From a bacterium (lineage in GTDB: Bacteria > Patescibacteriota > Microgenomatia > UBA8517), in contig CP129472.1 in the NCBI GenBank assembly GCA_030583725.1, positions 465,902-529,901 of the forward strand: 64,000 bases of DNA, in the 5' to 3' direction. The first letter of the stretch is position 1. The number at the start of each line of letters is the position of its first letter. Both the position numbers and the translations under genes were made by a program. This document shows, one piece after another, positions 1 through 64,000 of this stretch. The notes below the pieces were generated by a model that worked only from the letters and a program-made list of their open reading frames with translations, was not told where the DNA came from and did not search any database.

Positions 1-2943
1 TTATCCTCGACCATATGGGTCAGCTTTAGAATATAACCAACACCAACCACCGTATCTTCCTTAAATTCCTCACCGGTTCTACCATCAATTAACCTGGCCT
101 TACCATTTACTGGCAAGTTGGCTTTTTTAAGTTCATTTACCAAGTCATTCTCTGTAATATGATCAAATACTGGAAATGCTCCTCTTTCGTTATTCTTATG
201 AAGTGCCAAACCAAAGTGGGCCTCTAAAAGCTGTCCCAAGTTCATACGAGAAAGAATTGAAAGTGGAGAAATAATCACATCAACTGGTGTACCATCAGAA
301 AGATACGGCATATCAGATACGGACATTATTTTTGCAATGACACCCTTGTTACCATGTCTTCCTGCAATTTTGTCTCCCACAGTAATTTTTCTTATTTGAG
401 CTACTTTAACTATAATCTTCTCAATAACTCCAGGGCCCAAGTCATCACCCTTACTTCGGCTCAAAATATTTACACCAACCACAATACCTTTCTCTCCGTG
501 AGGAACACGAAGTGAAGTATCTCTAACTTCTCGTGCCTTTTCGCCAAAGATGGCCCTTAACAACCTCTCTTCTGACGTTAATTCAGTTTCACCCTTTGGT
601 GCAATTTTACCAACTAAGATATCATTTGGCCCAACTTCGGCACCAATTACAACGATTCCATCATCAGCCAAATTTGAAAGTTCAGATTCAGAAACATTTG
701 GAATATCCTTTGTTCTTTCTTCTGCTCCTAATTTTGTGTCCACTACCTCAGCATCATATTCCTCGATATGGATTGAGGTTAATAAGTCTTCTTTAACTAA
801 CCTCTCAGAAATTAAGATTGCGTCCTCAAATCCATAACCCCCAAAGGATGTATAGGCCACCATTAAGTTTCGACCAAGTGCCAATTCTCCGTCCTGACTA
901 GCGGGTCCATCGACCAGCAAATCTCCCTCGTTAACTTTGTCACCCGGTTTAACAACTACACGTTGATTGTAGCAGGTTGAATGAGCTGTTTTCTTAAATT
1001 TAACAAGTGAATAAACTTCTTTTTTGCCGTTTTCAATAATTTCAATATCTTCGTTGTTACTAATTTTTTCAAGATCCTCGATGGAGACCTTTTTATCCAG
1101 TTTTATTACTATTTTTTCATTGTCTGCATATTCAACAATACCACTATGCCTTGCCAAAATGTTTCTAATCATTGCTTTTGAAATCTCGGATTCCATGCCA
1201 GTTCCAACAACTGGAGCATCAGGTGCAACCAGTGGCACAGCCTGACATTGCATGTTAGAACCCATCAATGCCCTGTTTCCTTCATCGTGAGCCAAGAATG
1301 GAATTAATGAGGCAGAGGTACCCACCAACTGCCTTGGTGTAATATCTATGTAGTCAACTAAACTTGATGGACCTTCAACAAAGTTACCCATATGTCTTAG
1401 TGGAACTCTGGCGTCAGTTATATATCCATCTTTATCAATACCCACTCCTGAATGGGTAATATTATAAGTTTCTTCATCATCAGCCGTTAAGTAAACGATT
1501 TCATCTAGAATTTTTACCTTTTTACCTTTTTTTTCTACTTTTCTATAAGGTGATTCCAAAAATCCAAACTCATTAACTTTTGCATACAATGATAAATATG
1601 TGACCAAACCAATATTAGGACCCTCTGGGGACCTGACAGGATCTAACCTTCCGTATTGGGAAGAGTTTACGTCTCTAATTGAGAAGGATGCTCTTTCTTT
1701 ATTTATTCCACCAGAACCTAAAACAGAAACTCTTCTTAGATTATCAACTTCAGAAAGTGGGTTTGTGTCATCTAGAATTGTTGACAATTGATTACTTCTA
1801 AAAAATTCATTAAGTGATGAAATTAGTGGTCTGGCGTTAATTAAATTCGAAGGGAGTGGCCTGTCGTCAGCTGATATCAAGCTCATTTTCTCTTTAACTG
1901 ACCTCTCAAGCCTTAATAGTCCTATACGAAATGCGTTAACAGAAACCAACTCTCCAACTCTTCTTAATCTTCGATTTGAAAGATGGTCAATATCATCAAC
2001 TCTTCCTGTACCATTTTGTAAACCAATTAAATACGTAAGTGAAGCAGTGATATCTTTCAAGGTTAGAACGTTTGCAGACTTGTCAGTCCTTGAAAGAGGC
2101 AGTCTTTTTCCTATTTTGTATCTACCTACCTCACCTAAGTCATATCTTCTCTTGTCTAAAAACATATTCTCGAATAAATTTGTGGCGTTTTCAATTAAAA
2201 CAGGTTCACCAGGTCTTAATTTTCTATATATCTCAAGAAGTGCGTCATCTTTTCCTTTTGTGGCATCCTTTGCAAGTGTTGCCTCTATGTATTTATGATC
2301 TTTATCTATATCTACTTCTTTAAAGAAATTGATTATTTCATTTTCACTCTCTAACCCTAAAGCTTTCAAAAATACTGTTGCAAGAACTTTTTTTCTTCTA
2401 TCGATTCTTGCATATATCAAATCATTTTTGTTTGCCTCAAATTCAAGCCATGAACCATGGAGTGGTCTTACTTCTGCTTTGTGTAATAATCTACCTGAAG
2501 TTGGGTCTGCCTCTGCAGAAAAATAAATTCCAGGACTTCTGACAATTTGGTTAATAACAGCTCTCTCAATACCGTTTATGATAAATGTACCCCTAACAGT
2601 CATCTGTGGTAGTTCACCTAAAAACACTTCTTGGCTGACTTCTTTACCTGTTCTTTTATTAATTAATGTGGCTGTAATTTTTAATGGAGTTGCATATGTT
2701 AATCCTTTTTCTTGGGCATAACTTGCAGTGATTGAGGGTTTACCAAGTGAATAATCACCCAACGCTAATTGCCAATTCTTGCCAGTAAAGTCGTCGATCG
2801 GAGATATTGCTTGAAGTTCTTCACCTACACCTTTTTTTAAAAACCAATCCCAAGATTCTCTTTGAACTAATGTCAAATCAAGTTTAGGAAGGTTTTTTTC
2901 TACTTTCCCAAAATTTCGGCGCAAGTTAGTTTTTGATTTCATT
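1..2943 (-). CDS. rpoB: DNA-directed RNA polymerase beta subunit (partial, C-terminus beyond window start)
   Basis: Minus-strand translation from the ATG at 2943 begins MKSKTNLRRNFGKVEKNLPKLDLTLVQRESWDWFL. Near position 1 the same frame gives EDTVVGVGYILKLTHMVEDK, matching the conserved RpoB GYMYMLKLHHLVDDK region. The ORF has no stop inside the window, which is why it is missing from the ORF track. Confidence 0.9.
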
Positions 2944-2997
2944 AAGCTTAGGTGATAGGTGATACAAGATAAGCCTACGTAAGTAGACCTAATGGGG

Positions 2998-3025
2998 ATT
3001 ATATATAAATTTTGATAAGTGTCAA
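2998..3025 (-). promoter_or_regulatory. sigma70-like promoter for rpoB (TTGACA-16-TATAAT)
   Basis: Minus-strand reading: TTGACA (plus coordinates 3020-3025), a 16-nt spacer, then TATAAT (2998-3003). This sits about 50 nt upstream of the rpoB ATG and 11 nt past the mltG stop. Confidence 0.55.
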
Positions 3026-3035
3026 CAAGTAAAAA

Positions 3036-3989
3036 CTATCTTAAGTACCGATTAATATTTTGATTATGTTCATCTAGTGTTCTGGCATAATGAATCTTGC
3101 CACTATTGTCATGGATGTAATACCAGTATTCGCTCTCAACAGAATTAATTACAGCATTAATTGTAGACGCACCAGGATTTGCAATTGGTGCGGGGGGGAG
3201 TCCAAGATTCTTGTATGTATTAAAGGGTGACTCGATACCTTTATCTTGTGCATATGCAGGATCCCAATATTTATTGGTCAAGGATACATTTTTATATTTA
3301 ATATTATCTTTAGCATATTGCAGTGTTGCATCTATTTGTAACGGCCAACCGTTTTCTAATCTTTTATACAAAACTCCAGCAACTACTGGTTTTTCCTCAT
3401 TTGTAAACGTTTCTCTTTCCAAAAGGGAAGCCATGATAACCTGTTCTTTGGTTGCATTCTTTACTTTTTGGTCAAATGTTGTGGTTAATCTATTAACAAC
3501 CTGGGTAGCAGATGCTGACTTGGGAAATAAATAAGTATCGGGATAGAGATAACCTTCTTTACCTACGGTTAATCTTAAAAACTCGTCAATAAAATCTGTT
3601 TCCTTGTTTAAGACGATTGCAAACCTAATTGCAATTTCTTCACGTCTTAAACCCTCAGGAATAGTTACCCAAAATTCTGTCGGACCTTTCTTTAGTCTAT
3701 CAACCATTTCAACCAAACTTAGGTTTTGAGTAAGTTGGAACTCACCTGCTTGGATTTTATTTGTATTATTTGTCAGTTGCACATAGAACTTGAAAGCGAT
3801 ACCACTTCGTATAAGCTTGGCGCTTTCCAAGTTATTACCTATTTGGGCAACCGAAGAACCTTTGTTAATTAAAAAATCAACCTCACCACTATTATCAGAG
3901 ACTGGCAAAAGTAGACCCCTAAAGTAGAAAATAAAAACTGCAACAAGTACGAAAGGTAAAAGAATTACTGTAAGTAGTTTAAATTTCAT
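3036..3989 (-). CDS. mltG: endolytic murein transglycosylase MltG (YceG-like)
   Basis: Motifs YLYPDTYLF, LLERET and GLPPAPIANPG, plus an N-terminal transmembrane segment. The likely true start is the internal Met (MKFKLLTVILL); the track ORF extends to 4046. Confidence 0.8.
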   Translation of the reverse strand: MKFKLLTVILLPFVLVAVFIFYFRGLLLPVSDNSGEVDFLINKGSSVAQIGNNLESAKLIRSGIAFKFYVQLTNNTNKIQAGEFQLTQNLSLVEMVDRLKKGPTEFWVTIPEGLRREEIAIRFAIVLNKETDFIDEFLRLTVGKEGYLYPDTYLFPKSASATQVVNRLTTTFDQKVKNATKEQVIMASLLERETFTNEEKPVVAGVLYKRLENGWPLQIDATLQYAKDNIKYKNVSLTNKYWDPAYAQDKGIESPFNTYKNLGLPPAPIANPGASTINAVINSVESEYWYYIHDNSGKIHYARTLDEHNQNINRYLR

Positions 3990-4176
3990 TAAGAAGTGCA
4001 CGCCTATATTTTTTGGTTTTCTCATTATAAATATAAATCCTACCACACTTGCAAGTTACCATTGTCCCATACTTATGACTTTTACTTTCTGCGTTTGATA
4101 ATGAAACACCACAGCCAACACATTTGCCTTGTGACATTAACCAAGCCTGAATAGGAGCGATTACATTTTTAAGCAT
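3979..4176 (-). CDS. small zinc-ribbon protein (CxxC...CxC)
   Basis: The 65-aa ORF contains CVGCG and CKCG cysteine pairs. It sits between ruvX and mltG, like the small yrzB-type genes in the Firmicutes alaS-ruvX-mltG cluster. Confidence 0.4.
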   Translation of the reverse strand: MLKNVIAPIQAWLMSQGKCVGCGVSLSNAESKSHKYGTMVTCKCGRIYIYNEKTKKYRRALLNEI

Positions 4177-4534
4177 TGTCTAGATATGATTGTAACATAA
4201 TAGTTGCTGCAAATGCATCTTCCATCTCGCGTCGTTTTTTTCTACCCATACCCGATTGAATTGACATAACTTGGGCATCATGTGAACTTAGTGTTTCATC
4301 AAACGTTTCAGCTCTAAATTGTTTAGCAAACTCGTTTTGCTCCTTTGCCATTTCACCCTCTGAAATACCAACAACTACTTTTTCTATTTTTTGCTTTTCA
4401 ATTATCCTTTGAATGTGGGCAATCATTTTATCCCAATCTCTGTAGCGAATTACTTGATATGGTTCAGCAAGTTTGCCATCAGAAACAGCAAGACCTATTT
4501 TTCTTCTACCATAATCAATGCCTAAAAATTTCAT
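4169..4534 (-). CDS. ruvX: Holliday junction resolvase-like RuvX/YqgF
   Basis: The N-terminus FLGIDYGRRKIGLAVSD is the canonical YqgF/RuvX RNase H-fold motif. Length is 121 aa. Confidence 0.85.
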   Translation of the reverse strand: MKFLGIDYGRRKIGLAVSDGKLAEPYQVIRYRDWDKMIAHIQRIIEKQKIEKVVVGISEGEMAKEQNEFAKQFRAETFDETLSSHDAQVMSIQSGMGRKKRREMEDAFAATIMLQSYLDNA

Positions 4535-4554
4535 AATCTTTTTGTGGTTTGGTG

Positions 4555-5238
4555 TTAGCTTACCACTCTTGCCCTAACAATTAAACGTTTTGGATTTCTG
4601 GGGTCTCCTGGTGGGGTACAAGTTACCAGTGTTAAAAACGAATCAGAATTGTTTTGTTCTAAAATCTGAATGTCTGTTGGATATATTTCAAACAGTTCTT
4701 CAACTACAAAATCGTATGAAACACCATCAAATTTAACAAAAATCTGATCACCATTTTTTAAAGTAGGAAGTGTTGAGAATATCGCCATATAATTTTTAGG
4801 GTTATAGAAAATTGGTAGAATTGAATGACCGAAAATTACAGCATTGCCGTTTCTACCCGGCAGGGCTGTTCCAGGATACTGTACTAGGTGCTTGGACAAA
4901 TCTTCACCCCCGATTGCGACAATGGCATCTTCTATTTTTAGTTTCGGGATTGTAATTGTGTAAAAATCTACTTTTGACTCCTCAAAATCTTTTGTGTCAG
5001 CCGTAGGAAACCAGGTTGATGCTTTGGTATAGTCGGTGGGTTCTTTTGTTTCATCTTTTTTCTCTAATACTAAAGGGGATAGAAGGGTGGAATAAGATCT
5101 TGCATTGGTCAGTTGATAAACAACAATGGGCCAAATTGAAACAAACAATATAGTAAGCCCAAAAGCGCTTAATCCAAACGACAATAATTTAATAACTTTT
5201 CTTCTGTGACTAAAATTCATTTTTTTAAAGTAAATCAA
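4555..5238 (-). CDS. sortase (membrane-anchored cysteine transpeptidase)
   Basis: N-terminal transmembrane anchor. The TLVTCTP motif matches the sortase catalytic TLxTC signature, with a downstream Arg (RLIVRARV). Its stop abuts the start of the upstream gene (5238/5239). Confidence 0.75.
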   Translation of the reverse strand: MIYFKKMNFSHRRKVIKLLSFGLSAFGLTILFVSIWPIVVYQLTNARSYSTLLSPLVLEKKDETKEPTDYTKASTWFPTADTKDFEESKVDFYTITIPKLKIEDAIVAIGGEDLSKHLVQYPGTALPGRNGNAVIFGHSILPIFYNPKNYMAIFSTLPTLKNGDQIFVKFDGVSYDFVVEELFEIYPTDIQILEQNNSDSFLTLVTCTPPGDPRNPKRLIVRARVVS

Positions 5239-7302
5239 CTACTCTTCAACGGCAAAACTCACTGTCATTCTTTTGGGTATATGGGGAAGAGTTCCCAGCT
5301 TACCGGGGAATAACGGTTTTATTTTAAACTCTGCCTTAGTAAATCCTGTAATACTAGAGAAGTAGTCCTCGGCAAGTTCAGGGTATTTACCTGCTATTTT
5401 CTTTGCAATTTCACCCTCGTCTATGTCTGGTAACAGATTTGCCGTTACTCTTACATTAAAGAGGTCATCTTCAGCCATGATTTCGTATTCAATCTGATCA
5501 TCTTTTAGAACAAAATTCGTAGGAATCTTGTCATTTAGTATTTCTTTAGATTTGGCTAAGAGTTCATCTTTAGAAATGGATATAATTTTAACATCAAGTT
5601 TCAACGACAATTTGATAGATGTGGCCTCATCACCAACTTTATTACTAAACTGTTCGTCACGAGAAACAATTTCAACTGACGAGTCAATAAGTATCTGATT
5701 GGAATCAAGTTTTTGTGAAATTTGAGATTTTGCGTCATTTAGTAATTCTTCTGTTAACTCATCTAGTATTTTCTTTCTATCGCTTTCACTAACTGCCGAA
5801 ATTTGACGACTTGAACCACCACCAAAACCATCAAGGGAAATGGCATCAACCTCAGCTTTTGGATAATTCCCCACCTTAAATATCTCGTCTTTGGATATGT
5901 TATATTCTGAACCAATACTTCCCGCTTCCACCTCTATTTCTCCAGTTCCAGGATTTGATGGAGACAATGCACCAGAGATAGATGCTGAACTTAAAGTTAC
6001 AAATTTTAAATCTGACGAGGACAACAAAGTACTTCCCGCTGCTAAGTTGATAGGAAAGGCTGTGCCATTTTGAACCTTTACCTTACCTTTTGACTTTTCT
6101 CCAACAGTTTTTGTGCCAGTTGTAGAAATAGTTTTTTCACCACTGACGCTTATCTCATTTTCACTAGTCTTAATACTTGAATCTGACTGTATCTCTATAT
6201 TCTCCTCAATTTGTTTTGGTGAAACATATATGGTCACCACAGCTTTAGGTAAAAACCACCACAAAAGAAAACTTGCCACAACTAAAGTCAGGGCTCCGGA
6301 ACCCGCAACTACCAACATCTTGTTGTTTAAATTTAGTTTAGGCATTTTTATACTAGGCCTACTAAAAGTGGTTAGACCTTTAATTTTATTTTTTAAATCA
6401 GGAAGCTGTATTTTTTGGGTTATTGGAAGATCTGGTTCTTCTTTGACAAAACCCAACTCTTCAGCAGTCAGTTTATTAGGCTCTTGAATGTTTTCAACCT
6501 CTTCTGATTCCAAACTTTCAACAACTGTTTCATCAGGCAGTTGACTGTCTTCAACACCACCAACAGCCCCCAGTTCAGATCCACCAGCTAAGGCAACTGC
6601 AATTATCTTTTTCTCTGGGTCAAAAACTTCTATCTTTGGCGTATGGATAAACTTGCTTTGACCTACTTTTTCCCAATCCGAGTTGTTTAAAATTTCTTTA
6701 ACATCTTCTAGTTCTTGCTCTTTCTGGTTATACAAAACGATCCTAGAAGGAAAATTTTCAACTGTATCTTTTAATCTTGTGAGTCCTTCCATTAAATCAT
6801 CTTCCACCGAAACACTTCTTAAAACGTTTGTAACACCAGATAAAGTTCCCAAATTAAATATTGCAATTTCTATATTCTGGTCACTAAGTCCTAAGACTAA
6901 AGCATTAGTGTCGCCATGATCTTCACTTTTAAGAAAGTGGGAGATAGCTTCAGAAAGTACTACAAAACCAGAGGGAACAAGTGATAGCTTCTCACAAATT
7001 ACTTTTAACTCCTCAAGTTTTTCAGGTTTTATGTTTCCATCTTCTATCCAGTTGTTAGATAAACCGAATACCGTCCTACTGGGATCCATTGACTCTTCAG
7101 GTAAAAACTGTGAACAAGCGGATAGTGAAGTATCAATTGCTTCCAATAAATTGTCTTCCCAACGGGTTGGTGGAGATTTTGCGATAACTTCTACCTTACC
7201 ATCTTTTATTTGCCAGACGGCAGAAGTAATCCATTCCGGCTCAATTAAAAGAGCCCAAAAATTCTCTGTATTAGGTTTTTGTTTTTGAAGAAAGTCCAAC
7301 AT
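5239..7302 (-). CDS. hypothetical bitopic membrane protein (N-terminal cytoplasmic domain possibly FtsA/PilM-like, large S/T-rich ectodomain)
   Basis: 687 aa with a single transmembrane helix (MLVVAGSGALTLVVASFLLWWFL) near residue 340. The N-terminal roughly 250 aa (WALLIEPEWITSAVWQIKDGKVEVIAKSPP...) resemble the start of actin-fold FtsA/PilM-type proteins, but this assignment is tentative. The gene is tightly coupled to the sortase gene. Confidence 0.5.
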   Translation of the reverse strand: MLDFLQKQKPNTENFWALLIEPEWITSAVWQIKDGKVEVIAKSPPTRWEDNLLEAIDTSLSACSQFLPEESMDPSRTVFGLSNNWIEDGNIKPEKLEELKVICEKLSLVPSGFVVLSEAISHFLKSEDHGDTNALVLGLSDQNIEIAIFNLGTLSGVTNVLRSVSVEDDLMEGLTRLKDTVENFPSRIVLYNQKEQELEDVKEILNNSDWEKVGQSKFIHTPKIEVFDPEKKIIAVALAGGSELGAVGGVEDSQLPDETVVESLESEEVENIQEPNKLTAEELGFVKEEPDLPITQKIQLPDLKNKIKGLTTFSRPSIKMPKLNLNNKMLVVAGSGALTLVVASFLLWWFLPKAVVTIYVSPKQIEENIEIQSDSSIKTSENEISVSGEKTISTTGTKTVGEKSKGKVKVQNGTAFPINLAAGSTLLSSSDLKFVTLSSASISGALSPSNPGTGEIEVEAGSIGSEYNISKDEIFKVGNYPKAEVDAISLDGFGGGSSRQISAVSESDRKKILDELTEELLNDAKSQISQKLDSNQILIDSSVEIVSRDEQFSNKVGDEATSIKLSLKLDVKIISISKDELLAKSKEILNDKIPTNFVLKDDQIEYEIMAEDDLFNVRVTANLLPDIDEGEIAKKIAGKYPELAEDYFSSITGFTKAEFKIKPLFPGKLGTLPHIPKRMTVSFAVEE

Positions 7303-9001
7303 ATATTCTGATTACGCCGGAGCCAATTTTCTCCTGCTTAATCATTCTAACATTCCCAACAAGTTTTGTGCTAGTAACGTGAGGTCCACCACAAATTTCT
7401 CTTGAAAAATAGTCTTCATTTGAACCTATTGTGTACATTTTTACCTTTTCACCATATTTTTCAGCAAAAAAATGCAAGGCACCTTTTTCAATTGCATCTT
7501 CTGGAGTAGTCTCTATAAATGTAACAGGTAAGTCTTCATCAACCACACGATTGATTGTGTCAAAAACATTAGTTACCTGTTCCTCATTTAATTTTTCAGA
7601 ATATGAAAAGTCAAATCTAAGTCGGTCTTTCGTAATATGACTTCCTTTTTGAGAAACTACGTCACCCAAAACTTTACGAAGTGAGGAATGTAATAAATGT
7701 GTTGCTGTGTGTAATTTAGTTGTTTCTTCCGAAATGTCTTCAAGCCCACCTTTAAAAATTCCAGTTGAGAGACTTTTTGAAGCTGTTCTGTGTTTTTCAA
7801 ATTCATCACCAAATTCTTTTAAATCTACTTTTTGTCCTTTGTCGGTAAACAACTCAATCGTAAGTTCAAGTGGAAAACCATATGACTGATACAAGTCAAA
7901 AGCAATTTTACCTGTAATTTTTTTGACTTTTTTGATTTCTTTTAAACCATTATCCAGACTTACCTTAAACTTCTTTAATTCCTCCAAAATAACAGTATTC
8001 CTAATCACCTTGTCTACATCGGAAAATTTTATAGCCATTCTTCTTATTAGTCTTCTTAATATGTATCCGTGCATTTTATTTGAAGGAACTACACCAGCAT
8101 TAATTAATGCTTCTGATGCCCTTAAATGATCTGCAACTATTCTAAAATTCTTTTTCTCATCTTCATACTTTTTACCTGTAATTTTTTCCAACTTCATAAT
8201 TGTTGGCCAAAAGATATCAGTTTTAAAAACATCTGGGTCATTATTTAATGCAGCGGTTATTCTTTCCAGTCCACCACCGAAATCAACATTTTTTTGTGGA
8301 AGTTCTTCAAGACTTCCATCTTTCATCTTTTTGTACTGAATAAAGACTGAGTTACCAATTTCTAAAAACCTACCACAGTCACAATTTGGGTGGCATTTTT
8401 CACTTTTAAATTCACTATTTTCGTGTAATTTTAGCTTTTCTCCAAAGTCAAAAAATATTTCAGAGTCTGGTCCACCAATTTCACCTTCAGGCATTTCATC
8501 AGGTGTTCCGCTTCTACTCCACCAATTCTTTTTTACACCATATTCAAAAATGTGATTTTCAGAAACCCCCAGATCTTTCCAGATATTGAAACTTTCGGTG
8601 TCTTCTGGAACTGAGTCATTACCCTCAAAAACTGAAACATATAGCTTTGCTGGTGAAAGTTTTAATTCTTTTGTTAAAAATTCCCATACCCAAGGTAGCT
8701 GTTCCTCTTTAAAATAATCACCTAAACTCCAGTTGCCCAACATCTCAAAATAAGTGGTGTGTCTATTGTCCCCAACCTCTTCAATATCTTGAAGTCTAAT
8801 TGAAGGCTGGCTGTCAACTAGTCTGGTCCCGTCAGGATGTTTTTCTCCCATTAAATATGGAACTAGGGGTTGCATACCTGAACTTGTAAAAAGGGTTGTT
8901 GGATCTTTTTCTAAAACAAGTGGAGCAGGAGGAATTATTTTATGCCCCCTTTTTTCGAAGAAACGCAAATATTTTTCTCGGACTTGATTACTTGCAATCA
9001 T
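7271..9001 (-). CDS. alaS: alanyl-tRNA synthetase, short form lacking the C-Ala domain
   Basis: The N-terminus FFEKRGHKIIPPAPLV...DPTTLFTSSGMQ is the class II AlaRS catalytic core. The editing-domain HxxxH (HTATHLLH) and CGGPHV motifs are present. The protein ends after the editing domain at 576 aa. Confidence 0.9.
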   Translation of the reverse strand: MIASNQVREKYLRFFEKRGHKIIPPAPLVLEKDPTTLFTSSGMQPLVPYLMGEKHPDGTRLVDSQPSIRLQDIEEVGDNRHTTYFEMLGNWSLGDYFKEEQLPWVWEFLTKELKLSPAKLYVSVFEGNDSVPEDTESFNIWKDLGVSENHIFEYGVKKNWWSRSGTPDEMPEGEIGGPDSEIFFDFGEKLKLHENSEFKSEKCHPNCDCGRFLEIGNSVFIQYKKMKDGSLEELPQKNVDFGGGLERITAALNNDPDVFKTDIFWPTIMKLEKITGKKYEDEKKNFRIVADHLRASEALINAGVVPSNKMHGYILRRLIRRMAIKFSDVDKVIRNTVILEELKKFKVSLDNGLKEIKKVKKITGKIAFDLYQSYGFPLELTIELFTDKGQKVDLKEFGDEFEKHRTASKSLSTGIFKGGLEDISEETTKLHTATHLLHSSLRKVLGDVVSQKGSHITKDRLRFDFSYSEKLNEEQVTNVFDTINRVVDEDLPVTFIETTPEDAIEKGALHFFAEKYGEKVKMYTIGSNEDYFSREICGGPHVTSTKLVGNVRMIKQEKIGSGVIRIYVGLSSKTKT

Positions 9002-9023
9002 AAACTGAATTATATATCTAAAT

Positions 9024-9051
9024 TTGACACCTATCTAGCTGGGATTATAAT
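9024..9051 (+). promoter_or_regulatory. consensus sigma70 promoter (TTGACA-16-TATAAT) for small plus-strand ORF
   Basis: TTGACA at 9024-9029, a 16-nt spacer, TATAAT at 9046-9051. The first ATG (9063) lies about 12 nt downstream, so the transcript would be leaderless or nearly so. Confidence 0.55.
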
Positions 9052-9062
9052 AGTTGTATCAT

Positions 9063-9287
9063 ATGGAAACTTTAAAGGTACGTGGCATTATACTTAAAGA
9101 TGCAGCATACGCAAAGGCTTTGGAAGCTCAAGGCCTTATCAGCACCGAAGAACTTGAAAAAAAACTCCCAAATTTGGATCCTGGTACAATAGATTTGATA
9201 GGGGCGACCGATATGCGAAGGCGTAATTTACACAAGCCAATTATTCCTCAAGTAATACGTTTAATCCAGGGGTTTAGAAAAAAATAA
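9063..9287 (+). CDS. hypothetical small protein (74 aa from the first ATG)
   Basis: This is the only plus-strand ORF in a long minus-strand block and has a perfect promoter upstream. The track ORF starts at a TTG (9054) that lies inside the -10 region, so ATG 9063 is preferred. No recognisable domain. Confidence 0.35.
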   Translation: METLKVRGIILKDAAYAKALEAQGLISTEELEKKLPNLDPGTIDLIGATDMRRRNLHKPIIPQVIRLIQGFRKK

Positions 9288-9289
9288 AT

Positions 9290-9526
9290 CTATTCTTGTC
9301 CATGGGTAGTTATACTCTTATCTCTTTTAAACATTTCTGCAATTCCTGTTAATCTTTCAGGTCTTATGAGACCTCCACCCAAAACTGCATCTTCTAAAAT
9401 GGAGTTTAGTCTTTTGACTGATTTTCGTAAATCTAAAATTATAAAAACAACTTGTATACCAACTATCACCAACAAAACTGTTAAAGAGATAACTACTATA
9501 ACTAATAGTCTTTGTACTGAATCCAT
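9290..9526 (-). CDS. hypothetical small membrane protein
   Basis: 78 aa with an N-terminal hydrophobic helix (LLVIVVISLTVLLVIVGIQVVFIIL) and a charged C-terminus. Confidence 0.35.
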   Translation of the reverse strand: MDSVQRLLVIVVISLTVLLVIVGIQVVFIILDLRKSVKRLNSILEDAVLGGGLIRPERLTGIAEMFKRDKSITTHGQE

Positions 9527-9547
9527 ATTGTTATATTATACTATCGT

Positions 9548-10168
9548 TCATTCTACATTAATATTAACTATTTTTTCAGTTGTTTTTCCTGATCTTGAAA
9601 CAGCAATGAATTTTAAATTGTTGGTTTCAGGAGTTATCTGAAGTTCTGTTGCGAAATTGCCTTCTTGGTCAATTATTATTGGTTGGTTATTAATTGTTAA
9701 AAATACATCAGTTGTCGTTCTACCTGAAACTGAAACTTTATTATTTAAAACAACTCCATTATTTTTAGGAGAAAATATTTCTAAATTTGGTGGTTTTATA
9801 AATTTAAAATATTCAAAGCCCAAGTAACTTAAAACCATTAAGACCAATAACGTTACACCTAAACCAAAAGCGAGCTTTGGTGACCAAAAAAAATTGGTCT
9901 TAACGTCTGGTTTTGGATTAATTGGTAACTTTTGAGGCGGATAATCTCGTCTTAATATTGCATTGGCATTTTCTGGAGGAATGTCTAACATAATTGCCAA
10001 GTTTCTAACAAATCCTGAAACTACAGGAAATGCAGGTAATTTATCCCAAGCATTCTCTTCTATTAATTTTATAAACTCAATCTTAATCTTTGTCTCTCTT
10101 TCAATTTCACTTAAACTAATTTTTTTTAAGTTTCGAGCCGTTTTTAATATTTCCCCAATAGTGTTCAT
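9548..10168 (-). CDS. rodZ: RodZ-like cytoskeleton protein (XRE-type HTH plus transmembrane segment)
   Basis: The N-terminus IGEILKTARNLKKISLSEIERETKIKIEFIKLIEENAWDKLPAFPVVSGFVRNLA matches the RodZ helix-turn-helix domain. A single transmembrane segment is followed by an extracytoplasmic domain. Confidence 0.65.
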   Translation of the reverse strand: MNTIGEILKTARNLKKISLSEIERETKIKIEFIKLIEENAWDKLPAFPVVSGFVRNLAIMLDIPPENANAILRRDYPPQKLPINPKPDVKTNFFWSPKLAFGLGVTLLVLMVLSYLGFEYFKFIKPPNLEIFSPKNNGVVLNNKVSVSGRTTTDVFLTINNQPIIIDQEGNFATELQITPETNNLKFIAVSRSGKTTEKIVNINVE

Positions 10169-10186
10169 ATTTGTATAAAAAAACTT

Positions 10187-12277
10187 TTACTTACTAAATG
10201 AAGCCAAAAAGTCATCTGCATTTTTAATTAAAACTTCTCTCGGTTTTGATGAACCATCGGAGACTGCAACCACTCCAGCATCTTGAAGTTGGTCAATAAC
10301 ACGAGCAGCCCTAGCATATCCAATTGATAATTTTCTTTGCAATAAAGATGCAGACGCTCTATCGTATTGGCAAACCACCCTTACAGCTTCTGCAAAAAAG
10401 TCGTCTGTATCACCAGTTACACCTGGTACTGGAGCTTTTCCAGATTTGGTCATTGTTGTTACCTCTTCAGTATATTGAACAGGAACACCTTGATTTTTAA
10501 TAAAACTAACAAGACCTTTGATCTCAGCGTCATTTACAAAAGCACCCTGAATTCTTGCAGGTTTTGCCTGATCTGGTGGTAAATATAACATATCTCCCTT
10601 ACCTAATAGTTTTTCAGCACCTTGTGTATCTAATATAACCCTTGAATCAACTTGCGATGACACAGCAAACGCAATTCTAGTTGGAATGTTTGCTTTAATT
10701 AATCCCGTTATGACGTTAACCGACGGTCTTTGAGTTGCAAGTACCATATGTATTCCAACTGCACGACTCATTTGAGCAATTCTTGTAATTGCATCTTCAA
10801 CTTCAACTGGAGATAGAAGCATAATATCTGCCAACTCATCGATTAATAAAACAATGTAAGGTAGGGCTTGAAAGCCACTCATCTCATTATAACTATCTAT
10901 ATTTCTGGCCCCAGCCTGTGCAAACAACTTATATCTTCTGTCCATTTCTCTAGTTAGCCAACGAAGAGCTGATAAAACTTTATCTGAATCCACAATGACG
11001 GGGGACAATAAATGGGGTATTTCATTATAACCAGTTAGCTCAACCCTTTTAGGGTCAACCATAATAAATTTAACTTCAGACGGACTTGCCCTAAACAATA
11101 TTGATGCTAGAAAAGTGTTAACCGCAACAGATTTTCCAGAACCAGTTTGTCCTGCAATTAAAACGTGGGGCATTTTACCTATGTCTGCAATTACCGGCTT
11201 TCCTGAAACATCAAGGCCTAATGCAACTGTTAATTTTGATTTTCTATTATTCATCTCATCTGACTCTAAAATTCTCTTTAAAGGAACAAATTCTGGAGAT
11301 TTATTTGGAAGCTCTATACCAACCAAATTACGTCCTGGTATTGGAGCCTCGATTCTGATAGTCCCTGTTGGCGCAGAAAGTGCAAGTGCGAGGTCTCGCT
11401 CTAAAGCTGTAATTTTAGATAGCTTAGTACCAAGTGCAACTTGGATTGCATACTGTGTAACGGCAGGTCCCAAATTAACCTCTACAATGTTGGCTGAAAT
11501 TCCAAAAGATTCTAGTGTTTTTTCAATAATATCTGCATTTCCATTGATATCACCCCTATCAACCTTACCTAGAGCTTCATCAGATAATAAATCTAGGGAT
11601 GGATATTTCCAGATAGCATCTTCACCTTTAATGTTACTTACAATTTTTTCTTCTAGTGGTTCTTTTGGTGCTACTATATCTAGTTTTTCTGTAGAAGTTG
11701 AAACACTAGGACTGCTACCTGAAATTTTAAAGTCTTTTCTTGGCAGCATCTTACCCCCACCAGCAGAATTCTGTCCAAATATGTATGTTTTTATTGTGGA
11801 AAACATATGAGCCACATGTTTAAAAACTGCGTCAAATGAAGTATTAAACATAATTACAAAACCTGTGAGTAAAACTCCAAGAAAAATAATAATAGCTCCA
11901 ATCGGCGTAACTAAAGTAGAAACACCATCCCAAAAGACTAAACCCAAATTACCTGACCTCCCCATACCAGAAAGAGATAAAAACATTAACAACGAACCAA
12001 CAATGACATTGGGCTGTGAGATTGGAAGTTTTATTCTACTTAGTAAAAACGAAAAAGATAGAAATATAAAAGGCAAGAAAATTGTAGCAAAACCAAACAT
12101 CTCCATTATGATGTCGTTAAACCTTACAAGAACCAAACCACGCCTTGAAAAGGAAACTATGATAAGTAGAGCAACTGCAAGAAAAAATATTTGTGCAATT
12201 GTTGCAACAGTCTGAGGTTTAAGTTTTAGTTTATAAGCCCTCTTGTCTATCTTTCTCTTTTTGTGTTTCCTTGCCAT
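10187..12277 (-). CDS. ftsK: DNA translocase FtsK/SpoIIIE
   Basis: N-terminal transmembrane helices. Walker A motif GQTGSGKSVAVNT, an FtsK motor-domain signature (LLIDELADIM, VGIHMVLATQRPS) and a C-terminal gamma domain. Confidence 0.9.
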   Translation of the reverse strand: MARKHKKRKIDKRAYKLKLKPQTVATIAQIFFLAVALLIIVSFSRRGLVLVRFNDIIMEMFGFATIFLPFIFLSFSFLLSRIKLPISQPNVIVGSLLMFLSLSGMGRSGNLGLVFWDGVSTLVTPIGAIIIFLGVLLTGFVIMFNTSFDAVFKHVAHMFSTIKTYIFGQNSAGGGKMLPRKDFKISGSSPSVSTSTEKLDIVAPKEPLEEKIVSNIKGEDAIWKYPSLDLLSDEALGKVDRGDINGNADIIEKTLESFGISANIVEVNLGPAVTQYAIQVALGTKLSKITALERDLALALSAPTGTIRIEAPIPGRNLVGIELPNKSPEFVPLKRILESDEMNNRKSKLTVALGLDVSGKPVIADIGKMPHVLIAGQTGSGKSVAVNTFLASILFRASPSEVKFIMVDPKRVELTGYNEIPHLLSPVIVDSDKVLSALRWLTREMDRRYKLFAQAGARNIDSYNEMSGFQALPYIVLLIDELADIMLLSPVEVEDAITRIAQMSRAVGIHMVLATQRPSVNVITGLIKANIPTRIAFAVSSQVDSRVILDTQGAEKLLGKGDMLYLPPDQAKPARIQGAFVNDAEIKGLVSFIKNQGVPVQYTEEVTTMTKSGKAPVPGVTGDTDDFFAEAVRVVCQYDRASASLLQRKLSIGYARAARVIDQLQDAGVVAVSDGSSKPREVLIKNADDFLASFSK

Positions 12278-12329
12278 ATGATAATTACATCATATCAACT
12301 TTTACAATTTGTAGCTAGTTGAAAGATTA

Positions 12330-12623
12330 TTATTCTTTAGTGGAAGCACCTAATTTTTTTGCCAACCTTAGTAACCTCTTGGCTTTATTTTTTTCAAAAT
12401 CTCCAGCATTTGGTGCCTGGGCTTCTACTCCCTCGACAGACTTTATTACAACTTCCGCATCAGCAAGTTTTTTCTTCGCCTCACGCAAGGCGGCTTGCCT
12501 AATAACACCAATGATTTCATTTGGAGTTAGCTTTTCATCTGCTATGTGACTAACAAACTCACCTATCCCAACACCACTAAGATAGCCCAAAACCTTACTG
12601 CTAGGCACCTTCTCTTGTTTCAT
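12330..12623 (-). CDS. hypothetical protein
   Basis: 97-aa ORF between ftsK and rnj with a Lys/Ala-rich tail. No recognised motif. Confidence 0.35.
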   Translation of the reverse strand: MKQEKVPSSKVLGYLSGVGIGEFVSHIADEKLTPNEIIGVIRQAALREAKKKLADAEVVIKSVEGVEAQAPNAGDFEKNKAKRLLRLAKKLGASTKE

Positions 12624-12654
12624 GGGGCAATTTTAATCCAGAAGTCTATAACTG

Positions 12655-14298
12655 TCAAACTTCAACAACAATTGGAATAATCATAGGGCTTCGACCTGTT
12701 GTTTTGAAGAAATAACCTTCTAAAAATTTTATAGCGTCTTCTTTAATCTTTTTGGAGTTCAAATTACTGTGTGTTTTTAAGTGTTTCATCAGCCTTTGCA
12801 TTGCGTCATTTAAAAGCCCACCACTAATACCTTCAAACACAAATCCCTTAGTTACAATTTCTGGATTACCCAAGACCTTACCACTTTTAGTTGCTTTAAA
12901 AACTACAACTGCCATACCTTGCTTACCTAAAAGTGTTCTGTGTTCTAGGACAGTCTTTCCAATGTCCCCAATCCCCAAACCATGAACCATAACTTCTTTA
13001 ACTTTTACTTTTTGACCCCTTCTGGCTGTTCCATTTTCAAATTCTATAGAATCTCCAGGTTTTAATTTAAATACTTGAGATTTTTGCTTACCTGTTGAAA
13101 CTACAAGTTTTTCATATGAATGCATATGTTTTATAGTTCCACCTGTTGGTATAAAATATTTAGGTTTTGCTATATCAAAAAGCATTTTGATGTCTTCCTG
13201 TCCACCATGACCAGAAACATGTAAGCCTTCTTTTAAGTCATAATAGTGAACATCGACACCGCGGTCTATAAGTTCATCTATTATAAAATCTTGGCTCTCT
13301 TTTGAATAAGGTGGGGCAGGGTTTGCTGAAAAAATAAACATATCTCCATCAGAAATTGAAAATCTATCATCGTCGTCTGTAGCTAATCTGTAAACAGAAC
13401 TGCCAACTTGGCCATAACACCCAGCCACAATATATAATAGGTCTTTTGGATGCATTCTTTTGGCCTTTTTAAGATCTACAACTTGGCTATCCAAATATTT
13501 TAAATACCCAAGCTTATGTGCAGATTCTGTTTTTTGTTGAATAGATCTTCCAACAAAAACTACTTTTCTATTTAACTTAACTGCAACATTGATCATTTGT
13601 TGAAACCTGCCAATTGATGATGACATGGCACTCATAAATAGTGCGTTTTTGGCATTCTTAGCAATATTTAAAATTCTTTCTTCAACAGGAACAGCGCTTG
13701 GTGCAAATCCTGGTTCGTTTGACCCTAAACAATCAGAAATTAAACAAATCACATTACCCTCTGCAAGTTTTCTGGCCCTATCTAGGTCAAAAGAGTGACC
13801 GTCAACAGACTCTTGATCAATTTTGTGTTCAGGGACATGCATAATTTTCCCCTCTGGTGTTTCTATTGCAAAACCAACAGTGTCTGGAACCGAGTGAGTA
13901 ACTTTAAATGGAGATATCTTAAATGAACCTATTTGGAAAGTATCCATATCCGAATTGAAAGTATTGATTTTAAAGTCAGTAATTCTATTATCTCTAAATT
14001 TCTCTTTTAAAAATTCTGCAACCAGAGGAGCGCAGTAAATTGGTGCATTTACCTGTTTTAATAAAAATGGTAATGCTCCAATATGATCCTCATGGCCTTG
14101 AGACAAAACGATAGCTTTTAGTTTGTGTTTATTTTTAACAACATATGAAAAGTCTGGAATAACAAGGTCAACTCCAGGCATTTCTAAATCAGGAAAACCT
14201 ACACCACAATCAAGGATAAACATTTCATCCTTGTATTCGTAGACATTTAAGTTTTCTGTAACCCCTGTCGTTCCAGAGAGTGCTATGAAGCGTACCAT
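12655..14298 (-). CDS. rnj: ribonuclease J (metallo-beta-lactamase/beta-CASP)
   Basis: HEDHIGALP (the HxHxDH motif), the beta-CASP region and a C-terminal domain. Length is 547 aa. Confidence 0.85.
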   Translation of the reverse strand: MVRFIALSGTTGVTENLNVYEYKDEMFILDCGVGFPDLEMPGVDLVIPDFSYVVKNKHKLKAIVLSQGHEDHIGALPFLLKQVNAPIYCAPLVAEFLKEKFRDNRITDFKINTFNSDMDTFQIGSFKISPFKVTHSVPDTVGFAIETPEGKIMHVPEHKIDQESVDGHSFDLDRARKLAEGNVICLISDCLGSNEPGFAPSAVPVEERILNIAKNAKNALFMSAMSSSIGRFQQMINVAVKLNRKVVFVGRSIQQKTESAHKLGYLKYLDSQVVDLKKAKRMHPKDLLYIVAGCYGQVGSSVYRLATDDDDRFSISDGDMFIFSANPAPPYSKESQDFIIDELIDRGVDVHYYDLKEGLHVSGHGGQEDIKMLFDIAKPKYFIPTGGTIKHMHSYEKLVVSTGKQKSQVFKLKPGDSIEFENGTARRGQKVKVKEVMVHGLGIGDIGKTVLEHRTLLGKQGMAVVVFKATKSGKVLGNPEIVTKGFVFEGISGGLLNDAMQRLMKHLKTHSNLNSKKIKEDAIKFLEGYFFKTTGRSPMIIPIVVEV

Positions 14299-14324
14299 TT
14301 TTATAATTCTTAACCTATATCATA

Positions 14325-14924
14325 TCACGAAAAAATAATTATTCTTGTTAGAGTTTCTTTTAAAGCAAGAAAATCTTGTTTTTCTGCCTCTAGAATCTTC
14401 CCATTTCTTAAAGATGCTGCTGGATGATACATAGGTATAACAGTTATCTCTTTACTGTTCCACACAATATTGTGTTCTTTACCATGAACCTGAGATATGA
14501 ATACTTCAGGCAAAAACTTTGCCATGGAAAACCTGCCTAATGTAATTATCACTTTTGGGTCAATTATTTTAATAATCTCGTCTAAATACTTACCATAGCT
14601 TTCAATTTCATTAGGTAGTGGATCTCTGTTTTCTGGAGGTCTATGATGAACAATGTTTGTAATGAAAACTTTTTTTCGCTCGAGTCCTGCAAGTAATAGT
14701 AATTTATCCAACAATTTTCCCGCTTGACCAACGAAAGGCAAACCTTGTAGGTCTTCCTGTCTCCCTGGGCCCTCACCCACAAAAAGAATTTTTGCCTCAG
14801 TGTTCCCAGAACCAAAAACTAACTTATTTGCAATTTTTTTAAGTGGGAGGGTTTCATCCTTTTCCATTTCATCTTTAAGATTGTGGAGTTTTTTGTAATT
14901 ATTCATATTTAATACCAAAGTCAA
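14325..14924 (-). CDS. uracil-DNA glycosylase, family 4
   Basis: GEGPG and FVGQAGKLL motifs typical of family-4 UDG, plus an HPAASLRN-type C-terminal motif. Confidence 0.8.
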   Translation of the reverse strand: MTLVLNMNNYKKLHNLKDEMEKDETLPLKKIANKLVFGSGNTEAKILFVGEGPGRQEDLQGLPFVGQAGKLLDKLLLLAGLERKKVFITNIVHHRPPENRDPLPNEIESYGKYLDEIIKIIDPKVIITLGRFSMAKFLPEVFISQVHGKEHNIVWNSKEITVIPMYHPAASLRNGKILEAEKQDFLALKETLTRIIIFS

Positions 14925-15513
14925 TTAATTTTTCTTTGAAGTTAGTAAAGTTATCATACAGAAGTGTATTAAAACCCATTTTGCTTGCTTGAACTGTATT
15001 CTTTTCTCGATCATCTACGAATAAACTTTCCTCAGGGATTATCTTTGATCGATCTAATAATATTTGAAATATATCCTGATTTGGTTTTGAAACACCAACC
15101 TCACAAGAGGCAATAATCATTTCAAAAAAATTGTCTAGACCATATTTTTCCCTTTTAAACTCGTAACCCTCTTTGAATATGTTGGTTAAAGCAAGTATTT
15201 TGTATTTTCTCTTCAGATTCGGTAATATATCGTACGGTTCTAAAGTACGAGTCCTAGATTTGTATATTTTAAAAAGCTCTATCGACAAACCCCCATCTAC
15301 CTTTCCAGATATTTCTTTCTGAAAATTATCGTAAAACTGAAAAATTGTCATTCTTCCCTCTCCCACTTCGTGCCAGTATTTAACCCAAGCGTCATGAAGA
15401 ACTTGATCGGATACTCCATACCTTTCCTTTATTTCCTTATTATCAAACAAGACCCCAACGTCATCATCTGTTAGTACAACTCCACCAAAGTCAAGAACAA
15501 TATTTTTAATCAT
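14899..15513 (-). CDS. HAD-superfamily hydrolase
   Basis: The N-terminus IVLDFGGVVL is the HAD motif I DxG pattern. Length is 204 aa. Confidence 0.65.
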   Translation of the reverse strand: MIKNIVLDFGGVVLTDDDVGVLFDNKEIKERYGVSDQVLHDAWVKYWHEVGEGRMTIFQFYDNFQKEISGKVDGGLSIELFKIYKSRTRTLEPYDILPNLKRKYKILALTNIFKEGYEFKREKYGLDNFFEMIIASCEVGVSKPNQDIFQILLDRSKIIPEESLFVDDREKNTVQASKMGFNTLLYDNFTNFKEKLIDFGIKYE

Positions 15514-15935
15514 ATATTTATGAATTCTACCATTTTGGTTTTGGTATCAAAAATTGCAAAATTTATTCCATTTTCCAAAGCTCCAGGATTTATCATATTT
15601 CCTATCTGTCTTTGTTGATGGTTGTGTCCACAAAAAATAACATCAAATTTATCTTTATCTGTTTTTACTTTTTTAATATTATGGACTAAACCTATTTTAA
15701 TATTATCAATTTCAAGTTCTACAAATTCTTTAAAATCAAATCTTGGATCTATATCTGCATTACCCAAACAAGAATATAATGGAATACCACAATCTGTAAC
15801 TATTTTTATGCTGTCAAAGTTATACCAATCTCCAGTATGAATAACTGCAGAGGCATTAATTTTTTTTGCAAAGCCCATAACATGTTTTATATTTGCAATA
15901 TTTCCATGGGAGTCACCAATAATTAAAAGTTTCAC
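15510..15935 (-). CDS. metallophosphoesterase (YfcE-like)
   Basis: MKLLIIGDSHGN, GDWYN and GHNHQQ motifs of calcineurin-like phosphoesterases. Confidence 0.7.
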   Translation of the reverse strand: MKLLIIGDSHGNIANIKHVMGFAKKINASAVIHTGDWYNFDSIKIVTDCGIPLYSCLGNADIDPRFDFKEFVELEIDNIKIGLVHNIKKVKTDKDKFDVIFCGHNHQQRQIGNMINPGALENGINFAIFDTKTKMVEFINI

Positions 15936-15947
15936 AAAGTTATTCTA

Positions 15948-16997
15948 CTACAACGGAAGGAATTCTTTTACATTTGCAGTAGTGACATGAAATGTTGTTC
16001 CTTTTCCTTCAACAATTGCTCTTGCAACTTTTCTGACAACTCCGCCAATTGTTCTTTCCATTGTACGAATTCCAGCATCATATCCAAAAGGTCTGACTAG
16101 GTTTGCCCAAACTTCATCATCAATTTGTAGGGTTTCTGGGGTTAACCCTGCATCTTTTAAAGCTTTGGGGAAAACATATCTTTTTCCAATGGTTATTTTT
16201 TCTTCATCAGAATAGCTAGGCATCATAATTGGCTCAATTCTGTCCATAACTGCGGTTGAAATGTTTGTTGTATTGTTCGCTGTAGCTATAAAGATACACT
16301 CAGAAAGGTCAAATGGATAATCTATATAATGATCTGAAAACGCATGATTTTGCCCAGGGTCTAAAAGTTCAACCAACACACCCATAATAGAAGCTCTGCC
16401 CTGATCTGTTACCCTGTCAATTTCATCAAGAAGTATTACAGAGTTTTTAAATTGTGTATCTTTCATTGCTTTAATAATTTTTCCAGGTTCTGCTTCAGGA
16501 TGCATCTTGGACTGACCACGCAGGTCAAGAGGGTCTCCCATACCTCCAAATGGAATACGCGCTATTTTTCTTCCCAGGGCTTCAGCAATGGAAAAGGCAA
16601 TTGTTGTTTTTCCAGTACCTACAAGACCTACAAAGCAAAGAATTGGAGCACGATATATATCTTTTGCTTCTCCTTTTTCTTGTTTTAGTTTCATTACAGC
16701 CAAATATTCCAAAACCCTTGATTTAATATCTTCCAGACCATAGTGTTTTTCATCCAGGATTTTCTTGGCATTTACTAAATCTAAGTTGTCCTGTGATTTT
16801 TGAGTCCATGGCAGACTTGTAATCCAACCAATGTAACTATCCATTCTGTCATACTCAGGCAAGAATGTTGGAGAGTTAGTTAATTTTTTAAGTTGATCCA
16901 AACGTATAGAAACAGATTTTTTTAAATCTTCAGGTACAGAAGAACTGGCAACTTTAGTTGACAGAATATCAATTTCTTGAAAGGCAGTATCTGACAT
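15948..16997 (-). CDS. Lon-family AAA+ ATPase module without N-terminal or protease domains
   Basis: HYGLEDIKSRVLEYLAV..ILCFVGLVGTGKTT....LLDEIDRV aligns with the E. coli Lon ATPase (HYGLERVKDRILEYLAV..ILCLVGPPGVGKTS..LLDEIDKM). The ORF ends at the close of the AAA+ module. The next gene starts 12 nt later and is a phosphoesterase. Confidence 0.7.
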   Translation of the reverse strand: MSDTAFQEIDILSTKVASSSVPEDLKKSVSIRLDQLKKLTNSPTFLPEYDRMDSYIGWITSLPWTQKSQDNLDLVNAKKILDEKHYGLEDIKSRVLEYLAVMKLKQEKGEAKDIYRAPILCFVGLVGTGKTTIAFSIAEALGRKIARIPFGGMGDPLDLRGQSKMHPEAEPGKIIKAMKDTQFKNSVILLDEIDRVTDQGRASIMGVLVELLDPGQNHAFSDHYIDYPFDLSECIFIATANNTTNISTAVMDRIEPIMMPSYSDEEKITIGKRYVFPKALKDAGLTPETLQIDDEVWANLVRPFGYDAGIRTMERTIGGVVRKVARAIVEGKGTTFHVTTANVKEFLPL

Positions 16998-17072
16998 TAT
17001 TTAATTGTAACATTGAACCATAGAAAATTGAATGAGAATTGCAAATTGAAAGATTAAAAAATAGACGAAGTG

Positions 17073-19418
17073 TTATCTATCCCCGCCTTGATCAGTCTGA
17101 AAGTATCTTGAAGTTGGGAAATGAGGTCCACTGGATCTACCATTTTGGCCCCTGTCTCCACCTCTATCTACATTACCCCTGTCTCTGTTAAATCCACCAG
17201 TCCTTGGTCCTCTTGAAAATCCTCCTGATTGAGGTCTTCCACCTCTATCCCCACCACCTCTAAATCCTCCACTTTGTGGCCTTCCACCTCTGTCATTACC
17301 TCTATCCCCACCACTTCTTCTTTCTTCTTTTGGTTTGTCGGTTGCAGGATCCATTCTCATAGATAAATTTATTCTGCCCATTTCATCAACTTCTTTAACC
17401 CTGACTTGTACTTTTTGCCCAATTGTAACAACATCATTAGCGTCAGCTACATATCCTTCCGCCATATCTGAAACGTGAACCATTCCATCTTTTCCAGGTA
17501 AAATATTTACAAATGCTCCAAATGGCATAATTCTTACCACTTCACCTTCATAAATTTCACCAGATGTTGCCTCTTTACCCAATCCTTCAACATACTCAAT
17601 TGCCTTTGTAATTCCGTCTTTTTCAATCCCTGAAATTGCCACACTACCATCATCTTCAACATCAATGTGTGTCCCTGTATCTGCCATCAACTTCTTAATA
17701 GCTTTTCCTCCAGGACCAATTAATTCTCCAATCTTATCGACTGGAATTTTAACCATAGTAATCTTTGGTGCATACTTACTTACTTCAGCTCGAGGTTTAT
17801 CAATTGCAGAAACTACTGACTTGAGCATTTCTGCGCGTCCCGTTTTTGCCTGTTCAAGTGCCTTTTCTAAAATACTTGGTGTTAAAGTTAATGTTTTAAC
17901 ATCTAGTTGAATTGCAGTGATTCCTTTTTCTGTTCCAGCAACCTTAAAGTCCATATCGCCGTTAAAGTCCTCAATTCCCATAATGTCAGAGAGAATTGCA
18001 ACATCTTTTCCTTCAATAATTAAACCCATTGCAATTCCTGAAACAGGAGCCTTAATTGGAACTCCCGCATCCATTAAAGCTAGGGATGAACCACAAACAG
18101 ATGCCATTGAAGTTGAACCATTTGAACTCATAACTTCTGAAACAACACGAATTGCATATGGAAATACTTCTTCTGTTGGTAAAACCGGCATTAATGCTTT
18201 TTCAGCAAGAGCTCCATGACCTATTTCGCGTCTACCCACTCCACCAACTCTTCCCACTTCACCTGTAGTAAAAGGTGGCATTGAATAATGATGCATATAT
18301 CTTTTCTCTTGTTCACCTTCTGCCGTTTCTAGAAGTTGTCCCATCTGAGTTGAACCTAATGTAGCAATAGATAATACTTGTGTTTGACCTCTAGTAAATA
18401 GTCCTGAACCATGTGTTCTAGGTAAAAAACTGACCTCTGAGTTTAATTTTCTAATTTCTGTTAATTTTCTTCCGTCTGGTCTTATTCCTTTTTTCAAGAT
18501 TTGTTCCCTGATGTAATCTTTTTTAAGATGATCAATTATTTCAGTCACCCATTTTTTGTCTTCAATTTTTTCAAACTTTTCTGAAACTGCTTCAACTAAT
18601 AATTTAAACTCATCTGAAGATCCTTCATGGGTGGCCATATTTTTGACAAGTGCTGGTATCTGGTCTTTGACTAATTTCAATACTTCTTTTTCTAACTCTT
18701 TTGATGGTTTGTCTTCAACATAAGTATCTCTTGTAACCCCAACTTCTTTTGCAAAATCTTCAAGTGCAGAGTTAATTGTTTGAGCTTCATCAAATGCCAT
18801 TTTTACACCGTCAACAACTTGTTTTTCACTTACTTCTTTTGCTCCAGTTTCAATCATTAGAACTGCATCTTTAGTAGATGAAACAACTAAGTCTAAAATT
18901 GATTCTGAAAGTTCAGTATTTGTAGGATTTACAATGTATTTATCGTCTTTAAGCCCTAAATTAACAACCCCAACAGGACCAAGCCACGGAAGATTACTTG
19001 TGTGTACTGCGGCTGAAGCTGCAATAGCACCTACCATTGACGGCATATTTTCACCATCAACAGAAAGAACAGAAATAATTATCTGTACTTCTTTTTTATA
19101 AGTTTTTGGGAAGAGTGGTCTAATTGACCTATCAATAAGTCTTGCTACTAAAATTTCTTCATCTGTTGGTCGACCATCTCTTTTGACCCATCTTGATCCT
19201 TTAATTCTTCCACCTGCATATAATTTTTCTTGGTATTCAACAGATAATGGAAAATAATCTAGTTCTTGTTTTAATGGTGCTGATGTAACTGTTGCCAAAA
19301 CAACAGTCTCTCCCATTTTAACCAACACAGCACTATCCGCTTGTTCTGCTAGTACCCCTGTGGTTAATGTAATTTCTTTTCCACCTAATTTGAATGTCTT
19401 AACTAATCTTTTATTCAT
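17073..19418 (-). CDS. pnp: polynucleotide phosphorylase with C-terminal RGG/Gly-Arg-rich tail
   Basis: Two RNase PH domains, then KH and S1 domains. The last roughly 95 aa are Gly/Arg/Asp-rich (GGDRGNDRGGRPQSGGFRGGGDRGGRPQSGGF...). Confidence 0.9.
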   Translation of the reverse strand: MNKRLVKTFKLGGKEITLTTGVLAEQADSAVLVKMGETVVLATVTSAPLKQELDYFPLSVEYQEKLYAGGRIKGSRWVKRDGRPTDEEILVARLIDRSIRPLFPKTYKKEVQIIISVLSVDGENMPSMVGAIAASAAVHTSNLPWLGPVGVVNLGLKDDKYIVNPTNTELSESILDLVVSSTKDAVLMIETGAKEVSEKQVVDGVKMAFDEAQTINSALEDFAKEVGVTRDTYVEDKPSKELEKEVLKLVKDQIPALVKNMATHEGSSDEFKLLVEAVSEKFEKIEDKKWVTEIIDHLKKDYIREQILKKGIRPDGRKLTEIRKLNSEVSFLPRTHGSGLFTRGQTQVLSIATLGSTQMGQLLETAEGEQEKRYMHHYSMPPFTTGEVGRVGGVGRREIGHGALAEKALMPVLPTEEVFPYAIRVVSEVMSSNGSTSMASVCGSSLALMDAGVPIKAPVSGIAMGLIIEGKDVAILSDIMGIEDFNGDMDFKVAGTEKGITAIQLDVKTLTLTPSILEKALEQAKTGRAEMLKSVVSAIDKPRAEVSKYAPKITMVKIPVDKIGELIGPGGKAIKKLMADTGTHIDVEDDGSVAISGIEKDGITKAIEYVEGLGKEATSGEIYEGEVVRIMPFGAFVNILPGKDGMVHVSDMAEGYVADANDVVTIGQKVQVRVKEVDEMGRINLSMRMDPATDKPKEERRSGGDRGNDRGGRPQSGGFRGGGDRGGRPQSGGFSRGPRTGGFNRDRGNVDRGGDRGQNGRSSGPHFPTSRYFQTDQGGDR
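17076..17360 (-). repeat. tandem nucleotide/peptide repeats encoding the PNPase RGG tail
   Basis: The peptide DRGGRPQSGGF is duplicated. The nucleotide string ccttccacctct...atccccacc recurs. Confidence 0.5.
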
Positions 19419-19448
19419 TTAAACTATATTTTTCTCTAATTGAAGCTG

Positions 19449-19718
19449 TTACTTATTGAGACCAAGCTCTTTAATTAATGCTTTATATCTTATTTCGTCT
19501 TTCTTCGCCAAGTATGACAGAAGTCTTCTTCTTTTTGCAACCATTGAAAGTAAGCCACGTCTACTATGAACATCTTTTTTGTGTTCTTTTAAGTGTTCTG
19601 CAAGTTTGTTTATCTTGGTAGATAAAAGTGCAATTTGAATTTCTGGAGATCCAGTATCACCCTTTTCTCTTGCAAACTTTTTAATTAATTCTTTCTTCTC
19701 GTCAATTTTTAATGCCAT
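19449..19718 (-). CDS. rpsO: 30S ribosomal protein S15
   Basis: 89 aa with [26 protein letters not shown], the S15 signature. It lies immediately upstream of pnp, the classic rpsO-pnp pair. Confidence 0.9.
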
Positions 19719-19774
19719 ATTGTTCAGTCATGTATGGTCAAAGCATTATTGCCTCACCATCATCGAATATTTGT

Positions 19775-19803
19775 ATTATATCAGGCAAGTTTAGATTTTA
19801 CAA
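19775..19803 (-). promoter_or_regulatory. putative rpsO promoter (TTGTAA-17-TATAAT) with leader of about 60 nt
   Basis: Minus-strand reading: TTGTAA (plus coordinates 19798-19803), a 17-nt spacer, then TATAAT (19775-19780). Confidence 0.4.
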
Positions 19804-20017
19804 AGGGGAATTAAGATTTATATATAAGATTGCATACAATCTTGGCCTTTTTCTTAATCTCACTTATCACAAATTCTCTAATTGTAACTTGTGTAAACGG
19901 TTTGGATCCTGCTGGGGGCATTTGTTCCATTATTTTTAGGATCCACATCTCTTCGATATATGAAATGACCAGTAGATATTTCTACTTTTTCCCATTTGTT
20001 GTTTTCAGTTGTCATAA

Positions 20018-20947
20018 TTAACTTAAACTAGTTCCCGTAAAAATCTTTGGTTCAGACCATGCGGCTGGAATTTCTTGGTTTAATTCCATTTCTGCTTCTT
20101 CTGGTGTCATTTGTTTTCCTTTGGAGGCCTCTGCAAAAATAGGTTCTGGTGTCTTACTAATTGTTTGTACTTGAGCAAAAGGTTTATTTGGTATTGATCC
20201 ATTTGGATAATTTTTGGCAGGAATAATTTTTGGCATTCTTTTTCCACCAAGTTTAAGGAGTTCTGCAACAATTTCAAACGTCTCCGCTGTTACCTCACTA
20301 CTTTGAAAACCCTTACTTTGTTCTTCAATGCCGATAAGTAAGTTTGTGGCAATGTCTTGGTCAACTACTAATGCACTTTCTTTGATTAAACTAGCAACAA
20401 TTTCTGAAGTGGAAGATGCAGGCCTTGCATATGACAAAACAGACAAGTCACTTGAAGTTATTTCTAAAAGTCTTGTCCCTATATGAACCATTTTTGTCTT
20501 TTGTAACTCTTCTCTTTTTGTTTCTGGAAAGTGTGAGTCATTAGCCCCACCCATTAAAATTACTAGATCTCCAGATACTCCAGAATAGTCAACTTTAACC
20601 TGCTCTACTGTGGGAGAGTTAAAACCTGATTTTGGACTAATTGTTAACTTAAATTGTCCATTATTGATGTCATAACTAACTTTATCCACACTATTGGCAT
20701 CATAATTAACAAGGCTAATATCTAAGTTTTTACTACCTATATCTGAAGCTATTTTATCAACACCAACCAACCTTGAAAATTCTGCGGTCATTGGGGCAGA
20801 ACAGGCGATCACGGCCTTTTTACCAGAGGCATTGAGTGATAAATACAACGAAAGGGCACCTGAAACCTGATCTAAAAATGGTTTATTTGGCAACAAAATT
20901 AAAATTTCGTTGGCAGAAGTTATAAGTGAAGTAAAACTATTTTCCAT
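20018..20947 (-). CDS. DHH/DHHA1-family-like protein with degenerate catalytic motifs (NrnA-like position after infB)
   Basis: 309 aa. Motif-I-like LPNKPFLDQVSGALSLYLSL and GGANDSHF resemble the NrnA DHH motifs, but the canonical Asp/His residues are replaced. Confidence 0.4.
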   Translation of the reverse strand: MENSFTSLITSANEILILLPNKPFLDQVSGALSLYLSLNASGKKAVIACSAPMTAEFSRLVGVDKIASDIGSKNLDISLVNYDANSVDKVSYDINNGQFKLTISPKSGFNSPTVEQVKVDYSGVSGDLVILMGGANDSHFPETKREELQKTKMVHIGTRLLEITSSDLSVLSYARPASSTSEIVASLIKESALVVDQDIATNLLIGIEEQSKGFQSSEVTAETFEIVAELLKLGGKRMPKIIPAKNYPNGSIPNKPFAQVQTISKTPEPIFAEASKGKQMTPEEAEMELNQEIPAAWSEPKIFTGTSLS

Positions 20948-22328
20948 CTCTCTTTAGGGCTACTATAGCATCTCCTGCCTGAAAATCAAGTTGTGGAGCA
21001 AAGAATATTCCACATTCTTCCCCCTGTGATACGCCAGGAACCTCAATCTTTTGTTTTTTTATCGAAATAATTTTAACTTTTCCAATTTCTTTTTCATCCC
21101 TCATTAACCTCGTGTCAGACGTTTTTTCAATTCTTCCTGATAGGACCTTGCACCCTGCAACTCTTTTACCATCAAATGGAAAGTCAGCCAGAATTTGAGC
21201 CTTTCCTAACACCTCAACCATACCACTTTTTACAATGTCCGTCAGCCTTTGCAAAAGCTCGTAAATTACGTCAAACCTCTCCAACCTAACACCATCAAGT
21301 TCGGCTAACTTTTTAACACTTGATGAAATCTTACTTTCAAAAACATAGATTGATGCGCCATTTGCCTTCGCGTTTAACACATCTGACTCAGTAACATCAC
21401 CAACAGTTGATTCTATAACTGCAAATTCTTGTGGGATTGATGATACTAAAGCCTCCAATGACCCTGCATTATTTGCTTTTAAGTAAATAGGGGTTTTAGA
21501 TTTATCGATCTGACTCCTATGGTTTGAGGTTTCGTTATTTTTATTTACTTCTTTATCTGTTATTACAGCTCCAACTTCAGGCAAACCTTCAAAACCCAGA
21601 ATTCTTACGGGTTCACCAGGTAATACTTCCTTAACAGGTTTGTTTTTATCATCAAAAAGACCCTTAACCCTGCCTTTAGCCAAGTCTGAATAAATATCTT
21701 TACCAACACTTAATTTTCCATTTCTAACAACAGCTGAAACCATATTTCCACCCTTTTCTTTAGAGGTTTCTATGACCACTGCCTCTAATTCCATTTCACT
21801 ATCACCCTCAATAATACTCACTTCTGCTAGAAGATTGATTAAGTCCAATAAGTCAGTTAGTTTTTCATTTTTCTTTGCCGAAACCCCTATGTATGGAACT
21901 TGACCACCACGGCCTTCAAAGAAAATTCCTTCTTTTTCAAGTTCTGCTAAAGCTGTTTCAATTGTTGAAGTTGGTAGGTCAGTTTTTGTTAAAACTACGA
22001 TAAATGGAATTTTGGTTTCGTTAATTAAATCTATTGCTTCTTTGGTTTGAGGTTTAATTCCACCAGTTGAATCCAAAATTAAAAGTGCAATGTCAGCTAA
22101 TTTTGACCCACGAGATCTCATATTTGAAAAGACTGCATGACCTGGAGTGTCTATAAAGGTTATTTTTTTACCATCTTTAGTAGTAACGACAGAAGCACCG
22201 ATTGACTGAGTTATGCCACCAGCTTCTCCTGAAGTAACGTTGGTTTGTCTTAATGCATCAAGAAGTGAAGTCTTACCGTGATCTACGTGCCCCAAAACTA
22301 CTACTATTGGTTGTCTTTTTGTTTTCAT
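20937..22328 (-). CDS. infB: translation initiation factor IF-2, minimal form starting at the G domain
   Basis: The protein begins VVVLGHVDHGKTSLLDAL, which is the G1 motif. DTPGH, the NKxD-type motif TKTD and C-terminal beta-barrel domains are present. Length is 463 aa. Confidence 0.85.
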   Translation of the reverse strand: MKTKRQPIVVVLGHVDHGKTSLLDALRQTNVTSGEAGGITQSIGASVVTTKDGKKITFIDTPGHAVFSNMRSRGSKLADIALLILDSTGGIKPQTKEAIDLINETKIPFIVVLTKTDLPTSTIETALAELEKEGIFFEGRGGQVPYIGVSAKKNEKLTDLLDLINLLAEVSIIEGDSEMELEAVVIETSKEKGGNMVSAVVRNGKLSVGKDIYSDLAKGRVKGLFDDKNKPVKEVLPGEPVRILGFEGLPEVGAVITDKEVNKNNETSNHRSQIDKSKTPIYLKANNAGSLEALVSSIPQEFAVIESTVGDVTESDVLNAKANGASIYVFESKISSSVKKLAELDGVRLERFDVIYELLQRLTDIVKSGMVEVLGKAQILADFPFDGKRVAGCKVLSGRIEKTSDTRLMRDEKEIGKVKIISIKKQKIEVPGVSQGEECGIFFAPQLDFQAGDAIVALKRDGK

Positions 22329-22358
22329 ATATTTTTGTTCTTAAGCTACTTGTTTGTA

Positions 22359-23429
22359 TCATTCTTGTGATTTTTCAGGTAACTCATCTTCTAGTTTTTG
22401 ATCTGATTGTGTATCTTCAGTAACATTTTCTTTAATCTCTACACTATCTATTTCATTGATAGGTTCAGCGGGTGCTCCTAAAATTTCAATTTTATATCCA
22501 GTCAATTTACTAGCCAAACGTACATTCTGGCCATCTTTACCAATAGCTAGTGATAATTGGTCATCTGGAGCTGTAACTGTTGCTTCTAGAGTCTTTTTAG
22601 ATACTTTTACTTTCAAGTTCTCTGCAGGAGCCAAAGCTAATTTAATCAACTCTGCGGGATCATCATTCCATGGGATAACATCAACCCTTTCCCCACCCAG
22701 TTCATTGGTAACTGCTTGAACCCTAACACCCTTTTGACCAACACAACTTCCGACTGGATCAATTCCCGCTTGAGCTGAATAAACTGCAATTTTTGTTCTT
22801 ACTCCAGCTTCTCTTGAAATTAATTTTATTTCAACAGAGTTAGCACCAATTTCTGGAACCTCTCTTGCAAAGAGCTTAACTACGAACTGACTGTCACTAC
22901 GAGAAAGAATGATTTCCTTGCCCTTAATTGTTTCTCTGATGTCTTTAAGTAAAAAGGTAAGCCTTTGACCTAATGACAATCTTTCTGAAGGAACCCTTTC
23001 TTCTGCAGGCATGAAACCTTCTGTCCTACCAATATCAACTCTAACATTGGGACCATCAAAACGAAGTACAATCCCAGAGACTAATGAGCCAACTTTACCC
23101 GTGAATTCTTCCATAATTACTCCTCTTTCAGCTTCTCTAATTTTTTGATGAATTACTTGTTTTGCAGTTTGTGCAGCAATTCTTCCAAAACCAGGAGGGG
23201 TTACATCTTTCCCATCCACCAAAACTTTTGCACCACCATCCAAAGAATCGATTTGTGCGTCCATTACTACTTCTTCTGGGTATTCAATTCCAGCTTCTTT
23301 CTGATCACGTCTAAAAGCTGCAATTATTGCTTGTTTAATAGCATCTAGAATAACAGAAGCATCAAGCCCTCTTTCTTGAGCTATTGCCTTTAGAGCTTGG
23401 TTAAATTCTGTTCTTGGTTGATTATTCAT
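22359..23429 (-). CDS. nusA: transcription termination/antitermination factor NusA
   Basis: N-terminal domain, an S1 domain and two KH domains. The N-terminus FNQALKAIAQERGLDASVILDAIKQAI is typical of NusA. Confidence 0.85.
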   Translation of the reverse strand: MNNQPRTEFNQALKAIAQERGLDASVILDAIKQAIIAAFRRDQKEAGIEYPEEVVMDAQIDSLDGGAKVLVDGKDVTPPGFGRIAAQTAKQVIHQKIREAERGVIMEEFTGKVGSLVSGIVLRFDGPNVRVDIGRTEGFMPAEERVPSERLSLGQRLTFLLKDIRETIKGKEIILSRSDSQFVVKLFAREVPEIGANSVEIKLISREAGVRTKIAVYSAQAGIDPVGSCVGQKGVRVQAVTNELGGERVDVIPWNDDPAELIKLALAPAENLKVKVSKKTLEATVTAPDDQLSLAIGKDGQNVRLASKLTGYKIEILGAPAEPINEIDSVEIKENVTEDTQSDQKLEDELPEKSQE

Positions 23430-23462
23430 AGCTATTTTTTACTTGGTCAATTTTATATTTTA

Positions 23463-23487
23463 ACAAAAATGGCGGGTTATCCCCACC
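23463..23487 (-). terminator. intrinsic terminator after the Nudix gene, upstream of nusA
   Basis: Minus-strand RNA: GGUGGG-GAUAA-CCCGCC (a 6-bp GC stem with one G-U pair) followed by AUUUUUGUUA. Confidence 0.5.
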
Positions 23488-23554
23488 AGAATTGAAGTTT
23501 ACAACATCACGGAGATTTAATCAATCTAAAATTATGGATTTTATAGTTATTCTT

Positions 23555-24061
23555 CTATTGTAGATCAATTAATTTTCTTGCTTCCTCTAAAAAAGCCAGA
23601 TCACGCTGTTGTATAAACCAACCTTCGTAGTCTTTAGGTTTGTCATTTTTTAAAATCTTGATTGCTTCATCCAACGTAAACCATGACATTTCAAAACCTT
23701 CACTCACCTCACCTTTGTCAAAATGTGGTTTTCCTTTTTTAATAACTTTTCCAATGTAACAATATGAAGTTTGAAGTTGAAACCATTCAAATTTAGATCT
23801 ATATTCAGTAATCTTACCCAATTCTTTTTCAATCTTGGCCATACATCCTGATTCTTCATAAACTTCTCTGACTAAAGCTTCGGTCTTACTTTCTCCTTTT
23901 TCAATTCCACCCCCTGGTATTTTATGGTAATTCATCTTTGATGCAAAAACCACAGGAGTTAAACCGTTTTTATCCAACAAAACCGCCCTAACTGCAAATC
24001 TTTTCTTTACAGATTTACTTTTTAACAATGGTGCATCTTCAATATGTTTTATTAGTTTCAT
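23555..24061 (-). CDS. NUDIX hydrolase
   Basis: Nudix box GGGIEKGESKTEALVREVYEESG. Confidence 0.75.
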   Translation of the reverse strand: MKLIKHIEDAPLLKSKSVKKRFAVRAVLLDKNGLTPVVFASKMNYHKIPGGGIEKGESKTEALVREVYEESGCMAKIEKELGKITEYRSKFEWFQLQTSYCYIGKVIKKGKPHFDKGEVSEGFEMSWFTLDEAIKILKNDKPKDYEGWFIQQRDLAFLEEARKLIDLQ

Positions 24062-24095
24062 GATATTTTAGATAATATATTGGCCAAAAAGGAAA

Positions 24096-24998
24096 TTATA
24101 ATCCTTCTTCTTTCAAATCATCAATTATTCTTTTTTGTGTTCTGTTTAGTTTTTCTGGAACTAGTATATTTATTTTTACATATTGGTCACCTTTTTGTTT
24201 GTGATGTGGATTTGTAGCGCCTTGCCCCTTTAATCTAATCATTGTTCCAGATGCAGTCCCATTTCTTATTTTTATTTTTACTTCCTTATCAATAGTTGGA
24301 ACTTTAATAGTCCCACCCAAAACAGCCATTGAGTAGGGAATTGTTACATTTATATGGATATCATCCCCATCTCTTTCAAAAAATTCATGAGGTGTTACAT
24401 TTACTGATAAAGTAAAGTCGCCAAAGTTAATTTTTGTACCTTCATCAACTCCTGCAGGAATTTTAATTTTTCTTAATCTTCCCTCTATATCAAATTCTTT
24501 TTCTACACCCTTTACTGCTTCCATGAAAGTAAGCTTGACTGAATACCTTGGTATCTGTCTTACTCTTTGGCCACCAAAGGGGTTTCCACCACCAAAAAAA
24601 CTTTCAAAAATATCAAATGGGTCTCCAAAATCTACGTTACCAAAGGGGTTCCCACCCTGAGCACCGAAGGGCTGACCACCGCTTGACGACCAAGTATATG
24701 TAAATGGTGAACCTTGCCCTGCTCCCGCAAATGGATTTCCACCCCTTGACCCCATTCCACCTGGGGAAAATGCATCATGGCCATAGTTGTCATATGCACT
24801 CTTTTTATTAGAATCAGAAAGAACTTGATATGCTTCATTTATTTCTTTGAATTTTTTTTCTGCTTCTTCTTTGTCAGCACCTTGATGTCTATCAGGATGC
24901 CACTCCAAAGCTTTTTTTCTGTATGCATTTTTAATTTCTTGGCCACTGGAAGTTTTAGTTACTCCAAGTAAATCATAGTAATCATTTTTTGTAGCCAT
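24096..24998 (-). CDS. dnaJ: DnaJ-family co-chaperone lacking the zinc-finger domain (class B/CbpA-like)
   Basis: J domain (DYYDLLGV...HPD), a Gly/Phe-rich region and a C-terminal substrate-binding domain. No CxxCxGxG repeats. Confidence 0.8.
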
Positions 24999-25016
24999 TG
25001 GCTTATTCTACTCTAG

Positions 25017-25202
25017 CTAATTGAATTTAGGAAGGATTCTTAAAAAAAATTTCTTTATTTTTTCATCTAATGTGTATGCCGGATAACTTTCCATAAGAGT
25101 TGTGTAGTCAATATCCCCCGAAACCCACAACTTTAATTTATTTTTCCATATTATTCGTTGAGGGTCTTCTGGAACTAATTGTGCCTTAGTTTCTATCGTC
25201 AT
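25017..25202 (-). CDS. hypothetical 61-aa protein wedged between dnaK and dnaJ
   Basis: Its ATG overlaps the dnaK TGA stop (ATGA). The SD-like GAAGGGGAAG lies 9 nt upstream. The ORF ends 18 nt before dnaJ. Confidence 0.35.
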
Positions 25203-27112
25203 TCAACAACTTCCCCTTCTTCAACTTTTGAATCATTCTTTTTCTTCTTTTCATCGGTTTTTTCTTCCTCTTTTGGTTCTTCTGCCGCTGGCTGACCATC
25301 TCCTGCTGGTGGTGCTTGATTAGCATACATTGCTTGCCCTACTTCAGACAAAGTTTCTGAAAGTTCTTTTGTTTTTGCTTCTAAGTCCTCTTTTGATCCA
25401 GTTTCAAGAACCTCTTTTAGTGCTTTGATTTTTTCTTGTACTTTCTCTACTGCTTCCTTTGGAGCTTTGTCTCCTGCATCTTTAATTGCTTTTTCTGCCA
25501 TGACAATTGTTGAGTCTGCAGTATTTTTAGCTTTAATGGTTTCTGCTTTCTTTTCGTCTTCTGCCTTATTTTTCTCTGCATCTTCTTGTGCTTTTTTAAC
25601 TTCTTCATCTGTTAGCCCAACAGAACCTGTAATTTTAATATTTTGTGTTTTTCCAGTTGCTTTATCTTTTGCGGTTACTGTTAAAATTCCATTTGCATCG
25701 AGGTCAAACATAACTTCAATCTGTGGCACACCTCTTGGAGATGGTGGAATACCATCAAGTACAAATCTTCCAAGAGCTTTGTTGTCATTTGAAAGTGGTC
25801 TTTCTCCTTGGGTTATGTGAATTTCAACTTGTGTTTGATTATCAGCTGCAGTTGAGAAAACTTCAGTCTTTGATGTTGGGACAGTTGTGTTTCTTGGAAT
25901 CATTGGTGTTGCAACTCCACCCATTGTTTCAATAGCTAAAGTTAATGGAGTAACATCTAAAAGAAGGATATCTTTAACATCTCCAGCTAAAACTCCCGCT
26001 TGAATTGCAGCTCCAATTGCAACCACTTCATCAGGATTTACTGACTTGTTTGGTTCTTTACCAAAGAATTTCTTTACTTCTTCTTGAACTTTTGGCATTC
26101 TAGTCATTCCACCAACCATAATTACTTCATTAATGTCAGATGCTTTAAGACCTGCGTCTTTTAATGCATCTTCAACTGGTTTAATAGTTTTTTGGATTAG
26201 TTCTTCAACAATTGCTTCTAACTTTGCCCTTGTTAACTTCATTGTTAAATGAAGAGGTTGGCCATCTTTTTGAGTTATATATGGCTGATTAATTTCAATT
26301 TCCTCAGAAGCTGTTAATTCAATTTTTGCCTTTTCTGCAGCATCTCTTACTCTTTGTAGTGCTTGCTTATCAAGCCTTAAGTCCATTGAATTTTCTTTTT
26401 TGAATTCCTCTGCAATATAGTCAACTATCTTTTCGTCAAAATCATCACCACCTAAGTGTGTATCACCATTTGTGGATTTAACTTCAAAAACTCCATCTCC
26501 AAGCTCTAAAATAGAAATATCAAAAGTGCCACCTCCTAAATCATATACTGCTATCTTTTCTGCCTTTTTCTTGTCTAGGCCGTAAGCGAGCGCAGCCGCT
26601 GTAGGCTCATTGATTATTCTTTCTACTGTTAGTCCCGCGATTTCACCTGCTTGTTTTGTAGCTTGCCTTTGTGAATCATCGAAATATGCAGGGACTGTGA
26701 TAACTGCACGATCTACTGTTTCTCCCAAATACTTTTCTGCATCTTTTTTAAGTTTCATTAAAACACGAGCTGAAATTTCTTGTGGGGTATAGACTTTGCC
26801 ATCAATCTCAACGTCAGCCATACCACCTTTACCTGAAACGATTTTGTAAGAAACCATTTTTTGAGTTCTGGTAACTTCCTTGTCTTCAAACCTTCTACCC
26901 ATCAACCTCTTAACAGAAGAAATAGTGTTAGTTGGGTTTAGAATCATCTGACGCTTGGCAACATCACCAACTAAACCCTTTGCAATCTCAATTACTGAAG
27001 GTGTAGTATTTTTTCCAGTATCAGAAGCACTAATAACCTTAGGGCTACCACCCTCCATTACTGCTACACAACTATTTGTTGTTCCTAGATCTATACCGAT
27101 TATTTTTGACAT
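25199..27112 (-). CDS. dnaK: molecular chaperone DnaK (Hsp70)
   Basis: [22 protein letters not shown] and the rest of the full Hsp70 signature set. Acidic C-terminal tail. Confidence 0.95.
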
Positions 27113-27116
27113 ATTA

Positions 27117-27599
27117 TTATGCTTCCTCCTTCTTTATGAATTTAAAGACTTTTACTCTTGCATGTCTTACGGTAGTGCCGTCTTGGTATTTCCAACCAGA
27201 TTGCACAACTTCTGAGATACTATTATCGTCCAATTCTTTGTCAGTTTCAACTACCTCTGTCACCTCACTTGTTAATTCGTTAAATTGATCTCCAACTTGA
27301 ATTTTTATTTCTTCAAAACCTTCTTCTTTTGCTAAGGTTTCAAGCTGGCCAATAATTATTGATATGCCACCATCTTTGAGGTGTTCCTGTGCTTGTTTTA
27401 AGTTGTCAACTATTGGCAATATTTTAGTCATAAAAGAAATGCTTGACAGTTTATACATTGTACCCCTTTCTTCTTCCGTCCTCTTTTGTAAATTAGAATA
27501 GTCTGCCATTGCTCTCGCAAGTTGGTTCTTCATAGCATCAAACTCTTCATTATTTATCTTTTTATCATTTGTTTTTTTAGTATTCATTTTCTTAATCAT
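27117..27599 (-). CDS. grpE: nucleotide exchange factor GrpE
   Basis: Coiled-coil N-terminus and a C-terminal beta-domain. Position between hrcA and dnaK. Confidence 0.85.
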
Positions 27600-28318
27600 T
27601 GCATTATTTCCTCTAACATGTTTCTATAATATCTTATCATTGGTACAACCGTAGAATAAGACTGTCTTACAGGTCCAATTACTCCTATTGCGCCATTTTT
27701 ATTTTTAACCTTAAAATGAGCAGCAACAATCCCCACAGGTAAGTTTCTTAATCCCATATCTTCTGCAAACAAGACATCGTATGTCGTCTCAATTGGGAAC
27801 CTATTAAAGAAAAAGTCCATTAATACTTCATCCTCGTCAATAAAATCAAATAACGAGGTGCAAGATCTAACGTCACCAAACTCTGGATATGTAAAAATGT
27901 TTGAATAACCAGCCTGCCAAACAGAACCATCTTCAGTTGCAGCAATTGCCATACTACCTGTCCTATCTGCTAGAGAATGTGTTAGTTCGTCTAAAAATTT
28001 GTTTAAGTTTTCTCTTTCGTCCCAAACCTCTTCTTTGGCCTTAACTTCATCTGCTAAGCTCATTTGTTTTTCTTCCATCAACTGATCTACATAGAATTTC
28101 ATTGCTCCTGACGTTGGAATTCTTCCTGCTGAAGTGTGGGGTTGTTTTAAAAATCCAGACTTTGTAAGAAGATTCATCTCATTCCTAATGGTAGCGGGGG
28201 AAACACCTAGGTTATATTTTTTTTCTAACTGACTAGAACCAACAGGTTCTGCTGTCTCTATATACTCATCAATTAAAGCCTTTAGTATCTGTGTTTGCCT
28301 TGCACTAAGTGAGTTCAT
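27596..28318 (-). CDS. hrcA: heat-inducible transcription repressor HrcA (short form)
   Basis: The N-terminus LSARQTQILKALIDEYIETAEPVGSSQL is the HrcA winged-helix signature. A CIRCE operator lies immediately upstream. Confidence 0.8.
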   Translation of the reverse strand: MNSLSARQTQILKALIDEYIETAEPVGSSQLEKKYNLGVSPATIRNEMNLLTKSGFLKQPHTSAGRIPTSGAMKFYVDQLMEEKQMSLADEVKAKEEVWDERENLNKFLDELTHSLADRTGSMAIAATEDGSVWQAGYSNIFTYPEFGDVRSCTSLFDFIDEDEVLMDFFFNRFPIETTYDVLFAEDMGLRNLPVGIVAAHFKVKNKNGAIGVIGPVRQSYSTVVPMIRYYRNMLEEIMQ

Positions 28319-28319
28319 C

Positions 28320-28346
28320 TTAGCAGTAATATAACAAGAGTGCCAA
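28320..28346. promoter_or_regulatory. CIRCE-like HrcA operator (TTAGCAGTA-N9-GAGTGCCAA)
   Basis: Matches the CIRCE consensus TTAGCACTC-N9-GAGTGCTAA at 15 of 18 arm positions. It begins 2 nt upstream of the hrcA ATG. Confidence 0.6.
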
Positions 28347-28356
28347 CAGTTGTCAA
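28328..28356 (-). promoter_or_regulatory. sigma70 promoter for hrcA operon overlapping CIRCE (TTGACA-17-TATATT)
   Basis: Minus-strand reading: TTGACA (plus 28351-28356), a 17-nt spacer, TATATT (plus 28328-28333, inside the CIRCE spacer). The ATG lies 10 nt after the -10 box. Confidence 0.55.
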
Positions 28357-28360
28357 GAGG

Positions 28361-28759
28361 TTAATTTGGGTATATCAAGAGGTTTGGAATACGTGAGAAG
28401 TGGTTAGTGTTCCTTGTAATCAAAGTTATATTGTTAACCATTGCTGTTGCACCAATTATCAAATCAAAATCTTCAAGCCTTGTGCCCTTTTTCTCTAAGT
28501 CTATTTTTAAATCAAGAAATTTATCTGCAATTTTTAAATCAAGATCAAGTATTTTTATATCTAACTCAATTATAAAATTTGTAAATTGTTTAGTTGCCTT
28601 AGTGGGGTCTTTTAATTTTCTAATTCCATATGTTATTTCAGACCAATTGATAATGCTCATAAAAAGACCTTCTTTTGAAATACTAATGATTGAAGAAAGA
28701 TAATCACTTTTATTATTTAAGTGATCAATAATTACATCGCTATCAAGTAATAGCCCCAT
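28361..28759 (-). CDS. PIN-domain toxin (VapC-like)
   Basis: The N-terminus LLLDSDVIIDHL and the distribution of acidic residues fit a PIN fold. It lies immediately downstream of an antitoxin gene. Confidence 0.65.
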   Translation of the reverse strand: MGLLLDSDVIIDHLNNKSDYLSSIISISKEGLFMSIINWSEITYGIRKLKDPTKATKQFTNFIIELDIKILDLDLKIADKFLDLKIDLEKKGTRLEDFDLIIGATAMVNNITLITRNTNHFSRIPNLLIYPN

Positions 28760-28764
28760 CTTGT

Positions 28765-29037
28765 TTAATCAATAAAATTAAATTTTTTCCTAAAACTCTT
28801 TGCATTTTTTTCTATCACTTTTAATTCTTTTTTATCCCACACACCCGCATATTTAGCCATAATTTCAGATCTAGAAGGAGAACTTGTTGCTGGAGCCACC
28901 ACTTTAATAATTTTAATCATGGGTTTACCCATTTTTTCAACAATTATTTCATAATCGTTATAATAAGCGAGGTTCATCAACTCACCAAAATTCTTTCTAG
29001 CCTCATATGCAGATATTGTTTTTAAATTCTTCAACAT
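28765..29037 (-). CDS. Phd/YefM-family antitoxin
   Basis: ISAYEARKNFGELMNLAYYNDYEIIVEK matches the Phd/YefM N-terminal fold. A 5-nt gap separates it from the PIN gene. Confidence 0.6.
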   Translation of the reverse strand: MLKNLKTISAYEARKNFGELMNLAYYNDYEIIVEKMGKPMIKIIKVVAPATSSPSRSEIMAKYAGVWDKKELKVIEKNAKSFRKKFNFID

Positions 29038-29038
29038 A

Positions 29039-29066
29039 ACTAGTCAAATTGTACAATTTGACTAGT
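29039..29066. promoter_or_regulatory. 28-bp perfect palindrome, putative toxin-antitoxin operator
   Basis: ACTAGTCAAATTGT|ACAATTTGACTAGT begins 2 nt upstream of the antitoxin ATG. It overlaps the -10 box (TACAAT) of a TTGACA-17-TACAAT promoter; the -35 box is at plus 29071-29076. Confidence 0.6.
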
Positions 29067-29089
29067 TGGTTGTCAAGTATTTTTTAAAA

Positions 29090-30796
29090 TTAGGGAGTTA
29101 CTTCATCTGTCATTGCAGTTGAATATTTTTGACCCAAAACCATTCTGCGAAACAGGTTGATAAAAATATCCAGCTCTTTAGACTTCAAAATTTTTAAAGT
29201 TAGGATATAAACAATGGTACCAATTAGTCCTACTATTATGGTTAATATAAGTAAGTTAACTGCGTACCTAGTGTCTAATACAAACCGGTCAAAAGGAAGG
29301 TCAAGGTTCGTTATGAAAGACAACTTCTTAATCCAAACAGACTTATCAAAAAACTTCAAAATAAAATACATTGTAGAACCTGAAACTAACCCACCTATAA
29401 TTGATTTTAAAATTGGCAAATAGAGGGCTGTGTTTAAACCATTGTGAATTCGTCTAGTAATTAAAATGAAGAGAATAACAGATTGAATAATCATAGAAAT
29501 TGAAAAGGCTAAAGCCAAACTCCAAACAGGTAGTTTATAAACTATAACTAGGATGTAATTTAGTAAGATATTAAACAATAAAGTTACGACTGAGACCTTA
29601 ACTGGTGTTCTTGTATCACTCAATGCATAAAAACTTCTGGCCAAGATTGAATTGGCCGCTTGGGAAAAAATGCCAATTGCAAATGCAGAAACCACCAACG
29701 AAGTTTGAACTGTAGCATCCCAAGTAAAAATATCTGTTCCAAAAATCAATCGAACAACAGGAATTCTAGCAACAACCAAAAAAGCAACTATGGGCATCAT
29801 CAAAAACACCACTTGATTTAAAGTTTGATACAGAGTCTTTTTAAAAGCTGGGATGTCATCGGCCTGAGCTGAAAGGGTTGGGAGCGCCGCTTTGGCAATA
29901 GATGTACCAAATAGGCCCACAGGGAGAAGTTGGATTGAATTACCAAATGTAAAATACGTATAAGCAGGGACTGATATTAGAGATGCAAACGTAAGCTCAA
30001 CAAATTTAGCAACCTGCAAAAAAGAGACTTCAATAATTCTCGGTAGTGAAAGTCTGGCAATTTTTTTAACATCGTTTGTGATCTTTAAGCTTCTGCTGAA
30101 CCTAAATCCTAACTTATAGGCAAGTGGTAATTGAATTGAAAAATGCAAAATTGATCCCAAAACTACACCGATTGCTGGTGCATATAGACCATATTTATTT
30201 GAAAAAACCACAGTTGCTATAATTATTCCAAGATTGTAAAAAAGTGGCGCTAAGGCAGGTACAAAAAAACGTTTTGATGATTCTAAAACAGCAGTCAAGA
30301 CATAGGAGATAACAAAAAATCCCTGTGCTATAAATAAAATTCGCGCAAAGTTGGCAATTAAATTTTGGTCATCTGGACTAAAACCTGGAGTTAGCCATTT
30401 ATAAATTAAGGGAGCGAATATAACAACTATCGATGCAAGAGTCAAAAAGATAAGTCCTCCCCAATTAGCAACAACACCGGCAACTCTCCAAGCTCTACTT
30501 TTTGATATTTTTAATGTTTTTGTAAAAACTGGTATAAAAGCTGAAGCAAATGTGCCAAAAACCAAAACTTCAAATATTGTGTCTGGCAACCTAAAAGCTG
30601 CAAAGAACAAGCTCAAGTCTTGAGGCATAAAATAATGAGCCAACACTCTTTGGCGAACCAACCCCAAGAGTCTTGAAACAACAATCATTATCATGATTAA
30701 TGTTGCAGCAGATAAAACAGAGTTCTGTTGCTCAGTAAGCAATGATTTGAATTTATTGAAAAAGGATTTTAATTTTGTTGGGATTGTTAATTTCAT
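29090..30796 (-). CDS. murJ: lipid II flippase MurJ (MviN)
   Basis: 568 aa and polytopic. The N-terminus SRLLGLVRQRVLAHYFMPQDLSLFFAAFRLPDTIFEV is the MurJ signature. Confidence 0.85.
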   Translation of the reverse strand: MKLTIPTKLKSFFNKFKSLLTEQQNSVLSAATLIMIMIVVSRLLGLVRQRVLAHYFMPQDLSLFFAAFRLPDTIFEVLVFGTFASAFIPVFTKTLKISKSRAWRVAGVVANWGGLIFLTLASIVVIFAPLIYKWLTPGFSPDDQNLIANFARILFIAQGFFVISYVLTAVLESSKRFFVPALAPLFYNLGIIIATVVFSNKYGLYAPAIGVVLGSILHFSIQLPLAYKLGFRFSRSLKITNDVKKIARLSLPRIIEVSFLQVAKFVELTFASLISVPAYTYFTFGNSIQLLPVGLFGTSIAKAALPTLSAQADDIPAFKKTLYQTLNQVVFLMMPIVAFLVVARIPVVRLIFGTDIFTWDATVQTSLVVSAFAIGIFSQAANSILARSFYALSDTRTPVKVSVVTLLFNILLNYILVIVYKLPVWSLALAFSISMIIQSVILFILITRRIHNGLNTALYLPILKSIIGGLVSGSTMYFILKFFDKSVWIKKLSFITNLDLPFDRFVLDTRYAVNLLILTIIVGLIGTIVYILTLKILKSKELDIFINLFRRMVLGQKYSTAMTDEVTP

Positions 30797-30821
30797 TTTT
30801 TTTGATTATACTACCCACATG
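30785..30821. promoter_or_regulatory. back-to-back divergent promoters for murJ and rpsT in a 22-bp intergenic gap
   Basis: Plus strand: TTGTTA (30785-30790), a 16-nt spacer, TATACT (30807-30812), then the rpsT ATG at 30819. Minus strand: TATAAT lies 8 nt before the murJ ATG. Confidence 0.4.
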
Positions 30822-31085
30822 CCAGTAACAAAAACAGCCAAAAGAGCTTTGAGGGGTTCAAAGAGGAAAGAAATTGTTAATAAAATTACACTTTCTGGAC
30901 TTGAAATTGCTGTAAAAAAAGCAAAAAAGTCAAAGGATTTAAAGTCAATTCAGAAAGCTACTTCACTTACAGACCGAGCAGCAAAAGAAAACACCATTCA
31001 CAAAAATAAAGCTGGTCGAATTAAGTCACAACTTGCTAAGTTGATGCCAGCAAAACTTCAAACTCTTTCAAAAAAGAACAAATAA
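30819..31085 (+). CDS. rpsT: 30S ribosomal protein S20
   Basis: MPVTKTAKRALRGSKRKEIVNKI... is an S20-type basic N-terminus. Length is 88 aa counted from the internal Met of the track ORF. Confidence 0.8.
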   Translation: MPVTKTAKRALRGSKRKEIVNKITLSGLEIAVKKAKKSKDLKSIQKATSLTDRAAKENTIHKNKAGRIKSQLAKLMPAKLQTLSKKNK

Positions 31086-31100
31086 TGCTAAATTGGGTAT

Positions 31101-31664
31101 ATGCCCATTAATAAGTCCAAAATAATTAATTTACTTCCTAATGATGATTTTCAGAGTACTACTTTTGGTAGGATACTAAAATGGGCGCTGTCCTCGTTCC
31201 GATTTATGGTTATCGTCACTGAACTAATAGTGATGTCTGCATTTTTATCTAGATTTTGGCTAGACGCCAGAAACTCAGACCTGAATGAAGAACTAAATGT
31301 GAGCATGGCTCAAGTCAACGCATACCAAGATGTGGAGCAAGAATTTAGGCTTTATCAAAACCAGCTTCAGGTTGCAAATACTCTATATTTGGATGGAAAA
31401 AACAGTGAATTAATTCAAAAAATTACAAACGTACTTCCAAACGACTTAATTGTTTCATCTATACAACTAACTGGTGAGGACCTCCAAATTAAAGCGGTTT
31501 CTTTTTCAGAACAAGCTGTTGCCCAGTTTTTAGTAAATCTTGAGGGTCTTGAAATATTTGATAAGGTTGAATTATCTCAAGTGGCCTCGAGTATCGAAAA
31601 CAGCTTTGTCACCACGTTCACTATTAGTGCAAAGTACAAACAAAAAACAGGAGGGTTAAACTAA
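31101..31664 (+). CDS. pilN: type IV pilus assembly protein PilN-like
   Basis: The N-terminus INLLP is the PilN hallmark. A single transmembrane segment and a coiled-coil periplasmic domain follow. Confidence 0.65.
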   Translation: MPINKSKIINLLPNDDFQSTTFGRILKWALSSFRFMVIVTELIVMSAFLSRFWLDARNSDLNEELNVSMAQVNAYQDVEQEFRLYQNQLQVANTLYLDGKNSELIQKITNVLPNDLIVSSIQLTGEDLQIKAVSFSEQAVAQFLVNLEGLEIFDKVELSQVASSIENSFVTTFTISAKYKQKTGGLN

Positions 31665-31665
31665 T

Positions 31666-32331
31666 ATGGCACAAGGATGGAGGAGAGACTACTCAAGATA
31701 TAAGGGATTCTTTTTAAATATACTAAATATTTATAAATCCAAACCAACATTGATAGTATATTTGGAAATTATTCTGTCTTTAACAACAATTATAGTGTTT
31801 TCTATCTTTGCCATTAAACCTACGGTTTTGACCATAATTGAACTTAATAACGAAATAGGAAACAAAGAAAGTGTAATTGTCTCTCTAAACCAGAAGATTG
31901 GAAACCTAAAAACAGCATCTTTAGTTTTACAAAACCAGTCCTCAAGATTAAATTTAATTGATCAAGCCGTGCCAAAATCTGCAAACCTTGAAACAGTAAT
32001 TGATCAGGTGGAGAAATTGGCAGCTACCCATCAGGTAGGAATATTAAATATTGCTTCAACAGACTTGTTTCTCTCGGGTGCATCAAGCAAAAAGGCAAAG
32101 GCAGGAGATTTAAAAGCTTTACCTGGTGAAGTGAATGAGCTTAATTTAACAATTTCGGTGACAGGTAGCTATCAAGACCTTTTAAACTTTTTGAAATCTA
32201 TAGAAAACTTAAGACGTCCTATAAAAATAGATACCTTTGTCATCAATGCAACTAACTCATCTGATAGTACTAGGGTTATTGTATTGACACTTACAGGTAG
32301 ATTGCCATTTATCAATCAATCTAAAATATAA
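31666..32331 (+). CDS. pilO: PilO-like pilus assembly protein
   Basis: Bitopic protein with a coiled coil directly after pilN (2-nt gap). The PilO assignment rests on architecture and position. Confidence 0.5.
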   Translation: MAQGWRRDYSRYKGFFLNILNIYKSKPTLIVYLEIILSLTTIIVFSIFAIKPTVLTIIELNNEIGNKESVIVSLNQKIGNLKTASLVLQNQSSRLNLIDQAVPKSANLETVIDQVEKLAATHQVGILNIASTDLFLSGASSKKAKAGDLKALPGEVNELNLTISVTGSYQDLLNFLKSIENLRRPIKIDTFVINATNSSDSTRVIVLTLTGRLPFINQSKI

Positions 32332-32333
32332 AA

Positions 32334-32537
32334 ATGCAAAAAAGTAAATTACCAAGTCTAGTTATATTATTAATACTGACACTAATTACAGTTGTGTTCT
32401 GGATTGTGTTTACTGTTTATAGAACATACATCACAGATGACACCAATGTGAATGTTCCAAGAGAGGTACTACTCCCACTTTCACCAACCCTTAACGAAAG
32501 TACTATTGAAGTTTTGGAATCTAAAATATACCCTTAA
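32334..32537 (+). CDS. small membrane protein with KLPS N-terminal motif
   Basis: 67 aa with an N-terminal hydrophobic helix. The N-terminus MQKSKLPSLVILL resembles that of the next gene (MIKKYKLPTIIGIVVL). Confidence 0.35.
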   Translation: MQKSKLPSLVILLILTLITVVFWIVFTVYRTYITDDTNVNVPREVLLPLSPTLNESTIEVLESKIYP

Positions 32538-32542
32538 AAAGA

Positions 32543-33871
32543 ATGATTAAAAAGTATAAATTACCCACCATAATTGGCATTGTGGTTTTGATTTTTGGAA
32601 TTATTGCTGGAGTTTTTCTAATAAACTCAAGGCAAGTTTTTAAGTTAGGCGCAAACATAGATGCCATTCCTAAAAATGTTAGGTTTACAAACATAACTAA
32701 CTCAAGCTTCACTGTAACTTGGACTACAGATATTGAAAGCACTGGGTTTGTCAAATGGGGAACCAGTGAGCTAACTCTTAGTAAAGTGGCACTTGGCGAA
32801 GGAATTGGAAAAAACTTTGTCCACTCTGCCACAATAATGGGTATAAACCCAAACACAAAAATTTATTTAAAAATAAATTCTAACAGCAATGACTATGACA
32901 ATAATGGTATTCCTTGGCAAGAAACAACAGAAAATATTGTAACAACCTCAGACCAAAATTTAATTGCTTCAGGAAATATTTTAAAACCAGATGCATCAAC
33001 ACCCGCGGTTTCAATTGTTTATTTAACAATTAATGGAATCGTGCTTTCTGCTATTTCATCACAAGGAGGATCATATGTAATACCAATATCAACCTACATA
33101 TCAAACCTACCAGATACCACCCCCATTGAAATATCTGTTCAGGGTGGTCAAAACTCGCTAGCCCAAGCTGTAATTTACCCCAAATATATTAAATCTGTCC
33201 CAACCATTGTACTAGGAAGAACATATGATTTTAGAACTTTGCAAGAGGATATGTCAGGAAACTTACCAGAAAGTAATCTGACCGTTCCTGAGTCTGTAGA
33301 AGTTTCATCAAGATTTGAAGTTACAAAGTCAGAAACTACAAAAACTGTTGATAATGTCCTAGTTGAATCAATTGAAGAAGGGGAAATTATAACAACAGTT
33401 AATCCAGAATTCTTTGGTTCTGGACCAAAAAACACAGAAATTGAAGTAATCGTTGAATCAGAAATGCAATCACAAACAATTACCGTTTCTTCAAATGGAA
33501 GTTGGAAGTGGAGTCCTCCAAATGACCTAGCACCTGGAGAACATAAACTCACTGTTAAATGGAGAGACGCTTCTGGAATTTTAAGAACTATCACAAGAAC
33601 TTTTGTAGTTAGTGCAGCAGAAGGGCCTGCTTTTGAAGCAACACCATCGGCATCCTTAAGTCCTAGTCCAACATCTACAGCTATTGCTACAACTGTTGCA
33701 TCACCTACTGCCAGCTCATCATCAACGCCAATTTCAGCAACACCCACAGCAACACTTCCACCAACACCAGAAACTGGAAGCTTGACAGCTACCATTGGCT
33801 TATTCATAATGGGTATAGGAATACTTTTGTCATCTATTTTTATTTGGAACAAACAATATGCCCAAGGATAA
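32543..33871 (+). CDS. cell-surface protein: N-terminal signal/anchor, FN3-like domain, S/T/P-rich stalk, C-terminal PETG plus transmembrane sorting signal
   Basis: FTVTWTTD, a fibronectin-III-like strand. The C-terminus is ...SPSPTSTAIATTVASPTASSSSTPISATPTATLPPTPETGSLTATIGLFIMGIGILLSSIFIWNKQYAQG: a motif, a hydrophobic helix and a short basic tail. Confidence 0.6.
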   Translation: MIKKYKLPTIIGIVVLIFGIIAGVFLINSRQVFKLGANIDAIPKNVRFTNITNSSFTVTWTTDIESTGFVKWGTSELTLSKVALGEGIGKNFVHSATIMGINPNTKIYLKINSNSNDYDNNGIPWQETTENIVTTSDQNLIASGNILKPDASTPAVSIVYLTINGIVLSAISSQGGSYVIPISTYISNLPDTTPIEISVQGGQNSLAQAVIYPKYIKSVPTIVLGRTYDFRTLQEDMSGNLPESNLTVPESVEVSSRFEVTKSETTKTVDNVLVESIEEGEIITTVNPEFFGSGPKNTEIEVIVESEMQSQTITVSSNGSWKWSPPNDLAPGEHKLTVKWRDASGILRTITRTFVVSAAEGPAFEATPSASLSPSPTSTAIATTVASPTASSSSTPISATPTATLPPTPETGSLTATIGLFIMGIGILLSSIFIWNKQYAQG

Positions 33872-35039
33872 TAATCAAACTCAAAATCCACAGAATAATA
33901 CTGTACCAGTAGCTGATGATATGCCACCAGTAATGATTGAGGATACTTCCCCACCAATGGTTGATACAATTGGACAACCACCGATAAACAACACACCAAC
34001 ACCAACTGCATCTCCTACTACTGACACAGGTTCAGCAGCACCTAGTGATGATATTGTAATGCCATCAGTAGTAACCTCAGGACCAAATGCAAAAGGACCC
34101 TCTAAAAAATTTGGTGGGGGGAAAGTAATTGCAACAATTCTTGGTTTATTCCTCTTAATTGGGGGGGTTGGGGCAGGAACATATCTAGTCCAACAAAATC
34201 AAGATATTAGGGAAAAAGCGTCTTTAGAGTCTGAATATGAAGAGTGTAGAAGAGAAAGTGGAACCCAAGTGTGTAATTGTCGTGTCTACGGAAATTGTAC
34301 CAGACCAGATGCGCACACCGACCCACAAACACCATGGGTAACCGCACCACCTAGTGGGGGCAACACTGAATCCACTTGTCAGTCAAATGGTGGGTATTGG
34401 TGTGATGAAGTTAGTGAATATCCATCGAACAATCTAATACCTGGGTTTTGTAATACATCAGGCCAAACTTGTGGTAATGTTGCTGCCAGTTTAGGTTACA
34501 CAATTAGGATAGGTGAAGGTATGCCTGGCACGTATACTGGAGGATGGTACTGTAGAGTCGGAGTAAATGGATATACTGGAGGACCATGTTTGCAATCCAA
34601 TTCGGTTCCTGGATCATCTCCATACTCACAACCTCCAAATTGTTTCTGTGGAACCATACAGATTGATGGTGGTAATTATGACGGAACATATGTTAGTTCT
34701 TGTGGCTGTGACGACGATAGCGAACCACCAGCAACAACACCTTCAATAACTGCCAAATGCCAAGATGTAAAAGCATATGATGAAAAATGGGCACCATTAA
34801 CATCTGCGCAATTGTCTCAATTAAAAACTGGTGACGATGTTAACTTCTGTGTAACAGGATCTGCAAGTTCTGGATCATTTAATAAAGCTAGATTTACAAT
34901 TAACACTGTTCAACAAGCAGAAACAACAACAATTAGACCAACAAGCCCTGACTATTGCCAAAGTTACACAATTCCTGCTGGAGTTACAACCTTTAATGTG
35001 ACAGCTCAAATAAACCATACGTCATTGGGTTGGAAATAA
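33858..35039 (+). CDS. cysteine-rich extracytoplasmic protein with Pro/Thr-rich N-terminal region and single transmembrane segment
   Basis: 393 aa. The first 90 aa are P/T/N-rich, followed by a transmembrane segment (VIATILGLFLLIGGVGAGTYLV). About 19 Cys are spread over the ectodomain (CNCRVYGNC, CQSNGGYWC, CFCG, CGCDDD...). Confidence 0.55.
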   Translation: MPKDNNQTQNPQNNTVPVADDMPPVMIEDTSPPMVDTIGQPPINNTPTPTASPTTDTGSAAPSDDIVMPSVVTSGPNAKGPSKKFGGGKVIATILGLFLLIGGVGAGTYLVQQNQDIREKASLESEYEECRRESGTQVCNCRVYGNCTRPDAHTDPQTPWVTAPPSGGNTESTCQSNGGYWCDEVSEYPSNNLIPGFCNTSGQTCGNVAASLGYTIRIGEGMPGTYTGGWYCRVGVNGYTGGPCLQSNSVPGSSPYSQPPNCFCGTIQIDGGNYDGTYVSSCGCDDDSEPPATTPSITAKCQDVKAYDEKWAPLTSAQLSQLKTGDDVNFCVTGSASSGSFNKARFTINTVQQAETTTIRPTSPDYCQSYTIPAGVTTFNVTAQINHTSLGWK

Positions 35040-35052
35040 TAGTGATAAATAT

Positions 35053-35643
35053 ATGAAAAATAAATTTACAATGATAGGGATAGTCTTAACAACATTAATC
35101 TTAGCTGGTGTTGCCATATTTACAGCACTTAGACTATATGAAACAAGAGACACAGCTGTTGCACCAAACGTACCATCAAGTAGACCTGCTGCTCAAGTTC
35201 AGCCAACTGAGCAAGCATCAAGTTGTAATTTAAGTTTTACTATCCAAACGTCAACGGCTACACCTACAGCCACTGGGTCAGCAACACCAACTGCAACAGG
35301 ATCAGCAACTCCTACGGCTACTGCAACAGCAACTTCCACAGCAACCGCTACTGCTACAGCTTCACCTGTTCCACTATGTAATAGTAGTTGTACATCAAAC
35401 ACTCAGTGTCCAAGTGGCTTGATGTGTTACATCCCAAGTGGAGCAACAGCTGGAAATTGTAGAAACACTCAATGTCTATCATCAACCAACTGTGTTTGTT
35501 CTACAGTTACAGCCTCACCAAGTACTACTGCTACTACATCCTCAGAACCAACACTTCCAGAAGTTGGTACAACATGGCCAACAATACTTGGTACAGCTGT
35601 TGGAATATTAATCTTAATTGGAAGTTTGCTTCTAGCTTTATAA
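35053..35643 (+). CDS. surface protein: signal/anchor, TPTATGSA tandem repeats, Cys-rich module, C-terminal LPEVG plus hydrophobic helix
   Basis: The C-terminus is ...SEPTLPEVGTTWPTILGTAVGILILIGSLLLAL. There are 10 Cys in CxxxC-type spacing. The T/A/P-rich linker repeats. Confidence 0.55.
   Translation: MKNKFTMIGIVLTTLILAGVAIFTALRLYETRDTAVAPNVPSSRPAAQVQPTEQASSCNLSFTIQTSTATPTATGSATPTATGSATPTATATATSTATATATASPVPLCNSSCTSNTQCPSGLMCYIPSGATAGNCRNTQCLSSTNCVCSTVTASPSTTATTSSEPTLPEVGTTWPTILGTAVGILILIGSLLLAL
35256..35366 (+). repeat. in-frame tandem repeats encoding (TPTATGSA)n / TATA-rich linker
   Basis: acacctacagccactgggtcagca and acaccaactgcaacaggatcagca are repeated, followed by gctactgcaacagca variants. 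Confidence 0.5.
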
Positions 35644-35690
35644 CTTCTTGGATTTGTAAGATTCTAGTTCTTAAATTTGTTTCCTTACAA

Positions 35691-38096
35691 TTATCTCCAA
35701 GAGTTAAACCAATAATAACTTTCGTCTAGCCAAACTGGAATTCTTAATCCCGTCCAGTGAGGGTAAAAATAAATAAATAATATAAAACTAACCCCAAAGA
35801 AGTAAGGGATTATTTTGGGATAACGACGAAGAACAAATCCACTAGCGATAGCTAAAAATGGAATCGATGGGAGGTAGTGATATAAAAACATAATCCTAGG
35901 ACTGGCCAGCCAAGGAATAAAAAAAATCAAATAACTAAACACCACAAAACCCAACTTCTTGTTCTTTTCTATATATGAAATTGCAATTGATAAAATTATA
36001 GAAAATAGACCAAACCAAAAAACGATTGGGTTACCCAAGGCATAAATCTTTGCAACCTGGTCATCAATCACCTTTCCGTCATATAAATATAAAGGTCTTA
36101 CAAGTAAGGGCCAAGACCAAGCAGGTGACGTATAAGGGTGCTGGGCTTCAAGATTTGTATGGTACCACCACATTTGCTTTTGGACCTCAATAAATTGTCC
36201 CCAAGTGTGTCCAGTTTTAAACATCAAGCCATAACTTGCTACATAAATTGCCAGTGGAATAACCAAGAAAGAAAGATATGAATAAGAAATTTTCTTTCTA
36301 AACACAAAATGAGAAATAAATATAATTGGTAATGTATAAATAGCTGACCACTTAGAAGCAATTGCCAAACCAAAAACTACTGCTGACATAAAATTCCTAT
36401 TTTTTGCAAAAAGATATACGGACAACAACGAGAAGAACAATACATAGACATCATTCATTCCCATCCTGCTTAGGACTAAAGGCAAGCCTTCTAAACTAAA
36501 CACGCCAGCAGATAAAATACCAACCAGCCTGTCTTTGAAAATTAAGACAGACAATAAATATATTAAATAGATTGATAAAGTCCCCAATACTGCCTGAGGA
36601 ATTCTCCAACCAAAAGAATTTTCACCAAATAACTTCATTCCTAAAGTCATACCTAATTTTGAAAGAGGTGGATGTGTCCATTCATATGCAAATCCCTCGG
36701 GGTGTGGATTCCACCACTCCCAGGCTTTTGGGTCATTATGTAGTACTAATTTTGCCGTAAATGAATGATAAATCTCATCAAAGTACATTTCTTTAATGCT
36801 CCCCAGCGAATATATTCTCGAGGCAAAACTGAAAACTAAAATTATGACAAGTAAAATTTTGGTTTTTTTAACTGATATGTCTGATGTTTCAAACACTTTG
36901 GTAAAACTATTTCTTTTAAAATTAACATTCAAGCTATATTTAAATTTTTTAAAGATTGCGGTGATAGACAATAACAATAGTGAAATGTTGGTGACAATGA
37001 AAAACTTAATTAGAAAGGGATTAAATACTTCTTTAAAGTTTTTTGATATCCACTGAAAAGCATAGTATAAATTGGCAAGATAAGTTACAGACAACCCACC
37101 ATAAACAACAAGTAATATTGGTGCATTTACAGAGGCTACAACTAGGGGAGCAAAAACTGGCAATAAATGTCTTTCGTGAATTCTTGTTAGAAACAAAAAA
37201 GTAATAAGTAGAGAAAGACTCGCAATCAGGTATTCTCCATTTGCAGTTCTCTTTTTATAAACAACCAAGGTAACTAACGTAACCAAAATAATTGACACTC
37301 CCAAACCTATCCATACTGTTATATTATCCGGCCTCCAAAACCCAAAAAGACCCCAAAAAGAAAATGCATTTACTGAACCATATGGATACTGGCCAGATGA
37401 AATAGAGAATCTTTCCAAGATAAAATCAATTAGGTTGGACTTGTTGTTAAATGGTATAAACCCTAAGACAAAAACAGACAACCCCACGACAGAATAGTTA
37501 AGATATTCAACTAGTTTCTTTCTCTGAGTAATGAACAGGTACAAAATGGCGGGTAAAACAAAGGCTGCTTGTGGTTTGACTAAGGTACCCAGTGCTAAAG
37601 CAACTGCAGAGACAAACAGATTTTTTGAAAACATATATATAGCAAAAAGAGAGAATAGCGCAGTTAAACTATCAACTTGACCCCAAAGTGACGAGTTTGC
37701 AAAAACAGCTGGATTAAAAAGATATAGAGCTGATGCCATAAGAGCTATTTTTTTCCCCTTAATTTCATTTACTATTCTGTAGATTAGATAACCTGTTAAA
37801 ACGTCAGAAATAATGGCTGGAAACTTAAAAATAACAATTTGGAGTTCTGGTAAAAATAAATTTATCTTGGCTAGTAAAAACAAAACATAAAGGTAGCCAG
37901 GGAAATAATCGGACCAACTGTTATAAAAGTTTTTAAAACCTGAGTCTGACAAAGAGTTGCCCCAGGCAACAAAAGTTCCATAGTCTAATTCTAGTGTTCC
38001 GAAGTTGGCTAAAAAAATTCTAAAAACTAAAGCAGAAAAAAAGACCATTAAGATGTTAAAATCTAAAGAATGAAAGTAGTTTTTAAGTTTTTGCAT
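35691..38096 (-). CDS. polytopic GT-C glycosyltransferase, apparent fusion of two GT-C modules (C-terminal module PMT/GT39-like with DE motif)
   Basis: 801 aa with more than 20 predicted transmembrane helices. The second module starts near residue 405; YFDEIYH sits just after its first transmembrane segment, as in PMT/ArnT-type enzymes. Confidence 0.65.
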   Translation of the reverse strand: MQKLKNYFHSLDFNILMVFFSALVFRIFLANFGTLELDYGTFVAWGNSLSDSGFKNFYNSWSDYFPGYLYVLFLLAKINLFLPELQIVIFKFPAIISDVLTGYLIYRIVNEIKGKKIALMASALYLFNPAVFANSSLWGQVDSLTALFSLFAIYMFSKNLFVSAVALALGTLVKPQAAFVLPAILYLFITQRKKLVEYLNYSVVGLSVFVLGFIPFNNKSNLIDFILERFSISSGQYPYGSVNAFSFWGLFGFWRPDNITVWIGLGVSIILVTLVTLVVYKKRTANGEYLIASLSLLITFLFLTRIHERHLLPVFAPLVVASVNAPILLVVYGGLSVTYLANLYYAFQWISKNFKEVFNPFLIKFFIVTNISLLLLSITAIFKKFKYSLNVNFKRNSFTKVFETSDISVKKTKILLVIILVFSFASRIYSLGSIKEMYFDEIYHSFTAKLVLHNDPKAWEWWNPHPEGFAYEWTHPPLSKLGMTLGMKLFGENSFGWRIPQAVLGTLSIYLIYLLSVLIFKDRLVGILSAGVFSLEGLPLVLSRMGMNDVYVLFFSLLSVYLFAKNRNFMSAVVFGLAIASKWSAIYTLPIIFISHFVFRKKISYSYLSFLVIPLAIYVASYGLMFKTGHTWGQFIEVQKQMWWYHTNLEAQHPYTSPAWSWPLLVRPLYLYDGKVIDDQVAKIYALGNPIVFWFGLFSIILSIAISYIEKNKKLGFVVFSYLIFFIPWLASPRIMFLYHYLPSIPFLAIASGFVLRRYPKIIPYFFGVSFILFIYFYPHWTGLRIPVWLDESYYWFNSWR

Positions 38097-39233
38097 ATAT
38101 TAGTCCCTGTTTTACTTTTTATTGGAACTTTTCTAATTTATAAAAATATCTATTCTGAACCAAGAAACTGGTATGACCACTATTTATACCTAACAAAGTC
38201 AATTATCGTGGGTAAGGTGGACATACCTGACCTGCCATCATTTTATCACGACAAGATAGAATTTGAAGGTAGAAATTACATACCTTTCCCCCCAGGTGCA
38301 TCGTTTTTACTCGTTCCTTTTGTATTACTAAAAAACGATATAACACAACAAGTAGTCTCTATTTTAATAGGGGCATTAAATGTATCCCTAATTTATTTTC
38401 TGTTAATGCATTTTACATCAAGGATAAACTCAGTACTTCTTTCATTATTCTTTGCATTTGGCACAGTAGCTTTTTGGTCATCTATCGTTGGAACAACTTG
38501 GTTTTTTGCCCATACTGTTGCCATATTCTTTATTTTAATATCATTAATATTCCATTTTAAAAAGTTGCATTTTATTTCCGGAGTTTTTTTTGCACTTGCT
38601 GCTTTGACAAGAATACCAATTATCTTAGCTGGACTATTTTTCCTTCTGGAACTGCTTAAACAAAAAAAGAAACTTGCCATATTCTTACTTGGTGCTTTTG
38701 TTTTTGTACCCATCTATTTGGGATACAACTGGATGAGGTTTGGAAATGTTTTTGAGAACGGGTACAAGCAAGTATATCAGCAATACAAGGACTCTAGCTT
38801 AAAATATTCTACTGGAAACAACTTTGGTTACTTCAATATTAAAAATGTTCCACTTCATTTATATACCTTTCTAGTTATGCCCCCTGACGTAAAAATATTA
38901 GATGGAAACATAACCGATCTTAAACCCTCGCCATTTGGAATGGGTATCATTTTTACTTCACCTTTGTTATTACTTGTCTTGTGGCCCAAGTTTAAAAATA
39001 AGATTGAAAGAAGTTCATATCTTTCTGCAATATTATGTTCATTGCCAGGTTTGTTACATTACTCTCAAGGGTGGGTGCAATTTGGCTACAGGTTTGTTTT
39101 AGATTTTATTGTTTTTCTTATGATTGTCTTAAGTCTTCGTTTTAAATTAAATATTTTTAACCTTGCCCTAATTATTATTTCTGTTATCGTTAATTTTTGG
39201 GGAGTATTATGGGCAATTCAATTAGGTTGGTAA
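38070..39233 (+). CDS. GT-C-type membrane glycosyltransferase (paralog A)
   Basis: 387 aa and polytopic. The C-terminal QFGYRFVLDF motif is shared with the next gene. Confidence 0.55.
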   Translation: MKVVFKFLHILVPVLLFIGTFLIYKNIYSEPRNWYDHYLYLTKSIIVGKVDIPDLPSFYHDKIEFEGRNYIPFPPGASFLLVPFVLLKNDITQQVVSILIGALNVSLIYFLLMHFTSRINSVLLSLFFAFGTVAFWSSIVGTTWFFAHTVAIFFILISLIFHFKKLHFISGVFFALAALTRIPIILAGLFFLLELLKQKKKLAIFLLGAFVFVPIYLGYNWMRFGNVFENGYKQVYQQYKDSSLKYSTGNNFGYFNIKNVPLHLYTFLVMPPDVKILDGNITDLKPSPFGMGIIFTSPLLLLVLWPKFKNKIERSSYLSAILCSLPGLLHYSQGWVQFGYRFVLDFIVFLMIVLSLRFKLNIFNLALIIISVIVNFWGVLWAIQLGW

Positions 39234-40396
39234 TTATGCGTCATAGAATTAAGTTGATAATATTATTATTAGCAATTGGATTATTTATAATTTATCTTTT
39301 CACCTCAGGAGGGAACACACCATTTAACCACTTTGTGTTATTGGCTGATGCTTTTTTAAAGGGTAACTTTTTTGTTGAGGGCATATACCCTTGGATTGAA
39401 AAAGCACCACTTGATGAGTATAGGTTTTTTATAGTTAATCCACCAATGCCTGCAATTTTACTAATCCCGTTTGTCAAAATATGGAGTTTAAATTTCCCAC
39501 AGCATATTTTTGCACACATAATTGGGGTTTTACTTACTGTTTCCACGTTTTATATGTCGATGATAATTAAAAAAGATTTAAGACTTGCAATTTGGTCAGC
39601 AATATTAATCGGTTTGGGAAGTATTGTCTGGTTTCTTTCAAGCGTTGGATCTGTCTGGTACTTAGGCCAAATAACAATGGCCCTATTTCTAACCTTATTA
39701 ATAAATGAGGCCTTAGTTAAAAAAAGACCTATTGTTATGGGAATCTTGTTGGGATGTGCCTATTTATCAAGAGTTCATTTGATACTAACCTTTCCAATAT
39801 TTGCTTATATACTTTGGCAAAAAAATAAGAGGTTAAATTCAATTTTTTACTTTGGTTTGACTTTTTCATTATTTTTTTTCTTTGACATGTTTTACAACTT
39901 TAGTAGATATGGTTCGTTTTTCAACCAAGGATACTTTTTAATTCCAGGAACTGAAAATGAACCATGGTTTGCAAAAGGCATTATGCATCCAAGTTATATT
40001 TTGGAGGACTTAAAAATAGCGTTTTTGGCAATGCCAAAAGTTATAAGTGAATTCCCATACATTCGTCCTTCGTGGGCAGGTATGGCAATATGGCTTACTA
40101 CTCCAGCCTTTATTTTTGCCTTTGGTGCAAAATGGAAAGATTTAACCACCAAGCTATTTAGCCTAGCGATTCTTTTAATATTTATAGTAGTGGGAATCCA
40201 CGGAGGAACGGGGTTTGCCCAATTTGGATATAGATTTGCAGTAGATTTTTATCCCTTTCTAACCTTTCTAACTATTAAGGGTGTTGCAAATTATGATGGT
40301 CCCAAGAAAATCCACTGGATACTATTGTTCGTGGGTATACTAGTCAATTTTTGGGGAGTTGTTTGGATTAATAAGTTTGGGTGGGTTGGGTGGTAA
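39197..40396 (+). CDS. GT-C-type membrane glycosyltransferase (paralog B)
   Basis: 399 aa and polytopic. FAQFGYRFAVDF parallels the paralog A motif. The first-loop sequence IEKAPLDEYRFFIVNPPMPAILLIPF is similar to FEGRNYIPFPPGASFLLVPF in paralog A. Confidence 0.55.
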   Translation: MGSIMGNSIRLVIMRHRIKLIILLLAIGLFIIYLFTSGGNTPFNHFVLLADAFLKGNFFVEGIYPWIEKAPLDEYRFFIVNPPMPAILLIPFVKIWSLNFPQHIFAHIIGVLLTVSTFYMSMIIKKDLRLAIWSAILIGLGSIVWFLSSVGSVWYLGQITMALFLTLLINEALVKKRPIVMGILLGCAYLSRVHLILTFPIFAYILWQKNKRLNSIFYFGLTFSLFFFFDMFYNFSRYGSFFNQGYFLIPGTENEPWFAKGIMHPSYILEDLKIAFLAMPKVISEFPYIRPSWAGMAIWLTTPAFIFAFGAKWKDLTTKLFSLAILLIFIVVGIHGGTGFAQFGYRFAVDFYPFLTFLTIKGVANYDGPKKIHWILLFVGILVNFWGVVWINKFGWVGW

Positions 40397-41315
40397 CCAG
40401 AAGCTCTTGTTTAAGCCAATTTTGAAACTCTATCCAAGAACCAGATGAGGGCAGAAATACATATTGTCTATCATATCTTCTGTCATCCTGAGAAACAGTA
40501 AACATCTCTTCAGGTATGGATAAGAATTTGACGCTATCCCTTGCATCGTAGACAAATTTTATCAAAGCTATTGACCTATCAAAACTAATGTCGGTTTCAA
40601 GATGAGAGAGAACTGTATTATAGACACCCCGAACAACTTTAAAATCTAAAAATACTTTCCAAGATAACATTTTTTCTTTTATGGCTGATATTACATTTTG
40701 TTGTCTTTTTTCTCTGGCAAGCTCAGATCCCTCATCCAAAACTGCATTTCTACTTCTTACAAACTTTAGGGCAGTTTCACCATCCATAATTTGTTTTCCC
40801 TCAGTAAACTGCACTGTTTCGTATCTGCATGCGTAGGTACGATCTCCGTCACACAAATCATTTTCTTTGCCAGCAATCGGGTACTTTTCATCAACAAAAG
40901 ATTTATCAACATCAACCTCAATTCCACCCACTACGTCTATTAAATCCGTAAAGAGGGTAAAGTCTACGACTAGAAAATTGTCAGGAGTAAAACCCGTAAC
41001 CGACTTGACACTTTCTCCCGCCATTTCAAAACCACCATAGTGATAAGCAGTATTTAGTTTTGCTCTAATTGCAGTTATCCATATGTCTCGAGGTAAAGAC
41101 AAGACACCAACTGATTTATTATCACTATCAAAGTGGACCACCATTATTGTATCTGTCAAGTTGGGTGCAATATGTCCCTCACCTCCTTTACCTAGAATCA
41201 AAATTGTTTGATTGTCTGTTACTTTTGGTAGACTTTTAAAGGTAAAGTATCCAGCAAGGGTAGTTGAAACTACCATAATCAACAGAAATAGGAGAACAAA
41301 TTTAAAGACCCGCAT
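40368..41315 (-). CDS. LytR-CpsA-Psr (LCP) family glycopolymer phosphotransferase
   Basis: N-terminal transmembrane segment. ILILGKGG...DTIMVVHFD....LSLPRDIWI matches the LCP core. Confidence 0.75.
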   Translation of the reverse strand: MRVFKFVLLFLLIMVVSTTLAGYFTFKSLPKVTDNQTILILGKGGEGHIAPNLTDTIMVVHFDSDNKSVGVLSLPRDIWITAIRAKLNTAYHYGGFEMAGESVKSVTGFTPDNFLVVDFTLFTDLIDVVGGIEVDVDKSFVDEKYPIAGKENDLCDGDRTYACRYETVQFTEGKQIMDGETALKFVRSRNAVLDEGSELAREKRQQNVISAIKEKMLSWKVFLDFKVVRGVYNTVLSHLETDISFDRSIALIKFVYDARDSVKFLSIPEEMFTVSQDDRRYDRQYVFLPSSGSWIEFQNWLKQELLVTTQPTQTY

Positions 41316-41353
41316 GTTAATATTGTATTTGCTTAAAGTAAGATATACAAGTT

Positions 41354-43183
41354 ATGGATAATTTAAATAAACAGCAGATTGAGGCGGTGGAATATGTAAA
41401 CGGTCCACTATTGGTACTTGCTGGCGCAGGTTCAGGAAAGACCAAAGTTTTAACACATAGGGTAATACATTTAATTAACAAAAAACTTGTTAATCCAGAA
41501 AACTGTCTCCTTTTAACTTTTACCAACAAGGCCGCCAAAGAGATGAATGAAAGGATGGGTGATATTAATTTGGGGTTTGCTGGTACTTTTCATGGTTTTA
41601 GTGTTAGGGTTCTCCGAGCTGATGGTAAAGCCATTGGGATTGATCAAAACTTTTTAATATATGATGACAATGACCAAAAGGACTTGATTAAAGATATTGT
41701 TAATAAATTAAATATCAAGGATTCTGTTAAACCTGCTTCTATTCTTTACTCTATAAGTGAAATAAAAAACCAGATGCTTACTCCAAGCAGTTATGCAGAA
41801 ATTGCTGTTGGTGATTTTGGTAGAACAGTTGCAGATGTTTACTTTGAATATGAAAAAAAGTTAAAAGAAATAAATGCATTAGATTTTGATGATTTGTTAA
41901 TAAAAACAGTTTTGCTTTTTGAAGTTCCTGAAGTTATCAATAAGTGGAGAAATAGAATTAAACAAATATTTGTTGATGAATGGCAAGACACCAATAAAAT
42001 ACAGTATAGGCTAATTAGACTGTTGGACGGCAATAGGGGAATTGTTACTGCTGTGGGTGATAGTAGTCAATCGATTTACAGTTGGCGTGGCGCAGATTAT
42101 AGAAACATAAATCTATTAATTAAAGACTATCCCCAGATAAAAGTTGTTAATTTGGAGCAAAACTACCGCAGTACACAAAACATCTTGGAAGCTGCAAATT
42201 CTGTAATATCAAAAAACACCAGTCATCCAATTTTGAAACTTTGGACAGAAAAGGGATTGGGTGAAAAGATATCGATTTACTCCGCAAGGAGCGGTTTTGA
42301 TGAAGCAGAATACCTATCTCGAGAAATTACAAGAACTGTCAAGGTCGGTAAAAACAAATACTTAGACATTGCAGTTTTATATAGAACAAATGCACAATCC
42401 CGTGTCATAGAAGAAGCCTTGTTACATTCTGGAATTCCATACACATTAATCGGCGGTGTAAGGTTCTATGACCGAAAAGAAATTAAGGACATACTTTCAT
42501 ACCTTAGGTTAATTGCCAATCCTAAGGATATAGTTTCTCAAAAAAGAGCTCTGGCATTAGGCAAGCGTAGGTTTGAAAAATTTCAAAGTATTAATGTTGA
42601 TACAGAAACACATACAACTCTTGAAATAATGGATATTATCCTTGCAAAAACTGAGTACTTAACTAAGTTCAAGGAGGTTGACCCAGAAGACGCAGAACGT
42701 TTGGAAAACATAAAGGAGTTTAGATCTGTTGCCATTGAGTTTCCAAATATATATGACTTTTTGGAAAATACAGCCCTAGTCGAAGCTGGCTCAAACAAAA
42801 ATAGTAATAAAAATGCTATTACACTAATGACTCTTCACTCAGCAAAAGGTTTAGAATTTCCAATTGTTTTTATGGTTGGAATGGAAGAAGGATTGTTTCC
42901 TCATTCAAGATCACTTTGGGAAAAAGATCAAATGGAGGAAGAAAGAAGGCTTTGTTATGTTGGAATAACCAGAGCCAAAGAAGTACTATATATGACCTAT
43001 GCCAGTAAACGACTTTTTTACGGTGAAACATCTTCTAACTCACCAAGCAGGTTTTTGTCAGACATACCTGAAGAATTGTTAAATGGTAGAATCGAAACGG
43101 TTGCAGGAAATAGTGATAATGATTCACAAATCAGCGATAATGACCTTAATTTCGATGATATACTAGATAAGTATTTAAAATGA
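41354..43183 (+). CDS. UvrD/PcrA-family ATP-dependent DNA helicase (short)
   Basis: Walker A AGAGSGKTKVLT, motifs DEWQDTN and VGDSSQSIYSWRGA. Length is 609 aa. Confidence 0.85.
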   Translation: MDNLNKQQIEAVEYVNGPLLVLAGAGSGKTKVLTHRVIHLINKKLVNPENCLLLTFTNKAAKEMNERMGDINLGFAGTFHGFSVRVLRADGKAIGIDQNFLIYDDNDQKDLIKDIVNKLNIKDSVKPASILYSISEIKNQMLTPSSYAEIAVGDFGRTVADVYFEYEKKLKEINALDFDDLLIKTVLLFEVPEVINKWRNRIKQIFVDEWQDTNKIQYRLIRLLDGNRGIVTAVGDSSQSIYSWRGADYRNINLLIKDYPQIKVVNLEQNYRSTQNILEAANSVISKNTSHPILKLWTEKGLGEKISIYSARSGFDEAEYLSREITRTVKVGKNKYLDIAVLYRTNAQSRVIEEALLHSGIPYTLIGGVRFYDRKEIKDILSYLRLIANPKDIVSQKRALALGKRRFEKFQSINVDTETHTTLEIMDIILAKTEYLTKFKEVDPEDAERLENIKEFRSVAIEFPNIYDFLENTALVEAGSNKNSNKNAITLMTLHSAKGLEFPIVFMVGMEEGLFPHSRSLWEKDQMEEERRLCYVGITRAKEVLYMTYASKRLFYGETSSNSPSRFLSDIPEELLNGRIETVAGNSDNDSQISDNDLNFDDILDKYLK

Positions 43184-44079
43184 TGGACAAGCATCCACTA
43201 CAAACCAGAGAATGGGGAGAGTTTAGGAGAGAGTGGGGGAATATTGTTGAATTTTCAAAAGCTGGACTTATTATATTTAGTAAAATTCCACACACCAATT
43301 ACACAATTGGAACATTAATACGAGGAGAAAAACCCACAAAGACAGACTTGGACACAATTCAAAAAGAATCAGAAAAGCATAATGCCATCTTTGTAAAACT
43401 TGAGCCAAATGTGTTATGGGAAAAGAAACTAGAAAGCAGTTTTCGGGAGTGGGGACTTGTTCAAGGTAAAACACTATTTACCCCAACTTCTTTTTGGATA
43501 GATCTAAAATTAAGTGAAGATGAACTATTGAAGTCATTTACAAGTAAAACTAGGTATAACATAAGGTTGGCACAAAGATATGGCATAGAAGTCAAAATAG
43601 ACAACAGTGACGAGGCTTTTGAAAAATATTTAAAATTGACAGAAGAAACAAACAAAAGACAAGGATTTTACTCACACACACCAAAATATCACAAGCTAAT
43701 GTGGAAGCACTTAAAGAGAAGTGTTGCAAACTTAATGACTGCAACATACAACAACGAGATAGTTTCTACCTGGATTTTGTTTAACAACAAGGACTTCCTT
43801 TACTATCCATATGGGGCTTCAACTAATAAATACAAAGAGATTATGGCCAATAATCTAATGATGTGGGAGGCAATAAGGTTTGGTAAAGTCAAAGGTTTAA
43901 AAACGTTTGACTTGTGGGGCAGGGAAATTGGTACAGGCTTTACTAGATTTAAGGAAGGATATAACCCAAAAGTTGTTGAGTTTGTTGGTAGTTGGGACTT
44001 GGTGGTTAATAGACCAGTATATTTCCTATATAGAATCCTTGAAAAAATTAGATGGTTTATACTTCGCCTTAAAAAATGA
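43180..44079 (+). CDS. FemAB-family peptidyl-transferase (peptidoglycan interpeptide bridge formation), half-size
   Basis: N-terminus ...TREWGEFRREWG, and the FemAB-like central region YNIRLAQRYGIEV. 4-nt overlap with the neighbouring gene. Confidence 0.6.
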   Translation: MMDKHPLQTREWGEFRREWGNIVEFSKAGLIIFSKIPHTNYTIGTLIRGEKPTKTDLDTIQKESEKHNAIFVKLEPNVLWEKKLESSFREWGLVQGKTLFTPTSFWIDLKLSEDELLKSFTSKTRYNIRLAQRYGIEVKIDNSDEAFEKYLKLTEETNKRQGFYSHTPKYHKLMWKHLKRSVANLMTATYNNEIVSTWILFNNKDFLYYPYGASTNKYKEIMANNLMMWEAIRFGKVKGLKTFDLWGREIGTGFTRFKEGYNPKVVEFVGSWDLVVNRPVYFLYRILEKIRWFILRLKK

Positions 44080-44978
44080 TTGCTAAAAAACAATATCTTC
44101 AAGATATAAGACAATCAGAAAACTATGCAAGATACTTAGAATCACAAGGATGGATTGTAGAGAGAATAAACAATATTAACTATTTTATTAAAAAGATTCC
44201 ATTTTTAGGCTCAGTTTTGAAGATCCAAAGGCCTAAAAAGATTGATTTTGGGGTAATAACAAACATAGAAAAAAAATATAGAGTATTTCAAACAATAATT
44301 GAGCCCGATTTAGCCTTCACCAACAGCTTCGTTTCTTACCATAGTTTATTACTACAAAATAGATTTAGATTGTCAAAAAATCCATTTTTACCTTCAAAAA
44401 CTATACACATAGATTTAATACAAAGTAGAGACCAGATTTTCCGTAATTTTTCGAAAGATTGTAAATACTCAATCAGAAAAGGGGAGGGGTTAGAGATTAA
44501 AAAATGCTCAACCCCCGATGAAATTAAATCTTTTCATAATGCATGGAAAAAGTCTGCAAACTTTAACCGGTATGTACCAAGTATCGAGACGCTCGTAAAT
44601 TTAAACCGAAGTTTCCCACAATCCAAGTCTCTATTCCTTACGTCGCACAATAAATCTGGCAGTATTATAGGGGGAGCGATTTTCACGGTCTCTTTACACG
44701 GTGTATCTAACTATATCACACATTATTGGCAAGGTTTTACTAATAAGGAAGGACGCACTTCCCTCTCCCAGTACTCTCTTCTCTATCAAGGTATACTATG
44801 GGGTAAAAAGATGGGTTGTAAAGTTTTTGATTTTGAAGGTATATATGATGAGCGCTTCCCAAATAAATCATGGCTCGGCTTTACCCACTTTAAAAAACAG
44901 TTTGGTGGAAAAGAAGTCCTCTACCCTGGATGTTATAGCCGATTTCGGATATATAACTTATTTCGGTTTTGGAAATAA
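44076..44978 (+). CDS. FemAB-family paralog
   Basis: Second 300-aa protein with the same architecture, including YSIRKGEGLEIK, as an acyl-transferase-fold tandem partner. Confidence 0.5.
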   Translation: MIAKKQYLQDIRQSENYARYLESQGWIVERINNINYFIKKIPFLGSVLKIQRPKKIDFGVITNIEKKYRVFQTIIEPDLAFTNSFVSYHSLLLQNRFRLSKNPFLPSKTIHIDLIQSRDQIFRNFSKDCKYSIRKGEGLEIKKCSTPDEIKSFHNAWKKSANFNRYVPSIETLVNLNRSFPQSKSLFLTSHNKSGSIIGGAIFTVSLHGVSNYITHYWQGFTNKEGRTSLSQYSLLYQGILWGKKMGCKVFDFEGIYDERFPNKSWLGFTHFKKQFGGKEVLYPGCYSRFRIYNLFRFWK

Positions 44979-45009
44979 GGATATATACTAAATTCAGGCT
45001 ACCTAGCTC

Positions 45010-47877
45010 TTAATCCTTACCACAAAACATTGAATACTCACAACCTTGTTGGCAAAAATAGCCATTACTGCATTTGAAGTCACTACTTTCAATTTCTTTC
45101 TTTATTTCAAATATTTCACTTTTAACTTTTTCTATTTGTTCTTCTGTTCTGGTTGATGAAATTTTCTCTTGGTTATCAAAGTAATAGAGTGAAAGTATTA
45201 TGTCTTTCAAATCTTTTTTGTAATTTTCAGACATTGCCAAGGCATATATTGATAACTGTAGATTATTATCTACTTCTTTCTGTGTTGGCAATGTTGCTCC
45301 TGTTTTGTAATCTATTATTTCCAACTTCCCGTTGGGTAAGACGTCTACCCTATCAATTGTTCCTTTAATTTTTAAGTCATTAAACAACTTAAGTGTAAAT
45401 TTTTCTTCCAGTAATTCAGGTACAATATTTTTATTAAAAGAATTTTTAAAATATCCCAACAAATATCCTTTGCCTTTATTATAGAATTCTTCTTTATGTT
45501 TTTTGTTTAAAAAACCTTCTTCTATCCAGTTGTCTTTATATATTCTTAAAACATCACTCTTTGACACATCTAATCCATTTTTAACAGACGTATAGATATC
45601 TTTCAAGGTATTATGTATAGATAAACCAAAAGAGGCAGAAGCATTTTGAGGAGTGGGAATTTTATATATATATTTTAATTTATAATGAAGTGGGCAATTT
45701 TGAAACGTTTCAATGTGACTAACAGAAAGATACTCTACTTTATGAGATGGTTTTGGTGATAATTTCTCTATTACACTCTTTTTGGCATATGGCTCAAGTT
45801 TTTTTTCAGTCAAAATGTTGTCTATAGCCTCCAACTGAGGATAATCAAGCGCTTCTAATACAAATGGTGATATTTTCTTTTTTCTCTTGCCGTCGTTATA
45901 TAAATCACTATATGTTAGATAAAGTCTTTCTTTGGCCCGCGTCATACCAACATAGAAAAGTCTTCTTTCCTCCTGAATATGAAAATCTCCCGACGGTAGT
46001 TCTTCTTTAATCAAATCATCTGGTATCGGCAATATTTCTGATCTGTTTCTACTTGGGAATCTATCTGAAACCAGACTCACCATAAAAACCACAGGAAACT
46101 CTAAGCCTTTTGCTGAATGAACAGTTAGAATATTCACTGCGTTATTCTCTTGCCACTGGGTGTTTGAAACCTGAGGACTTTCTCCTACTTCTAATAGGAG
46201 CTTTATGTAGTCAACAACTTCATATAGTTTTGCTTTTGGGTTTTCATTCTCATACTCTTTAATTCTTTTGAAAAAAAGTGAAATGTTATTAGCTATTACG
46301 ACGTCCCCACTCTCAATTGTTTTTGCATATATGCCAACTTCATTAATAAACTCATATAAAATCTCTCCAGCTGATTTTGTATTTATGTCACTTAAATGTT
46401 TACTTATAAGTTCAGTAACTTTATTAAAATCCTTATCCTTTAATATTTCTTCAAAAAGTGATGTACTCTTTCTCTTCGATTGGCTCAAAAGAAGTGTCAA
46501 TTTGACAGGCTTAAAGTCAAATAGATTGCAGGTTAAAAGCCTAAACAAACTTCCCGTATCTTCGGGGTCATATAGCACTTTAAGGTAAGAAATTAGGTCA
46601 ACTATTTCCTGTCTTTCAAATAGTTTGCTTGGGCCTAAGAATTGATGTGGAATACCCATTCTTTCAAACTCTCTAATAAAAATATCGGCATGGTTGTTGG
46701 CACGGACTAAAATAGCAACATCTTTGTATAGAAGTTGTTGTTTACTATCACTTATTAATGTTTCAATTTCTTTTGCAACTGCCTCCGCCTCACTAGAATC
46801 TTGTTGAGTGTGGATGACTCTAATTTCCTTTCCCTTTGTACTCATTTTAGATACTAGCTTCTTGTCGATCTTTAACTTAGCCTCTAGTGTATATGGGTCG
46901 TTATTTTTGATAAGTCTATATGCTCCATCAAGTATCTTTTGTGTAGATCTGTAGTTTTCATTTAATGTAACTGTGGCTATGTTTTTAAAGTCCTCCTTAA
47001 ATTGCAGTATGTTAGATATAGAGGCGCCACGGAAGCGATAAATAGATTGATTATCATCGCCTACAACAGTTATATTTCTTGACTTCTGAACCAATTTTTT
47101 GACCAATTCATTTTGGGTATAATTAGTATCTTGATATTCGTCAACCAAAACATATTTAAACTTTTCCTGGTATTTAAGTAGTATGTTTGGTCTACTATTA
47201 AATAGCTCTAACGTCTTTGACACTAGATCTCCAAAATCAAACTTTGCACTTTTAAGTTTTAGTTCGCTGTACTCCATATAAACAGTCGCCAGTTCTATCC
47301 ACTTTTGTCCTTCTAGTCGTCCCACTTCATCTCCCTTAGTTTTTAATGCTTTTAATTTTGAGTTTGCCCATTTGAGGTATTCTGTTGGGCTAATTGCTTC
47401 GTCTTGCAATCTACCTATATGTCTTAATATTTCTTCAATAAACTTGTTCGGATTACCTAAAGGTTTAAAGTAGTCCAGACTAAAGTTAAATAAATTTCTC
47501 TTAAAAAGATCTATACTTTCTGCTGTGGTCATCAACTTATAATTTGTGGGGATGCCAATATGAAGTCCTTCTTGTCTTAAGATTTGATCACAAAAAGAAT
47601 GAAACGTTGTTATCCAGATATCACCATATGACAAAGGCATAATCTCGTCCACTCTGGTTTCCATCTCAAGGGCCGCCTTTTCAGTAAAAGTTAAGGCTAA
47701 AATTTCTTCAGGTTTTGCTAATCCTTTTTGAATTAAATACTTAATTCTTTCTGTTATAACCGTTGTTTTTCCTGTTCCTGCGCCAGCAATGATTAACAAA
47801 GGACCTTTTTTATGTTTTATTGCCCTAAGTTGATTTTTGTTTAACTTTTTCTCACGCATACAATGAGATTGTAACAC
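45010..47877 (-). CDS. UvrD-like helicase fused to C-terminal PD-(D/E)xK Cas4/AddB-like Fe-S nuclease domain
   Basis: Walker A AGAGTGKTTV, motifs DEYQDTN and VGDDNQSIYRFRGA. The C-terminus carries DRVD...DYKTG and a four-Cys cluster (CPLHY...CSNGYFCQQGC). Confidence 0.8.
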   Translation of the reverse strand: MLQSHCMREKKLNKNQLRAIKHKKGPLLIIAGAGTGKTTVITERIKYLIQKGLAKPEEILALTFTEKAALEMETRVDEIMPLSYGDIWITTFHSFCDQILRQEGLHIGIPTNYKLMTTAESIDLFKRNLFNFSLDYFKPLGNPNKFIEEILRHIGRLQDEAISPTEYLKWANSKLKALKTKGDEVGRLEGQKWIELATVYMEYSELKLKSAKFDFGDLVSKTLELFNSRPNILLKYQEKFKYVLVDEYQDTNYTQNELVKKLVQKSRNITVVGDDNQSIYRFRGASISNILQFKEDFKNIATVTLNENYRSTQKILDGAYRLIKNNDPYTLEAKLKIDKKLVSKMSTKGKEIRVIHTQQDSSEAEAVAKEIETLISDSKQQLLYKDVAILVRANNHADIFIREFERMGIPHQFLGPSKLFERQEIVDLISYLKVLYDPEDTGSLFRLLTCNLFDFKPVKLTLLLSQSKRKSTSLFEEILKDKDFNKVTELISKHLSDINTKSAGEILYEFINEVGIYAKTIESGDVVIANNISLFFKRIKEYENENPKAKLYEVVDYIKLLLEVGESPQVSNTQWQENNAVNILTVHSAKGLEFPVVFMVSLVSDRFPSRNRSEILPIPDDLIKEELPSGDFHIQEERRLFYVGMTRAKERLYLTYSDLYNDGKRKKKISPFVLEALDYPQLEAIDNILTEKKLEPYAKKSVIEKLSPKPSHKVEYLSVSHIETFQNCPLHYKLKYIYKIPTPQNASASFGLSIHNTLKDIYTSVKNGLDVSKSDVLRIYKDNWIEEGFLNKKHKEEFYNKGKGYLLGYFKNSFNKNIVPELLEEKFTLKLFNDLKIKGTIDRVDVLPNGKLEIIDYKTGATLPTQKEVDNNLQLSIYALAMSENYKKDLKDIILSLYYFDNQEKISSTRTEEQIEKVKSEIFEIKKEIESSDFKCSNGYFCQQGCEYSMFCGKD

Positions 47878-47908
47878 GAAGAAATAATTCCATCTTACAA
47901 AATATATT

Positions 47909-48466
47909 TTATTCTTTGCCCAAAACTGAACTCACTACATCTTTAGGCAATGAAACTGCTGACATAAGTGCTTTTCTGACCGAACCTCCGACTTCCGATC
48001 CAATTGCATCTGCTGTTTGCACAGCACTGACAACTGCAGCTTTCGTCCCTTCTGAAACGTCTTGACCTAAACCAGTCAAGCTTTCAACTACACCTTCAAT
48101 GGCAGAAACTGCAATTACTCCTGCATCTTCACCAAGATCACTTGCACCTTTAACTGCCCCAGACACTGCCTTAGCCCCTGCTGATATAACGTCACCACCT
48201 ACTTCTGACACTCCAGAAACTACTGATGAAACCGAGACCTTGGCAATACTCACCACTGCTACTCCCGTGTTTTGAACTGAAACCATTGCAGCTTCTACTA
48301 CATCAGAAGCACTATCTAAAGTTGTTGACCCCACTTCGGAAACATTTTTAAGTGTTCCAACAATTTGGTTTTTAACTGCATCACGAAGCGCTGTTACGAC
48401 ATCATCTGCACCTTTAATTGTTGCAACCAAAGTGTCCTTTAACTCTGTTACTACTTGAGAAATCAT
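47909..48466 (-). CDS. low-complexity Val/Ala/Ser/Gly-rich acidic protein built from ~22-residue repeats
   Basis: 185 aa with five to six repeats containing SEVGG...VSAV. Strong SD AAGGGGGTGA 8 nt upstream of the ATG. Locally GC-enriched coding sequence. Confidence 0.45.
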   Translation of the reverse strand: MISQVVTELKDTLVATIKGADDVVTALRDAVKNQIVGTLKNVSEVGSTTLDSASDVVEAAMVSVQNTGVAVVSIAKVSVSSVVSGVSEVGGDVISAGAKAVSGAVKGASDLGEDAGVIAVSAIEGVVESLTGLGQDVSEGTKAAVVSAVQTADAIGSEVGGSVRKALMSAVSLPKDVVSSVLGKE

Positions 48467-48542
48467 ATATAAATCACCCCCTTTGACATACTACCCACCT
48501 TAGCAATTTTTAAACACGTTTGTCAAACTTTTTTGGTAGAAG

Positions 48543-49469
48543 CTATGATAATTTGTTCTTGGTTACAGTTTCAAAATTCTGTGTATTCTCAATTTTATTT
48601 CCCAAATTAGTAAATGCTGAATACACATTGCTCATCATGTTTGTTGCATTTACTAAATGTTTTTGTAGTACCCCTAAATTTTCTTCTACTTTCCCATAGT
48701 CTTTTTTAATGGCGCGCAATGAAGATAATATTTCTTTTGCTTGTTTCTCTATCTTTTGACCCTCAAAGCTCATTAATATTGCTTTTATGTATGCATAAAA
48801 AGTGGTTGGAGACACAGGAAGTATTCTTTTTTCTCCTGCGTAATCAAAAAGGTTTTGGTTATTAACCACCTCATAATATACAGACTCACTAGGTATATAC
48901 ATTAGAGCGTAGTCTAGGGTTCCTTCATCAACTAGAATATATTTTTTTGAAATATCGTCTATATGTTTTCTAACATCTCTCTCAAAATCTTTCTCTGCTA
49001 GTTTTTTAGTTGACTCATCACCATCGCCCGACATTCTACGAAAGCTTTCCATTGGAAATTTTGAATCAACTGGTATTATGCCTGACGATGTTTTGATGGC
49101 AGCATCTACTTTTTCACCACTTTTGAATGTGTGTTGAAGCAAAAATGATGCCTGTGGTAAAAACTGCTTTAAGAGTTCTTTTAAAACTTGCTCCCCTATG
49201 TTACCTCTTAATTTAGGTGAGGAAAGAAATTGTTGTAGTTCCTTCATTCCCCTACCTATCTCACTAAACTCCCCTATGTTTCTTTGAACTCCGGCTATAA
49301 CTCTCGTTGCATTATCCAACCTTTGATTAAAACTGTCTGATTGTTTTTCAAGCCTTTGATTTGTCATCTTTAAGTATTCCAACAGTTCAGGTGAAGATTT
49401 AGGTTTTGTAACTAAAAAAAGGAGAAATAGAAGTACAATTAGTATTATAATCAAAAGTAGGGTTTCCAT
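48543..49469 (-). CDS. rmuC: DNA recombination protein RmuC
   Basis: N-terminal transmembrane segment and coiled coil. LRGNIGEQVLKELL and IIPVDSKFPMESF match RmuC family motifs. Confidence 0.75.
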   Translation of the reverse strand: METLLLIIILIVLLFLLFLVTKPKSSPELLEYLKMTNQRLEKQSDSFNQRLDNATRVIAGVQRNIGEFSEIGRGMKELQQFLSSPKLRGNIGEQVLKELLKQFLPQASFLLQHTFKSGEKVDAAIKTSSGIIPVDSKFPMESFRRMSGDGDESTKKLAEKDFERDVRKHIDDISKKYILVDEGTLDYALMYIPSESVYYEVVNNQNLFDYAGEKRILPVSPTTFYAYIKAILMSFEGQKIEKQAKEILSSLRAIKKDYGKVEENLGVLQKHLVNATNMMSNVYSAFTNLGNKIENTQNFETVTKNKLS

Positions 49470-49489
49470 ACTATAATTCTAATTTAGAA

Positions 49490-49825
49490 ATGAAGAAAGA
49501 GCAAAGAAATAAGTTAATACTAAAAAGAAAGAACTTCCTGCCAACTCTTGTTCTGATTTTCGTTTTACTGTTTTCTATTGCAGGACTTATCTACTTTACA
49601 GACCCTAGTCCTTTTTTAATCTTTCTTTTTTTTGTTTTGTTTTTCGCCTTTTCTTTTTTTGTGTTTGCCCTACTTCTTGCAAACACAAAAAGAGCAATTC
49701 TAATTTCAACCATTTTCACCATCTTTTTGTTGCTAATTTTTTATGGAGTTGGTAACATACTTAACCTTTTGTTGTTAATTGGCATAGGTGTAGTAGTTGA
49801 AATATATGCGCGTTTCAAAAAATGA
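49490..49825 (+). CDS. hypothetical small membrane protein
   Basis: 111 aa with three hydrophobic helices and a Phe-rich region. Confidence 0.3.
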   Translation: MKKEQRNKLILKRKNFLPTLVLIFVLLFSIAGLIYFTDPSPFLIFLFFVLFFAFSFFVFALLLANTKRAILISTIFTIFLLLIFYGVGNILNLLLLIGIGVVVEIYARFKK

Positions 49826-50168
49826 GTTAAATAAAAGTTTAAAGAAAGAGGTTATAAATACTTTCCTGCAAACCCTTGACGACCTCAAAAACAAGAGCGA
49901 AAAAGAAACCTTCCTGACGGACTTCTTTAATCAAAATGAGCTTGAAACTTACTCAAAGAGACTAGCTATTATTTACTGGCTTTCAAAAAAAAGAAGTTAT
50001 CAAAATATAAAAACAAATTTAAAAGTATCATCAGCAACCGTTGCAACAGTTGAAAAATTAATGAATAAAAAAGGTATAGAACTAGCAATTACAAAAATGG
50101 CAGCTGAAGAATGGGCAAATGTCTGGAGCGAAAAAATCAAAAGGCTGGGCACTAGGACTAGAAACTAG
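49797..50168 (+). CDS. YerC/YecD (TrpR-like) DNA-binding protein
   Basis: ...KRLAIIYWLSKKRSYQNIKTNLKVSSATVATVEK matches the TrpR-like HTH of the YerC/YecD family. Confidence 0.5.
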   Translation: MKYMRVSKNELNKSLKKEVINTFLQTLDDLKNKSEKETFLTDFFNQNELETYSKRLAIIYWLSKKRSYQNIKTNLKVSSATVATVEKLMNKKGIELAITKMAAEEWANVWSEKIKRLGTRTRN

Positions 50169-50182
50169 TATAATACCGTTAA

Positions 50183-51610
50183 ATGGACAAAAAATATTAC
50201 ATTACATGCGCAATCCCATACACCAATAGCAGACCCCACGTGGGACATGCCTTAGAATTTGTACAAGGTGACATTTTGGCTAGATACCATAGGCTCTTAG
50301 GAGAAAATGTTATTTTGCTTTCAGGTGGGGATGAAAATGCGTTAAAGAACGTTCAAGCAGCCGAAAATGCTGGTGTTCCCGTACAAGAATTTGTAGATAA
50401 AAACAACAAACTCTTTGAGGAACTCGTCACAAACCTAAACTGTAAATTTGATATATGGCAAAAAGGAAGTGATAAAGAAAAACACTTCCCTTCTTCTCAA
50501 AAACTTTGGCAATTATGCGACAAGGCCGGAGATATATATGAAAAAGAATATTCAGGTCTTTATTGTGTTGGTTGCGAAACATTCTACGAAAAGGAGGAGT
50601 TAAATGAAAACGGGGAATGTTTTGAACATATTGGTAAAAAACTTGAACAAGTAAAAGAAAAAAACTATTTCTTCAAGCTGTCAAAATACCAAGACAAGCT
50701 AATTAAACTAATTAAGAGTGATGAATTAAGAATTACTCCAATGGAGAGAAAAAACGAAGTTCTATCATTTCTTAAAGAACCGCTTCAAGACATTTCAATC
50801 TCAAGAAGCAATGAAAGGGCAAAAAATTGGGGTGTTCCTGTGCCAGACGATCCAAATCAAAAAATTTATGTTTGGTTTGATGCTTTGAACTTGTATCAAT
50901 CAGGTATCGGTTTTGGCTGGGATGAAGAAAAGTATAATAAATATTGGCCAGCAGATTGCCATGTAATAGGAAAAGGTATATCACGGTTTCACGCTGTCTA
51001 TTGGCCTGCGTTTTTAATGTCTGCAAATCTAGAATTACCAAGGGAGCTATTTATCCACGGCTATTTTACAATAAACGGACAAAAGATGAGTAAAACTTTA
51101 GGAAATGTAATTGACCCAAATGAAATGATTAAAAAATATGGCGCTGACGCACTGAGATATTATTTCTTGGCCAAATTCTCACCGTTTACAGATGGGGATT
51201 TCTCAGAAGAGAAGTTAAAAGATGTCTACAATGCCGATCTTGCAAATGGTTTAGGTAATCTAGTCTCTAGAGTTGCCAAACTTTGTGAAACTTCAAACTT
51301 TAGCTTTACATCAAAAGAAACAAATATCTACCCTGAAGTGTCAAAAGCTATTGAGGAATATAGGTTTGACGTTGCAATGAAATTTATTTTGGAAAAAGTA
51401 AGCCAAATAGATCAAGATATTAATAAAAGTGAGGTTTGGAAATTAAAAGGAATAGAACTTAAAAAGAAACTGCAATACTACCTAGAAGAGATTGCAGAAA
51501 TTGCATTAAACTTAAAACCATTTTTACCTGAAACTGTTGATAAAATTGTCAAAGTTTTTGGTGGTCCAGTAATTAAGATGCAGGAACCGTTATTCCCCAG
51601 AATCAAATAA
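50183..51610 (+). CDS. metG: methionyl-tRNA synthetase (short, catalytic plus anticodon-binding domains only)
   Basis: PYTNSRPHVGHALE is the HIGH-class motif. KMSKTLGNVIDP is the KMSKS motif. Confidence 0.85.
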   Translation: MDKKYYITCAIPYTNSRPHVGHALEFVQGDILARYHRLLGENVILLSGGDENALKNVQAAENAGVPVQEFVDKNNKLFEELVTNLNCKFDIWQKGSDKEKHFPSSQKLWQLCDKAGDIYEKEYSGLYCVGCETFYEKEELNENGECFEHIGKKLEQVKEKNYFFKLSKYQDKLIKLIKSDELRITPMERKNEVLSFLKEPLQDISISRSNERAKNWGVPVPDDPNQKIYVWFDALNLYQSGIGFGWDEEKYNKYWPADCHVIGKGISRFHAVYWPAFLMSANLELPRELFIHGYFTINGQKMSKTLGNVIDPNEMIKKYGADALRYYFLAKFSPFTDGDFSEEKLKDVYNADLANGLGNLVSRVAKLCETSNFSFTSKETNIYPEVSKAIEEYRFDVAMKFILEKVSQIDQDINKSEVWKLKGIELKKKLQYYLEEIAEIALNLKPFLPETVDKIVKVFGGPVIKMQEPLFPRIK

Positions 51611-51612
51611 CA

Positions 51613-53106
51613 ATGTTTAGAAAATGGATCATCAAAAATGAAAAAAAGGTCTTGAGATTTTTTGAGATTCTACCAGGATTTTTTTCTTGGAATATGATAC
51701 TTCTTCCCTACTGGGGAATATTTGTGTTTCCAAATGCTGTTGCATATTTTGTCCTTCTTTTTAACGTCTATTGGTTTTATCAGTCTTTTTTGATTGCTGT
51801 CACTTCTTTTATCTCACACACCAAAATTCAGGCATATATAAAGTATGACTGGGTAAGTGACTTGAAATCATTTCCAGACTGGGAAAAAGTACACAATGTA
51901 ATTATCATTCCTACTTACAAGGAACCTTTGCATATTCTAGAGAGGACTATAGATTCCTTGATTAAACAGACACTACCAACACAGATGTTAAGTGTTGTTA
52001 TCGCGATGGAACAAAAAGAAGAAAAAAAGGAGCGTGACTTAAAATTTAATACTCTTTACTCAAAGTTTGGTAAAAATTTTAAAAATTTTGTGCAGACAGT
52101 ACACAAATTAAAACATGGTGAAGTTATAGGAAAGGCATCAAATGAACGACACGCGGCTATTTGGTTCAAAAAACACCATCTGGGCAAAGACAAACTAGAT
52201 ATCAATTACTTAACAGTGACAAGTTGTGACGCAGATCACAAATATCATCCCAACCATTTTGCTTGTCTGTCATTCAAGTTTTTAGATTCTCCAACTAGGT
52301 ATAGACAATTTTGGCAACCGGCTGTAATGTTTTACAATAATATCTGGGAGTTGCCAGCAATCACAAGAGTTCCAAACACATTTGGTTCAATTTGGAATTT
52401 ATCACAACTTCCAAGAAAAGATAGGCTCATTAACGCCCAAAACTATTCCCTCTCATTTAAACTTCTGGACGAAGTTGGTTATTGGGATGCAAACAGAATT
52501 CCAGAGGATTGGGGTATTTTTTTCAAGGCTTACTACAAAGTTAAGGGAGGACTTGAGGTTGAACCAATTTACTTACCACTTCATGCTGATGCGGCACAGT
52601 CCACGTCTCATTGGAAAACCATGAAAAATCAATATGAACAATACAGAAGATGGGCATGGGGAACATCAGATGACTCTTGGATTATCAAAAACTATTTAGT
52701 GGATAGAGATATTCCCTTTTGGGATAAAACAACTAGGCTTATGCATGTTATTTGGTCACATTTTATGTGGCCTGTTAACTGGTTTATTATAACCATCGGA
52801 TTGACGTTACCGACACTAATTAATCCTGCTTTTGGTAGAACAGCACTTGGTTTTATGGTTCCAAAGCTCTCTTCCATAATACTAACCCTTTCACTTAGTT
52901 TTTTCTTTGTATTGTTTTTTGTTGATAATATTTATAAACCGAAAAGGCCTGAGGGGTTGTCAGTTTGGCGCTCTATTCTTGCTCCCTTTGAATTTATTTT
53001 GATGCCTATTGCGGGTTTCTTCTTTTCAGCTCTTCCAGGTCTTGACGCACACACAAGACTAATGCTTGGAAAATATATTGAGTACAAAGTAACAGAGAAG
53101 GTATAA
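51613..53106 (+). CDS. membrane-embedded processive GT2 glycosyltransferase (cellulose/chitin/hyaluronan-synthase-like)
   Basis: DxD motif (TSCDADHK), QYRRW, and transmembrane helices at both ends. Confidence 0.7.
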   Translation: MFRKWIIKNEKKVLRFFEILPGFFSWNMILLPYWGIFVFPNAVAYFVLLFNVYWFYQSFLIAVTSFISHTKIQAYIKYDWVSDLKSFPDWEKVHNVIIIPTYKEPLHILERTIDSLIKQTLPTQMLSVVIAMEQKEEKKERDLKFNTLYSKFGKNFKNFVQTVHKLKHGEVIGKASNERHAAIWFKKHHLGKDKLDINYLTVTSCDADHKYHPNHFACLSFKFLDSPTRYRQFWQPAVMFYNNIWELPAITRVPNTFGSIWNLSQLPRKDRLINAQNYSLSFKLLDEVGYWDANRIPEDWGIFFKAYYKVKGGLEVEPIYLPLHADAAQSTSHWKTMKNQYEQYRRWAWGTSDDSWIIKNYLVDRDIPFWDKTTRLMHVIWSHFMWPVNWFIITIGLTLPTLINPAFGRTALGFMVPKLSSIILTLSLSFFFVLFFVDNIYKPKRPEGLSVWRSILAPFEFILMPIAGFFFSALPGLDAHTRLMLGKYIEYKVTEKV

Positions 53107-53108
53107 AA

Positions 53109-54062
53109 CTAGTTTTTGTAATATTCAATTGTGTTCTTGAGGCCTTCTTCTAAATTAACTTTTGGTTCCCAACCTAAAATTTCTTTTGCCTTTGTTATGT
53201 CGGGGCATCTTTGCATTGGGTCGTCAGGTCTAAATTCTTTACTATGAATAACCTCCGAAGTAGAATTTGTTAATTCAATAACTTTTTTTGACAGATCACT
53301 GATTGTAAATTCGTCAGGATTGCCTAAATTAAATATTTCTCCTTTGGTGTCCTCGAAAAACATTGCCTTCTTAATACCATCAACTAAGTCGGTTACATAA
53401 CAAAAGGATCTTGTCTGGCTTCCATCACCATCAATCTTGATTTCTTCATTCTTCAATGCCCAGTTTATGAAATTACTTACCACCCTTCCGTCGTCTCTTT
53501 GCATATTTGGTCCATATGTATTAAATATTCTAACTATCCTTGCATCCAGATCATACTTATGTAAATAAACATAGACAGCAGTTTCTGCAAATCTTTTACT
53601 TTCATCGTAACAAGATCTTGGCCCAAATGTGTTTACATTCCCCCAATATGTTTCTTTTTGTGGATGCTCTAATGGGTCTCCATATATTTCAGACGTCGAG
53701 GCAATTAAAACTTTAGATTTTTGTTTACTCGCTAGATTCAAAATATTTAGAGTTCCTTGAGAATTAACCAAAAGTGTTTCTTCGGGGTGATTCTGATAGT
53801 CAATTGGTGAGGCCGGTGAGGCAAGATGGAAAATATAGTTAACATTTTCTAATTCTTCAATATTCTCTAAATGCTGACATATGTCAGCTTCAACAAATTC
53901 AAAGTTTGGATTTGAAAGCAGGTCTTCTATGTTTTTTTTGCTACCAGTAATTAGATTGTCAAAACAGGTAACTTGATACCCGTCTTCAAGTAGAGATTTA
54001 CATAGGTGTGACCCAATAAACCCGCACCCCCCAGTGACCAAGACCTTTTGTATATTATCCAT
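53109..54062 (-). CDS. UDP-glucuronate decarboxylase (UDP-xylose synthase, SDR family)
   Basis: VLVTGGCGFIGSHL and the NLITGSKKNIEDL...NFEFVEADI pattern, plus a YxxxK-type motif (YDESK), as in UXS/ArnA decarboxylases. Confidence 0.8.
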   Translation of the reverse strand: MDNIQKVLVTGGCGFIGSHLCKSLLEDGYQVTCFDNLITGSKKNIEDLLSNPNFEFVEADICQHLENIEELENVNYIFHLASPASPIDYQNHPEETLLVNSQGTLNILNLASKQKSKVLIASTSEIYGDPLEHPQKETYWGNVNTFGPRSCYDESKRFAETAVYVYLHKYDLDARIVRIFNTYGPNMQRDDGRVVSNFINWALKNEEIKIDGDGSQTRSFCYVTDLVDGIKKAMFFEDTKGEIFNLGNPDEFTISDLSKKVIELTNSTSEVIHSKEFRPDDPMQRCPDITKAKEILGWEPKVNLEEGLKNTIEYYKN

Positions 54063-54108
54063 ATATATTTGATTTTATAGTTTCTCTATTCAAGTTTGCT
54101 ACTTCGTA

Positions 54109-55668
54109 GTGAATCCTTCACCACCTGTAACTAAAATGTTTTGCATATGTTATGATTATAACAGTATGGCGATGTGGAACAAAATAATCCTACCGCTTTG
54201 GAACAAACTAATATCAATTATTGATACTCCCCTTTGGCTTGAGATTTTCTTTGTAGTTATTCTACTACTTAGAATCCCTTCATTTTTTGAACCATACTAT
54301 TACGGTGATGAAATGATTTACCTAACTCTTGGAGAAGGCGTTAGACAAGGAGTTGAGCTATACTCTGGTCTGCACGACAACAAACCACCACTACTCTATT
54401 TGACCGCTGCCATCTCAGGAAATCTTTTCGTTTTTAAAGTATTACTTGCTGGTTTTAACCTTCTTTCTATTTATCTATTTTGGAAATTAGTCAAAAACTT
54501 ATTCCCTCAAAAGGAAAGGCTTCACAAAATAGGTACAATTATATTTGGTATCTTCTCAACCCTGCCACTTCTTGAGGGTAATATAGCCAATGCAGAAAAC
54601 TTCATGATGGTACCAATATTACTTGCCTTTATATATGTATTTACTAAAAAGGACAACTTTAGGAATATGTTTTTAATAGGAATTCTCTTTTCCCTAGCTT
54701 CACTTTATAAAATTGTAGCTGCTTTTGACATAATGGGTTTAATAGCATTCTGGCTAATATTCACCAAAAAGGGTGACTTTATAAACTTATTTAAGAAAAT
54801 AATATACCTGTCTCTTGGTTTTTTGGTCCCAATACTTTTAACCTTTGCTTGGTACTACTTTAAAGGTGCATTTTCAGAATACCTAGTAGCTGCCTACTTA
54901 CAAAATTTTGGCTACTTAAGTAGTTGGAAAAGATCATCTGAAGAAATACCTTTTCTAGTTAAAAATGGTCCACTACTTATTCGGTTTGGATTAATGATTT
55001 TAGGATTTGTAGTTCTTTGGTTTTTAAGGAATAAACTTTCTAAGCAATTTGTTTTCGTTTCAAGTTGGTTGTTGGCAACTCTTTTTGCAGTATCTTTGTC
55101 TGAACGACCTTACCCACACTATTTTTTACAATCACTTGCCCCAACAACTATTCTTTTGGCCATGCTTTTTACTCTTAAAAGTATTGAGCAAAGTTTTACT
55201 ATTATCCCACTTACTTTGGCTTTTTTTGTTCCTTACTACTTTAAGTTTTGGTATTATCCTACAATTCCCTATTACGAAAGGTTTATAAAATTTGCAACCA
55301 TGCAAACTGAGAGGACCGAATATTTTAATCAATTTTCGAGTGAAGTTTCTAATAATTATAAGATTGCAGATTTTCTAACCAAATCAGCCTCTAAGGATGA
55401 TCGGGTCTTTGTCTGGAGCGGTGACTCAGCTGCCATATATTCACTATCAAGACGGCTTCCACCAACAAAATATGTAGCTGATTACCACTTTATGGACTTT
55501 TCAACCGAAGAAAGAACAATACTAGAACTCACAAACGCTATGCCTAAATTTGTAGTAATTACCCCAAACTCAAAACCGTTTAAATCTCTAGATGTGTTTT
55601 TGGACCAAAACTATTATATAATCTCTGAAGTTGGTTCATCACAAATATGGCTCTACTTGAACAAATAA
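54109..55668 (+). CDS. GT39/GT83-type GT-C glycosyltransferase (PMT/ArnT-like)
   Basis: Polytopic. YYGDEMIYL, a DE motif, sits in the first loop. The probable true start is the internal Met near 54169 (MAMWNK). Confidence 0.65.
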   Translation: MNPSPPVTKMFCICYDYNSMAMWNKIILPLWNKLISIIDTPLWLEIFFVVILLLRIPSFFEPYYYGDEMIYLTLGEGVRQGVELYSGLHDNKPPLLYLTAAISGNLFVFKVLLAGFNLLSIYLFWKLVKNLFPQKERLHKIGTIIFGIFSTLPLLEGNIANAENFMMVPILLAFIYVFTKKDNFRNMFLIGILFSLASLYKIVAAFDIMGLIAFWLIFTKKGDFINLFKKIIYLSLGFLVPILLTFAWYYFKGAFSEYLVAAYLQNFGYLSSWKRSSEEIPFLVKNGPLLIRFGLMILGFVVLWFLRNKLSKQFVFVSSWLLATLFAVSLSERPYPHYFLQSLAPTTILLAMLFTLKSIEQSFTIIPLTLAFFVPYYFKFWYYPTIPYYERFIKFATMQTERTEYFNQFSSEVSNNYKIADFLTKSASKDDRVFVWSGDSAAIYSLSRRLPPTKYVADYHFMDFSTEERTILELTNAMPKFVVITPNSKPFKSLDVFLDQNYYIISEVGSSQIWLYLNK

Positions 55669-56006
55669 AAGAAACTTCTGTCCCATTGAAGTCTCTTTTC
55701 GTGACTTCTTTCATTGTAAATTGTGTATTTATTCTTATTAGTCTAGTTTCGACTGTTATTCTTCCCCCCGAGATACCTCTCTTTTTTGGATTACCTAAAA
55801 GTACTAGCCAATTAGCTGCTAACTATATGATATTAGTCCCCTCGCTAATTTCAACTTTTTTGGTAACGGCAAACTTTATAATAGCATTAAAAGTTAGTGG
55901 CCAATATATTAAAAAGATATTAGCCTTTACCTCTGTTTCAGTTACTATTCTAAATGTGATTGCTACCTCCAAAATAGTATTTTTAGTTGGATCTTTTGCA
56001 AATTAA
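55647..56006 (+). CDS. small 4-transmembrane membrane protein (GtrA/SMR-like, possible lipid-linked sugar flippase subunit)
   Basis: 119 aa with four hydrophobic helices. It lies between the GT-C gene and the WecA-like gene. Assignment is by architecture only. Confidence 0.3.
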   Translation: MALLEQIKETSVPLKSLFVTSFIVNCVFILISLVSTVILPPEIPLFFGLPKSTSQLAANYMILVPSLISTFLVTANFIIALKVSGQYIKKILAFTSVSVTILNVIATSKIVFLVGSFAN

Positions 56007-57032
56007 ATGGGTACAATTAATCTTTTTTTTACACCCCTACTCACGGCTTTTTTAATATCAGCCTTAGTTACTCCTGTTGTAATTATATATGCCAAAAAAC
56101 TTGGTATTATGGATGACCCAAGAAAAACTAACCATCCAAAAGTAATCCACACGAAGCCAATCCCAAGAGGTGGGGGTATTCCAGTTTTTATCGCAATATT
56201 TATTGCTTCACTTATCTTTATTCCTATAGACAAACATATTGTCTCGATTTTAATCGGAGCGGGAATCGTTTTTGTGATGGGTCATCTTGATGATAAATAT
56301 AATTTAAATCCATATCTTAGATTGGCTTTGGGATTTTTGGCAGCCTACATTCCTGTATCTCAAGGTATTGGAATTAGTTTTTTAACTAACCCTTTTGGTG
56401 GCATTATTGACCTGTCTAACCCACTTTTTTCTAATGTATTCGCCCTTCTTTGGATTGTTTTTATGATGAATGTGGTCAATATGGGCGCCAAAGGAATTGA
56501 TGGCCAATTGTCAGGTGTAACAGTAATTTCTGCTTTAACCATAACCGCACTCTCGTTTTCCTACTTTACCGATACAACCCAATGGCCTGTTATTCTTTTA
56601 ACCGGCATCACCGCAGGTGCTTTTTTGGGTTTTTTTCTTTGGCACAAGTTTCCACAAAAAATTATGCCAGGGTATGGTGGTTCAACTCTGGCGGGATATA
56701 TGTTAGCCATAGCATCAATACTGTCAACAACTAAGGTGGGAACATTGATAGTAGTTTTAGGTGTACCCCTTATTGATACAGGGTACACAATAATGCGCAG
56801 AATAATGTCAGGAAAGTCTCCTGTTTGGGGTGACAGAGGGCATCTACACCACAGACTCCTAGACTATGGTTTAAGCAAGAAACAGGTTTCACAGGTTTAC
56901 TGGTCACTCACAGCGATACTTGGAATTCTGGCTCTCAATTTGAATAGCACATACAAGTTGTATACAATCATTGGTGTAATACTGGTTGTGGGCGGTTTAA
57001 TATTATTTTTAACCAGAAAGAAGAATGACTAA
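56007..57032 (+). CDS. polyprenyl-phosphate N-acetylhexosamine-1-phosphate transferase (WecA/TagO/MraY family)
   Basis: Motifs HLDDKYNL and NVVNMGAKGIDGQLSG (NxxNxxDGIDGL). Ten or more transmembrane helices. Confidence 0.75.
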   Translation: MGTINLFFTPLLTAFLISALVTPVVIIYAKKLGIMDDPRKTNHPKVIHTKPIPRGGGIPVFIAIFIASLIFIPIDKHIVSILIGAGIVFVMGHLDDKYNLNPYLRLALGFLAAYIPVSQGIGISFLTNPFGGIIDLSNPLFSNVFALLWIVFMMNVVNMGAKGIDGQLSGVTVISALTITALSFSYFTDTTQWPVILLTGITAGAFLGFFLWHKFPQKIMPGYGGSTLAGYMLAIASILSTTKVGTLIVVLGVPLIDTGYTIMRRIMSGKSPVWGDRGHLHHRLLDYGLSKKQVSQVYWSLTAILGILALNLNSTYKLYTIIGVILVVGGLILFLTRKKND

Positions 57033-57984
57033 CTTAATTTGGCAGGCGATGAACACAGCTAAAGAGGCTATAAGAGTGGCGAGGCCTATCCATTGGGTCA
57101 AAAATTTTGCGCTTTTTGCAGCTATTTTTTTAACAGGCACATTGTTTGAAAAGGGCTTGTTGGCAAATGTGATTATCTCATTTATCTCTTTCTCACTAGC
57201 CACCTCCGCAACATATATTTTTAACGACATAATGGATGCTAAAAGAGATGTTCTTCATCCTCACAAAAAGAATCGGCCAATAGCATCAGGAAAGTTACCT
57301 CTTAATTTGGCAATTTTTGAAATGCTAATCCTACTGTTTGTTTCTTTGGTTATAGCTGAAGCATTAAACCATTTGTTTTTTGTACTTTTGGTTTTCTACT
57401 TAAGTATGCAGGTCTTATACAGCTTAGGTTTGAAAAATATTCACGTAATTGATATTTTAATTATTGCCACGGGTTTTATTTTAAGGGTTTATGCAGGAGC
57501 CCTGGTAATAGATGCACATCTTTCCGTCTGGTTTTTGCTTTGTGTAGTCTCAGCCTCACTATTTTTGGCGGCAGGTAAAAGAAGGTCTGAAATAAATTTA
57601 TCCAATGCAGAAGATGGTAGAACACGCTTAAGTCTTTCTAAGTACTCGAGAGAGCTTCTAAACAGCTATGTAACAATGTTTGGTAATGCCACATGGATGA
57701 GTTGGGGTTTGTACACATTTTATGAAAGTCCAAGAGCTTCTCTGGACTTTTGGCTTTTATTGGCCGAGGTTTCAAAAGCAACAACTGTTAACAAGTTGAT
57801 GATGGCAACAATCCCTTTAGTAATTTTTGGCATTATGAGATACCAAGTTCTAATTTTTGAAGGTAAGTCAGAAGCTCCAGAAAAACTTTTCTTGTCAGAC
57901 AAGGCCCTCATCATTTCAATTAGTCTTTGGGTAGGATTTGTTTACTTCATCCTCTATTCAGGAGTATCAGTTAGGGGAATTTAG
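57025..57984 (+). CDS. UbiA-family prenyltransferase resembling decaprenyl-phosphate phosphoribosyltransferase (DPPR synthase)
   Basis: NDIMDAKRD matches the NDxxDxxxD motif. Polytopic and about 320 aa, the typical size of DPPR synthases. Confidence 0.65.
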   Translation: MTNLIWQAMNTAKEAIRVARPIHWVKNFALFAAIFLTGTLFEKGLLANVIISFISFSLATSATYIFNDIMDAKRDVLHPHKKNRPIASGKLPLNLAIFEMLILLFVSLVIAEALNHLFFVLLVFYLSMQVLYSLGLKNIHVIDILIIATGFILRVYAGALVIDAHLSVWFLLCVVSASLFLAAGKRRSEINLSNAEDGRTRLSLSKYSRELLNSYVTMFGNATWMSWGLYTFYESPRASLDFWLLLAEVSKATTVNKLMMATIPLVIFGIMRYQVLIFEGKSEAPEKLFLSDKALIISISLWVGFVYFILYSGVSVRGI

Positions 57985-58824
57985 CTTTGTCACAAATTCT
58001 GCACTAACCCAGCCTGCTTGCGATTCGCCTTCAGTGCCTACAAATTCTATTTTGTACCAAATTCCATTTTCATCTATTTCTAAAATTTCATACTCCTCAT
58101 CTGGCTTAACTTGTCCAATTTCTGGAAATCCTGTATTAGCTCCACTTCTGACCCTTAAAAATCCTATATCTGTTTGGTTAACCTTGATTTTACCTAGGCC
58201 CTCTATGTCTGTACTACCAGACAATTCTTCAATTATTTGTGACTCAACAACGTCTGATTTTGCAAGCTTAACTGAGGCTGTTAATTTGTATCCTGCATAG
58301 ACCCTAATTGGTAAAGACTTTTCAAGATATTTATCAGACGAAACAATTAAGTTGTGGTCCCCAGCTGGCATTTTTACACGTAGGGGTGTGTAACCAACAA
58401 TTTTATTGTCAACAATAACTTGTGCATTATCAGGTACAGACACAACCGTGATATATGACTCTGATCCTCCCAGTTTCTCAAATGAAACAACTACCCCACT
58501 TGAAAATTCCTCAACGTCTTTAAATGTTCTTTTGACAATTGTTCTTACTCCTGAAGTTAAGTTTATTTTGGTTTCATAGTCATCTAAAATAATCCCAGTA
58601 TCAATAGGTTTAACCCTTAAGGTTATTTCACCTGCACTTAAGTTTGCTTCGTATGGCGTTCTTCCCACCTCTTGTTCATTTATGTAAACAATAGACTCAG
58701 GATCAGCTTCAACTAGAATTCCTGACTCTTGATCTTTAAATAGACCCAAAAAAGACAACCCCCCATACCCAACAACTAATATACCTAAAAGCGCAAGGAA
58801 TATGCTTATCAATTTCTTTTTCAT
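57967..58824 (-). CDS. secreted/anchored protein with two PEGA domains and C-terminal SH3b domain
   Basis: Signal/anchor sequence and two PEGA-like repeats (VYINEQEVGRTPYEANLSAGEITLRV and VIVDNKIVGYTPLRVKMPAGDHNLIV). The C-terminus LRVRSGANTGFPEIGQVKPDEEYEILEIDENGIWYKIEF..GWVSAEFV is SH3b-like. Confidence 0.6.
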   Translation of the reverse strand: MKKKLISIFLALLGILVVGYGGLSFLGLFKDQESGILVEADPESIVYINEQEVGRTPYEANLSAGEITLRVKPIDTGIILDDYETKINLTSGVRTIVKRTFKDVEEFSSGVVVSFEKLGGSESYITVVSVPDNAQVIVDNKIVGYTPLRVKMPAGDHNLIVSSDKYLEKSLPIRVYAGYKLTASVKLAKSDVVESQIIEELSGSTDIEGLGKIKVNQTDIGFLRVRSGANTGFPEIGQVKPDEEYEILEIDENGIWYKIEFVGTEGESQAGWVSAEFVTKLNSPN

Positions 58825-58891
58825 TCATCTAATATTATCACGAGCCAAGCTCGTTACAAGTCTAGCTTCTTAATTATTTTTAAAAAAACAC

Positions 58892-58920
58892 TTGACAAAG
58901 AAAATTAAAATTATTATTAT
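58892..58920 (+). promoter_or_regulatory. sigma70 promoter for hsp20 (TTGACA-17-TATTAT)
   Basis: TTGACA at 58892-58897 and TATTAT at 58915-58920. Confidence 0.55.
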
Positions 58921-58924
58921 TTAC

Positions 58925-58951
58925 TTGGCACTCAGTTACATAGAGTGATAA
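58925..58951. promoter_or_regulatory. CIRCE element upstream of hsp20 (TTGGCACTC-N9-GAGTGATAA)
   Basis: Inverted repeat closely matching the CIRCE consensus. It lies between the -10 box and the AGGAGG RBS at 58962-58967. Confidence 0.65.
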
Positions 58952-58982
58952 TAGAAATGAAAGGAGGTGGTAATAAAAAAAT

Positions 58983-59357
58983 ATGCAACTTGTAAGATTT
59001 GAACCATTTAGAAGTTTATTAGACGATAGCTTTGCAATGCCTTCCTTGCAAAAAGGGCTTAAGATCCATGAGACTGATAAGTCCATTATTGTTGAGGCGG
59101 TTGTTGCAGGTGTACCCAAAAAGGACGTAGAAATTGATATTGAAGACGGTGTACTCACCATTAAAGCAGAAGTCAAAGAAGAGACAGAAACAAAGAATGA
59201 GTATAAGTCATCTTCATACCAATATTACTACACCACTGCACTATCAGGGGGTCAATGGGATAAGGCAGAAGCGGTTGTTAATGATGGAGTAGTTAAAATA
59301 GATATTCCAAAGACCGAAAGCTCAAGACCAAGAAAAATTACGGTCAAGGCTAATTAA
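58983..59357 (+). CDS. small heat shock protein Hsp20 (alpha-crystallin domain)
   Basis: IHETDKSIIVEAVVAGVPKKDVEIDIEDGVLTIKAE and VKIDIPK form an alpha-crystallin-domain signature. Confidence 0.85.
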   Translation: MQLVRFEPFRSLLDDSFAMPSLQKGLKIHETDKSIIVEAVVAGVPKKDVEIDIEDGVLTIKAEVKEETETKNEYKSSSYQYYYTTALSGGQWDKAEAVVNDGVVKIDIPKTESSRPRKITVKAN

Positions 59358-59360
59358 AGC

Positions 59361-59386
59361 GTAGCCATATGATACAATATGGCTAC
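59361..59386 (+). other. perfect 10-bp inverted repeat hairpin between hsp20 and tRNA-Cys
   Basis: GTAGCCATAT-gataca-ATATGGCTAC. It ends 1 nt before the first nucleotide of the tRNA, and no U-tract follows. Confidence 0.5.
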
Positions 59387-59387
59387 T

Positions 59388-59459
59388 GATCCGGTGGCCA
59401 AGTGGTAAGGCGAGAGTCTGCAAAACTCTTATTCGCGGGTTCGATTCCCGCCCGGATCT
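59388..59459 (+). tRNA. tRNA-Cys (anticodon GCA)
   Basis: Manual fold: acceptor GATCCGG/CCGGATC, U8, a 3-bp D stem with GG in the loop, anticodon stem AGAGT/ACTCT, anticodon loop CU-GCA-AA, T arm GCGGG-TTCGATT-CCCGC, discriminator U. CCA is not encoded. Confidence 0.85.
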
Positions 59460-59531
59460 CATTTTTATTTACTTTTAAAATACCCCATATTATTTGACTT
59501 TTGGGCTTTTCATATGTTAGAATAAGCACAT

Positions 59532-59563
59532 CTCGCAAGATTATTGCGGGATTTTTGTTTTTT
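59532..59563 (+). terminator. intrinsic terminator after tRNA-Cys
   Basis: RNA CUCGCAA-GAUUA-UUGCGGG (a 7-bp stem with one G-U pair) followed by AUUUUUGUUUUUU. Confidence 0.6.
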
Positions 59564-59579
59564 ACCCGAAGGGGGAAAT

Positions 59580-60257
59580 ATGCAAAAACTAACCCTACAT
59601 CTGCCTAATTATCGCCTTGCCGTGGAATATCGGCTAATTAAAAGGCGTAAATCTGCTTTGGATGAGCCTATCATCCCAACCCAAAAGAGGCTAAATATCA
59701 AATACCATGTTGGTGGCTACACACACAAGCTGTTTAGATACATCTTTGAGCACAAAACAGTTAAAAAGCTTCTAGGCACAAACATAGCCTTGATGCTTAT
59801 TGCATCCTCTTTCTTGCCTTCTGTTTCATATGGAGATATGACCGATGAGGCTGTTGTTTCTGTTCTTGAATCTAGTACACCCATACACACAACAGTTGCA
59901 ATACAAAATCCTGTTGAAAATATGAGAATTACACAAACTTATAAGTTTTTCCATCCAGCAATTGACTTAGATGGTGAAACTGGAGACCATATAAAGCCTA
60001 TTAAAAAGGGTCAAGTTGATACTGTAATTCATTCTACTGTTGGATATGGTAAACATATTATTATTGACCATGGTAGCAACTTAAAGTCTTTGTATGCCCA
60101 TTTATCCAAAATTAACGTTGTTGAAGGTCAGGAAGTAACAACTGACACAGTAATCGGTGAAATGGGAGCAACTGGAAGATCTTTTGGAGACCATTTACAT
60201 TTAGAAGTAAGAGATAGGGGTGTACCTATAAACCCACTTTCAGTCTTGCCGAGATAA
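59580..60257 (+). CDS. M23-family peptidoglycan metalloendopeptidase (LytM-like)
   Basis: HPAIDLDG, YGKHIIIDHG and GDHLHLEV form the M23 HxxxD/HxH zinc site. The start is set at ATG 59580, which has the AAGGGGGAAAT RBS; the track ORF begins upstream at a non-ATG codon. Confidence 0.8.
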   Translation: MQKLTLHLPNYRLAVEYRLIKRRKSALDEPIIPTQKRLNIKYHVGGYTHKLFRYIFEHKTVKKLLGTNIALMLIASSFLPSVSYGDMTDEAVVSVLESSTPIHTTVAIQNPVENMRITQTYKFFHPAIDLDGETGDHIKPIKKGQVDTVIHSTVGYGKHIIIDHGSNLKSLYAHLSKINVVEGQEVTTDTVIGEMGATGRSFGDHLHLEVRDRGVPINPLSVLPR

Positions 60258-60668
60258 ATGATCTTCAACTAGGGTTAACACTTGCTGAGAAATGGGGTGT
60301 TTACATAATTGTTTTGCCATTTTGAGACTGGTGCGTAAGTGCTTATTTCGCATCTCAACATTATTTAATTTACCTTCCCACTCCGTAACCAAAAATATAT
60401 GTCTAAAATTAACAGTATCTTTGTCCTCATTCCGAATAACTCCAATTTGTTCGAACTTCGTTGGTGTTGCTCCATATTCTTCGTTCATCTCACGCTTTAA
60501 CGCACTCACATATGTTTCGCCTTTTTCACAACTACCGCCTGGAACTATTGTGTAGCCAAAATACTTGTCCTTAGGTTCTATTCTTTCCTCTAATTGAATT
60601 TGACCATCCCAAATTACAAAAATTACACTGAACTTCTCTATTCTCAGTTTTTCTAGATTTTCCTTCAT
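60240..60668 (-). CDS. NUDIX hydrolase
   Basis: Nudix box GGSCEKGETYVSALKREMNEEYG. Confidence 0.7.
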   Translation of the reverse strand: MKENLEKLRIEKFSVIFVIWDGQIQLEERIEPKDKYFGYTIVPGGSCEKGETYVSALKREMNEEYGATPTKFEQIGVIRNEDKDTVNFRHIFLVTEWEGKLNNVEMRNKHLRTSLKMAKQLCKHPISQQVLTLVEDHLSRQD

Positions 60669-60689
60669 AGAAGGAAATGTACCACAAAA

Positions 60690-61295
60690 TTATCTATTTT
60701 CAAGTGATCTCCATAGATACCAACAGGCTAATGTTCTATAAGGCTTCCAGTTCTTTTCCGCAAAGTTTGCAGATTTTATCTTGTCCCATTTCTTGCCAGT
60801 TACTTTTTCAAAACCTTTTTTAATACCTAGATCATCTATTGGAAAGATGTCAGGTCGCCCAAGTGAAAACATTAAAAACATTTCTGCAGTCCATCTTCCA
60901 ATTCCTTTAACTTTAATTAATTCTGTTATTACCTCTTCATCAGTTAGTTTGTTCAAATTCATAATCCGTAATTCATTATTCATAATTCTATTTGAAAGAT
61001 CTTTCAAATATGTAGCTTTCTGCCACGACAAGCCACAGTCTCTTAATTCTTGATCAGTTTTGGATAATATACTTTCTGGAGTAACCTTAACAAGCAAAGT
61101 CTTAACTCTTCCAAATATTGTTTTTGCAGCCTTACCTGACAATTGTTGAGAGCAAATTGCATCAACCAAATCTTCAAAATATTTTAATTTTGAAATTGGT
61201 TTAATAGTACAACTTCCCCACTTTTTAACTAATGGCCCTATAAATTTGTCTTTTTGATGTTTGTTTTCAGCCTCTTCCCAAAGTTTATTTTTCAT
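60690..61295 (-). CDS. HhH-GPD DNA glycosylase (AlkA/3-methyladenine glycosylase II-like)
   Basis: LIKVKGIGRWTAEMFLMFSLGRPDIFPIDDLGI is the HhH-GPD motif with the catalytic Asp. Confidence 0.75.
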   Translation of the reverse strand: MKNKLWEEAENKHQKDKFIGPLVKKWGSCTIKPISKLKYFEDLVDAICSQQLSGKAAKTIFGRVKTLLVKVTPESILSKTDQELRDCGLSWQKATYLKDLSNRIMNNELRIMNLNKLTDEEVITELIKVKGIGRWTAEMFLMFSLGRPDIFPIDDLGIKKGFEKVTGKKWDKIKSANFAEKNWKPYRTLACWYLWRSLENR

Positions 61296-61635
61296 TTAAA
61301 ATTTTTTCTCCCAACGGGGACATGCTAGATATTATTTTAAACCCTGAAAGCATAATTGGGTTATCAACGATATAGACTGTTTCGTTATTGTAGTTAAAAA
61401 CTATTTTTTCGCCTTTTAAGTCAATTTCTTTTTTTAAAGAAAGAATTGTTTCATATTTTTGTCTTGTTAATTCTGCTGTGCCTTGTGAGTGAAACCTATC
61501 CCCAGCTTGAGAATGTGAAGTGAGCGCCGTTTGTGCTATTTCCTGCGCAGAGATCTTAGCCAATTCATAGTACTTCTTAGCTTTTGCAAGTTCTAAAATA
61601 ACAGATTCGTCTAGTTTATTAAAACAATTTCTCAT
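61285..61635 (-). CDS. mini GreA/GreB-family protein (C-terminal FKBP-like domain, short N-terminus)
   Basis: The C-terminus IVDNPIMLSGFKIISSMSPLGEKILNEK matches the GreA ISxxSPLGxALLGK motif. Total length is 116 aa. Confidence 0.5.
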   Translation of the reverse strand: MRNCFNKLDESVILELAKAKKYYELAKISAQEIAQTALTSHSQAGDRFHSQGTAELTRQKYETILSLKKEIDLKGEKIVFNYNNETVYIVDNPIMLSGFKIISSMSPLGEKILNEK

Positions 61636-61698
61636 TAAAAATTAACTTTATAAAACTGTCACAAAAAACTTAACTACTGATCAAAAGATTTGAAGAAA

Positions 61699-61959
61699 CT
61701 ATGGCTTAGTAATTTCCTGTCGTTTTCTAATGGCTTCAGCTTCAATTTGATCTTCCGTATATCCTACTTTTTTGGCAAGATCATACCATGTTTGTTCCCA
61801 ACGATTTCTTGGTACACCTATATCTGAAGCAATTTCAAGAAGCGCTTCTTCCAACGGATTCTTTTTAGTAGGGGGCTGCGGCCTTTTAAATTCAATTGTC
61901 ATAACAACTTTATATACCCACCAAACGACACTGTCAAGTTTGAAAATTGCAGATTGCAA
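61699..61959 (-). CDS. hypothetical small protein downstream of groEL
   Basis: 86-aa ORF, or 67 aa from the internal Met. No motif recognised. Confidence 0.3.
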   Translation of the reverse strand: MQSAIFKLDSVVWWVYKVVMTIEFKRPQPPTKKNPLEEALLEIASDIGVPRNRWEQTWYDLAKKVGYTEDQIEAEAIRKRQEITKP

Positions 61960-61982
61960 ATTGAAAATTCCACAAAGTGGGC

Positions 61983-63614
61983 TTAATAATCCATTCCCAT
62001 ACCACCTTGTGGCATTTGAGGAGCTGGGGTAACAGGCTCAGGTAGGCTTGTAACTAGCCCTTCAGTAGTCACTACAGTCTTTGCTACTGAAGCTGCGTTT
62101 TCTAGAGCTGATCTTGTTACTTTTACAGGATCAACTATTCCCATTTTTGTTAGTGATCCAAATTCACCTGTTAGGGCATTGTAGCCAAAATCTCTATCTT
62201 TTGAAGCAAGGATCTTCTTTAATACTTTGTCTTGATCATCTCCTGCGTTTTTAACTAACCATTTAAATGGTTCTTCAAGTGACTCAAAAACAATGTCTGC
62301 ACCTAATTTTTCATCTCCCTCAAGTTTTAGATTCTTAATTACTTCTCTTGACCTTAATATTGCTGTTTCTCCCCCTGGAACAATTCCTTCTTCAACAGCT
62401 GCCTTTGTGGCTCCAACTGCATCTTTTACTCTTTCTTTCTTTTCATTTAATTCTATCTCTGTCGCAGCACCAACATTAATTTGTGCAACTCCTCCAACTA
62501 ATTTTGCAAGTCTTTCTTGTAATTTTTCCTTGTCATAATCTGAATCACTTGCTTTAATTTGGGATTTTAAAAGATTTGACCTTTTACTGATTACGTCCTT
62601 GTCTCCTTTTCCTCCTATAATTCTTGCATTATCTTTATCTGCCCAAACTTTTTCAGCTTGTCCTAAATCTGTCATCTCAATTGATTCAAAATTCCTACCT
62701 GTATCTTCTGATATAACTGTTCCTCCTGTTAATACTGCAATATCTTCTAACATCTCTTTTCTTCTGTCACCAAATCCTGGAGCTTTAATAGCTAGAACAT
62801 TAAATGATCCTCTTAATTTATTTACAACTAATGTGGCTAGAGCTTCGCCTTCAATCTCATCTGCAATAATTACTAAGTTTTTGCTAACTTTTACAAATTT
62901 TTCTAAAAATGGTAGCAATTCTTGGATGGAAGTTATTTTTTTATCAGTCAATAATATATATGGATTTTCAATTTCTGATTCCATCTTGGCAGGATCTGTA
63001 ACAAAATATGGAGAAGCATAACCCTTGTCAAATTCCATACCTTCTTTGTATTCGATATCAATCGTAAAACCTTTACCCTCTTCAACTGTTACAACACCAT
63101 CACGGCCAACTTTATCCAAAGCTTCTGCAATCTTCTCACCAATCTCAGCGTCCCCAGCTGAAATTGTTGCAACTTGTTTTATTTCTTCGTGACTTTTAAT
63201 GGGCTTTGCAGCTTTTTTAAGATCTGCCACAACTGCAACAACTGCTTTTTCAATTCCTTTTTTAAGGATCATTGGATTACTTCCACTTTCATCAACCAAT
63301 TTCATACCTTTTGCGGTCATTACCTGAGCTAAAAGTGTTGAGGTTGTTGTTCCATCACCCGCATTGTCATTAGTTTTACTTGAAGCTTCTTTTACAAGTT
63401 GTGCACCCATATTTTCAAATGGATCTGGTAAATCAATTTCTTTTGCGACAGATACACCATCATGAACTATGTTTGGAGCTCCCCACTTTTTATCCAATGC
63501 AATGTTTCTTCCTTTGGGGCCAAGTGTTGTAACCACAGCTTTGGCAACCAAATCAATACCAACCATTAAGGCGGTCCTTGCGTCTTTCCCAAATTTTAAT
63601 TGTTTTGCAGCCAT
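61983..63614 (-). CDS. groL: chaperonin GroEL
   Basis: [13 protein letters not shown]...the full GroEL signature and a C-terminal GGM repeat (GGMGMDY). Confidence 0.95.
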
Positions 63615-63641
63615 AATATTATATATCCAAGTAACCGAAGT

Positions 63642-63944
63642 TCAGGCTTCGACAGCCAGAACATCGTCGAACTTCACAAATAAATATTCTTTGTTTTCGA
63701 TTTTGACTTCATTCCCACCCCATTTTTTATACAATACTGTTTCTCCTACTTTAGCTGGAGATTCTTTTTTACAGGAACCATCTTTACAATCACAAACTTC
63801 TGCTGAGCCCACAGCAATAACTTTACCCATTTGTGGTTTTTCTCCAGTTGTTTCTGGCAAATAAATACCCGATGAGGTTTTGACCTCTTTTTCTAGAGGT
63901 TCTATTAATAAATATCCTGAAGTTGGTTTTAAATTAACTTTCAT
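63642..63944 (-). CDS. groS: co-chaperonin GroES
   Basis: 100 aa with the mobile-loop and GroES signatures (LKPTSGYLLIEPLE...VGDTVLY-type). Confidence 0.9.
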   Translation of the reverse strand: MKVNLKPTSGYLLIEPLEKEVKTSSGIYLPETTGEKPQMGKVIAVGSAEVCDCKDGSCKKESPAKVGETVLYKKWGGNEVKIENKEYLFVKFDDVLAVEA

Positions 63945-63955
63945 ATTACTTCTCT

Positions 63956-64000
63956 ATTTTATGCATAGAATACGTTGTGTCAAGAGGCAATTTAGCAATA
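63956..64000 (-). promoter_or_regulatory. groES promoter (TTGACA-16-TAAAAT) with partial CIRCE arm at the window edge
   Basis: Minus-strand reading: TTGACA (plus 63978-63983), a 16-nt spacer, TAAAAT (plus 63956-63961), then the ATG 11 nt later. Plus-strand TTAGCAATA at 63992-64000 looks like a CIRCE half-site cut off by the end of the window. Confidence 0.4.

Follow-up and report, generated by a model that had tools for sequence, protein, structure and literature searches.

P1 and P3, the first and last of three consecutive envelope proteins encoded in a 64-kb window of a CPR bacterial genome (the whole stretch of DNA analysed here), are probably exported proteins that carry lineage-specific cell-wall sorting signals at their C-termini, where a sortase would cleave them. 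Both C-termini have the anatomy of a sortase signal, are strongly selected and modular, and grade into canonical LPxTG. They represent two distinct signal subtypes, and the absence of a basic tail is an invariant feature of the P3 family. Most likely, the signals are specific to this lineage and are missed by current LPXTG models. The open reading frames of P1, P2, and P3 are present on the + strand at the coordinates given in a preliminary description of this DNA (Table 1). The analysis covered the 64-kb window and loci of relatives extending 10 kb to either side.

Table 1. Features of the window relevant to the P1–P2–P3 locus.
Feature	Position	Strand	Evidence and remarks
Membrane-anchored sortase	4555..5238	-	TIGR01076, 55.7 bits (cutoff 39.35); probable ATG start at 5220
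MurJ lipid II flippase	29090..30796	-	Pfam MurJ; conserved neighbour; context peptidoglycan synthesis
rpsT (ribosomal protein S20)	30819..31085	+	Gene call and Pfam Ribosomal_S20p; opens the + strand block
PilN homolog	31101..31664	+	Pfam PilN, E 5.5e-12, 46 bits (cutoff 22.8); N-terminal INLLP motif
PilO/GspM-like homolog	31666..32331	+	Pfam PilO, E 6e-7, 30.1 bits (cutoff 22); T2SSM_b
orf67	32334..32537	+	Conserved 67-aa single-pass membrane protein
P1	32543-33871	+	442 aa
P1-type signal	33764..33868	+	T408-P-E-T-G412, then S-L-T-A-T, helix, tail WNKQYAQG
P2	33858-35039	+	393 aa
P3	35053-35643	+	196 aa
P3-type signal	35554..35640	+	L168-P-E-V-G172, then T-T-W-P-T, 19 hydrophobic residues, stop
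PMT-type (protein O-mannosyltransferase-like) membrane glycosyltransferase	35691..38096	-	Pfam PMT_2, PMT_4TMC, PMT, GT87; convergent with P3
LytR-CpsA-Psr (LCP) family protein	40368..41315	-	Pfam, E 1.9e-36; conserved neighbour
FemAB-family peptidyltransferase	43180..44079	+	Pfam FemAB, E 1.5e-25

In P1, an N-terminal anchor (residues 7–30) is followed by three β-sandwich domains in a row, i.e., an FN3-like domain (residues 44–128), a second β-sandwich (residues 141–230), and an Ig-like Big_13 domain (residues 281–356), after which a disordered Thr/Ser/Pro stalk (residues 363–404) leads into the C-terminal sorting signal. The FN3-like domain anticipated in the preliminary description is recovered by Pfam (Pur_ac_phosph_N/fn3, residues 43–128), as is Big_13 (residues 281–351), and the protein contains no cysteine. 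The AlphaFold2 model (mean pLDDT 80) predicts the C-terminal helix at residues 414–441. Foldseek matched the model to FN3 and Ig-type adhesin tandems, generic folds that do no more than suggest that P1 may be an adhesin. An identity as a PilP/PilQ-like or pilin-like protein was rejected, given that Foldseek returned generic FN3/Ig tandems only. P1 was likewise rejected as a sortase-assembled pilin, i.e., a class C substrate with a YPKN lysine, since the lysine in AVIYPKYIK (residues 209–217) is not conserved among 118 homologs.

The C-terminus of P1 reads TLPPTPETGSLTATIGLFIMGIGILLSSIFIWNKQYAQG. Searches returned 294 homologs, and among the 120 listed (46–100% identity), 114 keep the consensus [T/V/L]-P-E-[T/S]-G-S-L-T-P-T followed by a helix and Lys/Arg. 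The proline and glycine of the pentapeptide are invariant in these 114 sequences, position 1 is Thr in 79, Val in 20, and Leu in 13 (including LPE[T/S]G and LPD[T/S]G), and position 4 is Thr in 103, Ser in 10, and Ala in one. The glycine is followed by 27–32 residues, with one to three Lys/Arg among the last ten in every case. Conservation along the protein is highest in the motif block, with a mean majority-residue fraction of 0.84 compared with 0.45 for the stalk just ahead of it. Distant homologs include canonical LPxTG, and distant orthologs can lose the proline at position 2 (LIDAG, ATDSG) while retaining G...PT.

P3 is built from a highly conserved N-terminal anchor (MKNK..IGI.L.T.ILAGVAIFTA.RLY), a Thr/Ala-rich linker, a module with eight cysteines (the whole protein has nine), and the tail-less sorting signal, ending in TLPEVGTTWPTILGTAVGILILIGSLLLAL and a stop codon. 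The consensus L-P-x-[V/S/A]-G-T-x-W-P-T is kept in 118 of 120 P3 homologs, where the leucine and proline are invariant and position 4 is Val (52), Ser (35), or Ala (31), and never Thr. The distance from the glycine to the C-terminus is exactly 24 residues in all 118, none of which has Lys or Arg among its last ten residues; the missing basic tail pointed out earlier for P3 is thus a family-wide property and not the oddity of one gene.

A profile of the P3-type tag, searched at a threshold of E ≤ 1e-3, matched 155 clusters among 1.84 billion (1.84e9) cluster representatives, almost all of them at the extreme C-terminus; metagenomes were scanned for the tag with a DNA pattern. The 138 tail-less carriers have no charged residue within the last 12 positions, and their pentapeptides are LPxAG (56), LPxSG (46), IPxTG (13), LPxTG (7), VPxTG (6), IPxSG (4), and LPxVG (3), with Thr at position 4 next to a tail-less helix in 26 of the 138. 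The passengers are unrelated to one another, and include cohesin, FN3, Ig-like, and Sdr-like proteins (the last represented by P0373). An FN3 protein (P0319, locus L031) carries the tail-less tag, has a true signal peptide, and is encoded in a genomic context without pilN/pilO. Tagged cohesin proteins stand last in clusters of cohesin or cohesin/dockerin genes (loci L033 and L034), again without pilN/pilO. One P1 ortholog, P0332 (40% identity over 350 residues), has the P3-type tag in place of the P1-type tag, and the two tags therefore look interchangeable. In another protein, P0346, the P3-type motif is combined with a Lys-containing tail.

Common to the P1- and P3-type signals are the proline at position 2, the glycine at position 5, and a Pro-Thr pair four residues past the glycine, which gives the core [L/T/V/I]-P-x-[T/S/A/V]-G followed by x-x-[W/T]-P-T. 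The motif PE[T/V]G put forward in the preliminary description does not hold as this shared core, as the glutamate is conserved in the P1-type signal only. The arrangement of stalk, non-LPXTG motif, and C-terminal helix was on the other hand recognized correctly in both proteins, and the motifs are retained in their homologs as detailed above. Within each family, conservation peaks at the tag. Among the real genes in the window, only those of P1 and P3 encode an xPxxG ahead of a hydrophobic helix at the C-terminus, and in both proteins the hydrophobic segment adjoins the motif and lies at the very end of the chain. Both proteins also have N-terminal hydrophobic export/anchor segments and passengers of extracytoplasmic type (FN3/Ig domains, Cys-rich modules). 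They are therefore not cytosolic tail-anchored proteins. The anchor models TIGR01167 and PF00746 do not match P1 or P3 at E ≤ 1. When P1, P2, P3, and the tag carriers were scanned with NCBIfam and Pfam, no sorting-signal model rose above its cutoff and no NCBIfam CTERM model matched. A relative with LPVTG (P0321) reaches 9 bits with TIGR01167, whose cutoff is 15.9.

The middle protein, P2, is Cys-rich as described previously, with 17 cysteines. It consists of a Pro-rich N-terminal part, a TM anchor at approximately residues 88–110, a hypervariable Cys-rich middle, and a conserved C-terminal domain of about 95 residues that ends in HxxLGWK. A C-terminal sorting signal is absent from P2, relatives in sequence were not found in Pfam or the PDB, and comparison with P3 gave no significant similarity.

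The preliminary description placed a sortase in the same window, and the TIGR01076 score confirms this. The enzyme has a sortase fold and an intact triad, with the histidine in FGHS, the cysteine in LVTC, and the arginine in LIVRAR. Tested against the NCBIfam models for classes A–F, it falls below every class cutoff, the class E model giving 43.8 bits where 160 are required. The gene belongs to the housekeeping operon alaS-orf687-srt-ruvX-mltG and lies 28 kb away from the trio, so that there is no local genetic link between them, and no sortase is located within 10 kb on either side of the trio in 24 related genomes. Orthologs of the sortase are 65–81% identical, and they match clusters of P1 and/or P3 orthologs in the length of the longest contig (264764, 330360, 744514, 141760, 235213, 263349, and others), which implies that the contigs are shared. 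In a related metagenome locus (L053), a different sortase abuts a protein with LAATG and a basic tail, with a tail-less IPSTG protein nearby. At least one related lineage has a second type of sortase, and several sortases may exist. Sortase is reported to be nearly ubiquitous in Microgenomates and is among the few envelope enzymes reported to be enriched in CPR (PMC6744442). The searchable literature yielded no description of substrates for the Microgenomates sortase.

Immediately upstream of the trio lie the tightly packed genes rpsT, pilN, pilO, and orf67, in agreement with the earlier placement of the trio downstream of pilN/pilO, and the P1 and P2 genes overlap by 14 nt. The synteny of pilN is kept in 24 related loci, and the gene order with pilN, pilO, and orf67 is strict; in loci L003–L026, rpsT precedes pilN. 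By tblastn, orf67 is found in 19 of the 24 loci at 40–55% identity, and the slot between pilO and P1 holds short ORFs in at least three other loci. The PMT-type gene adjoins P3 in most loci. Genes for wall synthesis within the window are those for MurJ, FemAB, LCP, and MltG. LCP proteins attach wall glycopolymers, and FemAB enzymes make the peptidoglycan cross-bridge that is the usual sortase acceptor. In scans of the operon, promoters were as numerous as in shuffled sequence, and terminator-like sites modestly exceeded the shuffle level, but seven of eight are on the opposite strand and none marks the operon end. Two polytopic proteins downstream (38070–40396) weakly resemble GT-C-type glycosyltransferases and were on this ground rejected as alternative sorting enzymes (exosortases). 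No exosortase/archaeosortase, rhomboid, or CPBP protease was found in the fully Pfam-annotated window, and the tags could not be assigned to exosortase/archaeosortase or rhombosortase signals, for which a PEP, PGF, or GlyGly motif and a matching polytopic enzyme would be expected.

For the reading that we favour, the following sequence of events can be proposed. P1 and P3 would first be exported in a Sec-dependent manner, whereupon the C-terminal helix would retain them in the membrane. The housekeeping sortase would then cut between position 4 and the glycine, i.e., at T|G in TPETG of P1 and at V|G in LPEVG of P3, and pass the protein on to the presumed acceptor, the lipid II cross-bridge that FemAB-type enzymes produce, resulting in a covalent bond to peptidoglycan. 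Such a sortase would have to accept two flavours of signal, a "classical" P1 type with xPETG, helix, and Lys/Arg tail, and the tail-less P3 type with LPx[V/S/A]G-TxWPT and 19 further residues. The adjacent PMT-type transferase probably adds O-linked glycans to the Thr/Ser/Pro-rich stalks, and P2 may be kept in the membrane by its N-terminus.

An unlikely alternative is that the two proteins meet different fates, with P1 being a normal sortase substrate and the tail-less domain of P3 being served by a second, dedicated sortase or an unrelated enzyme, possibly for anchoring to a lipid or glycopolymer. The discrete features of the P3 family, namely Val, Ser, or Ala and never Thr at position 4, 24 uncharged residues after the glycine, and the invariant TxWPT, are typical of a dedicated pair of signal and enzyme; related lineages hold more than one type of sortase (L053), and of the roughly 840 kb of the contig, 64 kb were inspected for enzymes. 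On the other hand, neither the window nor the conserved neighbourhood contains an alternative sorting enzyme, and the carriers with Thr at position 4 of a tail-less signal, the P3-type tag on the P1 ortholog P0332, and the Lys-containing tail of P0346 indicate that the features assort independently and hence do not define two closed systems.

It is distinctly improbable that processing does not take place at all, such that the C-terminal helices are permanent second anchors and Px.G...PT serves as a helix cap or a contact site in a membrane complex with PilN, PilO, and orf67. In P1 and P3, the N-terminal anchors belong to the most strongly conserved regions, which fits permanent membrane proteins as well as cleaved precursors, and the strict gene order with the bitopic PilN, PilO, and orf67, the absence of a charged tail in P3, and the better conservation of G...PT than of LP in distant orthologs are all in line with such an arrangement. 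It is difficult to reconcile, however, with the occurrence of the tag on proteins that have cleavable-looking signal peptides and in contexts without pilN/pilO (P0319 and the cohesins described above), with the grading of the pentapeptide into canonical LPxTG, and with the presence of a conserved sortase that has no other evident substrates in view. Thr/Ser/Pro-rich stalks make P..G strings not rare, and the signals could in principle be ordinary hydrophobic C-termini located by coincidence behind a low-complexity stalk containing Pro and Gly. The likelihood of such a chance resemblance is negligible, as it is refuted by the near invariance of the motif in more than 230 homologs with a variable stalk, and by the specificity of the tag profile, whose few matches end at the C-terminus.

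As for the pilus, genes for PilM, PilB, PilC, PilT, or a pilin are absent from the window, leaving pilN-pilO an orphan pair, and a possible pilus association of the trio is suggested only by the conserved gene order with this pair. The operon with pilN-pilO suggests that P1–P2–P3 form or decorate an envelope complex at a type IV pilus platform. A far-reaching and quite unlikely extension is that tail-less [L/I/V]-P-x-[A/S/T/V]-G-T-x-W-P-T-x19-COOH is a Microgenomates-specific signal with primed-side recognition and a C-terminal "ruler", and that pilN-pilO-orf67-P1-P2-P3 encode a glycosylated complex, held in the membrane through conserved N-terminal anchors and attached to the wall by sortase, that replaces PilP/PilQ in CPR cells lacking an outer membrane and links the type IV pilus platform to the wall.

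A life attached to other cells is presumed for CPR/Patescibacteria, and to our knowledge hardly anything has been established about the construction and decoration of their envelope. The strongly conserved LPXTG variants suggest how uncultured, ultra-small Woesebacteria-type CPR cells fix proteins to the wall. With searchable signal definitions, a list of the wall-anchored surface proteome can be drawn up, including FN3/Ig stalk proteins and cohesin scaffoldins, and the definitions explain why standard LPXTG models miss these proteins. If the proposal is correct, a natural sortase that takes Thr, Ser, Ala, or Val at position 4 and does not require a charged tail would be of interest as well to protein engineers working with sortase as a ligase.

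The closest known counterpart is the LPXTG signal with the class A housekeeping sortase of Firmicutes (TIGR01167/PF00746), with which the present system shares the stalk, the pentapeptide with Pro2 and Gly5, the helix, and in P1 the basic tail, as well as a membrane-anchored Cys transpeptidase with a His-Cys-Arg triad and FemAB-type enzymes in the same genome. It differs in that position 1 is mostly Thr or Val in P1 and position 4 Val, Ser, or Ala in P3, in the x-x-[W/T]-P-T past the glycine, in the uncharged end of P3 at a fixed 24 residues, and in that the LPXTG anchor model stays below its cutoff and the sortase below the cutoff of every class A–F model. In classical sorting, a charged tail is needed for retention, and we know of no sortase signal with a fixed 24-residue length or a primed-side TxWPT. 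Compared with the class E sortase and LAXTG signal, a housekeeping system of Actinobacteria, the present signals deviate at positions 1 and 4 and not at position 2, and the LAATG signal of L053 occurs beside the different sortase. Ala and Ser at position 4, as in the P3 family, are natural in staphylococcal surface proteins (LPXAG and LPXSG; PMC7137321). There they are rare exceptions in an LPXTG repertoire, whereas Ala, Ser, and Val are the rule in the P3 family and Val is commonest. As far as is known, the staphylococcal LPXAG/LPXSG proteins keep the charged tail.

The PGF-CTERM/archaeosortase and PEP-CTERM/exosortase systems are similar in having a short C-terminal motif and helix, Thr-rich (glycosylated) linkers, lineage specificity, and modularity, but their motifs are PGF and PEP and their enzymes are polytopic, with none in the window. 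PGF-CTERM and PEP-CTERM signals normally have basic residues at their end. A model for the haloarchaeal ArtA-dependent S-layer glycoprotein also gave weak, spurious matches in its tail part. Finally, sortase-anchored cohesin scaffoldins (Ruminococcus ScaE) and glycosylated LPXTG proteins (Actinomyces oris GspA with LCP) are known. The former resemble the tagged cohesin proteins that close cohesin or cohesin/dockerin clusters, and the latter are reminiscent of the PMT-type and LCP genes flanking the trio. Unlike ScaE and GspA, the proteins described here belong to CPR bacteria with minimal genomes.

Two of the three consecutive envelope proteins P1, P2 and P3 carry a C-terminal tag, i.e., a pentapeptide followed by a hydrophobic helix, and these tags are real, conserved, and of two kinds. 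In agreement with the preliminary description, P1 ends in TLPPTPETG, a helix and then WNKQYAQG, and P3 in TLPEVG, 24 residues and the stop. PE[T/V]G, which was proposed there as the motif, is not the right consensus, since what the two types have in common is Pro-2 and Gly-5, together with a Pro-Thr pair placed four residues beyond the glycine. The P1-type tag is present in 114 of the 120 P1 homologs listed (of 294; 46–100% identity), with T (79), V (20) or L (13) at position 1, invariant P and G, E at position 3 in 98 sequences, and T (103), S (10) or A (1) at position 4. The glycine is followed by [S/N]-L-T-P-T-[L/I]-G, with 27–32 residues to the C-terminus and one to three K/R among the last ten. 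No other stretch of P1 is as conserved as this block, whose mean majority fraction is 0.84 vs 0.45 in the stalk. The P3-type tag, found in 118 of 120 P3 homologs, has an invariant L-P, a variable position 3, and V (52), S (35) or A (31), never T, at position 4, and continues with G, T (107), x, W (109), P (116), and T (115). The distance from the glycine to the C-terminus is exactly 24 residues throughout, and a terminal K/R is absent.

The tail-less tag is a modular signal and is not confined to a single family. Searching 1.84 billion cluster representatives with a 33-position profile of this tag (E ≤ 1e-3) gave 155 proteins, in which the match almost always extends to the C-terminal residue. 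The P3-type N-terminal anchor is found in 71 of these, and the remaining ones have other N-termini and passengers. The variant motif thus has many carriers at the lineage level, which speaks against its being absent from other secreted proteins, a possibility considered in the preliminary description. Among the carriers are P0319 and P0321, with true signal peptides and LPVTG, the former with an FN3-like domain and an unrelated gene neighbourhood; the Sdr-like protein P0373; a large family with the N-terminus MP.Q..SPFEI.T..KSKK and [I/V]P[E/V]TG; and P0332, a P1 ortholog where LPDAG and a tail-less helix replace the P1-type tag. The pentapeptides of 138 tail-less carriers are mainly LPxAG (56) and LPxSG (46), followed by IPxTG (13), LPxTG (7), VPxTG (6), IPxSG (4), and LPxVG (3); 24 residues follow the glycine in 134 of the 138, and the last 12 residues are uncharged in all of the 138. 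Based on these tallies, T at position 4 and a charged tail assort independently, and the motifs grade without a break into canonical LPxTG. A degenerate DNA pattern for [L/I/V]PxTG-TxWPT-x17-A-x-stop retrieved 39 metagenome stretches, 38 of which are ends of open reading frames of the tail-less-tag kind. A tagged cohesin protein is also encoded by the last gene of a cohesin-only cluster (L033, 9459–10654; LPDAG) and of a cohesin and dockerin cluster (L034, 7909–11041; LPVTG), which suggests that CPR-like genomes encode wall-anchored scaffolds resembling cellulosomes.

The AlphaFold2 model of P1 (118 homologs, mean pLDDT 80) consists of an N-terminal helix (residues 7–30), three β-sandwich domains (44–128, 141–230, and 281–356), a disordered T/S/P stalk (363–404), and a C-terminal helix (414–441). 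The FN3-like domain noted earlier is present, as is a Big_13 domain, and Foldseek returned only generic FN3/Ig tandems of the kind found in adhesins and matrix proteins. The segment AVIYPKYIK (residues 209–217, window 33167–33193) resembles YPKN, the pilin motif known from sortase-polymerised pili, but was rejected because the lysine is not conserved among the 118 homologs. P2, which is Cys-rich as described (17 Cys), starts with a Pro-rich part, followed by a single TM segment (consensus IATILGLFLLVGGxGAGVxLVQQNQDIREKA), a Cys-rich, hypervariable middle, and a conserved C-terminal domain of ~95 residues; it lacks a C-terminal tag, and no sequence relative was found in Pfam or PDB. In P3, a very conserved N-terminal anchor is followed by a T/A-rich linker, an 8-Cys module, and the tag. 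The passenger in this family ranges from ~140 to >400 residues, and several Cys modules, or the C-terminal domain of P2, occur in some members. In relatives of P2 and P3, the Cys modules have the pattern C..NQDC..G..C.N..C (P3 residues ~105–150; P2 ortholog at L017 8261–9895), one ortholog matches the Pfam Dumpy DPY module (E 3.8e-11), and the modules look like small disulfide-knot repeats shuffled between the two families. At the opposite end, the anchor MKN..K..T.IIL..T.ILAGVAIFTA.RLYQ.R is the best-conserved part of the P3 family. Otherwise unrelated tag-bearing proteins also have a common N-terminal membrane motif, G(G)xxAG[V/I]xL[V/I]xQxQ(D/N)I, seen in P1 (32543–32640), P2 (about 34120–34200), P0279, P0301, P0314, P0316, P0320, P0337, P0358, and others, and this may represent a type of signal or anchor particular to the lineage and paired with the C-terminal tag.

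Features of the tagged-protein block, the sortase locus and their surroundings in the window
Feature	Position	Strand	Remark
Sortase	4555–5238	-	passes the generic sortase model
687-aa membrane protein	5239–7302	-	overlaps alaS end, abuts sortase start
PIN-domain protein (132 aa) and 90-aa protein	28361–29037	-	between hrcA-grpE-dnaK block and murJ
rpsT	30819–31085	+
pilN	31101–31664	+	N-terminal INLLP motif kept
pilO	31666–32331	+
orf67	32334–32537	+	single-pass membrane protein, 67 aa
P1	32543–33871	+	442 aa
P2	33858–35039	+	393 aa; 14-nt overlap with P1
P3	35053–35643	+	196 aa
PMT-type enzyme	35691–38096	-	protein O-mannosyltransferase-like, fused to GT87-like N-terminal part
Two paralogous polytopic proteins	38070–39233, 39197–40396	+	weak LA_3751/3752 putative glycosyltransferase matches
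LCP protein	40368–41315	-

The nearest relatives of P1 carry the names Candidatus Woesebacteria or Microgenomates, and the window belongs to a CPR genome of this type. Seven genes, from rpsT to P3, follow each other almost without spacers, and the order murJ / rpsT-pilN-pilO-orf67-P1-P2-P3 / PMT-type glycosyltransferase / two GT-C-like membrane proteins / LCP / uvrD / FemAB is conserved in most of 24 Woesebacteria loci and persists to ~40% P1 identity. The surroundings of the trio are a wall-biogenesis and glycosylation setting, in which FemAB supplies the acceptor chemistry expected for a sortase. The PMT-type enzyme, the two polytopic paralogues and the LCP protein are neighbours of the trio in most of these loci, suggesting that the T/S/P stalks are glycosylated, with the PMT-type enzyme as a plausible candidate for this role. 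The pilN and pilO genes share an operon with rpsT and the trio and are separate from the rest of the type IV pilus genes, and no pilM, pilB, pilC, pilT or pilin gene is found in the 64-kb window. The INLLP motif of PilN binds PilM, and since it is retained here, PilM must be encoded elsewhere. Between the hrcA-grpE-dnaK block and murJ, the PIN-domain protein and its 90-aa neighbour look like a toxin-antitoxin pair.

The sortase gene of the preliminary description is present as annotated. The protein failed every class model (bits/cutoff: C 60.7/160, SrtD 45.8/140, E 43.8/160, D 40.1/165, F 27.8/166). An N-terminal TM helix is present, as are the motifs FGHS, LVTC, and LIVRAR; H132, C201, and R218 do not vary among 120 orthologs, in which R216 is conserved to at least 90%. 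With 65–81% identity between orthologs, the sortase is more conserved than its presumed substrates. Longest contigs of identical size (264764, 330360, 744514, 141760, 235213, 263349, 69936, 78736, 69172, 61264, 745626, and 43490) recur in clusters of sortase orthologs and of P1 and/or P3 orthologs, which implies that these genes share contigs. The neighbourhood (alaS, 687-aa membrane protein, sortase, ruvX, mltG, rpoB) is of housekeeping type and conserved. The 687-aa protein consists of a cytoplasmic half that is acidic, a single TM segment, and an extracellular half in which a weak Baseplate_J-like match was found; this gene arrangement is retained at L032 (3989–6004), beside a 70%-identical sortase ortholog, and the protein may be a sortase partner.

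Both tags are, in our view, probably lineage-specific forms of a sortase signal. The case is safer for P1, which has the full tripartite architecture, than for P3, given the latter's lack of a tail, its fixed length, and the absence of T at position 4. Chance resemblance is excluded. That the tail-less domain is instead served by a second enzyme or pathway is unlikely, but gains some weight from locus L053, where a 252-aa secreted protein terminating in LAATG, a TM segment and KKSSVR is overlapped at its end by a different, unclassified sortase of 194 residues that is weakly class-D-like (both within 3081–4383, minus strand), and where a tail-less member of the SPFEI family with IPSTG (6927–7568, minus strand) lies 2.5 kb from the LAATG gene and 3.3 kb from the sortase. 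The 64-kb window encodes no exosortase/archaeosortase, rhomboid or CPBP protease.

The C-terminal helices could also be permanent anchors inside a PilN/PilO-associated membrane complex, which we regard as very unlikely. The related suggestion that they behave as ordinary tail anchors is improbable because P1 and P3 each have an export or anchor segment at the N-terminus as well as extracytoplasmic domains. A distinct ruler-type sorting signal combined with a wall-tethered, pilus-associated complex is quite unlikely. Returning to the sortase-signal reading, neither the definition of two types (xPETG-SLTPT plus tail, and tail-less LPx[V/S/A]G-TxWPT whose end has a rigid length of 24 residues) nor a conserved pilN-pilO-linked operon was found described in NCBIfam, Pfam or the searchable literature. 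Sortases in CPR are already known, and Méheust et al. (2019) report a sortase family that is near ubiquitous in Microgenomates as well as a CPR-enriched MdbA-like disulfide oxidoreductase (PMC6744442), the latter of which fits the Cys-rich ectodomains. For A and S at position 4, staphylococci provide precedents (PMC7137321).

What the first reader, a model, noticed from the sequence alone, without database searches (positions are those of the whole stretch)
35691..41315. GT-C glycosyltransferase array (one double-module, two paralogs) plus LCP enzyme immediately downstream of the T/S/P-rich surface proteins
The three polytopic GT-C enzymes use lipid-linked sugar donors, and their active sites face outside the cell. 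One module has the PMT/ArnT-type DE motif (YFDEIYH). PMT-type enzymes O-mannosylate Thr/Pro-rich secreted proteins in Actinobacteria, and the adjacent genes encode exactly such T/P-rich stalks. The LCP enzyme could attach glycopolymer to peptidoglycan. Together this suggests a dedicated protein O-glycosylation or cell-wall glycopolymer system.
Basis: inference. Interest (0 to 1): 0.7.

Follow-up and report, generated by a model that had tools for sequence, protein, structure and literature searches.

The report
Surface-glycosylation gene island in Woesebacteria
An uncultured ultra-small (CPR) bacterium carries a conserved gene cluster with four outward-facing, lipid-sugar-dependent sugar-transferase modules (two fused in one protein) and a cell-wall ligase, which most likely sugar-coats the proline/threonine-rich stalks of surface proteins; the enzyme kinds are known, the arrangement has not been described.

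Summary
Window 35691-41315 encodes an 801-aa protein made of two GT-C modules, two paralogous about 390-aa GT-C proteins, and an LCP enzyme. It lies next to the only three T/S/P-rich proteins among 47 genes in the window. The source is a Woesebacteria/Microgenomates (CPR) genome.

The C-terminal module is a true PMT-type (GT39-like) enzyme. It has the PMT and PMT_4TMC domains, the FDE(I/V)YH and HPPLAK motifs, and the Trp-rich PAWSWP/beta-hairpin element that in M. tuberculosis PMT recognises Pro-rich Ser/Thr peptides. The N-terminal module is a generic Dol-P-Man-type GT-C and is not securely GT87.

The fusion and the gene order are conserved in at least 70 loci at 40-72% identity, but housekeeping neighbours are conserved too. 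New points:
- lcp and the fused gene always share a strand, and they are translationally coupled in some species.
- The slot between them swaps in different GT-C families from species to species.
- In a second lineage the fused gene sits with a GT2, EamA-type flippase candidates and an epimerase, without LCP.

Best reading (about 0.45): extracytoplasmic O-mannosylation and extension on Pro-rich S/T stalks. Main rival (about 0.3): wall-polysaccharide decoration followed by LCP ligation. This is a new variant of a known kind, of moderate interest.

The parts
36957..38096 (-). N-terminal GT-C module (aa 1-380) of the 801-aa fused protein. It is a generic Dol-P-Man-type GT-C and the candidate glycan-extending module.
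   Evidence: Pfam PMT_2 6.8e-10 when scanned alone; among 27 orthologous modules, 15 hit PMT_2, 5 PIG-U and only 2 GT87. Best PDB sequence match is GPI mannosyltransferase 1, E 4e-5. Invariant residues: D38, W61/D63/Y64, K91, W138-G-Q-x-D142, K174, H307-E-R. hhalign to the C module: 97%.
36873..36956 (-). Inter-module linker (aa 381-408). It is K/R-rich and probably cytoplasmic.
   Evidence: AF2 pLDDT is below 50 at aa 388-399. The sequence FKKFKYSLNVNFKRNSFTKVFETSDISVKKTK fits the positive-inside rule (inference).
35691..36872 (-). C-terminal PMT-type (GT39-like) module (aa 409-801, plus stop codon). It is the candidate protein O-mannosyltransferase.
   Evidence: All 24 of 24 orthologous modules hit PMT_4TMC, PMT and PMT_2. 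The profile matches yeast Pmt1 (6p25) at E 4e-19, aligning YFDEVYH to VFDEVHF (D77/E78), HPPLAK to HPPLAK, and WR to Pmt1 R138. Foldseek top hits are Pmt4, Pmt1 and Pmt2 (E 1.5e-11 to 5e-6) against ArnT at 0.03-0.1. Invariant P658-A-W660-S-W662-P663, Y670 and L687-G-N-P690 flank a predicted beta hairpin.
38070..39233 (+). 387-aa minimal GT-C enzyme of a family without a Pfam model.
39197..40396 (+). 399-aa paralogue of the 387-aa GT-C.
   Evidence: 25% identity, E 1e-22 over the full length. Its subfamily lacks the Asp aligned to the PMT Asp but conserves the motif ppWLE. The start codon is uncertain (TTG, overlapping the upstream gene by 37 nt).
40368..41315 (-). LCP (LytR-CpsA-Psr) phosphotransferase with an N-terminal TM anchor and an outside-facing domain.
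   Evidence: PF03816 1.9e-36; TIGR00350 108.6 bits against a cut-off of 62.3. Best solved relatives are TagV, TagT and MsrR (E 4e-15), with the motifs LTDTIMVV, SLPRD, FVRSR and REKRQQ aligned. It is on the same strand as the fused GT-C in all 70 loci that hold both, and its stop overlaps the GT-C start (ATGA) in L081 and L084.
32543..33871 (+). 442-aa surface protein and candidate acceptor: N-terminal TM/signal, fn3/Big_13 domains, T/S/P stalk at aa 360-419, then PETG + TM + basic tail.
   Evidence: Big_13 4e-10. The T/S/P tract is mapped. 59 of 62 orthologues have Px[TSA]G plus a K/R tail.
33858..35039 (+). 393-aa bitopic protein with a 17-Cys ectodomain. Its T/P tract (aa 36-66) lies before the TM and is probably cytoplasmic.
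   Evidence: Orthologues are present in almost all related loci.
35053..35643 (+). 196-aa T/S/P-rich surface protein and the best candidate acceptor: N-terminal TM, stalks at aa 60-107 and 142-178, a Cys knot, then LPEVG + hydrophobic C-terminus.
   Evidence: 40% T+S+P. 63 of 65 orthologues have LPxxG in the last 40 aa, and none has K/R in the last 10. The gene is convergent with the fused GT-C, separated by 47 nt.
31101..32537 (+). PilN-like, PilO-like and 67-aa TM protein genes heading the same + strand gene string as the three surface proteins (context).
   Evidence: PilN 5.5e-12, PilO 6e-7. The 67-aa ORF is at 32334-32537. The genes are spaced by 1-13 nt or overlap.
56007..57984 (+). Possibly connected donor/primer genes 15 kb away: a WecA-like polyprenyl-P HexNAc-1-P transferase overlapping a decaprenyl-phosphate phosphoribosyltransferase (UbiA family).
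   Evidence: Glycos_transf_4 1.9e-22. TIGR02380 wecA 98 bits, below its cut-off; NF008978 228.6 bits, above its cut-off of 207.

Best explanation
This is the core of a conserved Woesebacteria envelope-glycosylation island that works on the outer face of the cytoplasmic membrane, using polyprenyl-phosphate-linked single sugars as donors.

Proposed mechanism:
1. The 801-aa protein is a two-step enzyme. Its C-terminal PMT-type module transfers the first hexose (most likely mannose) onto Ser/Thr in Pro-rich, unstructured stretches of proteins as they emerge from the membrane.
2. The fused N-terminal Dol-P-Man-type GT-C module extends that sugar. In Actinobacteria the same two steps are done by separate enzymes, GT39 PMT and GT87 PimE.
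3. The 387-aa and 399-aa paralogues occupy a species-variable cassette slot. They add or vary further residues.
4. The most obvious acceptors are the extracytoplasmic T/S/P stalks of the sortase-signal-bearing proteins encoded next door (442 aa and 196 aa). Other secreted proteins may also be modified.
5. The co-oriented, sometimes translationally coupled LCP enzyme acts in the same compartment. It either ligates a wall glycopolymer or, as LcpA does in Actinomyces, adds a lipid-linked glycan to an anchored protein.

Shown: the folds, motifs, fusion, paralogy, gene order and its conservation. Inferred: the donor sugar, the acceptors, the order of steps and the role of LCP.

For: (2) The C module keeps the EL4 C-terminal element as invariant residues next to a predicted beta hairpin: PAWSWP, then Y670, then LGNP. 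In MtPMT the corresponding element (PWTWP, WW-like) is required for activity and binds Pro-rich S/T peptides (PMC12331936).

(4) The linker is K/R-rich, so both first loops (D38; D440/E441) are placed outside the membrane (inference).

(5) The only three T/S/P-rich genes of the window abut the array. Two of them have extracytoplasmic stalks directly before conserved sortase-like signals. The adjacency holds in most of about 65 species-level loci at 40-72% identity.

(6) In a second lineage with a different gene order (L077 and L086-L088), the fused gene lies with a GT2 of 243-253 aa, EamA-type small transporters, an epimerase and more GT-Cs. This is the standard synthase, flippase and GT-C set. 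In L086/L077 it lies beside a 1747-aa Cys-rich anchored protein with a PTPTPT tract, and there is no LCP.

(7) There is precedent in Gram-positive bacteria. PgfS/PgfE/PgfM1/PgfM2 and GtrB/PgtC2 glycosylate LPXTG adhesins and S/T-rich disordered regions outside the cell (PMC12041528).
Against: - No direct link to the neighbouring proteins. The genes are convergent. Housekeeping genes are equally syntenic. An inversion in L014 separates the two gene sets.
- Actinobacterial pmt genes are not linked to their substrates (my knowledge).
- The NCBIfam PMT equivalog scores 55 bits against a cut-off of 800, so this is not an orthologue of characterised bacterial PMTs.
- The N module cannot be assigned to GT87.
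- No polyprenyl-P-mannose synthase or flippase was found in the 64-kb window.
- The tight lcp coupling, and the WecA-like and DPPR-synthase genes, fit a wall polysaccharide at least as well.
- The T/P tract of the 393-aa protein is probably cytoplasmic.
- No glycoprotein data exist for any CPR bacterium in the searched literature.
Confidence: 0.45

Rival explanations
1. Wall-polysaccharide decoration. A polymer is primed on polyprenyl phosphate by the WecA-like enzyme and exported. The GT-C modules then elaborate it outside the membrane with side chains from polyprenyl-P-sugars, including polyprenyl-P-pentose made by the DPPR-synthase homologue. The LCP enzyme then ligates it to peptidoglycan. 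The variable GT-C slot diversifies the side chains. Known parallels are streptococcal and lactococcal rhamnopolysaccharides and mycobacterial arabinogalactan.
For: - lcp and the fused GT-C share a strand in all 70 loci that hold both, and they are translationally coupled (ATGA, or a 6-nt gap) in L081, L084 and L024.
- The slot between them holds different GT-C families in different species: the 387/399 type, PIG-V-like, PMT_2, DUF2298, TMEM260-like and YfhO. This pattern is typical of surface-polysaccharide variation loci.
- The window encodes a WecA-like GT4, a decaprenyl-phosphate phosphoribosyltransferase above its NCBIfam cut-off, and a sugar-nucleotide dehydratase/epimerase.
- The LCP is closest to the teichoic-acid ligases TagV, TagT and MsrR.
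- The locus lies among MurJ and two FemAB genes.
Against: - Every characterised GT39 enzyme acts on protein. The C module retains the Pro-rich-peptide recognition element (PMC12331936).
- In the second lineage the fused gene occurs without LCP.
- Four collinear loci show no LCP hit (L056, L057, L066, L070).
- The WecA and DPPR genes are 15 kb away, and their linkage to the array was not tested.
Confidence: 0.3
2. No functional unit. The PMT-type enzyme is a general, proteome-wide O-mannosyltransferase, the LCP is the housekeeping wall-polymer ligase, and the 387/399 proteins serve another pathway. They sit together, and next to the surface proteins, only because Woesebacteria genomes are small, compact and collinear.
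For: - The conserved block runs from DnaK/GrpE/HrcA through MurJ to UvrD, FemAB and AddA. It therefore includes clearly unrelated genes.
- The four genes of the finding lie on alternating strands.
- The L014 inversion and the L077 lineage show that the adjacency can be lost.
Against: - Translational coupling of lcp with the fused gene.
- Repeated insertion of specifically GT-C genes into one slot.
- The fused gene re-associates with glycosylation genes and a T/P-rich giant surface protein in an unrelated context.
Confidence: 0.15
3. Lipoglycan synthesis. The GT-C modules build a membrane-anchored mannan or lipomannan-like glycolipid on a lipid acceptor, as PimE, MptA and MptB do in Corynebacterineae.
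For: The N module and the 387-aa protein resemble lipid- or glycan-acting mannosyltransferases: GPI-MT-I, ALG3/ALG12 and PimE. There are weak GT87 and Mannosyl_trans4 hits.
Against: The PMT-specific features of the C module. No PI-mannoside or priming genes were seen in the window.
Confidence: 0.1

Closest known systems
Actinobacterial protein O-mannosylation (Ppm1 synthase, GT39 PMT e.g. Rv1002c, GT87 PimE elongator)
   Same: An outside-facing GT-C initiator with FDE, HPPLAK and Arg motifs, no MIR domain, and the Trp-rich EL4 C-terminal element that selects Pro-rich S/T peptides. A second GT-C extends the mannose. The donor is polyprenyl-P-Man (PMC12757957, PMC12331936).
   Different: Here the two GT-Cs are fused into one 801-aa polypeptide, with the elongator-like module first. 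The N module is not demonstrably GT87. The gene is coupled to lcp and to a variable GT-C slot. The host is a CPR bacterium. The NCBIfam PMT equivalog score is far below its cut-off.
Streptococcal extracytoplasmic protein O-glycosylation (Pgf operon PgfS/PgfE/PgfM1/PgfM2; GtrB + PgtC2)
   Same: A GT-A lipid-sugar synthase, an epimerase and two GT-C enzymes glycosylate LPXTG adhesins and Ser/Thr-rich disordered stalks outside the cell (PMC12041528). The L077-lineage clusters have the same parts list.
   Different: The GT-C families differ (YfhO or PgfM types there, a PMT type here). No GT-A synthase was found in this window. The sugars are unknown.
Actinomyces oris LcpA-GspA-SrtA
   Same: An LCP enzyme glycosylates a sortase-anchored surface protein (PMC6381275). 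Here an LCP gene lies beside genes for proteins with sortase-like C-terminal signals.
   Different: No GT-C partner is known there. Here the LCP is closest to teichoic-acid ligases, and its acceptor is untested.
Three-component side-chain glycosylation of Gram-positive wall polysaccharides and teichoic acids (GacI/GacL, SccN, CsbB/YfhO) followed by LCP ligation
   Same: Lipid-linked monosaccharide donors, outside-facing GT-Cs and an LCP ligase in one envelope pathway, with GT-C content that varies from strain to strain (PMC12041528 for SccN and YfhO; the rest from my knowledge).
   Different: Those GT-Cs are not PMT/GT39-type, and none is a double-module fusion.
Mycobacterial arabinogalactan pathway (WecA, UbiA/DPPR synthase, Aft/Emb GT-Cs, Lcp1)
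   Same: The window encodes a WecA-like enzyme, a DPPR-synthase homologue above its cut-off, several GT-Cs and an LCP.
   Different: No DprE1/E2, galactan or Emb/Aft-type enzymes were identified. AftA and AftB are only mid-ranking structural matches. These genes are 15 kb from the array.

Membership tests
GT39 / PMT protein O-mannosyltransferases (C module, aa 409-801) | Pfam PMT (PF02366) and PMT_4TMC (PF16192) above their gathering scores | tested here: met
   PMT 34.7 bits (cut-off 22.7) and PMT_4TMC 69.5 bits (cut-off 32.4). Both are found in 24 of 24 orthologous modules and in all 120 listed homologues.
GT39 / PMT protein O-mannosyltransferases (C module, aa 409-801) | Asp-Glu motif in the first outside loop, plus the HPPLAK and Arg138 (Pmt1) equivalents | tested here: met
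   D440/E441, H475-P-P and R498 are invariant and align to Pmt1 D77/E78, HPPLAK and R138.
GT39 / PMT protein O-mannosyltransferases (C module, aa 409-801) | EL4 C-terminal Trp-rich helix and beta hairpin (the WW-like acceptor element of bacterial PMT) | tested here: met
   Invariant W660, W662, P663, Y670 and G688-N-P690. Predicted strands at 670-677 and 680-685. The motif is defined in PMC12331936. The match rests on sequence and predicted structure only.
GT39 / PMT protein O-mannosyltransferases (C module, aa 409-801) | Orthology to characterised bacterial PMT (NCBIfam equivalog NF058602) | tested here: not met
   55.4 bits against a cut-off of 800. It is a distant relative, not an orthologue.
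GT39 / PMT protein O-mannosyltransferases (C module, aa 409-801) | Transfers mannose from polyprenyl-P-Man to Ser/Thr of proteins | not testable with these tools
   This needs enzymology or glycoproteomics.
GT87 (PimE-type polyprenol-P-Man alpha-1,2-mannosyltransferases) (N module, aa 1-380) | Pfam GT87 (PF09594) above its gathering score on the module itself | tested here: not met
GT-C superfamily (N module, 387-aa and 399-aa proteins) | Polytopic GT-C fold | tested here: met
GT-C superfamily (N module, 387-aa and 399-aa proteins) | Conserved acidic residue in the first outside loop | tested here: inconclusive
   N module: D38 and D63 are conserved. The 387 subfamily conserves WYDHY and YhDk. 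The 399 subfamily lacks the aligned Asp and conserves only a Glu, in ppWLE.
LCP (LytR-CpsA-Psr) glycopolymer phosphotransferases | LCP catalytic domain above the curated cut-offs, with an N-terminal membrane anchor | tested here: met
   PF03816 125.9 bits (cut-off 24.6) and TIGR00350 108.6 bits (cut-off 62.3). It aligns to TagV with the Asp and Arg motifs kept. Acceptor specificity was not tested.
Sortase substrates (LPXTG-type cell-wall sorting signal) (442-aa and 196-aa proteins) | LPXTG-like pentapeptide, hydrophobic segment, basic tail | tested here: inconclusive
   442 aa: PETG + TM + K; 59 of 62 orthologues have Px[TSA]G plus K/R. 196 aa: LPEVG plus a hydrophobic end but no basic tail in any of 65 orthologues. 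No NCBIfam LPXTG model reaches its cut-off. A sortase gene exists at 4555-5238.
Three-component extracytoplasmic glycosylation (GT2 lipid-sugar synthase + small flippase + GT-C) | A cognate GT2 synthase and a GtrA/EamA-type flippase encoded with the GT-C | tested here: not met
   Neither was found in this 64-kb window; there is only a weak GT2 hint in the 497-aa protein, E 0.01. Both are present beside the fused gene in the second lineage (L077, L086-L088). The rest of this genome could not be inspected.

The most novel reading that the evidence does not exclude
Woesebacteria carry a single-polypeptide 'initiate-and-extend' protein O-mannosylation enzyme. It is operonically tied to an LCP transferase and to a cassette slot where different GT-C families are swapped in and out between species. 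Together these build species-specific glycans on the stalks of sortase-anchored surface proteins. This would be a protein-borne counterpart of O-antigen variation, and it could govern host attachment or phage evasion in these episymbiotic ultra-small bacteria.
Probability: 0.2. Interest if true: 0.7.

Novelty: new variant of a known kind. Interest (0 to 1): 0.5.

Why it matters
CPR/Patescibacteria are thought to live attached to other cells, yet the chemistry of their surfaces is almost unknown. My literature searches found nothing on PMT-type, LCP or GT-C systems in them.

- If the fused enzyme O-mannosylates Pro-rich stalks, PMT-type protein glycosylation extends from Actinobacteria and eukaryotes to a deep bacterial radiation.
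- The fusion would be natural 'Rosetta-stone' evidence that a PMT initiator and a second GT-C act on the same glycan.
- The hypervariable GT-C slot between lcp and the fused gene would mark a surface-variation locus useful for strain typing and for studying host or phage specificity.
- The 387/399 family (about 3800 clusters at 50% identity, with no Pfam model) is an unclassified minimal GT-C family that merits curation.

Tried and rejected
- GT87 label for the N module: rejected after the modules were scanned separately. The score pooled stretches from both modules.
- ArnT/lipid-A-type assignment for the PMT module: rejected. Foldseek gives ArnT E 0.03-0.1 against PMTs at 1e-11 to 1e-6, and PMT_4TMC is present.
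- Sequence searches of the 387-aa protein and its family profile against PDB: nothing found. Only the fold comparison classified it.
- Exact-sequence look-up of the 801-aa product: nothing found, because the public gene call starts at Met17.
- Promoter and terminator scans of 30.6-41.5 kb: promoter-like sites were no more frequent than in shuffled sequence (39 observed, 39.7 expected) and terminator-like sites were within two standard deviations (13 against 7.5, sd 3.3), so the scans were uninformative.
- PDB searches with the 497-aa and 519-aa membrane proteins of the second cluster: nothing found.
- NCBIfam scan for known C-terminal sorting domains in the 196-aa and 442-aa tails: nothing above cut-off.
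- Synteny as proof of function: discounted, because unrelated housekeeping genes are equally conserved.
- A crude hydropathy script gave overlapping segments and was not used for topology. The topology statements rest on homology and on the K/R content of the linker.

Full report
WHAT IS THERE. The window has about 35% GC. The finding's span holds four ORFs exactly as described: 35691-38096(-) 801 aa, 38070-39233(+) 387 aa, 39197-40396(+) 399 aa and 40368-41315(-) 315 aa. Upstream on the + strand lies a tightly spaced gene string: ribosomal protein S20, PilN-like, PilO-like, a 67-aa TM protein, a 442-aa fn3/Big_13 protein, a 393-aa Cys-rich protein and a 196-aa T/S/P-rich protein. It is flanked by MurJ and HrcA-GrpE-DnaK-DnaJ. 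Downstream lie UvrD/PcrA, two FemAB-like genes and an AddA-like helicase-nuclease. The 387-aa protein is identical to NCBI 'MAG: hypothetical protein QY322_02860 [bacterium]' on an 842-kb contig. All close relatives come from Woesebacteria/Microgenomates (Patescibacteria/CPR) MAGs.

THE C MODULE IS A GENUINE PMT-TYPE ENZYME.
- All 24 orthologous C modules hit PMT, PMT_4TMC and PMT_2.
- The profile finds yeast Pmt1 (6p25) at E 4e-19, then Pmt4. The alignment puts YFDEVYH on Pmt1 VFDEVHF (D77/E78), HPPLAK on HPPLAK, and an invariant Arg on Pmt1 R138.
- Foldseek ranks Pmt4, Pmt1 and Pmt2 first (E 1.5e-11 to 5e-6). ArnT scores only 0.03-0.1.
- The recent MtPMT study shows that bacterial PMTs select Pro-rich S/T peptides through an EL4 C-terminal WW-like element (helix PWTWP, a Tyr, a beta hairpin, L-x3-P), and that W362A abolishes activity (PMC12331936). 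The window protein has invariant P658-A-W660-S-W662-P663, Y670, predicted strands at 670-677 and 680-685, and L687-G-N-P690.
- It is nevertheless only a distant relative of characterised bacterial PMTs: the NCBIfam equivalog scores 55 bits against a cut-off of 800.

THE N MODULE IS A GENERIC DOL-P-MAN-TYPE GT-C. The GT87 hit pooled stretches from both modules. Scanned alone, the module hits GT87 in only 2 of 27 orthologues, against 15 for PMT_2 and 5 for PIG-U. Its best solved sequence relative is GPI mannosyltransferase 1, E 4e-5. It conserves D38, W61/D63/Y64, K91, W138-G-Q-x-D142, K174 and H307-E-R.

THE LCP. It scores PF03816 1.9e-36 and TIGR00350 above its cut-off. It has an N-terminal anchor. 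It is closest to the teichoic-acid ligases TagV, TagT and MsrR, and the conserved Asp and Arg motifs align.

THE NEIGHBOURING PROTEINS. Only 3 of the window's 47 genes have a 40-aa stretch with at least 50% T+S+P, and they are these three.
- The 442-aa protein has a stalk at aa 360-419 running into PETG + TM + basic tail. 59 of 62 orthologues have Px[TSA]G plus K/R.
- The 196-aa protein has stalks at aa 60-107 and 142-178, a Cys cluster, and LPEVG followed by a hydrophobic C-terminus. 63 of 65 orthologues have LPxxG, and none has a basic tail.
- The T/P tract of the 393-aa protein (aa 36-66) lies before its single TM, on the K-rich and probably cytoplasmic side.
- A sortase gene lies at 4555-5238.

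CONSERVATION. The fusion is full length in all 120 listed homologues and in all the recovered species-genome loci that are not cut by a contig end, at 40-74% identity; 182 species genomes matched. Across the loci that are long enough, the gene order is AddA, FemB, FemA, UvrD, LCP, zero to three GT-C genes, the fused GT-C, the 196-type, the Cys-type, the Big_13-type, PilO, PilN, MurJ, HrcA. Because unrelated housekeeping genes are just as conserved, this is largely genome collinearity and only weak evidence of function. L014 has an inversion whose breakpoint falls exactly between the fused gene and the surface-protein genes.

NEW OBSERVATIONS THAT BEAR ON FUNCTION.
- (a) lcp and the fused gene are on the same strand in all 70 loci that hold both. 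In L081 and L084 the lcp stop overlaps the GT-C start (ATGA), and in L024 the gap is 6 nt. The ancestral unit therefore looks like an lcp-to-fused-GT-C operon.
- (b) The interval between them ranges from an overlap to 4.2 kb. It holds different polytopic genes in different species: the 387/399 type, PIG-V-like, PMT_2, DUF2298, TMEM260-like (5e-26), YfhO, stand-alone N-module-like and C-module-like genes, and some with no family. It behaves as a GT-C cassette slot.
- (c) In a second lineage with another gene order (L077 and L086-L088, where the fused proteins are about 40% identical to the window's), there is no LCP or PilN/O. The fused gene instead sits with one or two EamA-type small transporters, a 243-253-aa GT2, an NAD epimerase/dehydratase, further PMT/PMT_2 and PIG-V-like GT-Cs and a methyltransferase. 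In L086/L077 it lies next to a 1747-aa, 118-Cys, C-terminally anchored protein with a PTPTPT tract. That is the classical synthase, flippase and GT-C parts list. It supports lipid-linked monosaccharide donors.
- (d) Fifteen kb away, the window itself encodes a WecA-like GT4 overlapping a decaprenyl-phosphate phosphoribosyltransferase (228.6 bits, cut-off 207), plus a sugar-nucleotide dehydratase and two more unclassified membrane proteins. The organism therefore probably also makes a lipid-primed wall polymer and polyprenyl-P-pentose donors.

INTERPRETATION. The best-supported mechanism has three parts: extracytoplasmic O-glycosylation initiated by the PMT module on Pro-rich S/T stretches; extension by the fused N module, which parallels GT39 PMT plus GT87 PimE in Actinobacteria (PMC12757957); and diversification by the cassette GT-Cs. 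The neighbouring stalk proteins are plausible acceptors but unproven ones. The role of LCP is open. It may ligate a wall polymer, or it may glycosylate an anchored protein as A. oris LcpA does for GspA (PMC6381275). The main rival is side-chain decoration of a wall polysaccharide before LCP ligation. That rival is favoured by the lcp coupling, the cassette behaviour and the WecA/DPPR genes, and disfavoured by the PMT-specific acceptor element and by the LCP-less second lineage. I put the readings at roughly 0.45 (protein glycosylation), 0.30 (wall polysaccharide), 0.15 (no functional unit) and 0.10 (lipoglycan).

COMPARISON AND NOVELTY. Every component belongs to a known superfamily. Databases already label the fused protein 'glycosyltransferase family 39' or 'dolichyl-phosphate-mannose-protein mannosyltransferase'. 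GT-C-dependent glycosylation of S/T-rich stalks is established in streptococci, through Pgf and GtrB/PgtC2 (PMC12041528). Four things are not described in the literature I could search: the two-GT-C fusion, its coupling to lcp, the hypervariable GT-C slot, and PMT-type machinery in CPR bacteria. I therefore rate this a new variant of a known kind, with interest 0.5.

Noticed in passing
window 56007-57984 (+): A WecA-like polyprenyl-phosphate HexNAc-1-P transferase overlaps by 8 nt a UbiA-family gene. The UbiA gene scores above the NCBIfam cut-off for decaprenyl-phosphate phosphoribosyltransferase (228.6 bits against 207), the enzyme that starts arabinofuranosyl-donor synthesis in mycobacteria. 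This was unexpected in a CPR genome. It implies polyprenyl-P-pentose donors for some GT-C enzymes.
   Followed up: partly
related loci L001-L085, the interval between the LCP gene and the fused GT-C gene (in the window, 38097-40367): A hypervariable slot. It ranges from an overlap to 4.2 kb and carries 0-3 polytopic genes of different GT-C families in different species (387/399 type, PIG-V-like, PMT_2, DUF2298, TMEM260-like, YfhO, and some with no family). lcp and the fused gene are translationally coupled where the slot is empty.
   Followed up: yes
window 35053-35643 and its orthologues in L001-L085: The 196-aa family ends in a conserved 'LPxxG-[TVI]-x-WPT + hydrophobic + LLAL-COOH' signal with no basic tail (63 of 65 orthologues). 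No NCBIfam sorting-signal model matches it. It may be a CPR-specific C-terminal sorting or anchoring signal.
   Followed up: partly
window 30693-35643 (+): A tightly packed gene string of S20, PilN-like, PilO-like, a 67-aa TM protein and three bitopic surface proteins, with no PilM/PilQ or pilin nearby. It is conserved across Woesebacteria. It may be a surface apparatus distinct from a canonical type IV pilus alignment complex.
   Followed up: partly
window 4555-7302 (-): A sortase (best NCBIfam match is class C-like, far below cut-off) lies immediately downstream of a 687-aa protein with no family and a central hydrophobic segment. This may be a sortase and substrate pair.
   Followed up: no
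window 38048-38096: The divergent 801-aa and 387-aa genes overlap by 27 nt at their 5' ends if the first ATG of each is used. A public gene call starts the 801-aa protein at Met17 (785 aa). Homologues, however, cover the longer N-terminus.
   Followed up: partly
window 51613-55668: A second envelope cluster: a 497-aa protein with N- and C-terminal TM segments and a faint GT2 hint, a dTDP-glucose-4,6-dehydratase-like enzyme, and a 519-aa polytopic protein with a weak PTPS_related (PF10131) hit. Neither membrane protein has a solved relative by sequence.
   Followed up: partly
L077, L086, L087, L088: A second lineage (40-44% GC) carries the same two-module fusion in a different glycosylation cluster (EamA transporters, GT2, epimerase, extra GT-Cs, methyltransferase). 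In L086 it lies beside a 1747-aa protein with 118 Cys and PT repeats. The L077 record is titled 'Methanosarcinales archaeon', which is probably a binning or label error.
   Followed up: partly
record titles of L008, L009, L015, L024-L026 and others: Many loci that are clearly Woesebacteria-like come from third-party MAG records titled 'uncultured Gammaproteobacteria bacterium'. These are apparent taxonomic mislabels in the public records.
   Followed up: no
L014: An inversion of the HrcA-to-Cys-rich-protein block, with one breakpoint exactly between the fused GT-C gene and the 196-type gene. It is the only rearrangement seen among the collinear loci.
   Followed up: no
window 28361-28759 (-) and 57967-60257: A PIN-domain gene is inserted between hrcA and murJ. 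A PEGA+SH3 protein and an M23 peptidase flank a tRNA-Cys gene (59388-59460).
   Followed up: no

Follow-up and report, generated by a model that had tools for sequence, protein, structure and literature searches.

The 64,000-nucleotide stretch of DNA that we analysed (contig CP129472.1, positions 465,902 to 529,901; hereafter the window) carries on its minus strand, at positions 47909 to 48466, a protein-coding gene whose family is conserved but uncharacterised. This unannotated family is fairly common among Patescibacteria, and of the known protein classes it fits best with the alpha-helical repeat proteins. With a probability of roughly 50%, we favour the reading that the gene product, a non-enzymatic and probably abundant protein of the cytoplasm, forms an alpha-hairpin solenoid with specialised caps and acts as a scaffold or adaptor; the solenoid is the fold predicted by structure modelling, and the role is one that we infer. 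Patescibacteria have genomes of roughly 1 Mb in which a large share of the genes have no known function. A gene that is retained in four major lineages of this group, at a nearly fixed length, is therefore likely to have a role worth knowing.

The gene and its product

The open reading frame begins with ATG and encodes 185 amino acids followed by a stop codon. Seven nucleotides upstream of the ATG lies the strong Shine-Dalgarno sequence that an earlier note on this DNA had pointed out (AAAGGGGGTGA, positions 48474 to 48484, minus strand, read from the sequence), and AAAGGAGGTGA-like sites are found upstream of most orthologues. The product is probably well translated and, taking the strong Shine-Dalgarno together with the nearly fixed length and the retention of the gene, it is likely to be an abundant protein. 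On the same strand, a gene for RmuC (48543 to 49469) is located upstream, and a gene encoding a fusion of a UvrD helicase with a PD-(D/E)XK nuclease (45010 to 47877) is located downstream.

The protein is rich in valine (21.1%), serine (13.5%), alanine (13.0%) and glycine (10.8%), which together make up 58% of its residues. It has 22 aspartate and glutamate residues versus 13 lysine and arginine residues, a net charge of -9, and a pI of 4.46, in agreement with its initial description as V/A/S/G-rich and acidic. Its GRAVY value of +0.52 is at the upper end of the range found in the orthologues (+0.21 to +0.52). Each orthologue has zero to two aromatic residues and essentially no cysteine, and nearly every one has a single proline. 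Orthologues from CPR bacteria are acidic (pI 4.2-5.0, net charge -5 to -15), and the non-CPR group is near neutral.

No catalytic motifs were found in the repeat protein. By inspection and simple hydrophobicity analysis, its N-terminus (MISQVVTELKD) is not positively charged overall and lacks a basic n-region, which agrees with the previous observation that a signal peptide is absent, and a lipobox is excluded by the absence of cysteine. No conserved segment of transmembrane grade is present, as just 2 of the 34 orthologues have any 19-residue Kyte-Doolittle window that scores at least 1.6. We infer that the protein is cytoplasmic.

Distribution and conservation

An identical protein was obtained in two independent sequencing runs, one of which (L001) is the window's own contig. 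An exhaustive HMMER search over 1.84 billion cluster representatives yielded 147 clusters with E-values of 1e-3 or lower, of which 24 reach E<=1e-10. Using pattern-guided searches, we collected orthologous loci from species-representative genomes (34 loci) and subsequently from metagenomes (58 more); in total, 91 loci carry the gene, forming 69 groups at 90% identity. The earlier note had raised the prospect that the reading frame is not conserved outside this genome, and this is plainly not so. Among the 34 loci, the CPR sources are Microgenomates/Woesebacteria, WWE3, Dojkabacteria, Saccharibacteria and Amesbacteria; the carriers outside the CPR are MAGs labelled as Syntrophales, Syntrophorhabdus, Desulfuromonadales, Acidobacteriota, Kiritimatiellia, Anaerolineales and Gemmatimonadota.

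The conservation in relatives that had been proposed as a check is extensive. The 34 orthologues align nearly without gaps; they are 35-66% identical to the window protein, and the mean column identity is 60%. Ten columns are invariant (G19, D21, V31, K32, Q34, G134, A152, L167, L173 and P174), and D22 and A26 in the N-terminal segment and R164, A166 and D176 in the C-terminal motif are nearly so. Pairwise dN/dS values fall between 0.08 and 0.28. On this comparative evidence, the gene is shown to be real and under purifying selection.

We nevertheless considered whether the reading frame could be spurious, a by-product of a low-complexity or horizontally acquired GC-rich patch. Its composition is indeed of low complexity, it belongs to no annotated family, and a word-indexed protein search returned zero matches with the single sequence and few with profiles. 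An exact-sequence cluster look-up likewise found none of 10 family proteins. Against this explanation stand the almost gapless conservation across phyla, dN/dS values far below 1, the conserved Shine-Dalgarno, and the native third-position GC content and codon use described below. The near-gapless conservation, the dN/dS values and the native codon use refute it, and we give it practically no weight.

Base composition

The gene was previously noted to be richer in GC than its surroundings, and our measurements bear this out (0.45-0.47 within the gene versus 0.30-0.36 in the flanks). Two causes had been suggested, amino-acid codon use and foreign origin, of which only the former holds. By codon position, the GC content of the gene is 0.627 (GC1), 0.449 (GC2) and 0.232 (GC3). 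The high overall value arises because codons for Val, Ala, Gly, Asp and Glu start with G, whereas GC3 is at or below that of the neighbouring genes (0.26-0.33) and the choice among synonymous Val, Ala, Gly and Ser codons is the same as theirs. The gene also exceeds its flanks in GC content at 30 of 33 orthologous loci in other genomes. Because GC3 and codon use are native and the same offset recurs in the orthologues, a foreign origin of the GC-rich patch can be rejected. We found no plasmid homologues of the gene.

Repeat structure

BLOSUM62 autocorrelation of the protein, compared with shuffled sequences, gave z scores of 9.1, 5.6 and 4.4 at lags of 22, 44 and 66 residues, well above chance, in support of the repeats of about 22 residues reported in the earlier note. 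At lag 2 the autocorrelation is strongly negative, and lags 4, 18 and 26 give positive values, a signature of helices that argues against beta-strands. We found no tandem repeat at the DNA level within the gene. The repeats exist in the protein only, and are therefore old and diverged rather than the product of recent slippage.

The autocorrelation, the hydrophobic period, the position profile and an AlphaFold2 model together place eight in-register helix-turn repeats of 22 residues at residues 1-176 (positions 47939 to 48466), followed by a nine-residue tail (residues 177-185, positions 47912 to 47938) that takes part in a short terminal helix (residues 175-182) modelled with lower pLDDT. Five to six repeats containing SEVGG..VSAV had been counted before; there are in fact eight units, and the literal strings SEVG and VS[AS]V occur three times each. 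What recurs at the unit boundaries is the motif h-G-x-D/E, as in VGGDV, LGEDA, LGQDV and IGSEV. Across all 185 residues, hydrophobicity shows a single sharp Fourier peak at 98.2 degrees, or 3.67 residues per turn (11/3; z=9.4-9.6), with a width of about 2 degrees in harmonic and 1-degree scans. This peak, like the all-helical AlphaFold2 model, corroborates the amphipathic helices anticipated earlier. Individual helices have moderate hydrophobic moments (0.25-0.47).

Pooling the eight repeats from 34 sequences gave the 22-residue consensus V-G-x-D-v-x-x-A-V-k-x-A-V-x-G-A-V-k-x-A-x-E. Positions 1, 5, 9, 13 and 17 are Val, Ile or Leu, and positions 8, 12, 16 and 20 are Ala, forming an AxxxA stripe. 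Glycine occupies position 2 in 62% of the units and position 15 in 57%, position 4 is Asp, Ser or Thr, and position 22 is Asp or Glu in 70%. By the rules of helix capping, a glycine immediately after the end of a helix and an Asp, Ser or Thr two residues further on constitute a pair of C-cap and N-cap, and such a pair produces a tight helix-turn-helix connection.

A given repeat is 49% identical from one orthologue to another, as opposed to only 22% for different repeats inside one protein. The first and last units hold the majority of the invariant residues, and the single proline is among them. The most conserved N-terminal segment among the 34 orthologues is IKGADDVVTALRDAVKNQIVG (residues 17-37, positions 48356 to 48418), which we propose to be an N-terminal cap or a candidate interaction surface. 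At the other end, the conserved motif SVRKALMSAVSLPKD (residues 162-176, positions 47939 to 47983), with its single invariant proline, is the proposed C-terminal cap. In 66 of 85 sequences, the two terminal motifs lie exactly 156 residues apart, and the commonest variants are shorter by 44 (seven sequences), 11 (three) and 22 residues (one). We dropped the generalisation that all indels are multiples of 11, as differences of -48, -59, -73 and -80 also occur. Repeat-specific conservation, fixed length and specialised ends thus describe individually constrained units with capping repeats, and these sequence patterns indicate the behaviour of a defined tertiary structure and not that of a generic amphipathic coat.

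Predicted fold

An AlphaFold2 model of the 185-residue protein, built on an alignment of only 26 sequences, has a mean pLDDT of 88.9 and a pTM of 0.85. It consists of nine helices (residues 2-19, 23-41, 47-67, 71-88, 93-111, 115-133, 137-155, 157-169 and 175-182) joined by short loops of one to five residues that coincide with the G-x-D positions. The same architecture is predicted for a relative from Omnitrophica with 28% identity (P0042; pLDDT 84.8, pTM 0.78). As predictions, both models suggest antiparallel helix hairpins stacked into an elongated two-layer superhelix of the alpha-solenoid kind.

When the PDB was searched with Foldseek, the only significant matches were de novo designed helical repeat proteins and assemblies made from them. 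The window model matched 5cwb (E=2.4e-4, TMq 0.63) and 7mwr_B (E=2.1e-3, TMq 0.74), the latter also being matched by the Omnitrophica model (TMq 0.71 at 3.2 A rmsd); further matches were to 8cwy_A (TMq 0.72) and 6vfi_A (TMq 0.69 at 3.1 A rmsd). Natural ARM and TPR structures appeared at E>0.07 and TMq<0.3, natural solenoid families (HEAT, ARM, TPR, Sel1 and similar) were absent from the reported Pfam matches, and a library of viral structures yielded no match to the predicted fold. At the sequence level, a search of PDB sequences with the single protein found nothing significant. The check for remote homology that had been suggested had a divided outcome: no known family was recovered, and the best PDB matches of a profile of the 34 orthologues were again designed proteins, 5cwc (E=5e-4) and 5cwg (E=1.6e-3), in alignments that span the G-x-D-x-S/T-E-A loop.

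The resemblance to the designed helical repeat proteins (DHRs; 5cwb, 5cwc, 5cwd and 5cwg, as well as the DHR-based designs 7mwr_B, 6vfi_A and 8cwy_A) comprises the two-layer solenoid, which is predicted in the case of the repeat protein, helices of about 19-20 residues, loops of two to four residues, and a shared G-x-D-x-S/T-E connection. The DHRs are artificial, and there is no common descent between them and this family. Their unit is two helices, whereas the sequence unit of the repeat family is a single 22-residue helix; the family further differs in its Val/Ala/Gly-rich core, positive GRAVY, lack of aromatic residues and specialised terminal repeats. The 2015 DHR crystal structures were reportedly part of the AlphaFold2 training set, and AlphaFold2, so trained, may idealise any regular amphipathic helix repeat.

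We propose the following architecture. Each 22-residue unit would form one amphipathic helix of about 19 residues. A Gly C-cap would end the helix, and an Asp, Ser or Thr N-cap two residues on would restart the next, giving tight antiparallel hairpins. The Ala stripe (positions 8/12/16/20) and the Val/Ile/Leu stripe (1/5/9/13/17) would permit very close helix packing, and the packed helices, eight to nine in number, would build an alpha-solenoid of two layers. The divergent and better-conserved first and last units would serve as caps, and a partner might be bound through these conserved caps and a surface of Ser, Thr, Asp and Lys.

Partner binding is favoured by fusions of the repeat domain to receiver domains, to membrane regions and to basic tails, and by an enrichment of two-component genes, all described below. 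Two observations weigh on the other side of the solenoid: positive GRAVY and an absence of aromatic residues are unusual for a soluble globular protein, and the many sub-threshold matches to proteins that coat lipid monolayers favour a coat instead. If the predicted fold is correct, this is a natural family whose closest PDB matches, by fold as well as by profile, are computer-designed repeat proteins; the designs are said to have been presented as lying outside natural repeat-protein space. The family would also offer a simple test case for the packing of small residues (AxxxA) into a solenoid.

Comparison with known protein families

Neither Pfam nor NCBIfam covers the family, and the window protein has no significant match in either database. 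We surveyed weak Pfam matches across 148 family members. Below the significance threshold, we found Phasin_2 in 20 of them (best E 6.3e-4), Senescence in 17 (1.8e-4), Chlorosome_CsmC in seven (5e-5), Perilipin in six (0.012), BMFP in five (0.046), Apolipoprotein (PF01442) in three (0.008) and ApoLp-III (PF07464) in two (0.034). The best relative scored 20.4 bits against Phasin_2 (PF09361), versus a gathering cut-off of 24.9 bits, and the NCBIfam phasin model TIGR01985 matched six relatives weakly (best E 0.035). We read these matches as similarity of periodic composition: on sequence grounds the proteins look like coat proteins, which does not amount to membership in their families.

The apolipoprotein, phasin or LEA type suggested in the earlier note consequently stands as a resemblance in kind to the apolipoproteins and phasins, and fails as a statement of membership and with regard to LEA proteins. 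Like the exchangeable apolipoproteins (apoA-I, apolipophorin-III), the family has tandem 22-residue amphipathic helices, a periodicity of 3.67 and regular punctuation. Unlike them, it is punctuated by Gly and Asp and not by Pro; its polar face is acidic or rich in Ser and Thr, in place of the Lys/Glu class-A pattern of apolipoproteins; and its members are bacterial, presumably cytoplasmic, and without a signal peptide. With the phasins, the commonest weak match, the family shares small, all-helical, amphipathic proteins of similar length, and the K/R/P-rich tails of some wider relatives recall phasins of the PhaF type, which bear basic tails. To our knowledge, phasins are not 22-mer repeat proteins. 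Perilipin, alpha-synuclein and the Senescence domain of spartin have in common with the family an 11/3 periodicity and a hydrophobic face of Val, Ala, Thr and Gly. Proteins of the perilipin/synuclein type are basic and are disordered until they bind lipid, whereas for the repeat family a folded state is predicted, its CPR members are acidic, and its turns and caps are conserved.

Membership in any of these groups was not supported. For apolipoprotein and ApoLp-III, as for phasins, the window protein has no match and its relatives remain below the gathering score or cut-off. A helix of the perilipin/synuclein 11-mer type was set aside because the matches are weak only and the net charge is -9 instead of there being a basic polar face.

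Alternative explanations

Among the rivals to a scaffolding solenoid, we regard an exchangeable amphipathic coat, comparable to apolipophorin-III, apoA-I, phasins and perilipins, as the main one, possible though tentative. Its helices would be stored as a compact bundle and would open to lay the Val/Ala faces on a hydrophobic surface; candidate surfaces are those of lipid monolayers, storage granules and damaged membranes, as well as lipid scavenged from the host. Such a role accords with the 22-mer/11-mer amphipathic periodicity, coherent over 185 residues, with the positive GRAVY and small-residue hydrophobic face, with the clustering of weak matches among the 148 relatives on Phasin_2, Senescence, CsmC, Perilipin, BMFP and the apolipoproteins, and with the PhaF-like basic tails. 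Even the compact predicted state is compatible with a closed bundle, which is the form of apoLp-III. However, family thresholds are never reached and the window protein itself matches none of these models; no PHA or lipid-storage genes were found among the annotated neighbours in the window and about 30 flanking proteins of other loci; the acidity of the CPR orthologues disfavours binding to anionic bacterial membranes; the hydrophobic moments of the helices are only moderate; and conservation that is specific to each position, together with a fixed length, goes beyond the needs of a generic coat. Were the coat to prove correct, it would bear on lipid handling by lipid-dependent episymbionts. 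More speculatively, and as a long shot, the two ideas could be joined: a natural counterpart of the DHRs could serve as an abundant 'bacterial apolipoprotein' of lipid-auxotrophic Patescibacteria, a closed solenoid with a Val/Ala core that would open up and then coat or chaperone lipids, or hydrophobic material of other kinds, scavenged from the host; in some lineages it might be controlled by two-component systems. An intrinsically disordered stress protectant of the LEA kind, to which one might be drawn by the 11-mer-based periodicity and by a BON-domain gene upstream at one locus, appears very improbable. LEA proteins are strongly hydrophilic, and the GRAVY values of the family are not; LEA_4 (PF02987) does not appear in the list of the 25 Pfam families matched most often; and the models predict a compact fold with confidence. 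The positive GRAVY and this compact predicted fold are our reasons for rejecting the LEA type.

Similarity to phage tail tape-measure proteins raises the further idea of an extended coiled-coil or fibrous protein, with continuous helices forming a rod or filament, which we hold to be rather improbable. In 22 of 34 orthologues we found matches to the PHROGs families phrog_58 (best E 1.4e-8), phrog_1272 and phrog_5493, and eight composition-preserving shuffles gave none, so the similarity depends on residue order; an 11/3 periodicity also suits right-handed coiled coils. The likeness (PHROGs 58, 1272, 5493 and 1535) is a profile similarity that extends over about 150 residues and involves the central helical part of the tape-measure proteins, which is rich in Ala, Gly and Val. 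Those proteins are much larger than the product of this small (185-188 aa), stand-alone, chromosomal gene, which has housekeeping neighbours (rmuC, helicase, rpoD/dnaG) and no tail-gene module. The Gly/Asp turns every 22 residues and the hairpins of the AlphaFold2 models argue against continuous helices. A tblastn search of 50,697 phage genomes found no match, and IMG/VR viral contigs contained no relatives; on these searches we rejected a phage origin.

Genomic context

The position of the gene between a helicase-nuclease and rmuC was correctly described in the earlier note, and its functional significance did not hold up. The order rmuC, repeat gene, helicase/nuclease occurs only in about seven Woesebacteria-like loci, and we rejected a functional operon with these neighbours given that the synteny is specific to this one lineage. 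The commonest neighbourhood is instead downstream of dnaG-rpoD, sometimes between two GT87 glycosyltransferases; rpoD is found within two genes of the repeat gene in 15 of the 69 groups. At the remaining loci, the neighbours are unrelated housekeeping or metabolic genes, and we found no neighbour or partner that is conserved across loci.

There is a weak link between the family and two-component signalling. Three wider relatives (P0010, P0063 and P0087) are fused to receiver domains, and at five loci (L009, L017, L029, L034 and L085) the next gene downstream, on the same strand, encodes a histidine kinase or a receiver, with a gap of 22 nt at L029. A two-component gene thus takes the immediately downstream position in 5 of 79 loci versus 8 of 653 other flanking ORFs (Fisher p=0.008), and 12 of 13 two-component genes in the flanks are on the downstream side. 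These data could be explained if the family were an accessory or output module of two-component systems, in which the solenoid docks on a histidine kinase or response regulator to modulate or relay the signal. We consider this general role unlikely: the association is seen at only about 6% of loci, of which L017 and L034 share synteny and so do not count as separate events, in the window no two-component gene lies within 6 kb, and the commonest neighbours are rpoD and dnaG. Other wider relatives have fusions to N-terminal transmembrane regions, an MFS transporter, a PRC-barrel-like domain, or strongly basic K/R/P tails. Given this variety of fusions, the repeat domain behaves as a portable, non-catalytic module.

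Our literature searches turned up nothing relevant on expression of the protein or on its detection by proteomics. As an unannotated family, it merits a profile (DUF) entry of its own. We also note that long antisense ORFs run opposite the genes of this family and can mislead gene callers.

Strand assignment and recovery of the repeat-protein gene

Because the codons of the gene for the 22-residue-repeat protein are rich in GNN, the opposite strand carries long stop-free frames. At three loci bearing orthologues, such open frames of 188-239 aa run on the minus strand of the family gene (L008, 2698-3279; L033, 5967-6533; L034, 5565-6284), and a shorter one, of 58 aa, lies opposite the window's copy at 48099-48275 (+). 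In the three loci a length-greedy ORF caller chose the antisense frame over the family gene, and therefore automatic annotation may place members of this family on the wrong strand.

An exact-sequence look-up in a collection of 15 billion proteins matched none of ten family proteins (that of the window and those of loci L003-L025), though the window protein was nevertheless located by a search for contigs encoding it, and a word-indexed protein search missed the orthologues. That index seems to under-serve low-complexity families such as this one.

Taxonomic placement of the orthologues

Five loci (L007, L012, L014, L021 and L036) lie on low-GC contigs in MAGs labelled as uncultured Gammaproteobacteria or Bdellovibrionales. 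Their gene order is either the Woesebacteria-type arrangement of the window (MetRS, TrpR-like, rmuC, helicase) or dnaG-rpoD-GT87, and we consider that the labels are probably wrong.

Six further orthologues, in L018, L022, L024, L026, L027 and L029, share 61-84% identity with one another. The gene lies at about 6001-6567 in these loci, or else at 245-811 or 2465-3031, and the MAGs are assigned to Syntrophales, Acidobacteriota, Syntrophorhabdus, Kiritimatiellia, a deltaproteobacterium and Desulfuromonadales. Such identity despite flanking GC contents from 0.46 to 0.67 suggests either that the gene moved horizontally from one phylum to another or that the contigs were mis-binned.

Gene neighborhood and candidate promoter

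The 76-nt gap between rmuC and the family gene contains a perfect TTGACA -35 hexamer at 48521-48526 (-), about 55 nt before the ATG. Eighteen nucleotides past it there is only a weak -10 element (TAAGGT), and a consensus promoter scan called no promoter at this site.

On the other side of rmuC, and kept beside it in Woesebacteria-like loci, is a very hydrophobic small membrane protein of 111 aa (cluster c1; 49490-49825, +), followed with a 29-nt overlap by a Trp-repressor-family protein of 120 aa (49797-50168, +). Elsewhere in the window, two helicases of the UvrD family, a PcrA/UvrD-like one (41354-43183, +) and a 955-aa fusion of UvrD with a PD-(D/E)XK/Cas4-like nuclease (45010-47877, -), flank a tandem pair of ORFs of about 300 aa each, the first of the FemAB family (43180-44079) and the second with no Pfam match on record (44076-44978). 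From 41354 to 44978 adjoining genes overlap, the start of one lying on its predecessor's stop.

Within the UvrD-like coding sequence, positions 42913-43008 (+) gave a gathering-level match to Rfam RF03531, described there as "C. difficile sRNA included into helicase gene"; the most likely cause of the match is the conserved coding sequence of the helicase, not an sRNA.

At five loci, two-component-system genes, encoding a receiver-only protein, histidine kinases or a hybrid kinase, lie on the same strand as the family gene and directly follow it: L009 (6710-7075), L017 (6693-7973), L029 (6589-8583, after a gap of 22 nt), L034 (6629-9219) and L085, where they occupy positions +1 and +2.
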